Below are positions 1 through 64,000 of a stretch of 64,000 bases of DNA, in pieces. The DNA comes from Mobula hypostoma (taxonomy: Eukaryota). The position numbers were made by a program, and so were the translations under genes. Numbering within the stretch: position 1 is the stretch's first letter; each line of letters begins with the position of its first letter. The DNA lies in the NCBI RefSeq assembly GCF_963921235.1, contig NC_086107.1, positions 100,876,001-100,940,000 on the forward strand, written 5' to 3'. The notes beneath the pieces are model-generated. The model was not told where the DNA came from and ran no database searches. It was given only the letters and a program-made list of their open reading frames with translations.

Positions 1-518
1 CTCTGGTCTTCAAAGTTCTGTCTTGGATGTCCATTTGGGAAGACTTCAGGGTTAATGGCTCATCCTGTGTTGAATCACTGGTTTATGTTGAAGCTTCAGG
101 TCCCTTGGCCTTGGACCCTCTGTGGGTGTTGGTTAAGGAAAAAAATAAGAAAGAACACATTTGTATTTCAATAATGGATATATGAATGGGATACAGATGG
201 ATGTCTGTACACCTGTAGCATATGGTTCAGTAAATTAGTGAATTCACCATTTATTTTTTCTAATTGATCCACATGAGCTGGATGAAAGGCAGACAAGGCC
301 AAAGCAATTGTAGCACCAAAACACTCAGGACCATAAAGAGCAAAAGTTAATATTTTTCATCAAAGTACTGTACATATACTGTATGTCACTATATACATTT
401 TCTTGCAGGCATTCATAGTAGAACGATAGAATTAATAGAAAAACTTTACACATAGGTTGTCACACAATCAATGTGCAAATGAAGGCAAACTGCAAATACA
501 AAAAACCCTAATAAATAA

Positions 519-550
519 ATACATACATACATACATACATACATACATAC
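519..550. repeat. (TACA)n microsatellite
   Basis: Tandem TACA run read directly. Confidence 0.9.
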
Positions 551-994
551 TGAGAACACAAGTTGTAGAGTACTTGAAAGTGAGTCCATAGGTTGTGTTC
601 ACTGATCAGTTCAGTGTTGATGTGAGTGATGTTATCCACACTGGTTCAAGATCCTGATGGATGAAGGGTAATAACTTCCTGAACCTGGGACCTAAGGCTC
701 CTGTACCTGCTTGTCAGCAGCTAGAAGAAAGCATAGGCCTGGATGGTGGGGGTATCTGATGATGGACACTGCCCTTCCACCATCAGATTTCTGAATGGAC
801 AATGAACCCACAAATACTATCTTCGTATGTTTATTCCCTCCTTTTCTGCACTGGTTATTTAATGCTTTATATATATATATATAGTGCAATTTTTAGTTTT
901 CATTATTATGTATTACTACTGCTGCAAAACAACAAATTTCATTACATATGTCAGTGGCATTAAACCGGATTTTCATTCTGATTCTGACTGGGGT

Positions 995-1330
995 CCTGAC
1001 GTGAGGAAATCGAGGATCTAGTTGCACAAAGGGGTATCGAGGCCTCTGTGTTTGAGATTGATATGTTTTGGGAAGACGATGGTGTGAAATGCCGAGCTGT
1101 AGTCAATGAAGAGCATCCGGATGTAAGCACCTTCACTGTCCAAACGTTCCAGAACTGAGTAATGAATGGATGAAATGGCATCTACTGTTGATTTGTTGTG
1201 CCGGCTGGCAAATGGAGCAGACCCAAGTCTCTCCTCAGGTACGAATTGATATGTTTCATAACCAATCTCTCAAAGCACTTCTTTACAACAGTTGTTAGTG
1301 CTACGGAACGATAATCATTGAGGATTTTCA
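995..1330 (-). mobile_element. Rex1/Babar-type LINE RT fragment (degraded); further Rex1-type tail fragments at ~330-990
   Basis: ORF 1182..1373 contains [25 protein letters not shown], an RT-proximal motif; ATTCTGATTCTGA tail at ~975-987. Confidence 0.6.
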
Positions 1331-1689
1331 ACAAGAAGGTCCATGAGATGGAAGCACATAGAGAAAGAGTCACTTGGAAAGCTTCTTTTGATCATAGGAA
1401 TTTCTAAACTAATAATAAAATCTACTTAAATACAGTTTTTTTCTTAGTATTTGATTTTCAGTCACAATAGTTCTAATATTAAGTGTTAGTGAGTGGAACA
1501 TGCCTTAAGTGGGCTTAAAACAGAAACAGATGCTTAGACTGGTCTTTCTTTGCCTATTAAATAAGTTAATATGTTTAAATAATATCCTTTACTATTCTGG
1601 CTGTAAGGCGTTCTTTCATTTTATTAAACTGGTTCGACATAATTTGCAAGGTTCCACAAATGGTAAAAGGTGCTATTTGCTGAGGTAGT

Positions 1690-2075
1690 AGAAGCGGAAC
1701 GTTTGTACGGGGGACGGGGATTCCGCTCAGAGCTCGGGAGGATTTGTTTGCTGCTCATAGCAACGTGCGTTCCCGGGAGAGGGGAAGGGTAGGAGGAACG
1801 GGGGGAATGGCGCCGAGGAATGGCCGTGGCCCAGGCAGGGGTCGGAAACGCTGTGTGCTCACCTTCAGCGAGGAGGACAGGAGGTGAGGTTCGGGGAAGG
1901 GATGGGTAGATAGCGCCCAGCCCGGATGCGGGGCAGGAGCGCCGGCGATCCCCATTTAAACAGCACTGCAAGCCGAGGCGGGGTCTGTGGCTGCCCCGCC
2001 ACATCGTGCGAGCTCAGGCCCGCGGAGTAAGAGATGTCCATCTGGAGAGGGAAAAAAGACCCTTCCGTCCGTCTA
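1690..2075 (+). promoter_or_regulatory. CpG/GC-rich island over NOL12 promoter and exon 1
   Basis: Locally high GC and CpG density in a CpG-poor background, overlapping ATG 1807. Confidence 0.75.
1807..1883 (+). CDS. NOL12: Nucleolar protein 12 (RRP17 homolog), coding exon 1
   Basis: MAPRNGRGPGRGRKRCVLTFSEEDR+AG, then donor GTGAGG at 1884; resembles human ...RLVLSFDEEKRR; phase 2 matches exon 2. Confidence 0.88.
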
Positions 2076-2492
2076 ATCTGAATTGATCCACTTAATCAAG
2101 CCAGAATACTGCAGAGCACTCCGTAGGCCTTCTCATTAACATCATCATCATCAGGGCCGTGCCCAGTTTGAGCTTTGACTGCCATGGCCCACACACTCCT
2201 GTTTCGGGTCAAGTGGATCAATTCACTAGTATTAATTTCCAGTTCTCTGGCTGCTGTCTCCATCATCATTTGTCTTTGTCTTCCTCTTGCTTTCTTCCCT
2301 TCAATCTTTCCCATAATTACCGTGCATTCTAACTCCTCTTTCCTGATGACATGTCCAATGAAGTTACGTTGCCGTTTCATCATCTCATACATTTCTCTTT
2401 TTGTGCTTGCTCTGTTCATGACTTCCTTGTTAGATATTCGTTTCGTCCATGATATTCTTTGCATCCTCCTCAATAACCACATCTTTGCTGCT

Positions 2493-3523
2493 TCAAGCAA
2501 CACACATCAAAGTTGCTGGTGAACGCAGCAGGCCAGGCAGCATCTATAGGAAGAGGTACAGTCGACGTTTCGGGCCGAGACCCTTCGGCAGGACTAACTG
2601 AAGGAAGAGCTAGTAAGAGCTTTGAAAATGGGAGGGGGAGATCCGAAATGATAGGAGAAGACAGGAGGGGGAGGGATGGGGCCAAGAGCTGGACAGGTGA
2701 TTGGCAAAAGGGATATGAGATCATGGGACAGGAGGCCCAGGGAGAAAGAAAGGGGGAGCGGAGCCCAGAGGATGGGCAAGGGGTATAGTGAGAGGGACAG
2801 AGGGACAAAAAGAATGTATTTATATAAATAAATAACGGATGGGGTACGAGGGGGCGGTGGGGCATTAGCGGAAGTTTGAGAAGTCAATGTTCATGCCATC
2901 AGGTTGGAGACTACCCAGACGGAATATAAGGTGTTCCTCCAACCTGAGTGTGGCTTCATCTTTATAGTAGAGGAGGCCGTGGATAGACATATCAGAATGG
3001 GAATGGGACGTGGAATTAAAATGTATGGCCACTGGGAGATCCTGCTTTCTCTGGCGGAGAGATAATGGCATGAACATTGACTTCTCAAGCTTCCACTAAT
3101 GCCCCACCTCCCCCTCGTACCCCATCCGTTATTTATTTATATACACACATTCTTTCTCTCTCTCTCCTTTTTCTCCCTCTGTCCCTCTCACTATACCCCT
3201 TGCCCATCCTCTGGGTTTTCCCCCTGTCCCCCTTTTCATTCTCCCTGGGCCTCCTGTCCCATGATCCTCTCATATCCTTTTTGCCAATCAACTGTCCAGC
3301 TCTTGGCTCCATCCCTCCCCGCCTGTCTTCTATCATTTTGGATCTCCCCCTCCCCCTTCCACTTTCAAATCTCTTACTAGCTCTTCTTTCAGTTAGTCCT
3401 GATGAAGGGTCTCGGCCCGAAACGTCGACTGTACCTCTTCCTAGAGATGCTGCTTGGCCTGCTGCATTCACCAGCAACTTTGATGTGTGTTGCTTGAATT
3501 TCCAGCATCTGCAGAATTCCTCG
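2493..3523. mobile_element. Penelope-like element (PLE) remnant with two inverted arms (GIY-YIG C-terminus + pLTR), nested in the RTE
   Basis: ORF 2865..3077 (PVAIHFNSTSHSHSDMSIHGLLY...LEEHLIFRLGSLQPDGMNIDFSNFR); arms ~2493-3062 (-) and ~3065-3523 (+); TSD TCTTTGCTGCT at 2482-2492 and 3524-3534. Confidence 0.85.
3394..3431 (+). ncRNA. Minimal type I hammerhead ribozyme, intact core
   Basis: UAGUC-CUGAUGA-A-GGGU(CUCG)GCCC-GAAA-C-GUC^GACUG; stem I UAGUC/GACUG; predicted cleavage after 3426. Confidence 0.8.
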
Positions 3524-5531
3524 TCTTTGCTGCTACAATTCGTTTCCTCATGTTACTAGATATTGTCCAACATTCTGATCCATATAACATAACTGGATAA
3601 ACGTAACATTTCAGTACTCTGAGGCGGGTTGTCATGTCTAGTTTAGTATTGGTCAGTATACTCTTCATTCTTGTAAAGGTGTCTTTTGCCATCCCTATTC
3701 TTCTTTTGATGTCCATGTCACACCTGCCATCTGATGTCACCCAGCTTCCTAAATAGCAAAAGTTCTGTACTTGTTTTATGTCTTCCCCGTTTATTTTCAG
3801 CCTGCAGATAGGATTCTCCTTTTTGGATATCACCATACATTCTGTCTTTTTGCAATTGATAGATAGACTCATTTTTGCACTTTCTTCAACAACTATATCA
3901 ATTAAGTTTTGTATTTCTTCCTCCGTACTTGCAAATAACACAGTGTCATCTGCATATCTGAAATTATTGATGTTTTCACTGCTAACTTTGATTCCCAAGA
4001 TGTCTCTTATATTTTGTAATATTGTTTCGCTGTACACATTAAACAAATCGGGGAGAAAACACACCCTTTTCTAACGCCTCTCTTGATTTTAATTAACTGA
4101 CTTCTCCATCTGTTCTTACAGCGGCAGTTTGTTCCCAGTACAGATTTCTGATTAGGTGGAGGTTTTTCGAATCTAGATCTAGAGTTTCTGTAATATTTCA
4201 AATAACTTATTGTGCTTCACTTTATCAAATGCTTTTGTGTAGTCGATAAAACAAACAATCTTTTTGCACGTGAATAGCTCGTTCTGATAGTATCCTTAAC
4301 ATCAATATCACGTTTCTTGTACCTTTGTCTTTCACAAAACCACATTGTTCTTTATCTATTTCAGCTTGTATCTTACTTTTAGCTCTTGTCATCAAAATTC
4401 TTAGAAGTATCTTACTGATATGACTCATTAAACTATGGTCCTATGTAATTCACATTCTTTTGCTCCAGGTTTCTTAGGAAGAGTGATAAATCCTGGTTTT
4501 ACAATTCCATAATTTTCAAGGACAATAATTAGTTCTATTACTAATTCATCAGGACCTGCTGCCTTTCCTTTCTTCATCTTATTTGTTGCATTACGAACTT
4601 CAGCTTTTAAAATACTTGGACTTTCAATGTTCTTCTTAATTCCTGGTTCTTTGCCTCGATCGTCTTCAAACAATTCCTGAATATACTCAGTCCATCTGTT
4701 CATAATCTCATCTTTTTCCATCATAATGGTACCGCCCTTTGCTTTCAAACATCCACCTGAAGAACAGAGGAGCTTTTTACCAGTTATATTCTAGATTTGT
4801 TATGTACCGTTTTTCGATCAGTAATAGGGATTCTTTCTAGTTGCTCACATTCCTGGTTTAACCATTCTTCTTTGGCTTTTTGATATAAGCGTTTAATTTT
4901 TTTATCTAAGAACTTATATTCCATAGGATTTGCTTTCTTCCGTCTCCTTTCTTCCATTAGATTTTTGATTTCATCTGTCATCCATTTATTCTTTGTACTT
5001 TTTTCTTTTTTAGGAATCATTGACTGTTGATTCTACCAAGGCATCCATCAGAGAGTTAAACTTAATTTCTACATGACTGCTATCATCTTCAACAGATTCT
5101 ATTTCTAGACTTTGAAATCTATTCCTTACTTCAATTGTAAATTTTTGTCTTAAGTTTTCTTCTTTAATTAATTGCGAGTAGTCAAAGCCTACTGGTCCTG
5201 GGTATGACTCTAAACTGCAACCGGTGATGAGGCTCTGATTTGGGACTTTCAGAGCTTTGGGGAAAGTGGAGTTACCCCTCAATCATTCATTGCTCCCAGG
5301 GCCACTGTGACCCGGAACGGTAGCACCTGCAAGGGTTCCTGCTCAGGATACGAGCAAAGGCCAACGGCAGATCCGGCAGGTTCAGTAACTGAACTTACGA
5401 CGGAGAAGGCAGATGAGCTACGACCTCAAGTGACAACGGCTATAGTACAGGCGGATGAACACTTGGGAAGAGAAATGGCGATTTCTTCAGTTCGCCCAAC
5501 GGAAGGCAATAGCAAACTACCGTTGTTAGAT

Positions 5532-5760
5532 TAAAAACGCAAACAAACAGGAATTCTGCAGATGCTGGAAATTCAAGCAATACACATCAAAGTTGCTGGT
5601 GAATGCAGCAGGCCAGGCAGCATCTCTAGGAAGAGGTACAGTCGACGTTTCAGGCCGAGACCCTTCGTCAGGACTAACTGAAGGAAGAGTGAGGACTGTA
5701 CCTCTTCCTAGAGATGCTGCCTGGCCTGCTGCGTTCACCAGCAACTTTGATGTGTGTTAT
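5532..5760. mobile_element. Short palindromic PLE pLTR insertion
   Basis: Inverted arms ~5532-5690 (-) and 5694-5758 (+); TSD CGTTGTTAGAT at 5521-5531 and 5761-5771. Confidence 0.85.
5639..5676 (-). ncRNA. Minimal type I hammerhead ribozyme, intact core
   Basis: Reverse complement reads UAGUC CUGACGA A GGGU CUCG GCCU GAAA C GUC GACUG. Confidence 0.72.
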
Positions 5761-7109
5761 CGTTGTTAGATACTAGGTTTCCTAGAATCTATTTGCTAAG
5801 AAAACCATGGTCAAACTCACAAAATGTATCGCACAACAACAGCGTCAAGAGGATCTTCAAGACAATTCTGAAGGTGCTTCGCTCGGTAGAGTTGATTCTG
5901 GGCAGCAGCGGATCCCCGACCGTCATCAAACTACTGCTCATAAAATAGGCCTTCTGCAAGTTAGGAAATAATGACCGCGCTTCAGAAATGGTAGATGCAA
6001 ATGTTTAATAGACGGACAGAACCCCAAGGAGGGAAACATTTTTCCTGACCACATAAAGGGCTATTTGGGTTACAGAATCTAGGGTGGATCTCCCCGCAGT
6101 CCTCTCGGTTGCATTTCACATTTACCCTCTAGTAATCAATTCTCTCTGGTATATTTACCCACCACTCATCGGCACTTCGTGGCAAGTTAAATGATGAATG
6201 CCCTCAGCTTGAATGGTCGACTCCCCCCCGCCCCCCCAATGTTGTTGAGTTCCTTCAGCATTTTCTGTATGTTGCTGAAGATTTCCAGCATCTGCAGACT
6301 CTGTGTTTGAACCTAACTTGCATGTCTAGAGTACCTGAAGTAAACGTGCGCATTCACAGGAGGATTGCTGAATGAGTGGTTGAAGCTTGGTTGCTCACTG
6401 TAGATCAAGACCATGTATCTTAGCCATGGAGGGCCATTGACCAATGGGGTTAACACGGAAAGGTGCCCACTAGTGTGGGTCAGATGGGCAGAATGACTTA
6501 TTTCCTTGCTGCATGATTCGAATAACGTGCAATCTTCACAGTTGATAGAATGGCCAGTGTACTGACTGGGGTTGGTGACTTTTCATCATGGCAGATTTGG
6601 TTACGGTTATTCAGCTGAATGCGAGTGGAAATATGAATGGCCATTGACTGGTGATTTGCTTCTTGTGGATGTACAAACGTAACTTGGCATTATCAGCTGA
6701 AATCTTCATCTAAAGGTGACCAAAAAATTCAAATTCCTGAGGTAAAGTGACAACGATGGACAGCAGCTTTTGACTGACTTGAGGTATCAAGGAACTTTGG
6801 TGAAACTAAAATGAATAGGAATTGAAAACTCCATACCTCGTGCAACGATTACCGTGGCTGCTGAAGGATCGGTCACTGATCCCCTGGAGTTTCCTCATCC
6901 TGACCATCCTCTGTTGCCTCATATTGTATGGGTCTTGTTTCATGAGCACACACTTGTTCAAAAGTTGCAAATTGTTTTGGAAACATCTCTTCTGACCTTA
7001 TGATGGAAGGCAGATATTTAATTATTTGGACATTGACACATGTGTTGAATGTTCTCTGTCTTCCCTCTCCATATTTTTCTGATCATCATCTTGCCACCTC
7101 TCCCCCACA

Positions 7110-7523
7110 AGACCATAAGATATAGAAGCAATTAGGCCATTTGGTCCATTAAGTCTGCTCCACAATTTCGTGGCTGATCCAGTTTCCCTCTGAGCCCTAA
7201 TCCCCTGCCTTCTCCCTGTATCCCGTCATGCCCTGACCAGTCACAAATTTATCAGGGTAAATATACGTAAAGACTTGACCTCCACAGTTGCCTGGGGCAA
7301 CGAAGTCCACAAATTCACCACTCTCCGGCTAAAGAAATCCCTCCTCATCTCCAACCTAAAAGGACGTCTGTCTATTCTGGGATTGTGTCCTTTGGTCTTA
7401 AACTCTTCCACCAAAGGAAACACCCTCTCCACATCCACTCTATCAAGGTCTTTCACTATTCGATATGTTTCAATGAGGTCACCCCTCATTCTTCTGAATT
7501 CTAGTGAATACAGGCCCAGAGCC
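7110..7523 (-). mobile_element. CR1 LINE 3' fragment
   Basis: ORF 7241..7525 LGLYSLEFRRMRGDLIETYRI...FFSRRVVNLWTSLP, the CR1 ORF2 C-terminus. Confidence 0.8.
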
Positions 7524-8078
7524 AATGGACATTGAACCCATGAACACTACCTCGCTATAAAAATATATATGTGTGTCTCTGTGTGTTTACTGGTTTATTT
7601 ATATTTTAATATGTATTGCAGTGTACTGTTGTCGCATAACAACAAATTTCACGATATATGACAGTGATATTAAATTTGATTCTGATTACTTTCACAGATG
7701 AACCCGGCACCCATCTTTGTTTTCTCAGTAAGACACTTGCCACTCCTCCCCTAATTTCCTCACACTTGTTGCAACCTTAATCTGATCTAAAAGCACTAAC
7801 TTCCAAATTTCCACATTCCACAGTGGCGAGAGGCTGTTGAGAAATGACATTTGTGCTGGCCTTTTCAAGGTCCTTGTCAGTGATGAAATGTCCAAGCCTC
7901 AGCTGTATGAAGGGTCTCGGCCCGGAGAATCGACTGTTTACTCTTCTCCATAGATGCTGCTTGGCCTGCTAGGCTGCTTCAGATTTTTGTGCGTGTACAG
8001 GTGCTCTAACATGATTGTAAATTAGTTTCAATTTCTTGACCCTTTTTGACAGTTAGCTTTTGCTATTTTGTATTGAAG

Positions 8079-8184
8079 GGAGTTTCTAACTGGCTTTCAT
8101 AAGCGAAAGGTGGAGAGAAAGAAAAAGGCCTTGGAAGAAATTAAAAAGAAACTGAAGGAGGAACACAAACGTGTGAAGGAGGAG
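8079..8184 (+). CDS. NOL12: NOL12 coding exon 2
   Basis: [44 protein letters not shown]; 106 nt; LTGFHKRK is the NOL12/Nop25 signature. Confidence 0.97.
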
Positions 8185-8460
8185 GTGAGAAAGCATTAAT
8201 TCTACCAGGTAGCCAAGTAACAGAAATGTGAAAACATTTGGTTTAATATTCCCCTTTGGTACCTTCAATTGAACCTTATGACCAACATATAGTATTGAAA
8301 TCTTTGGAATCAGTGGTATTGCTTTCATGACAAAATTACATTGCTTAATCAAAATCTGATGCTGATTCACACAAAGTAATATTCACCCAGAATTTGTGGT
8401 CAGCAGCAAAGCGGGTATGCTAAGGGAAGCCAGTACCAGAGGTTGTGGAGGTATTATTTA

Positions 8461-10620
8461 TGACCATAACCCAGTAGTATGTCATGTAAAAATAAAACTT
8501 AAAAAACTAAAGAAGCAAAAACCTAAACAATCCCTTGACTACTTGCAATTGATTGAAGAAGAAAACTTAAGACCAAAATTTACAATTGAAGTAAGGAATA
8601 GATTTCAAAGTCTAGAAATAGAATCTGTTGAAGATGATAGCAATCACGTAGAAATGAAATTTAACTGTCTAAAGGATGCCTTGGTAGAATCAGCAAAGTC
8701 AGTGATTCCTAAAAAAGAAAAAAGCACAAAGAATAAATGGATGACAGATGAAATCAAAAATCTAATGGAAGAAAGGAGACGGAAGAAAGCAAATCCTATA
8801 GAATATGAGTCCCTAAATAAAAAAAGTTAAAAGCTTATGTCAAAAAGCCAAATAAGAATGGTTAAACCAAGAATGTGGGCAAATAGAAAGAATCCCTATT
8901 ACTGATCCAAAAAGGGTACATCAACAAATCAAGAATATCACTGGTAAAAAGCTCCTCTGTTCTTCAGGTGGATGTTTGAAAGCAAAGGACGGTACCATTA
9001 TCATGGAAAAAGATGAGATTATGAACAGATGGACTGAGTATATTCGGGAATTGTTTGAAGGCGAAAAACCAGGAACTAAGAAAAACATTGAAGGTCCAAG
9101 TATTTTAAAATCTGAAGTTCGTAATGCAATAAATATGATGAAGAAAGGAAAGGCAGCAGGTCCTGATGAATTAGCAATAGAACAAATTATCACCCTTGAA
9201 GATTATGGAATTGAAAATCTTGCTGATTAAATCACTGACGTTTATGAGACTGGAATAATACCAGAAGAGATGAAAAAAATCAGTATTTATCACTCTTCCT
9301 AAGAAACCTGGAGTAGTAGAATGTGAATTACATAGGATCATAAGTTTAATGAGTCATATCACCAAGATACTTCTAAGAATTTTGATGACAAGAGCTAAAA
9401 GTAAGATACAAGCTGAAATAGATAAAGAACAATGTGGTTTTGTGAAAGACAAAAGAACAAGAAAGACAATATTGATGTTAAGGATGCTATCAGAACGAGC
9501 TATTCAAGTGCAAAAAGATTTGTGTGTTTGTTTTATTGACTACACAAAAGCATTTGATAAAGTGAAGCACAATAAGTTATTTGAAGTATTACAGAAAACT
9601 CTAGATCTAGATTCGAAAGACCTCCGCCTAATCAGAAATCTGTACTGGAAACAAACTGCTGCTGTAAGAATAGATGGAGAAGAGAGTCAGTTTACGAAAA
9701 TCAAGAGAGGTGTGAGACAAGGGTGTGTTTTCTCCCCTGCTTTATTTAATGTGTACAGTGAAACAATATAAAAAATAAGAGACATCTTGGGAATCAAAGT
9801 TGGTGGTGAAAATATCAATAATTTCAGATATGCAGATGACACTGTGTTAATTGCAAGTACAGAGGAAGAACTACAAAACTTAATTGATATAGTTGTTGAA
9901 GAAAGTGCAAAAATGGGTCTATCTATCAATCGCAAAAATACAGAATGTATGGTGATATCCAAAAAGAAGGAGAATCTTATCTGCCGGCTAAGAATAAACG
10001 GGAAAGACATAAAACAAGTACAGAACTTTTGCTACTTAGGAAGCTGGGTGACATCAGATGGCAGGTGTGACATGGACATCAAAAGAAGAATAGGGATGGC
10101 AAAAGACACCTTTACGAGAATGAAGAGTATATTGACCAATACTAAACTAGGCATGACAACCCGTCTCAGAATACTGAAATGTTACGTTTATCCAGTTATG
10201 TTATGTGGCTCAGAATGTTGGACAATATCTAGTAACATGAGGAAACGAATTGTAGCAGCAGAGATGTGGTTTTTGAGGAGGATGCAAAGAATATCATGGA
10301 CGAAACGAATATCTAACAAGGATGTCATGAACAGAGCAAACACAAAAAGAGAAATAATGTATGAGATCATGAAAAGGCAACGTAACTTCATTGGATATGT
10401 GATTAGGAAAGAGGAGTTAGAATGCACAGTAATTATGGGAAAGATTGAAGGGAAGAAAGCAGGAGGAAGACAAAGACAAATGATGATGGAGACAGCAGCA
10501 AGAGAACTGGAAATGAATACCAATGAATTGATCCACTTGACCTGAAACAGGAGTGTGTGGGCCATGGCAGTCAAAGCTCAAACTGGGCACGGCACCTGAT
10601 GATGATGATGATGATGATGA
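8461..10620 (+). mobile_element. RTE-clade LINE, 5'-truncated, same family as 2134-5945
   Basis: ORF pieces 8396-10545 with RT motifs (FIDYTKAFDKV, RGVRQGC, RYADD); (GAT)n tail 10598-10621; TSD ATTATTTA at 8453-8460 and 10620-10627. Confidence 0.92.
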
Positions 10621-10794
10621 TTATTTACAGATCCTCCACATGCTTTTGAACACCCAGCTAAGGTACAGTCTGTACAAACAAGTGAGTGTTTGGGACAACG
10701 GTGGGATCAATCTGCTGATGCTGCAAGGCTGCGATCATCTGTAATATTTCAAAAATATTATTTATTGAAATATAAGTAATACTTATTAACTTAG

Positions 10795-11080
10795 GTGGCG
10801 TGGTAGTGTAGCAGTTGGCAAAACACTTTACAGTACCAGCAATCCGGGTTCAGTTCCGGCTGCTGTCTGTAATGAGTTTGCATGTCTTCCCTATGACCAC
10901 GTGGGTTTCCTCCGGGCGCTCCAATTTCCTCCAACAGCCCAAAGACATACCGGTTAGTAGGTTAATTGGTCATTGTAAATTGTCCCATGATTAGGCCAGG
11001 ATTAAATCGGGATTGCTGGGTGGCTTGGCTCAAAGGGATGGAAGGGCTAATTGCATGCTGTATCCCAATAAATAAAACAT
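10795..11080 (+). mobile_element. tRNA-derived SINE; related copies at ~30880-31130(-), 38400-38680(+), 48120-48330(-), 51300-51510(-), 52745-53020(+)
   Basis: A-box/B-box-like head (GGTAGTGTAGCAGTT...GGGTTCAGTTCC), GTGGGTTTCCTCCGGG core and A-rich tail. Confidence 0.7.
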
Positions 11081-11159
11081 CTATATACAAAAAAGAATCA
11101 GAGTAATACTTCTACATTCATGTTCATACTCATTAGTGTTAACTTAAATGATTTTAGAG

Positions 11160-11870
11160 CCATAGCATCATTACCACTGATGTGGCCCCCTGGGGTGATT
11201 TACTCTCAGGGTTTTTGCACCTTTCTCAGTCTCTCTATGTGTGTAAGTGGGAGTGGACTGTGGTCTTTCCCCACAGAGTCATGGTGGTGGTTATACTGAG
11301 CTTTGATGCATCCCTCGGCCTGGACTATGCGAGTTGGCAGCATTCCATTACGGACCTCACTGTGCAGAGGGACCAACAAGTCTTGGGCAGCCCAAAGGGT
11401 GCCTTTCACTAAGTTGATGGCTTTCCAGGTGCACATGATGTCCGTCTTGGTGTACGTCCCTGGGAACAGCCCATAGAACAGAGATTCCTTTTATGCAGCT
11501 GCTGTGAATGAACTGAGACAAAGACCCTTGCATCCTTCTCTACACCCTCTCAGCACAGTCTGCAAAAAGATGGGTGACTGTCTCCCTCTCACTGCAGCTG
11601 TCCTGAGGGTGTCTGTACAGAAAGGATCTGACTGTGAGGGCCTCTTTTACCACTAGTCTTAGTTGTTGTTGGTGAGTTATGGCGATCAAGCAGCTTCAAC
11701 CATGTGAAAACTCTGTTCAAGGCTGCATTTCCGAGTTGTGTACTGTTTAGGTTGCAGGAATGGTACCCTGCCTTAATCTGAGGATGACCTGTACCACAGC
11801 GTTCCTGAGCAGACCCTTTGTCAAACCCACTGGAAGAAGTGGAAGCTGACATTACCTCAACTCCTGGTTT
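11160..11870 (-). mobile_element. Degraded L1/Tx1-clade LINE ORF2 C-terminal fragment
   Basis: Minus strand translates to ETVTHLFADC (zf-RVT-like) and WKAINLVKGTLWAAQDLLV. Confidence 0.55.
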
Positions 11871-12769
11871 ATCTGAGTGTCCAAACTAACAAAGAATATT
11901 CAGAATAACAATTTAAATTATACAGTTGTTAAAAATATTTTAATTAATGTATTGAACATAAATTTTAAGCATTTAGAGATAAAGATTGAGGGAGCATCCG
12001 GCCCACAATGTGCCGACCTTTTAGCCCACTCTTAGATCAATCTAACTCTTTGCTCCCAAATAGTCCTCAATTTTTCTGTAATTCCTGTGCCCATCTAGAG
12101 ATCTGAGACTTCTTTTTTCCGTCGTGAAGGTGTTTGGAATCTGCAGCACACTGCCTGAGGGGGTGGTGAAGGCAGGAACGCTTGTAATATTTTCAAAGTA
12201 TCTAGAAGTCCAGTTGAATAGCCAAGGCACAGAAGACTGTAGCCCAGGTGATGATAAATAAGATTGTAATGGTTGGTTGTCATGGAGGTAATGGGCTGAA
12301 GGGCCTGTTTCAGTACTGTGATTTTTTCATTATGATAAATATTTTTTGATTATGTTCACTTTAAAAATATGAAAATATTAATGCTACTTCATTTCCTCAC
12401 AACTGATCAAGTTAATTGAACTGGCTGACAGTTTCATGGAGATCCGCCAGCTATCTCCTCACTGCTGAGCTCATGTCAGACTTCCAGATGGGTGATGATT
12501 GTGGCCTCCTTTGTTTCCCAGGCTCTCTCCATTCTGCAGGTTGGAGCGTGACTGATGGGAATTCTCTGTCACTTTGGATTCTGAGGAGCTCAGTGGAAAA
12601 TGTAGTTGAACAAATGCGGAGGAACAGCTGTCAGCAGGCTTGGGGCTTCCACACATGAATCTGCAGAAATCCCAGCACTGTTAACCATACCCTGCAAATT
12701 CCTGGGTCATGGGATAGACAACCAAAAGTTTGGTCAAGGGGGAAAATTGCACTTGTATTGCTAATTACA

Positions 12770-13153
12770 TGGGTGGCGGGGCGTAGATGCATCTCTACCA
12801 AAGGAGGTGTAAGGCACTCCTTCCCTCTGCTAGCCTGCTGATCACCCTTGGGCAAGGTGTAGCATCCGCTTAGCCACCCCCCCCCCACCCACCGATCAGG
12901 GTCACGTGAAACCATGGGAGCAGGTGATGGATGGTCGTATGAGCAGCTGGTGCATATCACAAGTCCTGGTTATGCGACCACTGACACTAGGCAGACAGTC
13001 TCTGAAGAGTATTGACAACGGCTGGGGTCACCCACCTTGTAAAGACACTGCCCAGAAGAAAGCAATGGCAAACCATTTGTTTAGAAAAATATGCCAAGAG
13101 CAAACCTCATCACTATGATCGCCCATGTCATACAACACGGCACGTAACGAACA
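12770..13153 (+). mobile_element. Short non-autonomous RTE-related element; inverted copy at ~19700-20095
   Basis: RTE-type AGAAGAAAGCAATGGCAAACCA motif; its reverse complement recurs near 19790-19815. Confidence 0.6.
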
Positions 13154-15610
13154 ATTAGCAATCACAGGTGCAAATTAGAATTATTACGAGGAAATTTATC
13201 TCGTGTTCTTTGTGAGTAATTATTATACTTCAGATTGCTTATGGTAGAATTTAAATTTTAAGACTTAATAAAAATATCATATCAATATAACGTCACACTA
13301 AATCTCAGTCACTGATGTGGGAAATAAACTGATCATTTTTGGAACTACAGATTTAACATGGATGGGTGATTCAAGTTTGTACCATTCTTAGGTAAAATTT
13401 GAGCTATCATTTTGTAAAGTGTGTTTGCAGTGTAAATTATTGGTGCATTGGCTTCCATTAGGGACTTTGTGCATTTGATAGCTATTAGTAACTCGATATT
13501 CCCCACTGACTGTAATAGACCCTGTGTCAATACCTCTTCACTTCTGGAGATTAGCCACTAACTTGAGCTACAAGCAAAAGTATCTTCCACAATCTGTTAA
13601 TTTAAAAAATGAAGTAGCATTTTTTAGTTCCTTTGATGACATAGAAGGTTGCTCTCTCTTGATTGGGATCGACCATGGATATTACGTCCTAGTTGTCTAC
13701 ATGAGAAACATATTATTATACAAACCAGGGCAGTACGATCTGGAGAGCCCATGCAGCAGGCTCCCTTTCTCCACACAGCTGATGAATCCAAAGAAACGGC
13801 AGATATCAACACAGTTTGGCATCAGTGGTGTTGCAGGACTTGCCAGTCAGCGTTGAGCTCAATGCAGGACTGCCTTAGGGACTAGCTCCAGATTTTTCCT
13901 CGGGGTTTACTCCCAAAGCCTTCCCCATAGGTCGGTATAGCCGCAAGGCAGTGAAATTTTGGGATCAGAGTTTTCTTTCTAGATTGCTGTGACCATGGTT
14001 GACGAGCCCCATCTTCCCAAAGTGACTGGTTTTAAGACCAGTAACGGACCTTCGCCCTTCTTCTGTCGATAGAAACGGTTCTGCCTGGCTTAGTAGCTAA
14101 GCCACACATGAAGGCCGGGAGCTGGACTTGGTTGTCAGAGGCTATTTGAGATGTACATCATTGGGAGCATTTTATAGGTAGTTGGAGCTTATCCCCACCT
14201 ACACATAGTCATAATCATACTTTATTGATCCCGAGGGAAATTGGTTTTCATTACAGTTGCACCATAAATAATTAAATAGTAATAAAACCATAAATAATTG
14301 AACAGTAATATGTAAATTATGCCAGGAAATAAGTCCAGGACCAGCCTATTGGCTCAGGGTGTCTGACCCTCCAAGGGAAGAGTTGTAAAGTTTGATGGCC
14401 GCAGGCAGGAATGACTTCCTATGACACTCTGTGAACACCCCTGGCTATAACAACCTTAAGGAACCAGTGTTCTGATATTCATTGTGAAGAGCTGTGGCCA
14501 GGAACTGATGCCCGTGACATTCCACTAGTTAAGTTTCTCAACCTGAAGATGACTTATTTATTCATCCCCATTAAGAGCAGGTGATCCCATGCTATAATTC
14601 TTAAAATGGCAGTAATCAATATTACATATGTCACAGTCCCAGATTCAATCCCCATTTTGCATCGTGTTAGCTGCAATAAGATGTGTAAATCACGTCACTC
14701 AAGGTGATTTTGTGTGGCTCTTTTGGGAAAGGATAGACAGAATGTTGTTCTCAGAAAAGTGATTATAGATGCTGTGAGCCTGCGAATCTGGGACCTGAGC
14801 AAAATTACTGGAGAGGAAAAAAATCATTCCCAATACCTTTATTCAGAATAAGAAGAAAGACTTGAATTAATCTAGTGCCTATTTTGGAGTGTGACTAAAA
14901 TATTTTGCAGTGGATTTAGTCTGTGTTAGAATGTAAGATGTCCTTGTCAGGAATAAAAGAATGGCATTTAAGCTCTCCTGAAACCTCGCCCTTCTTGAAA
15001 CCACCTTTTTTCCATGAATATTCTTCATCTTGTGCAATTCCAAAACTTTATTGCCCATTTTTTGATAGGAAGAGCCTAAGCAGTCCAGACCCTGGCTGTC
15101 ACCAATGTGCAAGCACATTGCATTAAAGGTTATTGGAAAAGATTTGGAAGCAGCAACCATAGTTAATTTATTTTCCCACCTCCTATCTTAGGGGTACTAT
15201 AGTGTTTCTTATTTACTGCCTAGTTATCTTGATAACACTATTGCATTGTTGCTCTAATCTAATTAAATTTTCTATTAATCCTTTGGGATGGTTCAGTGGT
15301 TCCATTCAATATCAGAGAATGTATATAGTATACAACATGAAGTTCTTGCTCTTCGCAGACATCCACAAAACCGGAAGAGAACCCCAAAGAATGAAAACAC
15401 AAGAAGGACCCCGAAGCCCCCTCTCCCCCCTCCCATGCACAAGCAGCAGCAAAGCATCAACCTTCCCCCTCCCACTTATTTCTGCCTGAAGCATCAGCAC
15501 CCTCCACCCACCAAGCAAGCAAAAGCAAAGCCCCCAAACAGACCATGATCTGCAGTCCACCCAACACTATTATTCAGCCAAGACTTCGACATGCTGCAGG
15601 CGTGCGTTTG

Positions 15611-15613
<3 letters not shown>

Positions 15614-15673
<60 letters not shown>
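15614..15673. repeat. Compound (CT)n(CA)n microsatellite
   Basis: Read directly. Confidence 0.95.
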
Positions 15674-16285
15674 GGGACAGAGAGGTATCACCCTTTCCAC
15701 AGCGAGAGGGGAGACCAAACAACCCATAGCCGCTGTTATAATGTTACAGTCTGCCATGTTGCTTTTATTTCCAATATTGTGAAAGTATGTGATTTGAAGG
15801 CGGTCCTACAACTGAGATCACATCCCAACCCATGTGAGCATTGGGATAGGTGACCAGAAGCTTGGTTAAAGTGACAAAGGTCGAGAGGTTTACGAAATAT
15901 TTGCAACATAATTGTACATTCCTCTTGGCTTCATCAATTCTGATTTTCATGTTGTCTATAAGTTGTCTTCTTTCTCACCATGACTCACCCCTTCATCAAA
16001 TCCACCTACTCCTTTCTCTCATGTACATTTAAGTGCATCTATCCTAGTCTCAACTACTGCCACTGTTAATGAATTCTATGTTTCCGAGTAAGGATTTTCT
16101 TTCTGACTTCCCCAGTGGCCATCTTATATTTATGGTCCATGGCAGTATGACAAGAACATTTGTTTAAAAAAAATGAAGTGCAGAGTTTGGTTCTAGATTG
16201 CCAGTAATGAAGCAGTGAAAGTTGGGGTGTTACAATGGAATTATTCTGAAATATTTCCTAATCTTCATCTTTTATTGATTTGCAG

Positions 16286-16334
16286 AGGCGTAAAGAATAT
16301 TTGAAGATGTACAAAGAAAGACAAGAAGCTTTGG
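16286..16334 (+). CDS. NOL12: NOL12 coding exon 3
   Basis: TTTGCAG|RRKEYLKMYKERQEAL+G|GTAACT; 49 nt; resembles human RHQEYLKMLAEREEAL. Confidence 0.95.
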
Positions 16335-17419
16335 GTAACTTGCATTTTTTTAATCAAAGTAGATGCTGATTTTACGTGCAGTCGAACTACACAGCCAGGG
16401 TTTTTGCTTGGGGTTTTTTTTAAGGGCACATTCTCAGCACCAGCCATTTTCCAGCCACATTTATGACTCTGGAGTTCAACAGCTAGAGTCTCAGCTCTCG
16501 TTCATGACTGAAGTATGGTGATGAACAGACTAAAACTCTGCAGAATCTTTTTCCACTCCTCTCCTGACTCTCATTGGGAATGAAGTTATATACAGGCTCT
16601 GTTAAGTCTTCTAGCTTCATGTTATTTGTCCATGTGCAAATCTGTATCTAACATCCCTCGTGAATAATCCTCATGTCATGAAATATAAGTGGTTCTTTGG
16701 AAGTGCTAAGCTCCTCCCAGCCCCTCTTTCTTCTGCTCTTTATTAAGTGCTTTCTTTGTCTTTTATGTGTCAGGATTTGTCCACTGGGGTTGGGTGGGAT
16801 TACAACCAGAGGTCATGGATTGAGGGCGAAAGGTGAGAAGTTTAAGGGGAACATGAGGGGAAACCTCTTCACTCAGAGGGTGGTGAGAGAGTGGAATGAG
16901 CTCCCAGCATAAGTGATGCATACAAGCTTGATTTCAAGAGAAGATTAGATATCAATCAAATCAACTGAGAAAGACACTCAAAGACACTCCCACTTGACTG
17001 GAAACATTTCCACTGAAAATATTTCACTGTTCCTTGCAGCTAAGAAATCCTTTAGAATTGTACTCACTGCTGGAGGAAATGAGGTAACCAGATTGGGAAC
17101 GGCAAGGTCCCACAAACTACAACGTGTTAATGTCCAGAGAATCTAATGATCTTGGTTTTGGGATAATTTTGGTAAGGATATTGAAGAGCACTCCCCTTCT
17201 GTATAATACTTCACAATCTTTTTGAGAGAGCTGGAAGTATTCATTGAAATACCAGCATTCATTTGGAACATGCTCTTCACTTTAATGTAGCTGTTTTGAT
17301 TTGTCCTCGGAATGGAGTCTGGGACATCCAGTTTGTAGCCCTACCACCTCCATGACGAAAAGTAAGGGATCATCTAACTTATTCCGGGCAGGGTAGCTCA
17401 GTGGTATGGCAGGCCTTGA

Positions 17420-18170
17420 CTCCGGGTCATTAACCAACATCCATCAGACCCTGCATAATCCTATAGATCAGGCAGTAGCTAACGCAACTCACTTAAAAAA
17501 GGATGGAGGGAGAAAACCGGGAACTATAGATTAGTTAGCCTGAGATACAGAGAGTGAAAAAATCGGTCAAAGTTAGCATAGATTTATGAAAGGAAAATCA
17601 TTGTGCTTGACAGATTTACAGGCAGGATTTGAGTATGGAACTATTAGAGGGAGAAGCAGTGTATGTGGTATATTTGGATCTTCAAAAAGATTCAGCAAGA
17701 TTCCACATGAGAGTCGCATGTGGGAATGAAGAACTGGTTGGCAGACTGGAAAGAAAATGTGCCCTTTTCCAACTGGCAAGCAGTAGCTAATGGAGTACCA
17801 TGGTGTTCTAGCAATGGCCTGATGTATGAAGAGAGGAGTGACTGGACTTCTGTTTGCTAGAATTTAGAAGAGTATGAGAGGGACCTTGCAGAAGTTTGAG
17901 GAATCCTAATGGGACTAGACAGACTGAAAGTGTAATCCTAACTGTGGTGAAGTCTGAACGTAAGCCGTTTAGAACCGACATGAGGAATTTCATTCAAATG
18001 TTTGGTGAACCTGTGGTTTAGTTGAACCCAAGATATATTAAAGAAGAAATCGAGTTTATGTTTTTAGGGTTAATGTGATCAAGGAATATTGGATCAACTG
18101 TGATGCTCTTAAATGGCAAAATAGGCTCAAAGGGCCAAAAGGCCTTCTGCTACTCTTAATATCTATGTAA
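17420..18170 (+). mobile_element. Highly degraded CR1 LINE
   Basis: Remnants of GNYRPVSL, KGKSCLT and GVP-like motifs plus a CR1-like 3' end. Confidence 0.55.
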
Positions 18171-18533
18171 GGAAATATGTGCACAGAAGGAACTTGTATT
18201 TCTTCACTTATTTCACTTGTATTTCATAAACCTTTCTGTTTCACTCATCACTTTTAAAACACTGCTTTAATTTTTACATTTTGCTCTTTTTTTTATTTTG
18301 GTCACCTTGTCTAACCATATTGTGTATCTGTGTAAAATTGTCTTATTGTGCTCCTTTGAGAAGCTTGGGATATTTTATCAGGTTGAAGACTATATAAGTG
18401 TAGATTATTGGCACGTTTCAGATCTCAAAAGGTCCCAGTACAGTTTTTAATTCCTGTTAGATACTCTGTGCCCATTGCATTCTGGGAATACATGTGCTTC
18501 AAGATGGTTGTGTTGTTTCCTGTTTACTTACAG

Positions 18534-18676
18534 AGGAAGCTGATGAGTTAGATCAACTGGCAACCTCCAAGAAAGAGTCTATTCAATATGACCATCCAAA
18601 TCACACGGTCACCGTGACAACGATCAGCAATATTGATTTGGCTGGCAGGAATTTATTCCCCCATCGTGCCAATCAG
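18534..18676 (+). CDS. NOL12: NOL12 coding exon 4
   Basis: TTACAG|(E)[53 protein letters not shown]; 143 nt; [15 protein letters not shown] matches human NOL12 as I recall it. Confidence 0.97.
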
Positions 18677-18762
18677 GTAACTAAATAGTTGAAACTGAAG
18701 GAGAGGCAAGGGCAGAATTATTTGATTGGTAACAATCTTAAAAACATATGGAATATTTTAGT

Positions 18763-19013
18763 ATAAATATACGATTTGCCACTACGACATCTGCTATCAT
18801 AACGCTGTCAGTTTTGACGAATGGTACGCAACTGAAACTTTCCAGAAGCTATCACTACTTGCTATAAACACAAGAAATTCTGCAGACACATAAATATAAA
18901 ATTTGCCACTATGACATTTGCTATCATAATACTGTCAGTTTTGACGAATGGTACACACCTGAAATTTTCCAGAAACTATTACTACTTGCTATAAACACAA
19001 GAAATTCTGCAGA
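18763..19013. repeat. Diverged tandem duplication, period 127 bp
   Basis: Units start ATAAATAT at 18763 and 18890 and both end ...AGAAATTCTGCAGA. Confidence 0.9.
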
Positions 19014-19127
19014 TGCTGGAAATCCAATGCAACACACACAAAACCCTGGATGAACTCAGCAAGTCAGACAGCACGCATGGGAATGAACAAACAGTTGATG
19101 TTTCGGGCCGAGACCCTTCTTCTGGAC
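18991..19127 (-). mobile_element. Single-arm PLE pLTR remnant with degenerate hammerhead
   Basis: TSD TTACTACTTGCT at 18979-18990 and 19128-19139. Confidence 0.8.
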
Positions 19128-20439
19128 TTACTACTTGCTGCTCTCTCTCTTTATTCTCCTGCTGGGAATCCGCTAGTAGAGGACCAATAGGCCTCTATTC
19201 AATTACACTGCTATATAATCTTAGAGAGCAGATAATTCCACCTCCCCATCACAAAGACGTGGGTGGTTGGTTAATTAGCCACTTTATGTGTAAGTGGTAG
19301 AATCTGGGGGGAGTGAATGGGAACGTGAGGGAATAAAATAGGATTAGTGTAAATAGATACTTGACAAAGGGCCTGTTTCTGTGCTGTGTGACTCTATAAA
19401 TACTGTTCAGTCAGCAGCTCTAGGAGGAGTTTCAGTTCTAGGTTCTGTGTGTACTTGTACATCAGCAACTTGCATTTTATTAACACATATCACATAGTAA
19501 AAGGTGCAAGGCATTTCCCAGAAGTGACATCAAACAAAATCTGATATTTTGAGGAGTTAGGGTGAATGACTCCAGGCATGAAGGGATACGGGGAGAAGGC
19601 TGGAGACTGGGGCTGAGAGGAAAAATGGATCAGCCATGATGAAATGGAGCAGACTCGATGGGCCGAATGGCCTAATTCTGCTCCTGTGTCTTATGGTCTT
19701 ATTGTTTGTTCGTTATGTGCCGTGTCATATGACGTTGGCGAGCATGGTATTTCCATGATCATGATTGTTCTTGGCAAATTGTTCTACAAAAGTGGTTTGC
19801 CATTGCCACCTTCTAGGCAGTGTCTTTATTAGACGGGTAACCCCAGCAAATATCAATACTCTTCGGAGATAAAACCATAAGACATAGGAGCAGAATTAGG
19901 CCATCTGGCCCTTCGAGTCTGCTCCGCCATTCAATCATGGCTGATCCTTTTTTTTCTCCTCCTCCCATGGCTTCACATGACTCTGATCGGGGCCTAAGCA
20001 GGTGCTACACCTTGCCTATAGGTGACCTGCAGACTAGCAGAGGGAAGGAATGCCTTACATCTCCTTTAGTAGGGATGTATCTCTACACTGCTACCTTTAT
20101 GGTCTTAAAATCTACCACTTTGTCCAGGCTACCTTTATAAGATAATATCAAATTTTGATAACTTGCAAATTGCCCCTATCTGTTACTCCAGAGCTGTTAT
20201 TTCAACACAATTTATATTTTTATGCATTTTAATCTGCCTCAAATTTCAATAGGAAATAAACTGAATCTGAGCAGCTACTTCACTCTTCAATCTCATAACT
20301 GAGGAATTTACACTGTTGGAGGTATTCCTTTACTCTTCATTGCCACTGGAGACCAAGTGTGGGGGTTACTGAAATTGTCTTTGTGCTACAAATGTAAAGG
20401 AAGCATTCTTAAGGTTTAGAAAGCAAAAATCAGACTGGG

Positions 20440-23300
20440 TTCTTATGGATTAAAAACATAACAGGAAAGTGCTGAAGCAGGGAATTCTGGAGGCCAAAAG
20501 AGGCCTTGAAATGTTCTTGTCAAGCAGGGTCAAGAAAGTCCTAAGGCATTTTAACAAGAGGATAACTAAGGAGAGGGTAGGTCGACTCAAAGATAAAAGA
20601 AGGGAATTTGTTCTTGGAAGTCAGAGCAAGTGTCAAAGGTATTAAGTGAGTGTTTTGTGTCGGTATTTACTGAGGACGAGGATTTGGAGTAGTGTGAAGA
20701 CAGAGCTGGGCATGCAAATGTGCTGTGATGTTTTAAGAATAAGGGGAGAGTCCAGAGTCTGATGAAAAGCATTGAGGTGAATAAGTCCCCAGGGCCCAGA
20801 ATATTGAAAGAAGCAAGTGAGGAGATTGCTGTGCCTTTGATGAAGATCTTTGTGTCCTCCCTGGCAACGGGCAAGGACCCAGAGAATTAGATAGCAGCAG
20901 ATGTCGTGCCTTTCTCCAAGAAAGGAAATAGGGATAACTCAGGTAACTATAGGCCAGTGAGCTTCACACTGGTAGGGAAGCCTTTGGAGAGGATACTGAG
21001 GGATAGAATTTGTGCACATTTGGAAAGGCATGTTTTTGTGTAGGCAGGTTATGCCTTACAAATTTGATCAAGTTTTTTTTCAGGAGGTGACAAAAGAGGT
21101 TGATGGAGTGAGGCAGTGGACTTTATCTACATGGATTTCAGTAAGGCATTTGATAAAGTTCCTCTTGGTAGGTTGATGCAGAACATAAAAGTGTCTGGGA
21201 TTAAGGGTGAATTGCAAGTTTAGATTCAAAACTGCTTTCCCCATAGAGGACAGTAGGGATGGAAGGCTGTTACTCTGGAGATCCGTAACCTTTGTTGTGG
21301 AGACTTTTGTTTATGATCAACAGGCAACCTCTGATTGTCTCAAGATGGCGCCAATAAGTATTGACTCTATGTGTGCAGCTCTGAAGGAAATCATCAAAGA
21401 TTGCCATTTAGGAATCCACAGACACAGCCACAAGTACTTCAGTAAGCAACATTGTTAAACAATCTATCAATATTCAAACCTAGCAAATCAGTGGACCCTG
21501 GACAGCAGAATTCATGCTGTGAATGCATTTCCCCTCTAAGAAAACAGAAGCGTGGAAGCTGAGCCAGTCTGTAGGTACGATTGAAACACAGGCTTTAGAC
21601 CCCCACTCCTGACTATCCTGCTGGTAAATATAGTGTCTCTGGAAAATAAAACTGAAGATCTCAGAACTAGACTGCAGTATCAGAGGGACATCAGGGACTG
21701 CTGTGTACTTTGCTTTACGGAAACATGGCTATCCCCTGCATCACTGCAGCCCGATAGCTTCACTATTCTCTGCAAAGACAGGACAGCTCAGTCTTTGAAA
21801 GGTAGATGAGATGGAGTATGCTTTATGATTAACTCATTGAGGTGCACAGGTTCCGGGTCCAATGTATTGATGCAATTACAAAGAAGCCACAACAACAGCT
21901 ATATTTTATTTGGAGTGTGAGGAGACTTGGTATGTCACCAAAGACTCTTGCTAGTTTCTACAGGTGTGCCTTGGAGAACATTCTAACTGGTTGCATCACT
22001 ATCTGGTGTGGAGGAGCCACTGCACAGAATCAGAAAGTTATAAACTCAGCTAGCTCAATCATGTGCACTAGCCTCCCCAGCATTGGACATCTTCTAAAGG
22101 CAATGCCTCAAGAAGGCAGCATCCATCATTATGGACCCCCATCATCCAGGACGTGCCCTCTCATTGCTACCATTAAGGAGGAGGCACAGGAGCCTGAAGA
22201 CATCCTGTCATTGTTTCAGGGACAGCTTCCTCCCCTCCACCTTCAGATTTCTGAATGGAAAATGAACCCATGAACAGTACTTCACCTTTTTGCGCTCTCT
22301 GTTTGCATCACTTAAGTTTTTATATATATCTTATTTAAAAGTTATATTTTTATTATATATTGCAATGTACTGCTGCCGCAAACCCACAAATTTCATGACA
22401 TATACCAATTAAATTAAATTTGATTCTGATTCTCATGTATATCAATGATTTGGATGAAAATTTAGGTGGGTGGAGTTGTGGACAATGTAAAGGACTAACA
22501 AAGAATACGGTGGAATATAGACCAGGTACAGGCATGGTCAGAGTTTAACGGACAGGTGGAAATTAATCCAGGGAAAAGTGAGGAATTGCACTTCAGGAGG
22601 TAAAATGAAATACGAAAATATACGCTTAATGGGAGACCCCTTAATGACGTCAAGGTACAGAGGGACCTTGGGGTCCAGATCCATAGTTCATTGAAAGTGC
22701 CTACACAAGCTGATAAGGTAGTAAAGAAGTTGAATGGCATATTTGACTTTTCTGAAATGGAAGTTGAATATAAGAGTCAAGCTGCAACTTTATAAAACTT
22801 TAGTCAGACTGTACTTGGAGTATTGCATTCAATTCTGGTTGCCCCCTTATAGGAAGGGTGTGGAGAGGGCACAGAAGATATTTACCCAGATTCTGCTTGA
22901 TTTAGAGGATTTGAGCTATAAAGAAAGGTCGTACAAACTTGCTCTCCCTAGAACTTCAAGGGCCGAGGGGGAAGCCTGATAGACGTTATCAAAATTATGA
23001 GAGGCATAGGATGGGGTAGAAGGTCCAAATATTTTCCCCAAGGTAGAAACGTCAAACAATAGACATCATGCTTTTAAGGTTACGGGGAGAATTTTAAAGG
23101 CAAAGTGAGGGCAACTTTTTTACGCAAAGAATTGTAGTTGTCTGGAATGGGTTACCAGGGGTAATTGTGGATTCAGGGGCGGTCTCATGGAATTTAAGAG
23201 GCTTATAGACACATGAAAATGAAGAGAATGGAGGTATTTGGAGAGAGCTTTAGTATAAATGTCATAAGATTTGTATGGCCTGTCCATTACTGTCCTGTTT
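20440..23300 (+). mobile_element. Degraded CR1 LINE interrupted by an internally deleted Rex1/Babar element (~21290-22435)
   Basis: CR1 RT remnants on both sides (GNYRPVS, MDFSKAFDKV; LYKTLVRLYLEYCIQFW); inner ORF 21842..22273 MSPKTLASFYRCALENILTGCITIW with GATTCTGATTCT tail. Confidence 0.7.
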
Positions 23301-23347
23301 CTATGTACTAATTGTGTTTAAGTGGCTTTCTTTTCTTATTTTTGGAG

Positions 23348-23460
23348 TCGGAAGAAAATGAGGAAGAGCAGGCACAGGAGAATGATGTGGAAGAGGAAAT
23401 GCTTGTGAAAACCAACAACCCATTACCGAAGAAACGAGATGAGCCCATATTATCTGCAAA
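23348..23460 (+). CDS. NOL12: NOL12 coding exon 5
   Basis: TTTTTGGAG|SEENEEEQAQENDVEEEMLVKTNNPLPKKRDEPILSA+AA|GTAGGT; 113 nt; phases 0/2 fit neighbours; LPKKRDEPILS resembles human LPRKSRDPLLS. Confidence 0.85.
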
Positions 23461-24275
23461 GTAGGTGGAGTATTTTGAAACATATCATTTGGTAAACTTT
23501 TAATCTATTTAGAGGTCAAGTGCAGCTAAATTGAATATGTGATGTCCTGTAGAACAGTATACTATAAACAGATCCCTGTTCAGTCTTTTCTGTCTTGCAG
23601 TGCCACGTCTGCCAAGCTCCTAGCTAAGTCTGACAAGTTGAGCCTCTGGCAAACTACTTCAGTCATCAATTAATAGTAGGTGGCAGAGTCTATGTATTCA
23701 GCTTTGACATGTGATGTGGATTCCTCCAGCTGACGGACAAAGAAATACTTGGGAAGCATCTATCACTGTTCCTTTTAAGATTGCACCTCATTTTTGCTTA
23801 TCACCTCAAGTAAGGGCACAAGGAATTAATCGCCTAAGAGGAAAGTACATTTAAAAATACAGTACTGTGCAGAAGTCTGAGCCACGTATTTTTCGGTAGG
23901 AGGGTACCTAAGGCTTTTGCACAGTACTGTAAATGGCAATAAGGTTCGTTCCCTGATGACCTCGATGCCTTTTATGCTTGCTGTTAGGGAGTATTCTGGG
24001 GTTATGTGAATATAGCAGATATTAATTCAAACAAGAACCAGTCCAGTTCTTAAATGTAAATGTAAATTGCAAGCAGTAAATTGATATTATAGTACTGTCA
24101 AAAGACTTTTGTACTTAAAATCTGCTTTACCCTCTTTTTTTATATAATGCATCGATGTCCATCCCTCACTGTAAGACCGAGGCTCACACCGTATATCCTC
24201 CCACGCTCCCTTTTTTTGGGATTTCACTGGATCAGAGTCCCCCTGCCACTGCGAACAGGAGAGATTGGTCTTAGC

Positions 24276-25520
24276 TAGGGGTCGGCAACCTTTTTGTCTC
24301 TGTGGGCCGGATCGCGTATTAATGAGCAGACGGTGGGCCAGATAAATGCCATAAAAAGCTTGAAATATAGGAATTATCCATTTAAATATACCTAGTTATG
24401 TTTTGCCTCAAATTAATAAACAACGCATGCTAGAAAATCAATTGTGCTTAACCAAGGATGCCAATTAGTAATCAAGAACTCAGTTTAGTTGCAATTTATT
24501 TTAATCAAGGCATCTTTTGAATCTATTAAAAGGACACAAAGAATCTTTAAACATAAAACGTATGAACATGATGCATTGAATGGTGGTAAATTAAGTATAA
24601 TAAAAAGAAAATTTTAATGCAAACAGTCGATAAATCACTGTGAAACTTGATGCTGCTTGTTGCTTGAAAGCTTCTCAATATCGGGTGTCAGACTTGTTGA
24701 TGCCAAGAGCAAGACTTTATCCAGATGGGCATCAGTCAATCTTGTTCTCAAATGGTTCTTGGTGTGCTTCATTTTTGAAAATAATTGCTCGCACAGATTA
24801 GTGCTGCCAAACAATGATGCCATCTTTTTTGCATGGTCCACTAAGTTAGGATACTTCCCACTTGGATGAATATATTTTCAATAGAAGTCAAGCACTGACA
24901 CATCTTCAGAATGAAATTTCGATCTCAATATGTCATCACACTGCATCTCAATCAATTCCATTTGAAAAATTTCTGATGCAGTGTCCACTTCCACATCAAA
25001 TGGAGTAGCAAACAGCTCGAACTCATTTGCATGCAAGTGAAAATCAGCAAAACGAGATGAAAACTTTTCTCAATTCTTGGACCATATTCACAAAAAATGC
25101 CTGGATCTTGTGCTTTACTTTTTTGAAAAGTGGGAAAATGTGCACAATTTCCTTTTTGAAGCTGGTGCTCCCACAATTGCAGCTTTCTTTCCAATATGGC
25201 GGGTCTTGTAATGTTGCCTGATATTTGCAACCTTCTTCACAGCAACATTTTCTAGGCAAATGAGACAAACTGGTATCTGAAAACCTGCGTGTGCACAGAG
25301 AGTATCTAATACATATTAGTAAGGTAGTCTGCCTTCCCGTCATTCGTATATACCAGTGTTTGGTTTGGAACAAAACAGAACCTGGGGCCAGTGTAACAAG
25401 ACACCATGCATGTCCATCAGTGTGGTCGCGTGAAACACCCAGAATAAGGAAAAATCGCTTGTGGGCCGGATAAGCATAGTATCCCAATATTTGCTCGTGG
25501 ACCGTAGGTTGCCTACCCCG
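24276..25520 (-). mobile_element. Internally deleted hAT DNA transposon (Charlie/SPIN/GTF2IRD2-like transposase C-terminus)
   Basis: TIRs TAGGGGTCGGCAACCT / AGGTTGCCTACCCCG; 8-bp TSD GTCTTAGC (24268-24275, 25521-25528); ORF 24635..24841 SLFGSTNLCEQLFSKMKHTKNHLRTRLTD (hATC dimerisation-like). Confidence 0.9.
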
Positions 25521-26684
25521 GTCTTAGCGGTGCATTGAAGAGTTTGATTTGCTAGGAAGCAGTAGGTTGGAGATCTGGTGATCACTGAGGGATTGTGATC
25601 TGACTACTTTTCCCAAGCTAGTAAATACAAGTAATGGAAGTTATTTTAGTATTGCTGATGTGAGGTCAGGTGACCTGCAGCTTTCAATGTACATGATCAA
25701 AAATTTGCAGAATGAGAGCAAAAGCCCACTCACTTCACATCCACTGTAGCTGGTCAGCTGCTCATTCAGTTAGATCATGGCTGAATACATCTTAATCTCA
25801 ACGTCTTACTTTCATGCTTCCATAAATCTTAATACCCTTGACTGATTAATAACCTCAATGCTGTATGTCTAGATTGACCATTATCCACCACCAACCCTCC
25901 AGCTTCTCACAACATGTAGAAATGTGGGAGTTCCAGATACCTGCACTAGTCCTCGCATTGTTTCCTGAATCACCCTGAATAAACTGTTTCCAATCCCAGA
26001 TTATTTTTTTTACTGGCTTGTTCTAAAATTTCCCATCAGAAGAAATAGCTTCTCTGTTCACTCTATCAATGCACTTAATCACATTAAACACTTCAGTTAG
26101 TTTATCACGTAATCCTCTGGATTCAAGGCAAGTAAATCATAGAATAGTTATGCTGTAAAAGCAGTCTGTGCCAATTCCTAATAGAGCAATCCCATCAGAT
26201 CCCTTCCCCTGTTTGTTTCCCATAGATTGACAAATTATTCTGCTCTGAAAGCATGTATTAATTCTAATCACCATCTCTACAAAGTGAATTCCATAACTGA
26301 ACTACCAAATTAATTATTTTCTTCCTGCATCCCTGGCATTCTTTTCTCGGTTTTAAATCTTTGATTATGGTTTTGGTCCACTTAGTAATGGAGATTGGCT
26401 TCCTTTTATCTATCTTCTCTTAAGCCACTCATGGTCAGGCACATCTCTACAAATCTCTTCTTGGCCATCTTTCCTCCAAGGGAAATCTCATTGCATTAAA
26501 CTAAGAGCAACACAAACAAAATGCTGGAGGAAAGCAGGTCAGGCAGCATCTACAGAGAGGAATAAACAGTCAGCGTTTCCGGCTGAGATCCTTAATCAGG
26601 ACTGGTTTCCAGTATCTGCAGAATTCTGAACTAAATAATTCTAATTTGAGCAATTGTTTGGCCTTTCCCATTATTATTCTAAAC

Positions 26685-26768
26685 CAGGTGTTCCCAACCT
26701 TTTTTTCTAATGCCTTGGACCCCTACTGTTAACCGAGGGGTCCATGGACCCCAGGTTGCGATCCACTG
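26685..26768. mobile_element. ~80-bp hAT MITE
   Basis: CAGGTGTTCCCAACCT terminus; TSD TTCTAAAC/GTCTAAAC. Confidence 0.8.
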
Positions 26769-27183
26769 GTCTAAACCTAACGATCCACTGACCGACAGAC
26801 CAGTAAGTCCAACTCTTTCAACAATCAGATCCAATAATGCCTCCTTCAGAAAGTTCTCACCTTTTAATGTTGTTCTAATCAATATCGGGGTAACTAAACT
26901 CCTTCTCTGTGATCACCACACTCCATTTCTTGTAAATTTCTGTAATTTGCCTGCCGATCTCTCCTCACAATTTTGTGGTCTATAGAAAACCCTTAGTAGT
27001 TCCATTCTTGGTTAACTTTAACCATATGGATTCTATACTTGACCTCTCAAACACCCCTATTCCCCAGGATTAATTAACTTCCTGGAGATAGTCTCACCTA
27101 ACATTTTCTCTTCTCTTTCTTTTCAAAATCTTAGTCTTTCTTTTATTCTATTTTCATTGTTCATGCTATCATTACCTTTATTT

Positions 27184-27298
27184 AAGCAACACACATAAAA
27201 GTTGCTGGTGAACGCAGCAGGCCAGGCAGCATCTCTAGGAAGAGGTACAGTCGACGTTTTGGGCCGACACCCTTCGTCAGGGCATTAATGACCCTTTG
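27184..27298 (-). mobile_element. Single-arm PLE pLTR remnant
   Basis: Same subfamily as 5532-5760; TSD TCATTA(C/A)CTTTATTT at 27169-27183 and 27299-27313; hammerhead GAAA changed to AAAA. Confidence 0.75.
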
Positions 27299-28677
27299 TC
27301 ATTAACTTTATTTGTAGCTTGCCTGGTACCTCCATCTTTTGATTTGGCAGGATTAATTTCCTAGAGAGGTTGTATTGTCCTGACTTAGTGGAAGGAAATG
27401 TTCTAAGTTTAAAACACATTTATTTTCAAACTGTGTATGCAGTATACAATGCTGAGGTTCTTCTTTCCGCAGGCAGCCATACAACAAACACCATGGAACC
27501 TGCTCAAAGAAAACATCAAACACACAATGTGTGGGGGAAGAAAAGAACAAATCATGCAAACGGCAAAAAAATAAGTGAATAACACACAAAATATTAAATA
27601 TCAAACCGCAGGGTCCTTGAAACGGTCCATGAATGTTCAGTTCATTTTAGTGCCGCGTGCAGGCCACAGATCCAGTCCGCGTCAAAGCGCCCCGATCAAA
27701 ATCACGCAGAATAGCAACTTTAAAAAAGTAACCAGAGACACCTGTAACATGAACCACAGACTCCTCTAAAAATGAGTCCACTCTATGAGCCACGCTGATC
27801 AAACCTTGCCCAAGACCCCTTGTCCTTCCTCTGGCAGCAGCGAGTGAGAGGGAGACCGATCAAACACAGGCAGGCAATGCGGAACACCCGCTTGCCTTCC
27901 GCTCTTGTCCTCGTTGATTTCAGTCTTGCTCGGCGCTTTAATTGGTGAGTAACGGGTTCGTGCTCCGCCAAGCCACCCACTCTGTTCTCAACTAGCCGAA
28001 TTCTCCCAGAGACCCCAAAAGCACCAGATCACTGAGTTGGCCCAAAAACACATCATCAAAATGTAAAATTACAGGTTCCAGTTGCACACAGATTTCTAGT
28101 TCATGCATTATATTCCTGATTATAATCCATCTGATCCTTATTGATTTCATCTCTGCCTCCCTCCACCCTCTTCTTTATTTTTCCTGCAGATCTTTTAATT
28201 TGATATATTTAGTTTGTAAACCTGAGTGTCTTGTAACCACAGTTCAGAAACAGCATTCCTTCTATCTACACTTCATTAAAATTATTTCTTACACTCTCTG
28301 CTTGTAAAAAAAGTTATTTAAATCACACATTCCACTCTCAGCTCTGTTCTTCTCTCATGTAATTCATGTCCTAAAGAATCATTTCAGACTTCCAGCTAGT
28401 TATCTGTTTATTTAATAATTCTTTCCTTAAACATTAATATTTTAACAACTTGAATAATAAGTGCACAATAGTTTATAATTTCATTTACTTTGTAATCATT
28501 ATTTTAAAAAAACAATTCAAATTACTGGTTAATGTAAAACACCAGTGCTCTTTGTATTTCTTTGTTACTAGTAAAGTATATTAAATAGGCTAGGTTTCAA
28601 GTTTCATTTTAAATAGACTGAAGCTTCCTCACAATGTTTTAGACTTTGAAACAACTATCACTGTTTTGTTTTGCCAG

Positions 28678-28834
28678 GATTTCTTCGCTGACGTCTGCAC
28701 TACACACAGCAAGTAGAAATAAGAAAGGAAAGAAGAGGAAACATTCTCGTGATAAGGTCCAGCCCCCCATCAAAGGCAAAACCACAAAATCACAAAGGAG
28801 AAAACGGACGGGAAAACTAGGGGGTGAGATGTGA
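28678..28834 (+). CDS. NOL12: NOL12 coding exon 6 (terminal)
   Basis: TTGCCAG|G ISSLTSALHTASRNKKGKKRKHSRDKVQPPIKGKTTKSQRRKRTGKLGGEM-TGA; resembles human ISSLTASLH...SKAQRRRLTGK; joined CDS is 645 nt in frame. Confidence 0.95.
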
Positions 28835-29400
28835 GTCTCATGAACCCTTTCTCTTGGACCTCTCTGCTCCAAATCACACAAGAAGTGATATCAGTGCTTG
28901 AACTGAATAATCAAAATCTCAAGGCCTCTTTGTAACTGGAGGCAGTTTGGCCAGAAGATTGTTTGCTACACTTGGAAGATGCCAGATCAATCCTTGTAAG
29001 GGCCCTGTGTTTGAATTTTGTTTTTAAGATAATATTTCTCCTCCTGATAAATATGAATAAGAGAGTATTTATTTTAGAACGAATGTTTCTTATTCAGGTC
29101 CTTGGCATCCAATATGCATTGTTCTTCATCTACCAAGTTCCTCAATCCACAACATGGCTGTCACCTGTGATATATGTGAAACCTGCTAATGTGGTCCATG
29201 TAACCTTACAGGAGTTTGGGCATCTCTTTGCCAACTACTTAAAATCTACAATGAGATAAAGGCTATTCAGTCCAGCCTGCTCTGCTTGGAGTTACAGGTA
29301 TTCTGAGGTGGACTTTTATCTTCATTTGGCCTCTGCTACCTGTCCTGAAAGGCACACAGAAGTTCCACGAGGTACACTTGGAATATCAAATGATTTTATT

Positions 29401-29406
29401 AATAAA
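29401..29406 (+). terminator. Candidate NOL12 polyadenylation signal
   Basis: AATAAA ~570 nt after the stop codon, followed by a T-rich tract. Confidence 0.5.
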
Positions 29407-30535
29407 TTTCTATCCTTTTTTTTCCACTATGTCTTCTTTAAGCTCACTTGTGAAGGTGCCAGTTAAACCTGAGAGTCCATTACTGTGTTGATACGTGGGG
29501 AATTGGTTTCTGATTTGTTCCAGCTTAAGAATTTAATGTTGCATCTTTGGCCTGATGCTGAATGTACAGGTTATATTGTTTTTTTTTAACCTGACTGAAT
29601 CCATTCTTTCAAACTATATTTTTTTACATTTTGTGAAATATTTTTATTCTCTAGTCAGCAACACTGGATCTTCAAAGGTTTGCCATGTTCTCACAATAGT
29701 TAATGTACTGGCGTTGTTGGTGTTTTCTGGGGCAACCTTGAAGCTTCAGAACTGAACAGCTGTAAGGCGTCAACTCTCTTCAGCTGCTTTCTCCATTCTG
29801 CACCCAATAATTGATCTGTTGTTCGAAGGAACTTGATCCATTTGCAACTATTTCAACAATGTGCGTTGCAGCATTGGACAACCTATGAGATTACATTCAG
29901 CACGGAATCAGCTACAGGAGTTGCCAACATTTGTACGTATTTTGCAGAGCAAAAACATGTGGAATTGTCTTCTAGAAGGTGGAGTTTTGCAAAATGATAG
30001 GAGTGTATAATCCTTGCACTTCACACAATGCATCACCATGTCCTGCTATGATTGCTACTGATTTCTTAACAAAAAGCATGTACTCTTGCTGTCAGAAGTT
30101 GTATGATATTGTACAAACATATCTGTCTCAGTTTGGGAAGTCCCTGCAGTTCTCCTTTGTAGATGGGATTTCCCTCAGAATTCCCAAAAGCAATCCAGTG
30201 CTTTGAATTATTAATATCAAAGCTGATGGTCAAGGCTAAGCACCTACCTGAAGACTTTTGTTTTACTGGCAAGAGTTGCTATGGAGTACTTGTGTTTGTT
30301 TTCAAGTGAGCTTCCAGAGCACTGTTGGCTGGGGAGCATACTTCAGACTGACTACTGTGTTAATTAAGGAGTGCTCTGCAGTCTTTTGTGTTGGATGTGA
30401 AGCCGAGGCTCGTGTCCTCTCAGTGATAGAAGATCCCCTGGCACAGCTTAAAGAGTAGGGATGTTCCTGGCCAACATTTATCCTTCAAAATCACATTTTT
30501 TCAAAAAAAAAAGAGAATTATCATATTGTTATCTT

Positions 30536-30740
30536 CACAAACAACAGGAATTCTGCAGATGCTGGAAATTCAAGCAACACACATAAAAATTGCTGGTGAA
30601 CGCAGCAGGCCAGGCAGCATCTCTAGGAAGAGGTGCAGTCGACGTTTCAGGCCTGACGAAGGGTCTCGGCCCGAAACGTCGACTGTACCTCTTCCTAGAG
30701 ATGCTGCCTGGCCTGCTGCGTTCACCAGCAACTTTTATGT
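30536..30740. mobile_element. Short palindromic PLE pLTR insertion with central hammerhead
   Basis: Inverted arms meet at ~30652; TSD ATATTGTTATCTT at 30523-30535 and 30741-30753. Confidence 0.88.
30648..30685 (+). ncRNA. Minimal hammerhead ribozyme, core intact, one stem I mismatch
   Basis: CAGGC CUGACGA A GGGU CUCG GCCC GAAA C GUC^GACUG; predicted cleavage after 30680. Confidence 0.62.
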
Positions 30741-33339
30741 ATATTGTTATCTTGATGGTTTTTGTGGAACCTTGTTGGCTTCTGTTTTCCAAATTACAAT
30801 GGAGATCATGTTTTAAAAATACTGAATTGGCAGCTGTGCACTAGGACATCTTAAATTATAACACTAGTATTTTTTAAAAATTTATTTTTGAGATACAGCA
30901 TGGAACAGGCTCTTCCAGCCCTGCAGCCCACTGATTTAACCCGTGCCTGATCACGGGACAATTTACAGTGATCAATTAACCTACCAACTAGTATGTTTTT
31001 GCATCATGGGAGGAAACCCATGCCCACGTGGGAAGGAACGTACAAACTTACTTAGAGAAGACACTGGAATTGAGCTCCGAATTCCAACGCCCTGAACTGT
31101 AACAGTGCCATGCTAACCACTATGCTACTTTAGTAAACAGGGGTGTAATCTTCTGTCCCAGAGGAAGGTTTGTACTTCCCATTTGCAAATCAGAATAAAA
31201 ACAAAAAAATGCTGGCAATATTCAGCAGGCCAGACTGCATCTGTGGGAAGAGCAACAGTAAACATTTCAGATGAAAGCCCCTTCGTCAGATCTGGGAAGG
31301 AGACAACATCTTGATAAGCTGCAGGGAGGATTGGGGAGGGGAGATGTCTGACAGAGTAAAACCAGGGGTAAATATCCCTCCTTCCTCCCTCAGCATCCTT
31401 GCAAGTTTCTTTTCTCCTTCTCAATTTTGTTGACGTGCCTTCCACTTGAAATGTTAATTCTATTTCTCTTCCCACAGATATAGCCTGATTTGCTATTTCC
31501 AGAACTTAAAGTTTTAATTTTAACTTGCCATTCGATGTAGTGTAAAGAAATGATTTATAATAACTAATTTGTTGTCTAACATTGATTATAGAGAGCTGTT
31601 ACAGTCTAGAGAGGCTAAATGTTGAATCAGCCCTTTAGGCTGAATTCAGAACATTCACAACTTTCAGGATCTTGATCATATTTTATATTCACTTCATTTG
31701 AATGCATCTTAAGAAGGTGCATTGGCAAAGATTGGATACAGAGGGCAGAAAGACAAAAAAGAGAACAAGGAGTTCCACGATTATGCTTTGAGAAATCCTT
31801 TGCCAAGTTTCTTGAATCTGGTGGAATGCTCATTTGGCAATTGAATATGGAGTTTAGCAACATTATCAGTTTCACAGTTGGAAAAGGTCAAAACTTTTGG
31901 AATGGAATGGTAAGAAGGGTAAAAAGTGAACAAGACAAAGTGGAACACTGTAGAGCTGGAAATTGTCCAGTGTTAAATACATGGTGCACAATTGGAAATG
32001 TGTTTTCTGTGAGGGTCTGCTGCTGTTAGATGTGTTGTGTACAACAGATCTTTCAAGCTCAATGTGCCTTTCCTTGGTTTGCACGGCTAATGCTGGTTGG
32101 TTATGGGAACTGGGACATCATGGATTGGATCCTGGTATTTGGGAGATGGGTGGTGGTGTGCAAGGATGAACAGTGAGGTAAGGGGACCTACCTGCAGACT
32201 GTTCCAGAGACTCTTCCTTGATCACTTACTCTGTCCTGCATTGTCATTAACAAGTGTTTCCTGAATGGCATAATTGTACCTGTTTCAACCGCTTCCTCTG
32301 ACAACTCATTTCATATACTTTCCACTGTGTGTGAAAAGGCCCCTCTTAAATCTTGCCTGTCACACTAAATCTGTGCCCCCTAGTTTTGGATTCCCCTATC
32401 CTGGGAAAAAGCCTGCTACCATACACCTTATCTATGCCTCTTAAAATTTTAAACATTTCTATAAGGTCACCCCTTATTGTACATTCCAACAAATAATGAC
32501 GTCGCCTGGCTAAACTTTCCCTACAATTCAAGCCTTCTAGTCATGGCAACTTCCTCACGAGTTCTTTTCTGCACTGCTTTCCAGTTTAGCTGTGCCCTAG
32601 CCATAACAAAGTGACTAAAACTGTGGACAGTAATAATAAAATGTACTGCCAGGTGCTTTGATGTGTGACGACTATCAACACCATTTACACTAATCTTAGT
32701 TCGTCCTCTACATTTCTCAACAACTCCCACACAGATTCTATTATTCATTTGCACTCTAAGGCCACACAGAACATGAGTTGAAGAGTCATGTTCTGTAGTG
32801 AATCTGTAGCTTGTGGAATCCGTTCAGACTCGGCCTGATGGCTGCAGGGTAATAATTGTTACGTGCTGTCTGACCACGTGGCTTTTCTTCAGATGCTCAG
32901 CTTTCCTCCCACGTCCCCAAGTCGTACGAGTTGGCGAGTTAATTGGCCGCAGTGAATTGCCCCCAATATGTAGGTGAGAGGTAGAATCTGGTGGGCGGGA
33001 GAAGTACCGATTAAGTGGAATTAGTGAGGGTCGTTAACGGTGAGCACAAAAAGCGCGGGAGGGTTTGCTTCCTGTGAGTCAGAAATCTGATGAAAGGCCA
33101 TTTCGTTGAAATTGTTAACTCTTGCTCCTCTGGTATAAGGAGCAGTCGAACATTTCCAGTACACTGCGTAATGTAAATTCTGTAGCAGCATTTTGCCATT
33201 TAGGCGTTAGCGCTCGCGTCCTAGCAAAAGTGCAGAAAGTTATCTGATTTCATTGCGAGATCTTACTTTGCACAGATTGCCCGCTAGTTTTGCTCAACAC
33301 GGTGATCTCACTGCGAAACTACTTCGGCCTGGGCTGTGA

Positions 33340-33770
33340 AAGGCGGGTCATAGAAATGACCCCGGGAATGAAAGGATTGAAGTAAGAGGAGCGTTTGATG
33401 CCTGTACTCTTTGGAGTTTAGAAGAATGAGGGGGGAAAAGTCATTGAAACCAATCTAATATTGAAAGACCCAGAGTGGACGTGGAGAGGATGTTTCCTAT
33501 AGTGGCGGGGTCTAGGACCAGAAAGCACAGCTTCGGAACAGAGATGAGAAGGAGTTTCTTTAGCCAGAAGTTGGTGAATCTGTGGAATTCATTGCCACAG
33601 ACAGCTGTGGGTGCCAAATCATTGGGCATATTTCAAGCGGAGGTTGATACATTCTTGATTAGTAAAGGCGTCAAAGGTTACGGGAAGGCCCGAGAATGGT
33701 GTTGAATAGGATAATAAATCAGCCATCAGTGAATGGCGCAATTCTGCTCCTAGGTATTATGGTCTTGTAA
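33340..33770 (+). mobile_element. CR1 3' fragment; similar fragments at ~32250-32620(-), 36110-36460(+), 50630-51110(+)
   Basis: ORF 33475..33705 DVERMFP...FFSQKLVNLWNSLPQ; ORF 36123..36371 is homologous. Confidence 0.75.
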
Positions 33771-33799
33771 ATAATTATTTTGTCCTTTCCTACAAACTC

Positions 33800-34535
33800 C
33801 TATTCCATCGCTCGCCAGCAGATGTGCCCATTGAAGCGCACTTGGAGGCGGTTCCCTCTGTAATTGACAGCACAGCCCACCAATGAGCCTATGCTCCGAG
33901 TTTGGTACTCTCCAATTAGGGGCCGGCGTTGTCCGGCCCTGGTGATTGACAGCCACTGATTGTCCCGCACCACCAGGTACGATGGGTTGTAACCGGGCAG
34001 CTGCGAGTTGATGTCAGATTGGAACTCCTAAAACCTGTCCAAAAAGCGCCGCGTGTAAGTTTATTCAATGTACTGGAAGTCTGTGAAGGAGGCAATCATT
34101 TGAGCGAACTTTATGAATGTTTGCTGAAGTAAATTTGGCAGCAAAATCCAATTTTGACCACGGACTTCGGCAAAGCGTCACTTTATAGACAATAAAATGT
34201 CTTTTAAAGAGCAGCATTTTAAAATACTGGGGAATTATTTTCGAGAGCTTGGAATATTGCTGCTTGTGAATTGTGCAGGCATGTTCTCGGGATGTGTGCT
34301 ACATTGAGCTTGCTGCTTGGATAACTACAGATTTGCTGCATTTCTTGACAAACAATTCCGAAATTGAGCCTCGGCTGCAAATATCTAATTGATATTTATG
34401 TAACTGGCCTCTTGTGGGGACGAAGAGAGTTTGCTCTGGTCCCTGGTTGTAAGCATGAGGCGACAAATGACCAAGTCCGCAAGGAGGGTACAGCCATGCA
34501 TTGTGTCTTTCTAAGGCAATACAACTTTTAACTTG
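33800..34535 (+). promoter_or_regulatory. Putative TRIOBP promoter / 5' UTR
   Basis: Non-repetitive, CpG-enriched stretch with CCAAT boxes at 33880 and 33912, upstream of the first coding exon. Confidence 0.5.
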
Positions 34536-34562
34536 ATGGCTCCGAGTGAGTTTTCGTGGATA

Positions 34563-34688
34563 ATGTTTGTCGTTAACCCACGGGCCTGCTTGAAGTTCCA
34601 AGCAAATGTTTTTGACAGGAGCAGGTGCCAGAATTGTTTCAAAGCCTTTGATCTCCATCGAAAAGACTGCGGTCGCGATGACAACCAG
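34563..34688 (+). CDS. TRIOBP: TRIO and F-actin binding protein (MPRIP/TRIOBP family), first coding exon; alternative in-frame ATG at 34536; no further exon found in the window
   Basis: MFVVNPRACLKFQANVFDRSRCQNCFKAFDLHRKDCGRDDNQ|GTGAAA matches the C-x2-F-x-AN-x6-CQNCF-x5-H N-terminus of MPRIP and long TRIOBP; position directly after NOL12 favours TRIOBP. Confidence 0.85.
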
Positions 34689-34909
34689 GTGAAACACGAA
34701 TCGAGCTTTAATAATTAATATTTTATTTTGTATATTAACGGAGAGCCCCTGCCATCAGCGCGCAGAGAGAGGGAGAGGTTGAAAAGGCACAGCTTGGCCT
34801 ATTAAAAATACATGCTAAGTTGAGGAGTATTGATGATCAGAATCCTGTACTTTCTGTTGGTCAAAGGGCTGCATGCCGAGAAGTCTGGTTAAAGTATATA
34901 CAGTTATGA

Positions 34910-35360
34910 GAGTAACACTCTCAAATTGCTGGAAGTTTCTCAGCAGGCCAGGCAGCATCTATGGAAAAGAGTAAACAGTGGACGTTTTGGGCCTAGACCC
35001 TTCCTCGTGACTAAGTGGGGGGGGGGAGATGAGAAGTCAGAGTAAGAAGGTGGGGTGAGGGGAGGAAGAAGTATAAGGTAATAGGTGAAACTGGGAGATG
35101 GGGAGGGAGGGGTGAGGTAAAGAGCTGAGAAGTCCATTGGTGAAAGAGAGAAAGGGCTGGAGGAAGGGGAATCTGATGGCGGAAGATTATAGAAGAATGG
35201 GAAAGGGAGGGAGCTCCAGAGGGAGGTGGTGGGCAGGTAAGGAGATAAGGTGAGAGAGGGGAATAGTGAAGGAGGGGGTTGGGGCAATTACCAGAAGTTT
35301 GAGAAATCGATGTTCGTGCCATCAGGTTGAAGGCTCCCCAGGTGGAATATGCGGTGTGAG
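34910..35360 (-). mobile_element. PLE remnant (GIY-YIG tail + pLTR, degenerate hammerhead)
   Basis: Homologous to the 2493-3062 arm (AGAAGTTTGAGAAATCGATGTTCGTGCCATCAGGTTG). Confidence 0.7.
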
Positions 35361-35547
35361 AGACATAGATAAGGTAGACAGAATCCTTTTCCCAGGGTAG
35401 AAATGTCAAACACTGGAGGCCATTGGGTTACGGTCAGAAGGGGAATGTTTATAGGAGATGTGTGAGGGGAGAGTCCTACACAGAGGGTGGTGGGTATTTG
35501 GAAAGCCTTGCCAGGGGATATAGTAGAAACAATAGCAATGAATCAGA

Positions 35548-35737
35548 AAACACAAAATACTCTGCAGATGCTGGGGTCAAAGCAACACTCACAACACGCT
35601 GGAGGAACTCAGCAGGTCGGGCAGCATCCGTGGAAAAGATCGGTTGATGTTTCGGGCCGGACGAAGGGTTCCGGCCAGAAACGTCGACCGATCTTTTCCA
35701 CGGATGCTGCCCAACCTGCTGAGTTCCTCCAGCGTAT
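35548..35737. mobile_element. Short palindromic PLE insertion, second subfamily
   Basis: Inverted arms meet at ~35658; TSD CAATGAATCAGA at 35536-35547 and 35738-35749. Confidence 0.85.
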
Positions 35738-37887
35738 CAATGAATCAGATTTCTGATTCGGTTGTCTCTGAAAACAGAGTATTCAGTATAGACGATCAGG
35801 CAGGCAATGGAGGGACAGACCATGTGCCAGAGGATGGGATTTATATAATTTAGCATTGTGGTTGGCACAGATATGGTGCGCTGATTAGCCTCTTCCTGTG
35901 TTATGTTCTGCTGTTTCTATGTTTCTGAGATAGGCAGTATAATAAGAAATTTGTAACTTTGACACTGCCATGTGTGAAGGCTGGATTAATGCAAGGGATG
36001 AAACCATTCAGCTGGTGTTTATGTTCAGTACTGATTTCCCATTACTCCTATCCATCACAGTCCTTTCTCCCTCAAACTTGCACTTGAATGCACCTCCTTC
36101 ACATCTACTCTACGTGGATTAATTGGAGAGGATATTTCCAATGGTGGGAGAGTCTACAACCAGAGGACCCAGCCTCAGAATAGAGGGGCATCCTTTTAGA
36201 ATGGAGATGAGGAGGGATTCCTTTAGCCAGAGAGTGGTGACTCTGTGGAATTCATTGCCTCAGGCATTTGTGGAGGCCGAGTCTTTGGGTATATTTAAGG
36301 CAGAAGTTGATCGATTCTTGTTTAGTCGGGGCATGAAGGAATACAGGATGAAGGCAGGAGACTGGGGCTGAGAGGAAAAGTGGATCAGCCATGATGAATT
36401 GATGAAGCAGACTCGATGGACCAAATGGCCTAATTCTGCCCCCTTTTCTTATGGTCTAAACCACTCTCTGGGTAAATGAAATCCCTGCAAATCCTTTGGA
36501 TGTATTGGTGACCTACTCACCTGTCCTCATTGTTTCCCAGTGGAAAGCATCCTTAATTTAGCCAGCCCTTTCAGGTCAAGGACACCTTGCTGCTTTTGCA
36601 GTTCTGAGATGGACGATGAGCACCCTCTGTGGGATCTGCAGACTGCCACAGGTGAGGTAGGAGGTGCTTAACTGCGCGTGTGGGTAGTTTGGGAGGTAAT
36701 GTGCTTCTGTTGCCTTCTTCATGCTCTCATGAATACTGAATACTCTGTTTTGAGCAGTTATAGGCTATGAGTCAATGATGATGCTCGATTGCTTCCTGAG
36801 AAATTTCAATTGGTTCAGCATGGACTAGATGGGCCAAAGGGCCTGTTCCTGTGCTGTACTTTTCTATGACTCTAACCCTCAAAGTCCTTTCCCTGTCTAG
36901 CTGGTGATAGAGCTCAGCACAATGTGCCTGTTTCAGGAGACTAATGTCAGGCATGCAGATGATGTGCCTCACCCTTGGATCCGGTTGTATGTGATTAAAA
37001 GGTCTGCTGGGGGTTCTGGCTGAGGACCCTGTTGGTGGTTCTTACTGACGAAGTTCTAGGAGTTCAAGAGGTGGCATTGCTGTTACCTCTCCAGTGCTTT
37101 GCGATACCTTCTGTAGGTAATCCACATCACTTCTGCTCAGCACTGGGGACTGGAGCCTTGAATGCTCTTTCCTCATACGGTCAGAGAAATTGTTACTGAA
37201 TTTCATGAGTTCAAAGGTATGGAGAGTACTCCATGTTTTCTGGGGTTTTGTCATTCATTCATTATTGTTGGGAGTGATAGCATTATGTGGCACGGGCAGC
37301 TTGTTTGTGAACCTTCGTTTACAGACATTTGATATAAATGCTATTCTTTCTTGTTCATCAGTCAACACGTTAGTAAAGTCTAAGATGTTGTCCTCAAAGT
37401 GTACTCCTACGCAAGTGTCATCTGCTTATTGTAAAATTGTTGGCCAAATGTCAGTTCTAGTGTAAACTACAGAAAATGGATGGTTTCCCTTTCTTCCTAC
37501 CCGTTTGCTGTACTTCACTGGGACGATTGTGAAGATGAGATTTATTGATACGCTTTTTATGAACTAGCTTTGAACTTCCATGAGAACTACTTTCACTGTG
37601 TGTTCCCTACCAAACTCCAAACAGTTCTTAGCATTCCCTTTCTGGAGAAAGGATACCATGTACAATTTTTAGCATCTTTAATCTGTTTATTAAGAAGATA
37701 TAAAATTCCTTTCACAAACAAGAAACAATCTGCAGATGCTGGAAATCCAAGCAACATACACAAAATGCTGGAGGAACTCAGCAGGCCAGGCAGCTTCTAT
37801 GGAAAAGAGTACAGTCGATGTTTTGGGCCAGAACCCTCTTTTTGTCATGTATTTGCTGATATTTTAAAGCTGAATCTTTCTTTAAAT

Positions 37888-37969
37888 CGGGGGTTCCCAA
37901 CCTTTTTTTTATACCATGGACCAATACCATTAAACAAGGGGTCCGTGGACCCCATGTTGGGAACCCCTA
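37888..37969. mobile_element. ~80-bp hAT MITE
   Basis: TIR CGGGGGTTCCCAAC / GTTGGGAACCCCTA; TSD CTTTAAAT/GTTTAAAT. Confidence 0.8.
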
Positions 37970-38699
37970 GTTTAAATAGTTTGGAATGTTACCCTGTTGA
38001 AAATGGTTTACTGATGTAAGGTCTCAACCCAAAACTTTGACTGTCCCAGTACCTTCTGCAGTTTGTTTTCCTCTTGCTTCAGATTACAACATCTGTAGCC
38101 TTTTGTGTCTGCTCTCTGAAATGTTACCCATTGTGCCATGAGACAACTGTATGACAAAAGGTGCATGTCGAGTATTTTTCCTATGTCTTCTGAATAAAGT
38201 ATTGTGTTATATAATAATGGGTGGAAATTGGTATGTGGTGGGAATGAGAACGAAACCAGTGTAACACGCTGAACCTGGGTCTTTGACAATAGGTTTCAAG
38301 TCTGGCCCACACTGATCAGAGGCACTCTCCTGATTTATAAAGGATATGAATGAAGTGAACTTGATGCAAGTTGTGTTGGGCTCCCATCAGACATGGCTAT
38401 TTGGGGTGCCACGATAGCGTCGTGGTTAGCATGACACTTTACAGCACAGGTGACCTGGGTTCAATTCCTGCCGCTGACTGTAAGGAGTTTGTACGTTCTC
38501 CCCGTGACCTCGTGGGTTTCCTCCCACAATCTAAAGACGTAGCAGTGTGTTGACCAAATGATCACTGAAAATTGTCCTGTGACCAAGCTAGGATTAAATC
38601 GGGGGGATTGCTGGGCGTCATGGCTTGAAGGGCCAGAAGGGCCTATTCTGTGCTGTATCTCAATAAAATAAAATTAAATTAAAAAATATAAATTGAGAG

Positions 38700-39530
38700 A
38701 AATGCTGAATGGCTTACAGAGAAAATTAAGAACCTTGTGGTATGGTGCAAAGACAATAACCTATCCCTCAACATCAGCAAGACGAAGGAATTGGTTGTTG
38801 GCTTCAGAAGGAGTAGCAGACCACGACCCAATTTACATTGGTGGTGCGCAAGTGGAACAGGTCAAAAGCTTTAGGTTCCTTGGGGTCAATATCACAAATA
38901 ACCTCACTTAGTCCAACCAAGCAGAGTTCACTGCCAAGGAGGCCCACCAGCGCCTTTACTTCCTGAGAAAGCTAAAGAAATTTGGCTTGTCCCCTAAAAC
39001 CCTCACTAATTTTTATAGATGCACCGTAGAAAGCATTCTTCTAGGGTGCATCACAACCTGGTATGGAAGTCGTCCTGTCCAAGACCGAAAGAAGCTGCAG
39101 AAGATCGTGAACACAGCGCAGCACATCACACAAACCAATCTTCCGTCCTTGGACTCACTTTATACTGCACGCTGTCGGAGCTGTGCTGCCAGGATAATCA
39201 AGGACACGACCCATCTAGCCAACACACTTTTCATCCCTCTTCCCTCTGGGAGAAGGCTCAGGAGCTTGAAGATTCATACAGCCAGATTTGGGAACAACGT
39301 CTTTCCAACTGTGATAAGACTGCTGAACGGATCCTGACCCAGATCTGGGCCGTACCCTCCAAATATCCGGACTTGCCTCTCGGTTTTTTTTGCGCTACCT
39401 TACTTCCCATTTTTCTATTTTCTATCTATGATTTATAATTTAAATTTTTAATATTTACTAATTTTTACTATTTTTAATATTAATATTTGTAATCAAGGGA
39501 GAGGAGAGCACAGAATCAAATATCGCTGTG
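38700..39530 (+). mobile_element. Rex1/Babar LINE 3' fragment
   Basis: ORF 38987..39337 SPKTLTNFYRCTVESILLGCITTWYG...LPSGRRLRS...FPTVIRLLN. Confidence 0.8.
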
Positions 39531-40059
39531 AAACTCTTTCAGCAAGGGGCCTGCACAAACACCGTGTGTTAGCTGGCTTCCCTCTGTTGTATAGTCCTGT
39601 GATTCAATGAAATGGATATAGGGCAGTTCTGCATGGTAAAAATGGATAAAATCTCATGTCAGGAGATTTTCCTTTAGGTTGCGGGATATTGTTTGAGGCT
39701 ATAGAGCAGGGGTCCCCAGACCACTCGGTTAACGGTAGGAGTTCATGCACCCCAGCAGAGCATTGCTAATGTACATCCAACTATTTTTTGGAATTTAGCT
39801 TACTCCAAGAAATGGTACTGTAGAGGGAAGGAAGTAAATGACTAACTTATTTAAATATACAGTCATTTGTGGTGCACAAGCACACGTATGGGCACAAAGG
39901 CGCACACATGCATAAACATTTGCACACACGTTGCTGGAGGACCTCAGCAGGTCAGGCAGCATCCGTGGAGGGGAAAAAAGGGTGTGGACTGTTTATTCCC
40001 CTCCATGGGTGCTGCCTCGCTTGCTGAGTTCTTCCAGCATTTTGTATGCGATGCCCAAA

Positions 40060-41850
40060 ATTTTGGAGGTTTTTGATTAGAACTGAGGGTATGATTGTAT
40101 TGAACACTGAGCTGTAGTCAATAAACAGCAGCCTGACGTAAGTATAACTATTGTACAGGGGATCAAAGGTCAAGTGGAGAGTCAGTGAGATTACATTCGC
40201 TGTAGACCTATTGTGGTGATAGGCAAAATGAAGTGGGTCCAGCTCCTTGCTGAGGCAGGAGTTGATTCTAGCCACGACCAACCTCTCAAAGCACTTGATC
40301 GTAATAGATGTGAGTGCCACTGGTTGATAGTTACTGAGGCAGCTCACCCCTGCTGTTCTTGGTCACTGGTATGGTTGTCGCCCTTTTGAAGCAGGTGGGA
40401 ACCTCCAAGTACAACAGTGAGGGATTGGAGATGTCCTTGAACACCCCTGCCAGGTTTTCAGAGCCTTTCCAGCTACACCATCATGGCATGACGCCTTGCA
40501 AAAGTTCACCTTCTTGAAAGATGTACTGGCGTCGGCACCCCCCCCGCCCCGAGACGTAGATCACAGGGTCACTGGATGCTGCAAGGATTCGCAGAGATGT
40601 AGTTTTATTCTCTCTCTGAAAGTGAGCACAAAAGATGTTGAGCTCATCTGGGAGTGAAGCAGCTCTGCCATTCATGATGGTAGATTTCACTTTGTCGGAA
40701 GTAATGGCCTGCAAATCCTGACATGCATCTGATTCCATCTCTTGCCTCAATTGGAGTTGTTCTTTTTGTTCTTACGATGGCCTTCCATAGGTCGTACCTG
40801 GACTTCTTGGATAGTTCTGGATCAGCAGACTGAGAATCTCCTGGTTCATCCACTGCTTTTGCTCTGGGTATGTCTGGTATGTTCTCGAAGGCACACACTC
40901 ATCCACACAGGTCTTGGTGCTGGTGACAACAGTGGCATATTCATCAGACTCGAAAGTGAATCTCAGGCTATTGACGAGCTGCTCTATGAGCAGATGGTTT
41001 AACCATATAACAATTACAGCACGGAAACAGGCCATCTCGGCCCTTCTAGTCTGTGCCAAACTCTTACCCTATCCTATTCCCGCCGACCTGCACTCAGCTC
41101 ATAACCCTCCATTCCTTTCCTGTCCATATAGCTGTCCAATTTAACTTTAAATGACAACATCGAACCTGCTTCAACCACTTCTGCTGGAAGCTCGTTCCAC
41201 ACAGCTACCACTCTCTGAGTAAAGAAGTTCCCCCTCATGTTACCCCTAAACTTTTGTCCTCTAATTCTCAACCCATGCCCTCTTTGTTGAATCTTCCCCA
41301 CTCTCAATGGAAAAAGTCTAACCACGTCAACTCTATCAATCCCCCTCATAATTTTAAACACCTCTATCAAGTCTCCCCTCAACCTTCTACGCTCCAAAGA
41401 ATAAAGACCTAACTTGTTCAACCTTTCTCTGTAACTTAGGAGATGAAACCCAGGCAACATTTTAGTAAACCTCCTCTGTACTCTCTCAATTTTATTGACA
41501 TCCTTCCTATAATTCGGTGACCAGAACTGTACACAATATTCCAGATTTGGCCTTACCAATGCCTTATACAAATTCAACATTACATCCCAACTCCTATACT
41601 CAATGCTCTGATTAATAAAGGCCAGCTAGTTTACGCTTGCAAGCATTCAGAGGCCAAATTCCAAGCTGTTGTCAGCTCATTCACTGAAGCATGCAAGAGA
41701 ATGGGTCGTGCCCCTATCAGTGTGATGGAAGTCCTCTGCTAACTTGCTTCCACTGTACAATACCGCCCTCTGACAGGAGAAGTCTATGATGAAATTCTGG
41801 AGCTCATGCTCCACTGCTTTGTAATCTTGGGAGCCACCAATTAACAAAGC
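40060..41850 (-). mobile_element. Degraded Rex1/Babar LINE split by the CR1 at 41001-41626
   Basis: ORF 39952..40347 CLSNYQPVALTSITIKCFERLV...YVRLLFIDYSSVFNTI; SLPDELNIFCAHF in 40481..40750. Confidence 0.7.
41001..41626 (-). mobile_element. Young CR1 3' fragment
   Basis: Uninterrupted ORF 41074..41580 (LYKALVRPNLEYCVQFWSP...RGDLIEVFKI); AACCATAT-type tail. Confidence 0.9.
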
Positions 41851-43633
41851 AGGTACTGATGAAGAGTATCGGCCGGAAATGTCAGCTGCTTATTCCCGTC
41901 CATAGATGCTGCCTGGCCTGCTGAGCCCCTCCAGCAGATTGTGTGTATTGCTGCAGATTTCCAGCATCTGCAGTATTTCTTGTGTCTAGGTTTTGATGAA
42001 ATTTGCTATCACTTTCAGTGCACCAGGGCAACCTTTGGTTAATTGAGGGAAAAGTCAAGGACTGAAACCTGGTGCAGAGCACAGTCTGTTTAGCCGCAGT
42101 GATTCCTGTCTTTCCGTACTGCCTGTAAAATCCTCCAAATCCACTGAAGATGGATTTTCAATGTTCATGGATGGATGGATGGATTTCATTTCTTCAGCAG
42201 GTCAACATCACCAAAACCGGGTTTGTTGGGCAGGCCACATCGCTTTCATACTTGCCACCAGACTCCATTAAAGTTCCATTATATAGCTGGAGATTACCAG
42301 GCAGACAGAGGACGTTGTTCACAACCCCCTAGAAAAAAAAAGGGAATGCAACATCTGCACTGACACTAAGGAACTTCTGGCCTGTGGTCATTCAAAGAAG
42401 GAGCTTTCAACTTGGAGCCATGTGTCAAGAGCGGGCAGAAGCCTTGTGTACATATCTCAAGGAGTGCACCACCTTCGAAGCTACAAACTTGTCCAACCTG
42501 TCTTGACGCCTCCTCTTCCCTCTGGCGCTCTGTAACTCCCACAATGGCATCATCATTTGTCTCAGAGCTCACAGAATCTGAGGGGAAGGAGGTTCTCCTC
42601 CATTCCAAGGTACTGCGCCTTGTGAAAACAATAAAATTTCAGTACAAAAGCTGCATTGAGGCAAAGGGTTTGAGGAGTCAACTACCCCTCGTGCATTGGT
42701 ATTGGATTATTATTAACTCGTGTACTAAGGACCTCGACCTTGTCATGTTCTGGAGGCTTGCATGCCTCAACGACCCTGAGAAATATGGTGGCTGGAGTCA
42801 GGACTTTGTGCTTTGGCTCTTTGTAGGCTCACCCATGCCAATCAGGTCAAAGGGTAGATGACAGAGGAAGAGTGGTCCATCAGTCCTCCAGGTTTAGGGG
42901 TTCAGCTCAAGGCTAGCAAACCTGACTGGTCAAACAAAATTGTTATGGACACAGCAATGGAGAATCCTTCTACATCTGCGTGGTCAAGGATAGACAGATG
43001 GAGGACCTTCATTGTTGCCCTAAATGCCAGCAGGTGTAATGGACAACTCATATGTACTAAGATGCTGTGGATAATTAGTTTTGTATGCCATCCATAAAGG
43101 TCATTTCAAAGCGTAACCACTTTGAGGTAGTAAAGTTGAAGTTGAGTTCATTGTCCTATACGCAAGTACATGCAGCAGCCTCACAGGTAGAACGTGTCAT
43201 ATAAGCAACATTCACAAGAAAAAGCGTGCATTAACCATAAATTATTCACAATTTTTACAAGAATGACACAATCTAGGTATGAGGAATGAAGTATACTTTA
43301 GTGCAAAGTGATCAAAGTAGTCATCATGTTGCTAAGTTGTAGTGATTAGGGTTTGCTGGTTGGTTTATGAACTGAATGGTTGATGGGAAGTAGCTGTTCA
43401 AGAACCTGGAAGTATGGGACTTTAGGCTTCTGTACCTCTTGCCTGATGGTAGCTGCGAGAAAATGGCATAATCTGGATAGTGGAGAGCTTTGATGATAGA
43501 TCTTTTGTAGACTCAGTGGTTTCTGAAGTACAAAACAAAAACAATGACAATGCAGAATAGTGTTACAGCTATAGTTCTTAGAAGTTAGATTGAAAAGAGG
43601 AGAACAATTGTAATGTATGTAATGAATAGACCT

Positions 43634-43802
43634 ACACAAAATGCTGGAGGAACTCAGCAGGCCAGGCAGCATCTATGGAAAAGAGTCTTGCTGAAGGATC
43701 TCAGCCCAAAACATTGACTATACTGTTTTCCATAGATGCTGCCTGGCCTGCTGAGTTCTTCTAGCAGTTTGTCTGTGTTGCATCTGCAGATTTTCTCTTG
43801 TT
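43634..43802. mobile_element. Short palindromic PLE insertion (older)
   Basis: Inverted arms; TSD TGTAATGAATAGACCT at 43618-43633 and 43803-43818. Confidence 0.82.
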
Positions 43803-43934
43803 TGTAATGAATAGACCTGCTGGGAGCCATCTGCTCATCAGTATAAAGGGGAAGTCATGGCTGGGTTAAGGATTTGAGGAAGAAATTATGGTGCGGACAC
43901 TGGTAGGCCTTAATGGTCTGTGCAAACTGGTGAC

Positions 43935-46690
43935 CATCGGACCTACATGTCTTAATGTCTTTACTCGCAGTGCTATGTGCTGGTCAGGGCAGGAATAGAA
44001 TGATAGTACAGGTGAATGAGTGGCTAAGGAGGTGGTGCAGGGGGCAGGGTTTCAGATTTCTGCATCATTGGGATCTCTTCTGGCAAAGGTATGACCTGTA
44101 CCAAAAGGAAATTTTACACCTGAACCCAGGAGGGACCGATAACCTTGTGAGCAGGTTCGCTTGAGTTGTTCGGGAGGGTTTAAACTCAGTTGGCAGGGGG
44201 ATGGGAAGCAGTTTGATGGGCCAGTTGGTATACAAGTCAATGCAGTGTGTAGTGAGACTGTGAGGATGGACAGGCAGCTGATAGGGCAAAATTGCCGTCA
44301 GTGAGATGAGGTGAAGTGTAACATGGGGGTAAAATCGAAAAGGGTGATGAATACAGGTCTGAACGTGTTATATTCAAATGTACACAGTGTACGGAATAAG
44401 GTAGATGAGTTTGTGGCGCAGTTAGAGATTGGAAGGTATGATGTTGTGGACATCTCTGAGACATGGCTGAAAGAAGATCATAGTTGTGAGATTAACATCC
44501 AAGGATACACATTGCAATGAAAGAACAGGTAGTTAGACAGAGGGAGTGTGGTGGCTCTGTTGGTAAAAAATGAAATCAAATCCTTACAAAGAGGTGACAA
44601 AGGATAGGAAGATATAGCATCCTTGTGGGTAAAGTTAAAAAGGATCTGCAAGGGTAAAAATAAACCCTGATGGGAGTTATGTACAGGCCCCTGAACTGTA
44701 GCCAGGGTGTCCGATATAAGCTTCAATGGGAAATAGAAAAGGCATGTAATAAGGGCAACGTTATAGTTTTACAAAAGGGATTTCAATTATACAAATAGAT
44801 GAGGAAAATCAGGTTGGTGCTGGATTCCAAGAGAGAGAATTTGTTGAATGCCTACTAGATGAGTTTTTAGAACAGCTTATGGTTGAGTTCACTCAGGGCA
44901 AGGCAATTCTGGATTGGGTGTTGTGTAATGAACCAAATTTGAATAGGGAGCCGAAGGTAAAAGGAACCCTTGCGAGACAGTGATCATAATATGATAGATT
45001 TCACCTGGCAGTTTAAGAGGGAGAAGATAAAGTTAGATTATCAGTGTTACAGTGGAGCAAAGTGAATTACAGAAGCCTGAGAGAGGGGAGCTGGCCAAAG
45101 TTGATTGGAAGGGAATACTAGCAGGGATGACGGAAAAACAGCATTGGCTCGAGTTTCTGGGGGCATTTCGGAAGTCGCAGGATAGATACATCCCAAAGAT
45201 GAAGAAGAATTGAATTTAAAGGGTAGATGATGCAACTGTGGTGACAAGGGAAGTCAAAAACAGCTTAAAAGCAAAAGAGAGGGCATATATTAGAGCAAGA
45301 AAAAGTGGGAAGTTAGAGAATTGGGAAGGTTTTTAAAAACCAACAGATGGCAAAATATGAAATATGAAAGTAGGCCAGTCAAAATATTAGAGGATACTAA
45401 AAGTTTTTTCAGATATGTAAAGAGTAAAATAAAGGCAAGAGTGGATATTGGACCACTAGAGAAGTAGTAATGTGGGACAAAGAAATGGTGGATGAACTTA
45501 AGTATTTTACATCAGTCTTCACTGTGGAAAACACTAGCAGTATGCAAGAAAAATTTGAGAGTGTCAGGGGGCAGAAGTGAGTGTAGTTGCCTGACTTCAG
45601 TGGTTGGGAAGATGTTGGAGTCCATTATTAAGGATGAGGTTTTGGGGTACTTGGAGACACATGATAAAGTAGACCGAAGTCAGCATAGTTTCCTTAAGGG
45701 GAAATCTTGCCTGACAAATCTGTTGGAATTCTTTGGGGAAATAACAGGCAGGATAGATAAAGTAGAGTCAGTGGATGTTGCTTACTTGGATTTTTTAGGA
45801 GGTCTTTGATGTGGTGCCGCACATGAAGCTGCTTAACAAGATGAGAGCCCGTGGATTTACAGAAATAATGTGAGCATGGATAGAAGATTGGCTGATTGGC
45901 AGGAGAAAAAGAGTCAGAATAAAGGGGGCTGCTGGTGACAAGGGGTGTTCTGCAGGGGTCGCTATCGGGACTGCCTCTTTTAAAGTTACATGTGAATAAT
46001 TTGGATGACAGAATTGATGGCTTTATGCCCAGGTTTGCAGATGATACAAAGGTAGGTGGAGGGGCAGGTGGTATTGAGAACGCAGTGAGTCTGTAGCAGT
46101 TGAACAGATTGGGAGAATGGGCAAAGAGGTAGCAGATGGAATATACTGTAGGGAAGTGATGGTCATATACTTTGGTAGAAGAAATAAAGTTGTAGACTAT
46201 TTTCTAAATGGGCAGAAACCTCAAAGATCAGAGGTGCAAAGAGAATTGGGAGTCACTGTGCAGAATTCCTTAAAGGTTAGCTTGCAGGTTGAATCAATAG
46301 TAAGGAAAACAAATGCAATGTTAGCATTGATTTCAAGAGGACTAGAACATAGGATGTGAGGCTGAGGCTTTGTGACACATTAGATGGCACTTGGACTTTT
46401 GTGAGTAGTTTTGGGCCCCTTCCGGAGGAAGAGGTGTGCTGCCAGTGGAGACGGTCCAGAGGTTGTTCAGGTGAATGATTCCAGGAATGAAAGGGTTAAT
46501 GTATGAGGAGCGTTTGATGGCCTTGCTGGAGTTTAAAAGAAAGGCGGGTGGGGGAACCTCATTGAAACCTGTCGAATATTGAAACACCTAGATCAGAGTG
46601 GATGTGGAGAGGATGTTTCCTATAGTGGGGTGAGACTAGGACTAGGGGCACAGCCTTAGAAGAGAGGGATGTCCATTTAGAACAGAGAAG
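43935..46690 (+). mobile_element. Long degraded CR1 LINE (ORF1 end, APE endonuclease, RT)
   Basis: VNEWLRRWCRGQGFRFLHHWDLF (ORF1 esterase-like), LYSNVHSVRNKVDE...ISETWL (endonuclease), KGKSCLTNLLEFF and FADD (RT); many frameshifts. Confidence 0.85.
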
Positions 46691-46694
46691 AGAA

Positions 46695-47370
46695 CGGTGC
46701 TCCCGATGTGGCCTCCTCTACATTGGTGAGACCCACCATAGATTGGGGGCCTGCTTTGCTGAGTAGCTTCGCTCCATCCGCGACAAGTAGGATTTCCCAG
46801 TGGCCGACCATTTTAATTCCAATCCCCACTCCCATTTTGACATGTCGGGCCATGGGCTCCTCCACCTCCATGGTGGGGCCACTCTCAGGCTGGAGGAGCA
46901 TTGCTTCATTTTCCATCTGGGGTAGCCTCTGTTCTGATGGCATGAACGTCGATTTCTCTAACTTCCGGCAAATTTTCCCCCTGCTCCTTCCCTCTTCTTC
47001 CTTTCCCCACTGTGGAGCCCCTCTTATCTTCTCTGTTCCTCACCTTCCCTTTCTCCCATGGCCAACTCTCCCCTCCAATCAGTTTCCTTCTTAATTGGTC
47101 CTTTACCTATTCCACCAATCACCTCCCAGCTTCTTATTCCCCCCTCCCCTACCTATAGGCTTCACTTATCACCTTAATGCTTGTACTCCTATCCCTTCCT
47201 TCACTGTCTCATTCTGTCTTCCTCCCCCTTCCTTTCCAGTTCAGATGCAGGGCCTCGGCCAAAAGCGTCAACTGCTTATTCATTGCCATAGGTGCTGCCT
47301 GACCTGCTGAGTTCCTCCAGCATTTTGTATGTATTAATCTGGATTTCCTGCAGAATCTTTTGTGTTTGTC
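46695..47370 (+). mobile_element. PLE remnant with GIY-YIG endonuclease fragment and pLTR
   Basis: CSRCGLLYIGET...PVADHFNS...DGMNVDFSNFR across frameshifts; degenerate hammerhead at ~47238-47275. Confidence 0.8.
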
Positions 47371-48713
47371 ATAGGTTATAGAAAGTTATTTCTAAAAATA
47401 CTTGTGCTTGCCACTCATTACATATTAAACATCCAACTGACTGGTATGCAGCTGGGAGAGTGAGTGAGCAGCTCCACAGATCCATGCCAATCGAAGGAAC
47501 AAGCAAATTATAAAGGCAGATTCAGGGGAAAATTTCCTGGTGGGAGCTGGCTTATTGTGCCTGAATATGTGCCAATTCAGGTTTAAGATTTTTATGTAAA
47601 AGGTCCTTAATGCTAATTACTTTTGCAGAGTATTTGGCTAGGGAATTGAAATATTGGAAAGCAAGGAGTTGTGTGTGTGTGTGTGCTGGAATTCAAGATT
47701 CAACAGAAATCACATTACAACAGATTAACAATGTACCTATTGGCCTAAATCTTGCTAGAGAAGCGATGTGCTGTGATGCATGCTGTTATTAATGCACAGT
47801 TTTGCCAGCAAATTTAGGGGATTAAGTGATTACGTTGTCAGTCTTCAGAATTTGCAGACTGATTAACTCCATTTACTTTCCATAAACAGGATCTCACCCT
47901 TTAACCTCGTTTTTTTTTAAAACTTGCTGCATTTGCATAATAATTCCCCATCAACTTGACACAAAGTTGGGACTTGCATTTAACATCATAAGTACCCCTT
48001 TTAATCCTGTGATAATGAATGCTCTACCGGTCAAATGCAGAAGGGGAAAAGAATTAATCGGTGGAGTATTTTTTTTTCATGTTTCAGATTATTTTAAAAC
48101 TTTTCAAACATAGCAACTTTTATTTATTTAGAGACACAGCTCGGTGACACAACCTTCTGGCCCGATGAACCCGCACCACCCATGTGACCAATTGTATGTC
48201 TTTGGAATGAAGCTGGAGCACCCGGAGGAAACCCACGCGGTCACGGGGAGAACTTGCAAACTCCTTACAGACAGCGGCAGGAATTGTACCTGGCACTGTA
48301 ATAACATCACGCCAGCCGCTACACTACCCTTTACAGTACAGGAAGATGGACTTGAGTTCATGATGACCCCAGGTCGAGCAGTCGGCTAAGTCCTGTAGCC
48401 TCACAAATTAATTTTCCTCCAGGGCTCCGTCCAGTTCTTGTTTCTACAACATTCACAGGTGGTGAATCCCAGAACATGTCAGCCCTTGGCATGTTTTTTT
48501 AAAAATCCTTGAGCGGGCAGGAGAGATTTAGTTTAATTTCGCGTTGTGTTTGGCCCAGACAAGGTGGGTCGAAAGGCCTGTTCCTGTTTTGTGAGTCTTC
48601 TGTTCATCCCTTTGATCTGTGTGCTCCTGGTCCCCAAACCTTCTAATGGAGACGGCTCCTGTTTATCTGGTCAAAACATGCCATTTCTCTGTCCATTCTG
48701 CCAGCCTGTCGTA

Positions 48714-49271
48714 TACTCAGTGGCCACTTTATTAAGCAGCTCCTGTACCTAATAAAGTAGCCACTGAATTCATGCTTGTGGTCCTCTGCTGCTGTAGCCC
48801 ATCCACTTAAAGGGTCGACATGTTGTCTGTTTAGAGATGCTCTTCTGCACACCACTGTTGTAACACGTGGTTATTCAACTTATCGTCGCTTTCCTGTCAG
48901 CTTGAAGCAGTCTGGCCATTCTCCTCTACCCTGTCTCATTAACAAGGCGTTTTCACTCGCAGAACTACCACTCACTAGATAGTTTTACTCTTGCACCATT
49001 TTCTGTAAGCTAGAGACTCTCTGTGTGTGAAAATCCCAGGAGATCAGCAGTTTCTGAGATACTCAAATCACCCCGTCTGGCACCAACAAGCATTCCACTG
49101 TCAAGGTCACTTAGATCACATTTCTTCCCCATTCTGATGTTTGGTCCGAACAACAACTGAACCTCTTGACCATGTCTGCAAGCTTTTGTGCATTGGGTTG
49201 CTACCACACGATTGGCTGATTAGATATTTGGATTAATGAGCAGGTGTAGCTAATAAAGTGGCCACTAAGTG
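48714..49271 (-). mobile_element. Non-autonomous Tc1-like transposon
   Basis: TIRs TACTCAGTGGCCACTTTATTA / TAATAAAGTGGCCACTAAGTG flanked by TA; ORF 49010..49207 MGKKCDLSDLDSGMLVGARRGDLSISETADLLGFSHT (Tc1 HTH). Confidence 0.88.
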
Positions 49272-52200
49272 TATGTCCTCTCACAGTCTATTGCTTTCCT
49301 CTGCACCATTTATCACATCGCTGAGTATTGTGTTGACTGTAGCTTTGTCCCCTTGTATACTCACATCGATCATTAAAGTTTCAGGCCCAGTTACTTCCCT
49401 CTTAAGAGTCCCAGTGCCCAACATCCTCCTGTCTAGAAAACAACCGTTTACTAGCCTTTCTGCTTTCTGAGTTTGAACTAATCTTTTATTTGTGCTGTCA
49501 CTAGTTCCTTTATTTCATTGTCCTCAGTTTTGCTCGGTAACCTTTTTACACGGAACTTCACAAAATGCCTTGTGAAAATCCACAGTGAAACTCTGCGCCC
49601 CCTTTGACCTTCTCTTGTCAGCAAAATTGAGTTAGTCAGATATGATTTGATTTTAACAGGTCTGTACTAGCTTTCTGACCGTCTATTGTTATTACTTTTA
49701 AAACCTATTCCCCTACTACAATTATGTTGACTGGTTTACAGTTACACAGCATACTCTTTCAAAAAGTTACTGCGTTTGTCATTGTCCAGTCTTCTGGTGT
49801 CTCCTCTATTTTGGGAGAAGTTTTTGTCAAAATTCTTGTACAGCATTTATTCCCCTTTTCCTCCACCTCCCCTTTACCACTTTTTGCAGCATCAACTTTA
49901 CCATCACCAAACCTATTGGCAGCATCCTCTTCTCTGATAAAGTATTCAGCCATGCTTTATATGGATACTCAAGCTTCTGATTTCTAATTGGCCAAAGTTC
50001 TCCTGTTGCTACTTGCTTTCTGTATGGATTTGCTTTGTATTTCAATCATACATGCCTTTGTTTGGATCAGCTTTATCCTGCTAGTCCCCCTCTCCTTGCA
50101 TTAAAATTAGCTTCTCTCCCATTACATCAGATTCAAAATCAGGTTTATTCTCACTGACGTATGTGGGGAAATTTATTGTTCTGTGGCAGCAGAAAGGAGA
50201 AAGATATATAACAAATACTATGAAGTTATAACAGGAAATTATACGTATTAATTTGGTGCAGAAGAGGAATAGTCATTTAGTGTTTGTGGGGTTCATGGAC
50301 CACTCTGATAGTGGAGGGGAAAAAGCTGTTCGTAAAGAATGGTGGAAGAGAAAAAATGTTGTGTGTCTTCAGGCTCCCGTACCTCCTCACTGGTGATAAT
50401 AATGGGAAGAGGGCAAGTCCAGGATGGTGTGGGACCTCGATGATGGATGCTGCCCAACTCTACTGCAGAAAGAGATAGAGGAGCAACTACCAGGAAACTC
50501 AGAGTGCTGACGTTGACTGACTGTAGTTGCTCTGATACTGAGTGGTGTAATCTTCGACTAAAGGAAAGGAAAGAATATTTAAAATATGTCCATGCTCATC
50601 CTCCTTGATGAGTATGTTTTTGTTCTGGGGAGTGGGGTGAGGGCTGCAGAAGGACTTAGACAGATTAGGAGAATGGTCAAGGAAGTGACAGGTGGAATAT
50701 AGTGTAGGGAAGTGTATAGTCACGTACTTGGGTAGACATAGGCTATTTTCTAAATGGGGAGAAAATTCAGAAATCAGAGGTGCAAAGGGACTTGGGAGTC
50801 CATGTGCAGGATAACTTGCAGGTTGAGTCAGTGGCGAGAAAGGCAAATGCAATGTTAGCATTCATTTTGAGAGGAATATATAAAAGCAAGGAGGGTTTAT
50901 GAGGCATTGGTCAGACCACACTTGGAGTATTGGGAACACTCTGGGGTCCTTTATCTAAGAAAGGATGTGCTGGCATTGGAGAGAGTCCAGAGGAGGTTCA
51001 CAAGAATAATTCTGGGAATGAAAGAGCTACTGTACGAGAAACATTTGATGTCTCTGGGACTGTACTTGCTGGAGCTTAGAAGAGTGAAGGGGATCTCAAT
51101 GAAACCCACAAACACTATATCACTATTTCTCTTTTGAATTATTTATTTATCCATTATTATACTGTAACTTAATATTTTTAATGTCTTTAACTACTGTTCA
51201 TAGAATCTTGAGGGATATAAAGCACAGAAACAGGCCCTTCGGCCCATTTGCTCTAAACCTACGTTAATCCCTTTAATTTTTTTCTCCTCACAGTCCCCAT
51301 AGATCCTATGATAGACCTTCAGCTGGGGAGGGCTCTCTGACTTGCATGTCCTTTGAATTTGGGAGGAAACCAGAGCTCCTGGAGAGAAGCCGGGTGTTCA
51401 CAGTGAGAATGTACAAACTTCACACAGACAGCACCTGAAGTCAGGACTAAACCAACTCTCTCTGGTGCTGTGAAGCAGCAGCTTTTCACCCTGCATCACA
51501 GTGCTGCCGTCTTCCTGTGTTCTTGAATACGTCCGTACCCAGCAAAACCAGCATCAAATAGTGAGTAAAAATTAAAGCAGTCAGCAAATTCTCTGTGAAC
51601 TTCCTGCCTCTAATCCAAAGATAACTCCTCTGTGTAATTCCTTATTAAATACATATAATTTAAAGCAGAGAATACGGCGAATTGAACTGAATGATTCAGT
51701 TTATAATTACGCACAAGCTTCCTTTAACTTGCTTATCAGCAGAACTTATTAATTTTTCCCTTTTCCCTGCTGGCTTTAATAATGACCAATTTATATTCAT
51801 CCCGCTTAATCTTCATCAGTCCTGTTCAGTAATTTCATAATGTTAAAGACCTTTGTGCTTGAGGTACCATTGTATGTTCTCAATAACATAAATGGCTATT
51901 CCCATTTCCTCGGCCGAAGTATAACCCAGGGACAGGATTAGAAGAGTGAAAGTTGGTTAGTGATCACCAGCAGTTTGACAGGTAGCATGCAGATTTGAGT
52001 TGCCTGCCCTCTTCTCCTTGCCATCACCACTCTCCCACCAAAGACACTTCGGCACAATCCAATCATGAAAATTTGTCGTGTTCAAAGTAAATGTGACTAT
52101 CAAAGTACATATATATCACCATATGCAACCTTGAGATTCATTTTCTTGTGGGCATACTCAATAAATCCATAGAATAATAATCATAACAGGTTCAATGAAA

Positions 52201-53395
52201 GACTGCACCAACTTGGGTGTTCAATCAGAGTGATGATGGATGCTAATTTCCTGTAACAGTGTCTCATGTAGATATGCTCATCGGTGGGGAAGGGTTAACC
52301 CGTGATGGATTGGGACATATCCACTGCTTTTTGTAGGATTTTTCCATTCAAAGGCATTGGTGTTTCCATACCAGGCTGTGAAGCAGCCTGTCTATATACT
52401 CTCCACCACACACCTATAGAAGTTTGCCAAAGTTTTAGATCTCATGCCGAAGTGGTAAACTTCTAAGAAAGTAGAGGCGCTGCCATACTTTCTTTGTAAT
52501 TGCACTTAGGTGATGTGCCCAGGACAGATCTACGAAATAATAACACCAAGGAGTTTAAAGTTGCTGAATGTAAAGAAGAGCTGTTATTTGGAAAAGTAAG
52601 TTTTACTATGCTATTCAGCTTGTCTGAGTGAATGCAGGTCTTGTCCTCTTTTAATATCTATAGGCCCTACATAATATGGGTTTAGTTTTACTTGACCTAG
52701 TTTATGAGTTTTGGGTCCATAATATTTATTTATAATTTTTAAGGGGGGGGCATGACAGTGTACGCTGTAACACTTAACAGTGCCAGTGACCCGGGTTCAA
52801 TTCCCATGCCGTCTGTCAGGAGTTTGACAGACCATGTTTCCTCCGGGTGCTCTGGTTTCCTCCCGCATTCCAAAGACGTATCAGTTATAGTAACTTGTGG
52901 GCCAGCTTTGTTGGCACCTAAAGCCACTTGCGGGCTGCCCCGAGCACATCCTTGGTCTGTGTTCGTCATTGACACATTTCACTGTATGTTTTGATGAACA
53001 TGTGACAAAAGCTAATCTTGAAATTGATCACCACCGTAACTAGAAAAAAAAAAGTGCTGGTGCAGAGTAGATGGCACTTCCCATCAAAACGTGTTTTATT
53101 TGTCTGGATTTCAGGAGTGTGTAAACTATCCAAGGCTGTGTGATAACTACGACTCAGTATTGGGACGACCAAGATGAAAGATGCTTCAAATACTGCAGGG
53201 GGTGAGCACTGTCACAGTCCTTCGGTTCGAAGGCATTCTACCCTGGAAACCAAAGCTGCTAAAGCAGTGGCAAGTCAATGAGTGACCTGGGAGTTTAGTT
53301 TTGAGTGGAACAACAGAGTACCTAGAACTTACTATTAAACCTTGTGTCTGATTATCTTTGGGAAGACGGTGGTGAACCTCCTTAAAGCACTTTAG

Positions 53396-53477
53396 CAGGG
53401 ATTCCCAACTATTTTTTTATGCGTGGGACCCCTACCATTAACCGAGGGGTCTATGGACCCCAGGTTGGGAACCCCTG
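53396..53477. mobile_element. ~80-bp hAT MITE
   Basis: CAGGGATTCCCAAC...GTTGGGAACCCCTG; same family as 26685 and 37888. Confidence 0.78.
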
Positions 53478-53713
53478 CACTAGTCTTTCTGACGATGGTG
53501 CTCCAGTGGTGCTATTAGATATGGAGTGCTGATGGAGCTAGATAACTCTGGATAGCATATAGCTGTTGTCCTGAACTTCACAGGAACAACTATAGATTAA
53601 GGAAACGCACTCAAGGAAGCCTTGGTGGGTTACTACATTACGTTTAGTGTATTGCACAGTGTCAGACATTCATTTTGCCTTTCTATTGTGCTTCTACGCA
53701 ACTTGTCTGCTTC

Positions 53714-54255
53714 ATTGTGTACAGTTCTGGTCACCGAATTACAGGAAAGATGTCAATAAAATTGAGAGAGTACAGAGGAGGTTTACTAAAATGTTGCCTG
53801 GGTTTCATCTCCTAAGTTATAGAGAAAGGTCGAACAAGTTAGGTCTTTATTCTTTGGAGCGTTGAAGGTTGAGGGGGGACTTGATAGAGGTGTTTAAAAT
53901 TATGAGGGGGATTGATAGAGTTGACGTGGTTAGACTTTTTCCATTGAGAGTGGGGAAGATTCAACAAAGAGGGCATGGGTTGAGAATTAGAGGACAAAAG
54001 TTTAGGGGTAACACGAGGGGGAACTTCTTTACTCAGAGAGTGGTAGCTGTGTGCAACGAGCTTCCAGCAGAAGTGGTTGAGGCAGGTTCGATGTTGTCGT
54101 TTAAAGTTAAATTGGACAGCTATACGGACAGGAAAGGTATGGAGGGTTATGGGCTGAGTGCAGGTCGGTGGGACTAGGTGAGAGTAAGAGTTCGGCACAG
54201 ACTAGAAGGGCCGAGATGGTCTGTTTCTGTGCTGTGATGGTTAAGTGGTTATATG
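53714..54255 (+). mobile_element. Young CR1 3' fragment, near-identical inverted partner of 41001-41626
   Basis: ORFs 53647..53865 and 53869..54177 nearly match 41074..41580. Confidence 0.9.
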
Positions 54256-54562
54256 ATTACTATGCAGGTTCCTTTCTAGGGTTCTATTAAATCTGAGGAG
54301 TCTGCATCCGACATTCCCTTCTGTACATGGATAGAGGAATGTGCAAAGGGAGAAGTTGATAGCACATGTCTTTGTTGACTAGATATGCTGTTCCCTTTAG
54401 TGTGTTCATTCACTGTGCTAGAAATGAGTGGAGGTGCCTTTGGTGTGGCCCTCTGAAGCCAAAGATGAGCTCCGGTAAATCCTACCGGAAGCCTAGGCCA
54501 AATAGTTTTCACATGTGCTGTAAAGCACCGTGTTCTGACCAGAGTGCATTCTGGTTCCATTC

Positions 54563-54948
54563 TCGGGTTGTTGGTGCCAGATGGGGTGGTTTGAGTATCT
54601 CAGAAACTGCTGACTTCCTTGGGTTTTTTTGTGCACAACAGTCTCTAGAATTTACAGAGAATGGTGCGAGGAACAAAAAAACATCAAGTGAGCGGCTGTT
54701 CTGTGGGTGAAAAAAACCTTGTTAATGGGAGAGGTCAGAGGACAACGGCCAAACTGGTTCAAGCTGAGAGGGAGGTGACAGTAACTCAAATAACCACACG
54801 TTACAACAGTGGTGTGCAGAAGGGCATCTCAACACACAGCACGTCAACCCTTGAAGTGGATGGGCTACAGCAGCAGAAGACCATGAACATACACTCAGTA
54901 GACACTTTATTAGATACAGGAGGTACCTAATGAGGTGACCACTGAGAG
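54563..54948 (+). mobile_element. Partial Tc1-like element, same family as 48714-49271
   Basis: VVGARWGGLSISETADFLGF; degenerate right TIR ending ...GACCACTGAGAG-TA. Confidence 0.75.
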
Positions 54949-55122
54949 TAGAACATAGAGCAGTGCAGCAGAGAAATCCTTCAACCTAACTTGTCCAGGC
55001 TGACCGTGATGTCCGTCTATGCCAATCGCATTTGCCTGCATTAGATTTGTATTCCTTTCCTAGCTAAGTACAGAGCCTTTTAAATGCTGTCGTCACATCT
55101 CCCTGCACCACCTCCTATGGGA

Positions 55123-55871
55123 ACACTCACAACACGCTGGAGGAACTCAGCAGGTCGGGCAGCATCCGTGGAAACGATCAGTTGATGTTTCAGGCCGGAA
55201 CCCTTCATCAGGACTGTAGAGGGAAGAGGCAGAGGCCCTATAAAGAAGGTGGGGGGAGGGTGGGAAGGAGAAGGCTGGTAGGTTCCAGGTGAAAAACCAG
55301 TAAGGGGAAAGATAAAGGGGTTGGGAAGGGGAGGCAGGGAGGTGATAGGCAGGAAAGGTGAAGAAGGAATAGGGGAAAACACAATGGGTAGTAGAAGGAG
55401 GCGGAACCATGAGGGAGGTGATAGGCAGCTGGGGGAGGGGGCAGAGTGAAATAGGGATAAGGGAAGGGAGGGGGAGGGAATTACTAGAAGTTGGAGAATT
55501 CTATGTTCCTACCAAGGGGCTGGAGACTACCTAGACGGTATATGAGGTGTTGCTCCTCCAACCTGAGTTTAGCCTCATCATGGCAGTAGAGGATGCCATG
55601 TATGGACATATCCAAATGGGAACGTGAAGCAGAGCTGAAGTGGGTGACAACTGGGAGATCCTGTCTGTTGTGGCGGACGGAGCGGAGGTGCTTGACGAAG
55701 CAGTCCCCCAATCTGCATCGAGTTTCACCGACGTAGAGGAGGCCGCACCGGGAGAACGGGATGATTGATACGTTGACTGATCGTTTCCATTGATGTTGCC
55801 CGACCTGCTGCGTTCCTCCAGCGTGTTGTGAGTATTGCTTTGACCCCAGCATCTGCTGAGTATTTTGTGTT
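55123..55871. mobile_element. PLE insertion: long - arm with GIY-YIG endonuclease and short inverted + arm
   Basis: ORF 55484..55852 RCGLLYVGETRCRLGDCFVKHLRSV...HFSSASRSH...LEEQHLIYRLGSLQPLGRNIEFSNF; TSD CACCTCCTATGGGA at 55109-55122 and 55872-55885. Confidence 0.9.
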
Positions 55872-57921
55872 CACCTCCTATGGGAGTTTGTCCCATATGG
55901 CCATCACCCTGACTGTGCAGAAATCTGCCCCTCGGATGGCCTTTGAATTTCTTCCCTCTCACCTTAAACCTATGCCCTCTCATGTTGGGTTTCCCTATCC
56001 TGACAAAGAGACTGACTATCCTGTCTGTGCTTTTCATTTATAAACCTGTACAAGGTCATTCTGATATTCCAGCGCCAGTAAATGGAGCCTTTTTGATTTC
56101 CCCTTTGTAAGTAAAGTTCAAGGCAAAGCTTTGCTGAATATCTACTGTATTCGTTCTAATGATACCATATCATTCCTTTGTGAGGTGACCAGAATGGCAG
56201 ACATCCTTTGACACTACCTCACTTTTTTAATATACAGTATTTCTGTTTTCTGCATGTTTTTTAAATCTATTCAATTTACATATACTACAATTGATTTACT
56301 TGTTTATGTATTATTGTTAATATTTTTATTTTATTTATTATCTATATTATGTATTGCATTGAACTGCTGCTGCTAAGTTAACAAATTTCACGTCATATGC
56401 CAGTGGTGATGAACCTGATTCTGGTTCTGACAAAGCTGCAAATCTGGCCAGGTGCGTGTTTAGTACAACTGTGGCGCGACTCTTCACACTTCTGTTCAGA
56501 CTTGGCCTATGAAAGCAAGCACGTTGAATCACAAACTTGAGATTCTGCAGATCCAAAGCAATGCACACAAAATGCTGGGGGAGCTCTGCAGGTCAGGCAG
56601 ACCTTTGGAAAAGAATAAACAATCAATGTTTTAGGCCGAGACCCTTCTTCAGGACATTACTTCAGGGTAATGCCTTCACTGCCCTATCCTCACCCTCTTC
56701 ACTGCTCTATCCAACCTTCCATTTTCTGGGAGCTATGAAAATGCATCCCAGGGTCCTCTGCTGTTTATGGCCCTTTGAGTAGTTGACATCCAAAACAGTA
56801 AAAGTTCAAACTGCAAACCTGGTTTGACAGAGGCCATAGGACATATTCCTGCTGAGAACTCACCTAGTTTCATCTGAAGATACTATGTTTGAAAATGACT
56901 ACAATTCTGCGTCACCAAGGCTCAGGACTGCACGTACACACACCCGAATTCAGGCCTGCGTACGCACATTCTGCTGGACACAGACAGTCCCAAACCCTTT
57001 GAAGTCAGTGTGTAATGCTTGAGATGGGCTGCTGTATGTCCTTTGTGAAGGAAGGAAGGAGCGACTTTATTCGCCATAAACGTTTACATGGACTAGGAAT
57101 TTCCTGTGGTGAGGGTGCAAATACAATAAAAACCAACAACATTAGACAATTGTAAAGAATAAAGTATTACATAAAAATAAAGTTGGAGGTTGAAGTATAG
57201 ATATGGAATAAAATGTGAATAAATACATAAATCCCAGCATGTATTTACCATGTAAACTGCATCATAAAAACTGCTTTAAAGTTTTTACAGTGCCATACAA
57301 TGACTGGTTAGTAGGTAGAGAGGGGCATGGGGAGTTAAATGAATGGCTGATCAGATTAACTGCCTGCAGGGAGGAGAAATTTCAAGATGGCTTGAAGTCT
57401 TTCCTCTCAGTTGATCACAATCTCTCTGGGACTTGCTTCCACAAAGAGTGGTAGAAGCAGTCTAAGAATTTTTAAGGCAGGGATGGAGAGATTGTAGACA
57501 GGCAAGAGGGTGGAAGGTTTTGAGCATTGGCCAGGGTATGAACTCGAGATTACCATCAGATCTGATCTGATCTTGTTAAATGGTAGGGTAGATTGGAAGG
57601 GCCGAGTGGCTTACAAATGCCCATAATTTGTAAGTACATGTCTAACATTTTTTTATATATAGTTTATATGAGACAACAAACAGTTTGCTGGAGGAACTCA
57701 GTGTGTCGTGCAGCACCTCAAGAAAGGAATTCTGCTGATGTTTTGGGCTAAGATCCAGCATCAGGATTGAGAGGGGAGAGATGTGATAGCCATCATAGAG
57801 AGGAGAAGGGGACGAGGTGAGACAGGAAGCTGAGGTGATTGGTGGACTGAGGAGGAGCAAAAGATGAGAGGTGGGAAGGGAGCACAGGGATGGAGTTGGG
57901 AGGCAGGTGAGATTAGATGTA

Positions 57922-59166
57922 CAGTGGATTTCCCCTTCTCCTTCCTGTCCAATTGGGACACATTGGGACCAGTACATTTTGGCCCAGTTTTGCTGCTGCC
58001 CAATTAGACAAAGTTTCATAGAAATAGTTAAAAAGACATTAAAAAAAAGACAAACTGAGTAACACATTTTGCATTTAAATGAAATACAGAAAGTAGAACA
58101 CAACCAACAGTGTTTCCTCTAAGCTGCGCAGTCGCACAATTACTGAAATGCTACCGTGCACATAGCCTTTGTTGCCGCACAGCTGGAATTGGATGTAGCT
58201 AGAAAAAGTTTATGAAACATGAAAGATTTTCTTTGTTGTCGTGCATTTCATTATACCCTCTAATTAATAAATAAAATCAAAAGTATGATTTTTCTGTTTT
58301 CATTCTAAATTTTCATAATATGCATATTACAAAAACATTTAAGGCACCACACAGTTTTCAGGCCATTTAAAAATTTCCTGCTCATAGCAATGGTTGTTCC
58401 TTACAGCTGTAAAAAACATTAGAGGGAACATTGCCAACAGTACTATAAAACTATGATTGTATCCTCCAAATTATCGTTATAACCTTCGAGATGATTATCA
58501 ATACCTTAATTCTTCATAGTTCCCAACTTGTTGAAGTAGTGAAATAGTTTGACTTTTCACTTCCGGTCATTTCTGGCATCTCCAAGCCTAAATGCTTGAT
58601 ACCACAGTGAGCAAAGCAGATCTGAATTGTCTCACTGCTTATTTCTCACCAATTATCAGTGACAAAAATCACTTTTTAAACACAAAAATGCACAACTAAT
58701 GCTGTTTAAAAACTGTTCAAGTTACATTTATTATCAAAGCAAGTATAAGTTATACAACCTTGAGATTCGTCTGCTTACAGGCCGGCACAAAACAGAAACC
58801 CGAAAGAGCCCAATTTTAAAAAAAGACCAACGCCCGATGCACAGAGAGAGAAGAAAAAAACACCAATCATGCAAACAGTAAAAGCAAGCAACAGCATTCT
58901 GAATGAAAGTGAGTCCATAGACACGAAGTCCAAGGCAGACCCATAGCCTCAGCCTCAGTTCACTCTAAGCACGGTGTAGCGTCTAACGACCACACAAGTG
59001 CGCACAACTGATGCTAGTTAGAACCTGTTCGGCAAGCCTCCTGTCCCAATTAAGCAGCATAGTGTTCCAAATAAGCGTAGGGAATCCCAGCAATTTTCTC
59101 AATTTGTTTTTGTTCTTTAAGAGTGGTCCCAAATAAGTGGTTGCTCCAATTAACCGGAATCCACTG
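57922..59166. mobile_element. Tc1/mariner (pogo/Tigger-like) non-autonomous element with nested insertions
   Basis: TA-CAGTGGATT... and ...CCAATTAACCGGAATCCACTG-TA termini. Confidence 0.6.
58108..58433. mobile_element. TIR-bounded MITE (hAT-like) nested in the previous element
   Basis: CAGTGTTTCCTCTAA / TTAGAGGGAACATTG inverted termini; TSD unclear. Confidence 0.6.
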
Positions 59167-60480
59167 TATTTATGTGGAGATTGCTTATGTGACCAGTACT
59201 TATTAGCCAATGCAAGTTGTCCGTAAGAAGATGGAGGCAAGCTGACATCTGGTGCAGGCTCTTCCGTGACACTGCTGAGGAGGGAATTCCAAGATCAGGA
59301 TTCAGTGAGGATAAAGGAGCGGTGACACGTCTCCAAGCAGGGAAGATGACAGATGACTTATAAAATAGTCATGACCTACACCAGAGTTAGCTCTGAGCCG
59401 ATTGGATTACAATATTGTTCAAAGCCAGATATCTCAGGTTTGTGTGGGACAATGGACGCTGTTGAACGATAAATAACAGGTTAGTGTGTCACATACTCTG
59501 AGCAAGTTGAATAGTGATGAGTAGGGGTGAATGCCTATGAAGGTGAGTGTAACTGAAAGGTAATGGGGCAGCTCTGTCTATTTTTAGAATCTAAAAGATT
59601 AAGTAAAATATTACATTGAAGATGCAGTTTCCTTAGCAAAGTGTTCTCTTTTCTCATCTCCCTGTATCAGTTAATGGATGATATTTATACGGTGTGTTGG
59701 AATAGACAGTCTACCGTCTCTTAGGGCATCAGACCGATGAAGCTTCTCTCTGGGCTGAGTACAGTCTGTGTTTTGGGTGCTGGGAACGGCCTTGAACGTG
59801 GTTAATGCCACCCTGTGGATGCCTGTAGTTTGACTGGAGCCATGGGCTCCTGTCTGTTGCTCCCTTAACAAGAAAGAGTTAACTGTAATTATCTGTCGTG
59901 AACTAGAGAGCCTTGGTGACCTTCCCTGCGCGTCTGAGTTTTGCAGATATCCCAGCTCCAACCTGATTGAGCGAAAATACTCACGTTGAGGGAGACTGGC
60001 ACCGCTGCCTCGCCCTCTTCTGACCTTCCCGCTGTGAGCGTGGCAGGATGAGTACTTCACTGACAGTGTTCTTGGTTGAGGGGAGACTCACTCTCTTGTT
60101 CTGAGGTTTAGGGATTCGGATTCAGGTTAAGATTCAAATCGTGTACATCGAAATGTGCAGTGAAATGTGTCATTTGTGTTTAGCAACCAACACACCTGAG
60201 GGTGTGCTGGGGGCAGCCCGCAAGTGGTACTGCACATTCCTGTACCAACACAGAATGCTCACAGTGCCAGGCAGAACAACACAAAGCAGCAACAATAACA
60301 ACAGTTTAAAAAAAAACAGCAAAACAAACAAAAGAAGTCAACTACTCTCCCACCCAGCCAACCCTCATACGTGCCAACAGGCCTCGAAACCCAGGACAGG
60401 CCACCTCTGGGCCTCCACCCTTGGCTCTGGACACTCAGACTCAGGACACTTGGACGTTCTGCCCCCCACCCCCAGACACA

Positions 60481-61476
60481 TAGAAACACAGAAAATAGGT
60501 GCAGGAGTAGGCCATTCGGCCCTTCGAGCCTGCACCGCCATTCAGTATGATCATAGTTGATCATCCAACTCAGAACCCTGTACCAGCCTTCCCTCCATAA
60601 CCTCTGATCCCTTTAGCCACAAGGGCCATATCTCTCCCTCTTAAATATAGCCAATGAACTGGCCTCAACTGTTTCCTGTGGCAGAGAATTCCACAGATTC
60701 ACCACTCTCTGTGTGAAGAAGTTTTTCCTAATTTCGGTCCTAAAAGGCTTCCCCTTTATCCTCAAACTGTGACCCCTCGTTCTGGACTTCCCCAACATTG
60801 GGAACAATCTTCCTGCATCTAGCCTGTCCAATCCCTTTAGGATTTTATACATTTCAATAAGATCCCCCCTCAATCTTCTAAATTCCAACGAGTATAAGCC
60901 TAGTCAATCCAGTCTTTCATTATATGAAAGTCCTGCCATCCCAGGAATCAATCTGGTGAACCTTCTTTGTACTCCCTCTATGGCAAGAATGTCTTTCCTC
61001 AGATTAGGGGACCAAAACTGCACACAATACTCCAGGTGTGGTCTCACCAAGGCCTTGTACAACTGCAGTAGTACCTCCCTGCTCCTGTACTCGAATCCTC
61101 TTACTATAAATGTCAGCATACCATTCGCCTTTTTCACCGCCTGCTGTACCTGCATGCCCACTTTCAATGACTGGTGTATAATGACACCCAGGTCTCGTTG
61201 CACCTCCCCTTTTCCTAATCGGCCACCATTCAGATAATAATCTGTTTTCCTGTTTTTGCCACCAAAGTGGATAACCTCACATTTATCCACATTAAATTGC
61301 ATCTGCCATGAATTTGCCCACTCACCTAACCTATCCAAGTCACCCTGCATCCTCTTAGCATCCTCCTCACAGCTAACACTGCCGCCCAGTTTCGTGTCAT
61401 CCGCAAACTTGGAGATGCTGCATTTAATTCCGTCATCTAAGTCATTAATATATATTGTAAACAACTGGGATCCCAG
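60481..61476 (-). mobile_element. Young CR1 3' fragment (RT C-terminal half)
   Basis: ORF 60904..61464 FTIYINDLDDG...SKFADDTKLGG and ORF 60613..60888; ATAGAAAC-type tail. Confidence 0.92.
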
Positions 61477-62074
61477 GCCTCCCAGACACTCAGGCCACCC
61501 CTGGGCCTCTATCCTTGGCCCCAGATTCTCAGACTCTCAGACATTAGACCTCTGGACTTTAGTCCCTGGCCCAGAAATGCAGACTTGACCTTCAGGCCTG
61601 AGCTTCCGGACTTGCTGACTTCACTCTTCGACCTTCAGGCCTCTGACCTTTGACCTCTGGGGCTTTCTGTGCTGTGTACCTCAGCCTTTGGCTTTGGTTT
61701 CCGGACTTTGCCGACCTCTAGGCATCGAATCCAGGGCTCTCCGATCATCAGTGAGCTGTGAGGTTTGACTCCCTGACTTGAATGACTGAGGTGACAGGGG
61801 AGGATGGAACACCAGCCCTGGTGACTTCCGCCCATATGCATATGGATATCATGCTGATGTGTACATTGGTGGTGGCTGAAGATGTTGAGCATGCAATTGC
61901 TGATAATGATATTAGTGATGCCTGTTTACAGCTCAGCCCTCCAGATAAATCTTCTTCAACTCAATACAGCAGGGAGATATCTCCACCATTCCCCAGTGCT
62001 GTTTGGATACAACAAAGAGATACAATAACAACTTTTGAAAGGTACTTGTGTAGGTGGATAGGAAAGGCTTGGAA

Positions 62075-62155
62075 CAGGGGTTCCCAACCCTTTTTATGCC
62101 ATGGACTCCCTACCATTAACTGAGAGGTTGGTGGACTCCAGGTTGGAAACCCTTG
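62075..62155. mobile_element. ~80-bp hAT MITE
   Basis: CAGGGGTTCCCAACC terminus; perfect 8-bp TSD GCTTGGAA (62067-62074, 62156-62163). Confidence 0.85.
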
Positions 62156-64000
62156 GCTTGGAAGGATATGGGCCAAATGTGGGCAAATTGGATGAGCTTG
62201 AATGGGTGTCTTTGTTGGTGTGGACCAGATGGGCTGAAGGGCCTCTTCCCATGCTCTGAGTACAATGGAATGGGATTTCAGAGGCGGGTAATGAGACCAT
62301 GGGTGCCTCTGATACTTGCTGGTTACTGGTCAGACAAATTCACCATCTAAACTTGGTACCATTGTCCAGTGGGGTCACTGGGAGGGAAGAATCAGTGAAA
62401 TACAGAATAAAGAAGATAACTATAAGTTAGCAGTAATTCAACCTCAAAGGAAGATTCCAGCCATGACATTTGAGCAGGCCTAAAGTTACTACTTCAAGTA
62501 GCTGTAATTTTTAATTGAAAGGATTTAACAAGTACAGAGTAATTGTTCCTTTGATGTTATTTTTCTTTCTGATGGTTGTCTGGAGGTTACGGTAGAACTA
62601 AAATATTAGTTAGACCTCAGCTGAATTACTGCATACAGCTCTGGTTGTCACACAGCAGGAAGGATGTAACTGAAATAGAATGGGTGTGGAGGAGACTCTC
62701 TGAGATCTTGTCTGGGATGAAGGGCTTCAGTTCTGAGCAGAGATTGGATAGGCTGGCTTTCAAAGTTCAAACTAAATTTATTATCGAAGTTACATCACCC
62801 TGTACTATCCTGAGATTCATTTTCTTACAGGTGATCACAGTAGAACAAAGAAGTAAAATACAATCAATGAAAAACTACATGCAAACGAAGGCTGACAAGC
62901 AACTGATGTGCAACAGACAATCTGTGCAAATACCTGTAGTAATAATAGTAATAAATAACTACAGAGAGAACGTGAGCTGTTGAGTCCATAGGTTGTGAAA
63001 TGAAAGTGAGTGAAGTTATCCACGCTGGTCCAGGAGCCTGATGGTTGAAGGGTAATTATTGCTCTTGAACCTGGTGGTGTGGGACCTAAGGCTCCAGTAC
63101 CTCCTACCTGTTTTCCTTGAAGTTCAGGAGGGACATGATGGAAGGACAGGATATTATGAAGGGCACAGATAGGATAGACACCTCATAACAAGGGAACAGT
63201 TCCAATAACAGGAGGACAATAGGTCTAAGGAAGTTAGCAGGGACTTGAGGAAAGGCTTCTTCACCCAGAAAAGTGATTGAAATCTGGAACGCACTGGCGG
63301 CAGTGGTGGTGGAGGCAGGTACTTCTCACAACATTGAGGAAGTATTTAGATAAGCAATTGAAATTCCACGGCTCAAAGGCAAGTACTGGGAGATGGGATC
63401 AGGAGGGTGAGGTGCTGACATGGAAGTAATAGGCAGTTAATTGAGCACATTGATTACACATTGCTCTGCGACGACACTGGTGCCAAGCTGTATGGGTCCT
63501 AATGCCCTTCCCTTGGACAATATTGGTGTTGTGGAGAGGGGAGACTTGCAGCATGGGCAACTGCTGGTCTTCCATACAACCTTGCCCAGGCCTGCACCCT
63601 GGAGAGTGAAGACTTTCCAGGCGCAGATCCATGGTCTCGCAAGGCTAACGGATGCCTATAATAGGCAGTAGGGTCTGCTAGTGTATGACTCTATGAGCGG
63701 TTTACAAATATGCCCACAGAGAAGACCTGTGCCTCCAGCATTTATTACTTCAACGTGAACCAAAAACTTCACACTATACGGTACAGTGTTAACGTTGTGG
63801 TTAACCAACCTGGCTGCTAACCCGGAAACCGACAGTTCCGAGACCCAAATTCATGATCCCACCATGACAGCTGTGCAATTTGAGTTTCACTAAGCATCTC
63901 AAGTTTGGGTAAAGGGTTGATTGTAATGATGGTGACTGGATTTTTATAAAGCACCATCTGTCAGCCTTGCCCGGTTTGGCCGATATGAGACTCCAGACAC

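What the first reader, a model, noticed from the sequence alone, without database searches (positions are those of the whole stretch)
3394..3431. Family of minimal hammerhead ribozymes carried by Penelope-like repeats
Seen: the common short repeat contains a full hammerhead core, stem I (UAGUC)-CUGANGA-A-stem II (GGGU CUCG GCCC)-GAAA-C-GUC^-stem I' (GACUG). Cores are intact at 3394(+), 5639(-) and 30648(+). Decayed copies lie at ~2559, 7905, 19092, 26567, 27248, 31260, 34976, 35655, 37812, 38010, 41855, 43686, 47238, 55179, 56620 and 57735. The second subfamily changes the stem II loop (UCCG) and swaps a U.G pair for C-G in stem I, preserving the fold. Helix III is reduced to the self-complementary ACGU with no loop, and there is an extra A between A9 and stem II. 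Established: PLE pLTRs carry minimal type I hammerheads thought to cleave as dimers, and an extra A at this position occurs in the CChMVd (+) hammerhead. Inference: a very high-copy, dimer-dependent hammerhead family in this genome.
Basis: partly seen in the sequence, partly recalled or inferred. Interest (0 to 1): 0.85.

Follow-up and report, generated by a model that had tools for sequence, protein, structure and literature searches.

The report
Penelope-element minimal hammerhead repeats in ray
The short repeat really does carry a minimal hammerhead ribozyme motif and belongs to the tail of a Penelope-like retrotransposon, which is a known kind of element, so this is a correct but ordinary finding.

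Summary
The motif is in the sequence as described. Position 3394-3431(+) has a complete hammerhead core. It has a 5-bp helix I, a 4-bp helix II, an extra A after A9, and helix III reduced to the palindrome ACGU.

The window holds 28 copies of a roughly 110-150 nt unit made of the hammerhead plus a conserved downstream segment. Only 2 of the 20 copies that span the motif still pass a full descriptor (3394+ and 5639-). 30648+ keeps the core but has lost its native helix I strand.

Four copies lie about 250-300 nt downstream of C-terminal GIY-YIG endonuclease fragments. These fragments are 84-92% identical to ray proteins, whose roughly 800-aa relatives combine reverse transcriptase and GIY-YIG. 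The insertions show the textbook Penelope-like layout: target-site duplications, an inverted 5'-truncated copy, and a "tail" at one end.

A covariance model built only from hammerheads of related metagenomic Penelope-like elements finds 3393-3432 at 42.7 bits (E about 4e-8).

Every unusual feature was described for this class in 2014. Cleavage, dimer dependence and in vivo role were not tested. I class it as a new member of a known kind, of low interest.

The parts
3394..3431 (+). Fully intact minimal type I hammerhead. Helix I is UAGUC/GACUG. The core is CUGAUGA with an extra A. Helix II is GGGU-CUCG-GCCC. Then come GAAA and helix III reduced to ACGU. The predicted cut is after C3426.
   Evidence: (42.7 bits)
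5639..5676 (-). Minimal hammerhead with intact core and stems. N7 is C, and the 10.1-11.1 pair is G.U.
   Evidence: (39.4 bits)
30648..30685 (+). Hammerhead core and helix II are intact. The helix I 5' strand is replaced at the junction with an inverted copy (4 of 5 pairs, not contiguous).
   Evidence: (33.6 bits)
2559..2596 (-). Hammerhead copy with a broken core (CUGCCGA). It lies in the inverted arm of insertion A.
   Evidence: (35 bits)
55179..55216 (-). Subfamily-2 hammerhead with loop UCCG. All core nucleotides are kept, but CpG decay gives ACAU instead of ACGU and changes G1.1 to A.
   Evidence: (24.4 bits)
2493..3523 (.). Insertion A. An inverted arm (2493-3062, minus strand, without tail) is followed by a direct arm (3064-3523, plus strand, with tail). 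Both arms are 5'-truncated inside the endonuclease ORF. The target-site duplication TCTTTGCTGCT lies at 2482-2492 and 3524-3534. The element sits inside an RTE-like LINE copy.
2865..3062 (-). C-terminal 64 codons plus the stop of a PLE GIY-YIG endonuclease ORF. It ends 268 nt upstream of the hammerhead at 2596-2559.
   Evidence: (E 2e-27, 84-92% identity to ray proteins)
3064..3099 (+). Last codons and stop (TAA at 3097-3099) of the same ORF in the direct arm. It ends 294 nt upstream of the hammerhead at 3394.
3432..3498 (+). Conserved downstream segment ('D'), shared by direct and inverted copies. By analogy with the Anolis element it probably holds the reverse-transcriptase recognition and start region.
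   Evidence: analogy
3499..3523 (+). The 'tail'. These terminal nucleotides are present only in the direct (3'-complete) copy of an insertion.
   Evidence: literature
5532..5760 (.). Insertion B. The direct copy is on the minus strand and has a tail. An inverted partial copy lies at 5694-5760(+), and its first base is the base just 3' of the predicted cleavage site. The target-site duplication CGTTGTTAGAT lies at 5521-5531 and 5761-5771.
30536..30742 (.). Insertion C. The direct copy is on the minus strand and has a tail, with an inverted copy on the plus strand. The target-site duplication ATTGTTATCTT lies at 30525-30535 and 30743-30753.
35548..35737 (.). Insertion D (subfamily 2), a pair of direct and inverted copies. 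The target-site duplication CAATGAATCAGA lies at 35536-35547 and 35738-35749.
43634..43802 (.). Insertion F. An inverted partial copy is followed by a direct copy with tail. The target-site duplication TGTAATGAATAGACCT lies at 43618-43633 and 43803-43818.
55123..55871 (.). Insertion G. The inverted arm, without tail, reaches into the endonuclease ORF (55490-55807, minus strand). A short direct arm has the tail. The target-site duplication CACCTCCTATGGGA lies at 55109-55122 and 55872-55885.
18991..19128 (-). Single short copy that starts at the first helix I base and carries the tail. The target-site duplication (plus strand TACTACTTGCT) lies at 18980-18990 and 19129-19139. The core is decayed.
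35273..35407 (-). Decayed endonuclease C-terminal fragment upstream of the hammerhead copy at about 35010(-).
34901..35010 (-). Decayed hammerhead-D unit.
46695..46971 (+). Endonuclease C-terminal fragment, with stops, that includes the ...CGLLYIGET... motif. It lies upstream of the hammerhead copy at 47240(+).
47240..47352 (+). Decayed hammerhead-D-tail unit.
6192..6297 (+). Decayed unit.
7907..7996 (+). Decayed unit.
26504..26602 (-). Decayed unit, preceded by an inverted tail fragment.
27180..27282 (-). Unit without tail. G12 has changed to A.
31201..31290 (-). Decayed unit of a divergent subfamily.
31439..31504 (+). Decayed unit of a divergent subfamily.
37730..37839 (-). Decayed unit with tail.
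38011..38054 (+). Decayed fragment.
39922..40059 (.). Inverted pair of partial copies without a hammerhead. The plus-strand copy starts within 0-3 nt of the position that matches the cleavage site.
41854..41972 (+). Unit with tail. The core nucleotides are kept but the stems are broken.
56546..56655 (-). Decayed unit.
57674..57766 (-). Decayed unit.

Best explanation
**What it is.** The motif is the minimal hammerhead ribozyme (min-HHR) of an endonuclease-bearing Penelope-like retrotransposon (PLE) family in a cartilaginous fish. The nearest proteins come from rays.

**Where it sits.** It lies in the non-coding region about 250-300 nt downstream of the RT-GIY-YIG ORF (the pseudo-LTR). A conserved segment of about 65-70 nt and a 25-45 nt tail follow it.

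**Shown here.**
- The sequence motif is present.
- It is physically linked to PLE endonuclease fragments.
- The insertions have the PLE layout.
- The hammerhead block is conserved across subfamilies.
- The motif belongs to the same RNA class as the hammerheads of related PLEs.

**Inferred from the class.**
- A single copy cannot form helix III.
- Two copies pair through the palindrome ACGU, between two RNAs or between two units of one tandem transcript. Together they build a double hammerhead.
- Each hammerhead then cuts after C17, which is C3426 in the reference copy.
- By analogy with the Anolis element, the element's own protein probably assists the reaction.
- The cut would trim element RNA out of longer or tandem transcripts.

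**State of the copies.** The genomic copies are mostly dead, 5'-truncated products of target-primed reverse transcription on both DNA strands. They decay neutrally, mainly at CpG sites.
For: **Motif and chance.** See: 2 descriptor hits in the window and 0 in 200 shuffles.

**Class hallmarks.** All four hallmarks are met (against the text read). [quoted passage not shown]

**Independent model.**
- The covariance model R1 was built from 11 min-HHRs of metagenomic PLE relatives, with no window sequence.
- It scores 3393-3432 at 42.7 bits (E 3.8e-8) over its full length.
- Its 9 best window hits (E up to 0.035) all fall on copies of the family.
- The same model finds 26 hits in the 80 related PLE loci. 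Plus-strand hits lie about 85-150 nt past the ORF end, for example in L003, L005, L012, L022, L024, L038 and L067. Minus-strand hits lie just upstream of the ORF, for example in L001, L007, L008, L012 and L073.

**Link to a PLE.**
- Endonuclease C-terminal fragments lie at 3062-2868(-), 35407-35273(-), 46695-46971(+) and 55807-55490(-). Each is about 250-300 nt upstream of a hammerhead on the same strand.
- The 64-aa query gave 6 proteins at E <= 0.001 among 18 candidates. The four best are ray proteins at 77-92% identity.
- The 806-aa homologue P0014 has RVT_1 (29.4 bits) and GIY-YIG (25 bits).

**Insertion layout.** Seven insertions have target-site duplications of 11-16 bp. Six of them are pairs of an inverted and a direct copy, with the tail on one copy only. 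This matches the PLE descriptions read.

**Conservation.**
- In 5 diverged long copies the hammerhead block is 63-86% identical to the reference.
- The 60 nt upstream are 55-61% identical, against a shuffled level of 53%.
- The linker is 47-62% identical and the D segment 62-72%.
- Column conservation rises sharply at about 3395.
- In contigs of two coded species, loose ends pile up at 3395-3397 and at 3430-3434, which are the two edges of the hammerhead.
- Among the differences listed inside the motif, only N7 (3403 T>C) and C11.1 (3418 C>T, still pairing as G.U) reach 10%. That table showed 40 rows and withheld 57.
Against: **Activity was not tested.** No cleavage assay was possible.

**No covariation in the window.** Across 16 aligned copies, 77.1% of cells are paired against a shuffled mean of 78.2%, with only 1 two-sided change.

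**The covariation among relatives is biased.** It reaches 95.5% paired against 58% shuffled, but a descriptor that demands pairing selected those sequences.

**The core is no better kept than the rest.** In the decayed copies the core is conserved no better than the stems or the D segment.

**Energy calculations do not favour the active fold.** The double hammerhead scores -17.9 kcal/mol. An extended duplex of two 42-mers scores -31.7, and each monomer scores -11.7.

**Rfam does not recognise it.** Its curated models give no hit at the gathering score over the window. A lax-threshold scan (E up to 10) of 3200-3700 gave no hammerhead match either.

**The literature is cautious.**
- Min-HHRs cleave poorly in vitro even as dimers.
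- In the Anolis element, hammerhead mutants still insert in vitro, and no RNA-seq reads start or end at the cut site.

**Most copies are broken.** Only 2 of the 20 window copies are structurally complete.
Confidence: 0.85

Rival explanations
1. The hammerhead-shaped block is kept for a role other than self-cleavage. It might, for example, be part of the RNA structure that the element's protein binds before reverse transcription. Under this reading the ribozyme is not used in vivo.
For: - The downstream D segment is conserved almost as well as the hammerhead.
- The active dimer fold is not favoured thermodynamically.
- In the Anolis PLE, hammerhead mutants insert normally in vitro and no reads mark the cut site.
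- Naiad and Chlamys PLEs thrive without hammerheads.
Against: - Across related PLEs the invariant columns are CUGA, GA and the extra A, G10.1, GAAA and U16.1. These are essentially the catalytic nucleotides. The helix sequences differ freely.
- N7, the one free core position, is also the one that varies in the family.
- The Anolis hammerhead does cleave when protein is present, and cleavage is lost in C3G or G8C mutants.
Confidence: 0.2
2. The short units of about 140 nt are a separate non-autonomous element, SINE-like or retrozyme-like. They would start at the hammerhead and be mobilised by PLE proteins, rather than being 5'-truncated PLE copies.
For: - Several copies begin within a few nucleotides of the first helix I base.
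- Copy 19128-18991(-) has its target-site duplication directly against that base.
- Some contigs join the end of one unit to position 3394-3397 of another, for example 3505 to 3395 with one extra letter between (table 5c).
- A 2026 preprint argues that animal retrozymes derive from PLE pseudo-LTRs, and it found retrozymes in its single chondrichthyan genome.
Against: - Four copies run on upstream into the endonuclease ORF.
- Other 5' ends are scattered: 3377, about 3405, about 3413-3422 and about 3427-3435 in reference coordinates.
- Tandem Repeats Finder reports no array of the unit in the window.
- The loose ends at 3395 in contigs carry a C/T-rich sequence like the 3' UTR of another subfamily. 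They therefore largely mark subfamily divergence, not element ends.
Confidence: 0.15
3. The match to the hammerhead consensus is a chance feature of an unrelated repeat.
For: Rfam gives no hammerhead hit.
Against: - There were no descriptor hits in 200 shuffles of the window, and none in 20 shuffles of the 266 kb of related loci.
- An independent covariance model hits at E about 4e-8.
- The same motif sits at the same place in distant PLEs.
Confidence: 0.01

Closest known systems
Minimal hammerheads (min-HHR) in the pseudo-LTRs of metazoan Penelope-like elements (Cervera and de la Pena 2014, PMC4209133; main text parts 1-2 read, supplement file 2 searched)
   Same: - Type I topology with a helix I of 4-5 bp.
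- An unpaired nucleotide between A9 and G10.1.
- A G10.1-C11.1 pair.
- No helix III loop, and a palindromic 15.2/16.2 pair.
- Location in the PLE flanking repeat.
- Many solo copies, and pairs on opposite strands 100-700 bp apart.
- Many consensus subfamilies per genome.
   Different: - Helix II is 4 bp here, whereas the paper describes 7-8 bp for the Schistosoma families.
- The host is a ray-like cartilaginous fish. The words shark, skate, Callorhinchus and Leucoraja do not occur in supplement file 2. File 1 could not be searched.
- The motif lies about 270-300 nt past the stop codon, against about 85-150 nt in the metagenomic relatives I examined.
PAc, the Poseidon element of Anolis carolinensis, and its hammerhead (Frangieh et al. 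2024, PMC11167929; main text read)
   Same: - A hammerhead without helix III lies upstream of the place where reverse transcription starts.
- There are two classes of 3' end, separated by a tail of a few tens of nucleotides.
- Both DNA strands are cleaved and extended, which explains the inverted copies.
   Different: - In PAc the ORF starts inside the hammerhead. Here N7 is C in many copies, so no AUG is conserved, and the position of the ORF start is unknown.
- PAc has biochemical data and this family has none.
Dimeric type I hammerheads of newt satellite 2 and Schistosoma Sm-alpha (Forster et al. 1988 and Ferbeyre et al. 1998, as cited)
   Same: Helix III is too weak to form in one copy. 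Two copies form an extended helix III, the 'double hammerhead'.
   Different: - Those motifs keep a 1-2 bp helix III with a small loop, and conserved loop-loop contacts between helices I and II.
- Here helix III has no loop at all, and helix I is open and short.
Hammerhead with an extra nucleotide after A9 (De la Pena and Flores 2001; title seen, cited; that the viroid is CChMVd is recalled, not checked)
   Same: One unpaired nucleotide lies between A9 and G10.1.
   Different: That ribozyme is a viroid type III hammerhead with a full helix III.
Animal non-LTR retrozymes (Cervera and de la Pena 2020, abstract seen in the listing; Li et al. 2026 preprint, Results part 1 read)
   Same: They are type I hammerheads related to PLE pseudo-LTRs, and solo 'monomer' copies are dispersed in the genome.
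   Different: Retrozymes are defined by tandem arrays and circular RNAs. The window has no array, and I had no usable RNA data.

Membership tests
Hammerhead ribozyme (catalytic core) | Core nucleotides C3 U4 G5 A6 N7 G8 A9, G12 A13 A14, A15.1, U16.1 and H17 (not G), in the right order between helices I, II and III | tested here: met
   and one search show this for 3394-3431. Of the 20 copies, 5 keep all core nucleotides at the reference spacing.
Hammerhead ribozyme (catalytic core) | Three helices, including a closed helix III hairpin in type I, as scored by the curated Rfam models | tested here: not met
   Helix III is only A-C-G-U, with no loop. Rfam gives no hit at the gathering score over the window. 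A scan at E up to 10 of 3200-3700 gives no hammerhead match.
Hammerhead ribozyme (catalytic core) | Site-specific self-cleavage 3' of position 17 | not testable with these tools
   This needs in vitro transcription or RNA-end mapping. No raw-read RNA run was on offer.
PLE minimal hammerhead (min-HHR) | A short helix I (4-5 bp), open at the ends (type I) | tested here: met
   UAGUC/GACUG gives 5 pairs, including one U.G.
PLE minimal hammerhead (min-HHR) | [quoted passage not shown] | tested here: met
   A3406 fills this position and is kept in 18 of 20 copies. The same A is present in all 11 relatives of alignment A4.
PLE minimal hammerhead (min-HHR) | A G10.1-C11.1 pair closing helix II | tested here: met
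   G3407-C3418 form this pair. It is G-C in 8 and G.U in 4 of 16 aligned copies.
PLE minimal hammerhead (min-HHR) | No helix III loop and complementary positions 15.2/16.2, so that two copies can pair | tested here: met
   The intact copies read ACGU. Ten of the 11 relatives in A4 read the same ACGU.
PLE minimal hammerhead (min-HHR) | Recognised by a sequence-and-structure model of min-HHRs from other PLEs | tested here: met
   R1, built from 11 metagenomic PLE hammerheads, scores 42.7 bits (E 3.8e-8) at 3393-3432. Non-training true hits in relatives score 26-37 bits.
PLE minimal hammerhead (min-HHR) | Cleavage only as a dimer | not testable with these tools
   Only an energy calculation was possible. 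It gives the double-hammerhead fold -17.9 kcal/mol and the best dimer fold -31.7.
Endonuclease-bearing Penelope-like element | [quoted passage not shown] | tested here: inconclusive
   The window holds only the last 45-110 codons of the endonuclease, in four main fragments. Pfam finds nothing in those fragments. The ray homologues show GIY-YIG at 18.8-20.9 bits, below the 22.6 cut-off. The 806-aa relative P0014 shows RVT_1 at 29.4 bits (cut-off 29.6) and GIY-YIG at 25 bits. The architecture is therefore shown in relatives, not in the window.
Endonuclease-bearing Penelope-like element | 5'-truncated insertions with an adjacent inverted 5'-truncated copy, or partial tandems (pseudo-LTRs) | tested here: met
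   Six inverted pairs are present: 2493-3523, 5532-5760, 30536-30742, 35548-35737, 43634-43802 and 55123-55871. The definition was read.
Endonuclease-bearing Penelope-like element | A tail of a few tens of bp present at only one end of the insertion | tested here: met
   Inverted copies end at reference positions of about 3475-3498. Direct copies run on to about 3523 or beyond. The literature gives 30-40 bp. Here the tail is about 25-45 nt.
Endonuclease-bearing Penelope-like element | A hammerhead in the pseudo-LTR | tested here: met
Neptune/Nematis-type PLE | A Cys-rich CX2-5CxxC linker between the RT and the endonuclease | tested here: inconclusive
   A C-x4-C-x2-C stretch is seen in the ray homologues P0001 and P0002 and in the consensus of alignment A2. 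That part of the ORF is absent from the window. No reference clade sequences were compared.
Non-LTR retrozyme | Tandem arrays of units, each with a type I hammerhead | tested here: not met
   Tandem Repeats Finder reports no array of the unit in the window. A few contigs show head-to-tail joints, so arrays elsewhere in the genome are not excluded.

The most novel reading that the evidence does not exclude
The genomic insertions may keep a fossil record of hammerhead cleavage in vivo. The inverted partial copy at 5694(+) begins exactly at the base 3' of the predicted cut, after 4 filler bases. The copy at about 39990(+) begins within 0-3 nt of the matching position. If such 5' ends are enriched genome-wide, some reverse-transcription templates were RNAs already cut by the ribozyme. 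That would be the first in vivo evidence for cleavage by a vertebrate PLE hammerhead. Frangieh et al. 2024 looked for such evidence in RNA-seq data and did not find it.
Probability: 0.12. Interest if true: 0.55.

Novelty: new member of a known kind. Interest (0 to 1): 0.22.

Why it matters
The result adds a cartilaginous-fish family to the known PLE minimal hammerheads. I found no explicit description of that host group in the papers I could search. A 2026 preprint does report PLEs, and retrozymes built on type I hammerheads, in its single chondrichthyan genome.

The family is dense, with 28 units in 64 kb. Its insertions have cleanly resolvable junctions and target-site duplications. It could therefore serve for a genome-wide census of 5' and 3' ends. 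Such a census would test two open points of PLE biology: whether the hammerhead cuts in vivo, and whether the two reverse-transcription start sites seen in vitro for the Anolis element hold in another lineage.

It does not change what is known about hammerheads or PLEs.

Tried and rejected
**Rfam.** There was no hit at the gathering score over the whole window. A scan at E up to 10 of 3200-3700 gave no hammerhead match. Its only hit was a weak lncRNA match, which I take as chance.

**Whole genome.** None is held for this window, so no genome-wide census was possible.

**Earlier notes of this scan.** Nothing came back by place or by sequence.

**Pfam on the window's endonuclease fragments.** No family was found, even at E up to 10.

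**RNA evidence.**
- No RNA holder was listed. All 24 runs are kept as contigs.
- Four runs are only guessed to be RNA. I laid two of them, X13 and X14, and they hold the repeat.
- Contigs cannot show RNA ends, strand or level, and DNA may be present in such runs. I draw nothing on expression from them.
- Summed contig depth is highest over 3375-3514 in all four runs. The tool states that contig depth cannot rank parts of a stretch, so I do not use it as evidence.

**Cleavage-site ends in contigs.** No pile of ends at 3426/3427 appears among the loose ends listed. However, 2234 rows were not shown, so this is no evidence either way.

**Covariation in the window.** There is none beyond chance. 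The copies are decayed descendants of a few masters, so the test has little power.

**ViennaRNA folds.** The monomer MFE pairs part of the core, and the dimer MFE is an extended duplex. Neither is the active fold.

**Literature.**
- Lunse, Weinberg and Breaker (RNA Biol) is not held. I know it only from the text and reference list of PMC6765202.
- A full-text search for a 21-nt string of the repeat found no paper.
- A search for Penelope + elasmobranch + transposable found 4 papers, none about hammerheads by title or abstract.
- The supplements of the bioRxiv preprint are closed. They name the chondrichthyan species and its retrozyme families and could bear on novelty.

**The RT ORFs next to the motif.** I first considered that the reverse-transcriptase ORFs at 3468-4070(-) and 9274-10545(+) belonged to the element.
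- I rejected this. They are one LINE family, with 3499-3800 92.7% identical to 10288-9988.
- By my own reading their motifs are RTE-like.
- The PLE is inserted into the LINE copy, with its own target-site duplication.
Full report
**Observation.**
- helix I 5' strand UAGUC;
- CUGAUGA, then one extra A;
- helix II GGGU/GCCC closed by CUCG;
- GAAA, then C-G-U-C;
- helix I 3' strand GACUG.

Helix III is therefore only A15.1-C-G-U16.1, a self-complementary tetranucleotide without a loop. The predicted cut is after C3426.

I wrote a descriptor with these features. It finds two loci in the window, 3394-3431(+) and 5639-5676(-). It finds none in 200 dinucleotide-preserving shuffles. The 28-nt core string with up to 3 mismatches occurs 6 times against 0 expected.

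**The family in the window.**
- An iterated nhmmer search seeded with 3380-3535 gives 28 hits in 64 kb.
- Twenty hits span the hammerhead. Eight are partial copies that lack all or most of it.
- Of the 20, five keep every core nucleotide at the reference spacing: 3396+, 5674-, 30651+, 41854+ and 55214-.
- Only 3396+ and 5674- also keep both stems and the palindrome. 5674- has G.U at the 10.1-11.1 pair.
- The least conserved columns inside the motif are N7 and the four CpG dinucleotides. That is what neutral decay of methylated vertebrate DNA would give.

**What carries it.**
- The minus-strand reading of 3059-2866 gives a 64-residue C-terminus ending in a stop, 268 nt upstream of the hammerhead at 2596-2559.
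- This peptide finds ray proteins from Hypanus sabinus and Mobula hypostoma, annotated 'uncharacterized', at 84-92% identity and E down to 2e-27.
- Those proteins show a GIY-YIG match just under Pfam's cut-off. By my reading they also show a YIDD reverse-transcriptase motif and a C-x4-C-x2-C linker.
- Their longer relatives are 750-1000 aa. Precomputed Pfam hits for them include RVT_1, and GIY-YIG in about 20 of 72.
- P0014 (806 aa) scores 29.4 bits for RVT_1 and 25 bits for GIY-YIG.
- tblastn of the ray proteins against the window finds endonuclease C-terminal fragments at 3062-2868(-), 35407-35273(-), 46695-46971(+) and 55807-55490(-). It also finds the last codons in the direct arm of insertion A, from 3064(+).
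- Each fragment lies about 250-300 nt upstream of a hammerhead copy on the same strand.
- The repeat is thus the 3' non-coding end of an endonuclease-bearing Penelope-like element (PLE). Only its last 45-110 codons survive anywhere in this window.
- The reverse-transcriptase ORFs beside the motif, 3468-4070(-) and 9274-10545(+), belong to an unrelated LINE into which one PLE copy inserted.

**Architecture of the insertions.**
- Seven insertions have clear target-site duplications of 11-16 bp.
- Six of them consist of an inverted copy followed by a direct copy.
- The inverted copy stops at reference positions of about 3475-3498.
- The direct copy runs on through a further 25-45 nt, the 'tail', to the 3' end.
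- This is the layout described for PLEs. Craig et al. 2021 describe an inverted 5'-truncated copy next to the element and a 30-40 bp tail at one end (passages).
- Frangieh et al. 2024 explain it for the Anolis element (main text). Both DNA strands are cut and extended, and reverse transcription starts at two neighbouring internal sites with the tail between them.

**Is the hammerhead under constraint?**
Covariation is at chance level, with 77.1% of cells paired against 78.2% in shuffles and one two-sided change. The core is not better kept than the stems.
- *Across subfamilies.* The picture is clearer. In five diverged long copies with native upstream sequence:
  - the hammerhead block is 63-86% identical to the reference;
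  - the 60 nt upstream are at background, 55-61% against 53% shuffled;
  - the 15-nt linker downstream is 47-62% identical;
  - the D segment is 62-72% identical.
- *In Logan contigs of DNA runs of two coded species* (165,209 and 149,084 contigs laid at 85% likeness or more):
  - alignments break off in piles at 3395-3397 and at 3430-3434, the two edges of the motif;
  - the only differences listed inside the motif are T>C at N7 and C>U at 11.1, which still pairs with G10.1;
  - that table showed 40 differences and withheld 57, so this is not a complete count.

**Relatives from elsewhere.**
- An alignment of 26 full-length homologues retrieved 80 PLE loci from metagenome contigs.
- My descriptor finds a min-hammerhead in 14 of these 80 loci. 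That is 15 hits, 14 of them on the ORF strand, against none in 20 shuffles of the whole set.
- Of the 15 hits, 12 have a single extra A after A9 and 2 have the two-nucleotide insert AG. Eleven have helix III reduced to ACGU.
- Helices I and II differ in sequence from locus to locus.
- On 11 of them, 95.5% of cells pair against 58% in shuffles. This excess is biased, because the descriptor requires pairing.
- The unbiased use of these sequences is the covariance model R1, built from the 11 without any window sequence.
- R1 finds 3393-3432 at 42.7 bits (E 3.8e-8, rough calibration) over its full length. It finds 5638-5677 at 39.4 bits, 2558-2597 at 35 and 30647-30686 at 33.6.
- All nine window hits with E up to 0.035 are family copies. 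Four of the weaker hits are also family copies. The remaining ten, with E of 0.18 or more, are not.
- In the 80 loci, R1 finds 26 hits. Fifteen of these lie outside the training set, and one of those duplicates a training sequence.
- Plus-strand hits typically sit 85-150 nt past the ORF end. Minus-strand hits sit just upstream of the ORF. This is the same direct-plus-inverted layout as in the window.

**How it most likely works.**
- *Shown here:* the motif, its class and its carrier.
- *Inferred from the class:*
  - One copy cannot close helix III.
  - Two copies pair through ACGU, and in the strand-exchanged form also through helix I. This builds two active sites.
  - The cut would free element RNA from longer or tandem transcripts.
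- *Cautions:*
  - The strand-exchanged double hammerhead of two 42-mers evaluates to -17.9 kcal/mol. An extended duplex gives -31.7, and each monomer gives -11.7.
  - The secondary-structure energy model ignores the tertiary contacts of an active ribozyme.
  - Min-hammerheads cleave poorly in vitro even as dimers.
  - The Anolis hammerhead cleaves only with the element's protein, is not needed for insertion in vitro, and leaves no RNA-seq ends at the cut site.
- I therefore hold the identity with high confidence. I hold the mechanism as the best-supported but untested reading.

**Comparison and novelty.**
These traits are no helix III loop, the extra nucleotide after A9, a short helix I, and many subfamilies.
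- That paper reports such motifs in fishes, coelacanth, Xenopus and reptiles. It also notes motif pairs on opposite strands.
- Its searchable supplement file does not mention sharks or skates. One file could not be searched.
- A 2026 preprint reports PLEs and hammerhead retrozymes in its single chondrichthyan genome. Its supplements are closed.
- This is a new member of a known kind.

**A lead that remains.**
- In insertion B, the inverted partial copy starts at 5694. This is exactly the base after the predicted cut, preceded by 4 filler bases.
- The partial copy at about 39990(+) starts within 0-3 nt of the matching base.
- Other 5' ends lie at about 3377, 3394-3399, 3405, 3413-3422 and 3433-3435 in reference coordinates.
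- With roughly a dozen readable junctions, one exact hit is not significant.
- A genome-wide census would turn this into a real test of cleavage in vivo.

Noticed in passing
window 5690-5698 and 39975-39995: The inverted partial copy of insertion B begins exactly at the base 3' of the predicted hammerhead cut, after 4 filler bases. A second partial copy begins within 0-3 nt of the matching base. These could be run-off cDNA on cleaved RNA, or chance.
   Followed up: partly
window 3471-3476 and 3502-3507, with the copy ends at about 3475-3498 and about 3523-3545 (reference coordinates): The copies have two classes of 3' end, about 25-45 nt apart. The short motif CCAGCA occurs twice, 31 nt apart, each time some 20-25 nt upstream of one class of ends. 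This recalls the two adjacent reverse-transcription start sites of the Anolis PLE.
   Followed up: partly
window 8366-10545(+) and 3524-4070(-): These are copies of one LINE family with RVT_1 hits. By my reading they are RTE-like, with a YADD motif. The minus-strand copy was split by PLE insertion A.
   Followed up: partly
window 18763-19013: A 127-bp unit is repeated twice (91% matches). It covers the flank, the target-site duplication and the last roughly 20 nt of the PLE copy at 18991-19128. This is either a local duplication after insertion or a second tail-only event.
   Followed up: no
window 60904-61536(-): An open frame with a sub-threshold RVT_1 match (26.7 bits, cut-off 29.6). It is not hit by the ray PLE proteins, and I did not determine its family.
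   Followed up: no
proteins P0001-P0005 and P0073: Ray gene models annotated 'uncharacterized protein' are PLE ORF fragments. P0002 reads through the stop into the C/T-rich 3' UTR. A Narcine bancroftii gene model named as a PI3K adapter contains a PLE-like stretch, 59% identical over 18% of the query.
   Followed up: no
window 3060-4100 in runs X1 and X5 (tables 5 and 5c): Some contigs join the end of one unit back to position 3394-3397 of another, for example 3505 to 3395 with one letter between. Others join 3396 to 3484 on opposite strands. Head-to-tail and head-to-head arrangements of the short unit therefore exist elsewhere in these genomes.
   Followed up: no
L012 1054-1093(-) and 3576-3615(+); L008 3337-3375(-) and 3865-3903(+): Related metagenomic PLEs carry one hammerhead downstream of the ORF, or in L008 near the ORF start, and a second one in inverted orientation just upstream. 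This mirrors the inverted pairs in the window.
   Followed up: partly

Follow-up and report, generated by a model that had tools for sequence, protein, structure and literature searches.

The window, as we call the whole 64,000-nt stretch analyzed here, contains at positions 5532–5760 a single insertion of a Penelope-like element (PLE) with two arms, which are inverted copies of the same repeat. Positions in the repeat are numbered along the minus strand arm, position 1 being window 5693 and position 159 being window 5535. The insertion and its borders comprise the following features:

5521..5531, left target-site duplication CGTTGTTAGAT, with an identical 11-mer at 5761–5771
5532..5693, minus strand, arm 1, the 3′-terminal non-coding part of the PLE, positions 1 to about 162, 98.6–100 % identity with family copies
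5644..5671, minus strand, hammerhead core CTGACGA-helix II-GAAACGTC, found by motif pattern; predicted cut between 5644 and 5643
5693..5694, inner joint, a blunt junction of position 1 (arm 1) with position 51 (arm 2), zero shared bases
5694..5758, plus strand, arm 2, inverted, positions 51–115, 96.9–98.5 % identity
5761..5771, right target-site duplication CGTTGTTAGAT, a perfect 11-bp match to 5521–5531

Arm 1 contains the complete minimal hammerhead and its outer end lies at least at position 148, which places it in the long (‘tail’) class, while the outer end of arm 2 (5758, position 115) is of the short class. Arm 2 begins GACTGTACC, and its first base, 5694, is position 51, the base right after the predicted GUC cut, as stated in the preliminary description of this DNA. 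The GAG just before 5694, considered there to be unrelated sequence, is actually the 5′ end of the opposite arm (the complement of CTC, positions 1–3). Family sequence upstream of position 1 reads ...aaatctctta in 25 of the 29 other loci compared, and the inverted arm 2 would read GACGTTTC had copying gone on past 51; because these upstream continuations of the two arms differ, the joint 5693|5694 is blunt and without microhomology.

The repeat belongs to a PLE, of which it forms the 3′ non-coding end; the source genome (3.48 Gb in 200 contigs) contains more than 60,000 copies of it according to whole-genome pattern counts. In long copies, an ORF with the motifs YIDD and LLYIGET...R..EH, both read by eye, is situated upstream of the repeat. 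YIDD was read in the ORFs of two stored loci, L016 and L002; the L016 copy is truncated ca. 1.75 kb upstream, and the longest stored copy keeps only the C-terminal part of the reverse transcriptase (RT). A Pfam search with the ORF fragments, which cover only this C-terminal part, returned no RT match, and the GIY-YIG model (PF01541) gave a sub-threshold match to residues 262–295 of a 359-aa ORF (E = 0.0014; 19.3 bits, the cut-off being 22.6). The nearest protein Atlas clusters are eukaryotic proteins with HTH_animal and GIY-YIG (score 0.96, 195 shared features), and RVT_1 is carried by 13 % of the members in one of the six cluster sets listed.

The conserved core of a minimal type I hammerhead (CTGACGA / GAAA / GTC) is present at 5671–5644 on the minus strand. 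In the layout read from the sequence, CUGACGA occupies positions 23–29, an unpaired A and helix II positions 30–42, and GAAACGUC positions 43–50, with the predicted cut at 50|51. Helix I would pair AGUC (19–22) with GACU (51–54), whose strands lie at 5672–5675 (AGTC) and 5640–5643 (GACT), helix II can be formed from GGG..CCY, and helix III is replaced by a palindrome, ACGU, at 46–49. By these motifs, the predicted hammerhead is of the minimal, helix-III-less kind of PLEs (compare the available sections of PMC4209133). Its motif pattern has three matches in the window versus 0 expected, and the downstream hammerhead word has 62,205 matches in the genome, nearly all with the core before it. Minimum free energy folding favored a competing hairpin (positions 4–34) over the hammerhead helices. 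Rfam hammerhead models gave no match at the gathering score across the whole window, and neither hammerhead nor HDV-like matches were found in 5480–5800 with E up to 10; this is expected, because the motif is without helix III. Only sub-threshold matches to miRNA-like hairpins, caused by the inverted arms, were returned by Rfam.

The outer ends of 66 arms in our stored sequences fell into two classes: 25 ended at or before position 126 (mostly 111–126), 39 at or beyond position 145, and only two at 127–144, and two-armed copies mostly combine one outer end of each class. Also present are the other features by which such elements are recognized, namely 5′-truncated copies, an adjacent inverted 5′-truncated arm, an optional tail of 30–40 nt, and target duplications. 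According to the main text of what is, to our knowledge, the only biochemical study of a PLE, on the Penelope/Poseidon-type element Poseidon from Anolis carolinensis (Frangieh et al., 2024; PMC11167929), the PLE protein cleaves and extends both target strands in vitro, and its RT uses two adjacent internal start sites 30–40 nt apart, the intervening segment being the ‘tail’. The outer-end classes and the two-armed anatomy observed here match this published biochemistry, the spacing of the classes (ca. 30–40 nt) fitting two RT starts combined with priming from both strands. In the same text, the Anolis ORF ends in a GIY-YIG-like domain, for which the ORF here has a candidate, and the Anolis element is also alike in that its hammerhead lies in the repeated 3′/5′ region, and its insertions are 5′-truncated, often with an adjacent inverted arm. 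The PLE examined here belongs to a known kind, and its behavior agrees with the predictions of recent biochemistry. A difference is that the Anolis ORF, as described there, starts inside the hammerhead, whereas here the young copies contain CUGACGA, which lacks an AUG, and the reading frame opened in CUGAUGA copies runs for only 31 codons before it closes.

Several other copies in the window have 5′ ends in or next to the hammerhead:

18994..19132, minus strand, copy with a single arm, its 5′ end at position 20 (GTCC...) lying directly against the target duplication AGCAAGTAGTAA; an example of the main hot spot described below
27180..27281, minus strand, arm with positions 22 to about 120 and a 17-nt filler, between duplications AAATAAAG(T/G)TAATGA
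30540..30746, two-armed copy, arm starts at 38 and 22, joint ...GTTTCAGG|CCTGACGA (shared CC/CCTGA)
39987..40050, plus strand, arm of an older subfamily, preceded by an 11-nt filler and beginning at position 51 (GACTG); the arm opposite it lies at ca. 39930–39975
43642..43758, two-armed copy between duplications GTAATGAATAGACCT, arm starts at 59/60 and 19
55776..55860, plus strand, arm with its start at position 46 (ACGTTGACTG), 5 nt before the cut

The arm at 39987 and the one at ca. 55770, whose start is 55776, thus begin where the preliminary description had placed them, at the cut and about 5 nt upstream of it. It had also named a series of copies as beginning at stem I or the CUGA core, and this holds for most of them: the arms at 26603 and 43684 start at position 19, those at 41853 and 56655 at position 20, and those at 27281, 30649, and 35657 at position 22, with the arm at 7909 starting at position 28; the start of the arm at 38011 is ambiguous. 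Four similar-looking BLAST alignment ends that the preliminary description had not named (55215, 47218, 35017, and 31289) are not breaks, their own subfamily sequence continuing upstream. In an unbiased sample of 24 arms from the window plus 200 kb of random stretches, which agrees with the genome-wide clustering described below, six started at positions 14–28, four at 29–50, one at 51, three at 52–72, three at −20 to 13, and seven further upstream.

We then counted breakpoints over the whole genome with pattern searches, each giving a total count, a reversed-pattern control (0–43 rows in every search) and a list of 100 matches. The listed rows all come from the first contigs and were classed by eye, so that counts may be off by a few; besides, a chance match of the flanking base moves some starts by 1–2 nt, and the exact-word anchors sample young copies only. 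In the unfiltered design, an exact anchor word was preceded by 19 free bases, and a break was scored when the match to the family was lost within the free stretch:

positions −10 to 8, breaks in 3–4 of 100 among the matches listed, 76,008 rows genome-wide
positions 9–27, breaks in 23 of 98 loci among the matches listed, 120,112 rows genome-wide
positions 32–50, breaks in 7 of 100 among the matches listed, 62,205 rows genome-wide
positions 52–70, breaks in 5 of 100 among the matches listed, 133,930 rows genome-wide

Among the matches listed, the density of breaks in the 5′ half of the hammerhead is about 1.2 % per position, versus 0.2–0.4 % elsewhere. The 5′ ends of PLE copies therefore cluster within the hammerhead genome-wide, beyond chance, as anticipated from the window: 23 of 98 at 9–27 against 3–7 of 100 per neighboring 19-nt window, among the matches listed.

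The clustering has a sharp, dominant peak at positions 19–20, the first paired bases of helix I and, therefore, the upstream (5′) edge of the hammerhead. When starts were counted genome-wide in two-position bins with a single design restricted to the young CTGACGA form, there were 1,318 rows at 15–16, 6,394 at 19–20, and 1,993 at 23–24; with the filter taken into account, about one in eight young copies has its start at 19–20. The peak is likewise present in the CUGAUGA subfamily. A filtered search for copies unlike the family at positions 10–13 gave 18,830 rows genome-wide; among the matches listed, ca. 65 of 100 were real breaks and ca. 28 of 100 belonged to a second subfamily (TTCCTTTCCAGTCCTGATGA), which we set aside. 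The real breaks started, among the matches listed, at positions 14 (2), 15 (2), 16 (3), 17 (2), 18 (4), 19 (14), 20 (18), 21 (7), 22 (4), and 23 (8). Upstream of most starts at 19–20 the sequence is unrelated, and the triplets there are near random among the matches listed, except for AGG (13 of 100), a class that corresponds to a direct duplication through GTC, and GAA (15 of 100).

Such starts could be an artefact if they were the alignment ends of diverged subfamilies that share a conserved ribozyme and differ upstream. This does occur, both in the old window copies at 55215, 47218, 35017, and 31289, which have their own pyrimidine-rich upstream sequence, and in the second subfamily that makes up ca. 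28 of 100 filtered rows among the matches listed, as well as most rows of another listing, and differs only upstream. Nevertheless, with these rows set aside the rest either have upstream sequences that bear no relation to one another or show inverted arms or target duplications, and the bins limited to the young CTGACGA form still contain 6,394 rows against 1,318 and 1,993. We thus consider it very improbable that the peak is an artefact.

A second explanation, contained in the preliminary description, is that the folded ribozyme, or its complex with a protein, makes the RT stall, in which case the breakpoints would record folding in vivo. The strong clustering agrees with it: breaks are about five-fold denser in 9–27 than in the flanking windows among the matches listed, with mild excesses at 55–58 and 45, and certain joints exploit the complementarity of helices I and II (for instance CAGGAC|TG and GAGACCC|YGAAAC). 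The main text of PMC11167929 also describes the Anolis hammerhead as protein-assisted, with the protein binding the RNA just downstream. The location of the main peak, however, weakens this explanation, because an RT arriving from the 3′ side is expected to stall near 55–58, before helix I, or before helix II, not after having copied the whole motif; the peak is at the far (5′) edge of helix I, and the 3′ side is only mildly enriched, with 5 of 100 breaks in the unfiltered window 52–70 among the matches listed. Helix I is, moreover, merely 4–5 base pairs long. The precise excision of the core across helix I, with exact loss of positions 23–50 (TTAGTC|GACTG), was considered as a footprint of folding and is too rare for this, with only 17 copies genome-wide. 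Overall, stalling at the folded ribozyme appears unlikely as the general cause of the breakpoints.

The third explanation is that the template RNA has its 5′ end fixed at the edge of the ribozyme, by transcription start or by processing, with short RNAs running from about position 19 to the RT start sites and being copied end to end. The cluster is tight, within 3 nt (14, 18, and 7 starts at 19, 20, and 21 among the matches listed), the upstream sequences are mostly unrelated, the peak recurs in the CUGAUGA subfamily, and position 20 directly adjoins the target duplication in the window copy 18994–19132, all of which would be expected from such an end. A tandem array of units 19–68 in a stored locus (L047:8008–8312) likewise suggests repeated jumps from an end. 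The sequence TTAGTCC, and TCCAGTCC in the second subfamily, would fit what we take to be an initiator motif with its +1 at A19. Nonetheless, an extra G before A19, the signature of a cap, was not evident: among the young rows starting at 19, the preceding base was A in five, G in five, and C in two. This result speaks neither for nor against a transcription start at A19. Published data on other PLEs point both ways. The Penelope element of D. virilis has a promoter and start site within its pLTR (available part of PMC2377424), but the start site precedes helix I by about 121 nt, made up of 46 nt and an intron of 75 nt. In Anolis, RNA-seq cover is raised at the junction of pLTR and ORF, the site of its hammerhead, according to the main text of PMC11167929.

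A processing end would have a parallel in the D. virilis Penelope intron, which ends at the 5′ edge of helix I (available sections of PMC4209133). In the repeat studied here, TACTAAC followed by a pyrimidine run and then AG at 19–20 resembles the 3′ end of an intron. We examined the possibility of lariat intermediates, which predict a stop 1 nt past the branch-point-like A, that is, at position 5, but this stop is absent, and the possibility was rejected: simple starts near this A were distributed, among the matches listed, as 6 at position 1, 5–6 at 2, 10–12 at 3, 6–7 at 4, 1–2 at 5, and 3 at 6. Splicing of a host exon into AG|T21 is needless as an explanation, as the target duplication already adjoins position 20 in the copy 18994–19132, and no upstream exon common to the copies starting at 19–20 was seen. 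A fixed RNA end, by transcription or processing, is possible, although we hold it with considerable doubt; in any case, the cause of the 19–20 peak would be either a 5′ end of the RNA or a stop of the RT or of its ribonucleoprotein (RNP).

Starts at the cut site itself were counted with a design in which three non-family bases were followed by family sequence that ran from a position p up to an anchor kept constant. Genome-wide, there were 84 rows for p = 50, 532 for 51, 195 for 52, and 177 for 53. Hence, there is a local peak right after GUC, which is real but mostly explained by microhomology. In 100 rows among the matches listed, the triplets upstream of 51 included CAG (16), CCT (11), AGA (10), CGA (9), ACA (7), and AGT (6), and these six recurrent classes sum to ca. 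59 of 100, versus ca. 22 expected with random flanks. Judging from their sequences, the six classes can be read as using GAC (51–53) as microhomology. CAG|GAC, the complement of GUCCUG, would be a snap-back on helix I, ambiguous between 51 and 54; CCT|GAC may represent CCUGAC joined to UGUACC, the core being lost between two GAC words; CGA|GAC would be a duplication or switch on GTC (33–35); and the ACA and AGT classes are probably near-palindromes. A further 18 or so of 100 among the matches listed were small indels or duplications at 51 (AAT/CAT, CGT, ACT, TCG, and TGG). The remainder, ca. 23 of 100 among the matches listed, has an unremarkable upstream triplet and corresponds to ca. 120 rows genome-wide, compared to ca. 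70–80 comparable rows each at 52 and 53, as estimated by eye.

The preliminary description had proposed that reverse transcription runs off self-cleaved RNA, and that a sharp peak at the nucleotide after GUC would support this. In such a case, the hammerhead would cleave itself in vivo, the RT would run off at G51, and the starts at 51, including 5694, would record the activity of the ribozyme. The raw peak (532 rows against 84, 195, and 177) is as proposed, yet about three quarters of it are GAC/GTC microhomology switches or small indels. Independent filtered searches found starts at 50/51 in 11 and 13 loci, versus about three per neighboring position, among the matches listed, and the same searches showed equal or larger modes at 45, at 55–58, and at 40, the latter an inversion inside the helix II hairpin. 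None of 100 unfiltered copies among the matches listed breaks exactly at 51. Run-off is also weakened because a cleaved template would end at 51, yet the dominant peak is at 19–20, 30 nt upstream of the cut.

There is, nevertheless, a residue of blunt events at 51 that microhomology, although it explains nearly the whole peak, does not cover. It comprises the joint 5693|5694 itself, the second window arm that begins at 51 (39987), a tandem array with a 31-nt unit starting at 51, and the 3′ end of one element joined head-to-tail near position 49–50. Additionally, perfect 30-nt palindromes centered on the cut were found at 44 loci on many contigs, which would be in favor of run-off; the natural GTC|GAC at this site is itself a 6-bp palindrome. 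Palindromes with both arms starting at 48, and so with GTC kept in both, occur at four loci (100 among the matches listed), and a template cleaved at 50|51 cannot yield them. If a cDNA ended in ...GTC at a cleaved end, it would favor exactly the GAC-mediated switches observed, so the share of cleavage is only loosely bounded and may exceed the blunt residue. In Anolis, as reported in the main text of PMC11167929, hammerhead mutants leave insertion in vitro unchanged, no RNA-seq reads start or end at the cut, and unprocessed RNA is the main substrate. The blunt starts at 51 are a small residue that agrees with run-off on cleaved RNA and amounts to roughly a tenth of a percent of copies. Microhomology alone can produce most events at 51, and the cleavage-derived share would be well under 1 % of copies, possibly near zero, in keeping with the Anolis results. 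Run-off on self-cleaved RNA plays a minor part at most, and that the starts at 51 in general record ribozyme activity seems to us improbable.

Taking these results together, the sequence of events that we consider probable, with reasonable but far from complete confidence, is an insertion with two arms in which the stop at 19–20 dominates, many joints are mediated by short words, and the start at 51 is a minor peak. After a staggered cut of the target, both strands would prime reverse transcription, each cDNA beginning at one of the two internal sites near the 3′ end of the element (outer ends at ca. 112–126 or at least 145), and the two convergent cDNAs would be joined where each of them ended, which at 5693|5694 was at positions 1 and 51. 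Two templates would be needed, or one copied twice, because positions 51–115 occur in both arms. In about one copy in eight, the cDNA stops at 19–20, which suggests a discrete end or stopping point at the ribozyme's 5′ edge; the template RNA may have a fixed 5′ end there, or the RT or RNP may be released after crossing the ribozyme and its own binding region. Many of the other joints inside the ribozyme, as their sequences show, use its short complementary or repeated words and look like template switches or snap-backs; these words are both helix I strands, the hairpin of helix II, GTC (20–22, 33–35, and 48–50), GAC (25–27 and 51–53), and the palindrome GTCGAC. The start right after GUC is a minor local peak, mostly of the template-switch type, and run-off on self-cleaved RNA would explain well under 1 % of copies, whether or not the joint 5693|5694 is among them. 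This joint is without microhomology, and the microhomology class thus leaves it unexplained.

This two-armed insertion can be compared to two known systems. Inversion of the 5′ part of L1 by twin priming reportedly involves two cDNAs, primed from both target strands and joined internally. The PLE copies are similar in that a single pair of target duplications encloses an inverted 5′ segment, but the segments of L1 are adjacent parts of one RNA, whereas the PLE arms overlap here (51–115 in both). R2 and further non-LTR elements are said to carry HDV-like ribozymes at their 5′ end. As with these, a self-cleaving ribozyme within the transcript of a retrotransposon could set the 5′ end of the RNA and, hence, that of the new copy. 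However, HDV-like ribozymes cut at their own 5′ edge and a type I hammerhead cuts near its 3′ side, and the main peak found here is at the 5′ edge, where the hammerhead does not cut.

The function of the hammerhead in endonuclease-bearing PLEs is considered ‘still unclear’ (PMC8557442), and the available sections of the description of minimal type I hammerheads in metazoan PLEs (Cervera and de la Pena, 2014; PMC4209133) report neither evidence of cleavage in vivo nor an analysis of breakpoints. A hot spot of 5′ ends at helix I, as found here, is not described for Anolis in the main text of PMC11167929. Our literature search, supplements aside, found no earlier report of breakpoints in relation to the PLE hammerhead; supplementary figures, for example Fig. 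S2 of PMC11167929, might contain accumulations of 5′ ends. Insertion breakpoints are a free and very large record of the end points of cDNAs in vivo, and the record examined here does not support a frequent use of self-cleaved templates. What it adds is a sharp and abundant hot spot of 5′ ends at the upstream edge of the hammerhead, involving roughly one copy in eight. A more speculative reading, which we judge rather unlikely, is that there are template RNAs with two 5′ ends set in vivo by the ribozyme, a major one at A19/G20, from transcription or processing, and a rare one at G51, from self-cleavage; the blunt joints, the tandem arrays from 51 or 19, the head-to-tail joint and the cut-centered palindromes would then be fossils of run-off and template jumping. 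If true, this would be the first in vivo trace of the activity of a PLE hammerhead.

The ribozyme sequence of the Penelope-like element (PLE) can also be folded in a way that competes with the hammerhead. In the predicted minimum-free-energy fold of family positions 4–34, obtained for three stored stretches of the same genome (L002, L005 and L030), CUCUUC (5–10) is paired with GAAGGG (28–33) and UCAG (13–16) with CUGA (23–26), and the catalytic CUGA box is buried in this predicted hairpin, whose loop comprises positions 17–22. The inverted joint GGCCGAGACCCTTC/CTTCAG, which recurs among PLE copies, relies on the complementarity of the same hairpin.

Immediately 5′ of helix I (window 5675–5700, minus strand; family positions −3 to 20) there is a TACTAAC, or TACTCAC, motif followed by a pyrimidine run and then by AG at positions 15–16 and 19–20. 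From its sequence, this arrangement resembles a branch point, a polypyrimidine tract and a 3′ splice site situated at the ribozyme edge. A comparable arrangement is described for the intron of D. virilis Penelope, which, according to PMC4209133, has its 3′ end at the edge of the ribozyme. A second PLE subfamily, also abundant across the genome, differs in its upstream sequence (TTCCTTTCCAGTCC...) and carries CUGAUGA; a 31-codon reading frame begins at the AUG in these copies and ends near position 120.

A recurrent inverted joint with both arm ends between −12 and −2, around ctctta, was found in L010, L024, L029 and L037 and in one further genome match, and represents a minor hot spot of its own, 5′ of the ribozyme. 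Some inner joints lie outside the ribozyme, as indicated by the arm starts of a larger copy in the window:

Window 2492–3521: larger two-armed PLE copy, arms starting at ca. −476 and ca. −310, joint at 3062/3065.

Sub-units of the ribozyme also occur in tandem arrays (L047:8008–8312, and near 61.74 Mb of genome contig G000:C1); the units of one array span positions 19–68, followed by an inversion within helix II, and another contains at least three repeats of a 31-nt unit (positions 51–81).

The inverted arms at window 5596–5741 form a long hairpin, which explains the sub-threshold matches of this segment to Rfam miRNA precursors (best, mir-3926, 40.6 bits versus a gathering score of 82). Separately, a high-copy repeat unrelated to the PLE (L051:160–570; 5,642 candidates at first look, with matches over ca. 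190 nt at 90–95 % identity) lies directly upstream of the truncated PLE copy in L016.

Among the stored arms (window and L002–L050), outer ends fall into two classes, at ca. 111–126 and at 145 or beyond, and two-armed insertions usually have one arm of each. PMC11167929 describes two internal reverse transcription start sites and a 'tail' for the Anolis PLE; the two outer-end classes of the Mobula hypostoma element agree with this organization.
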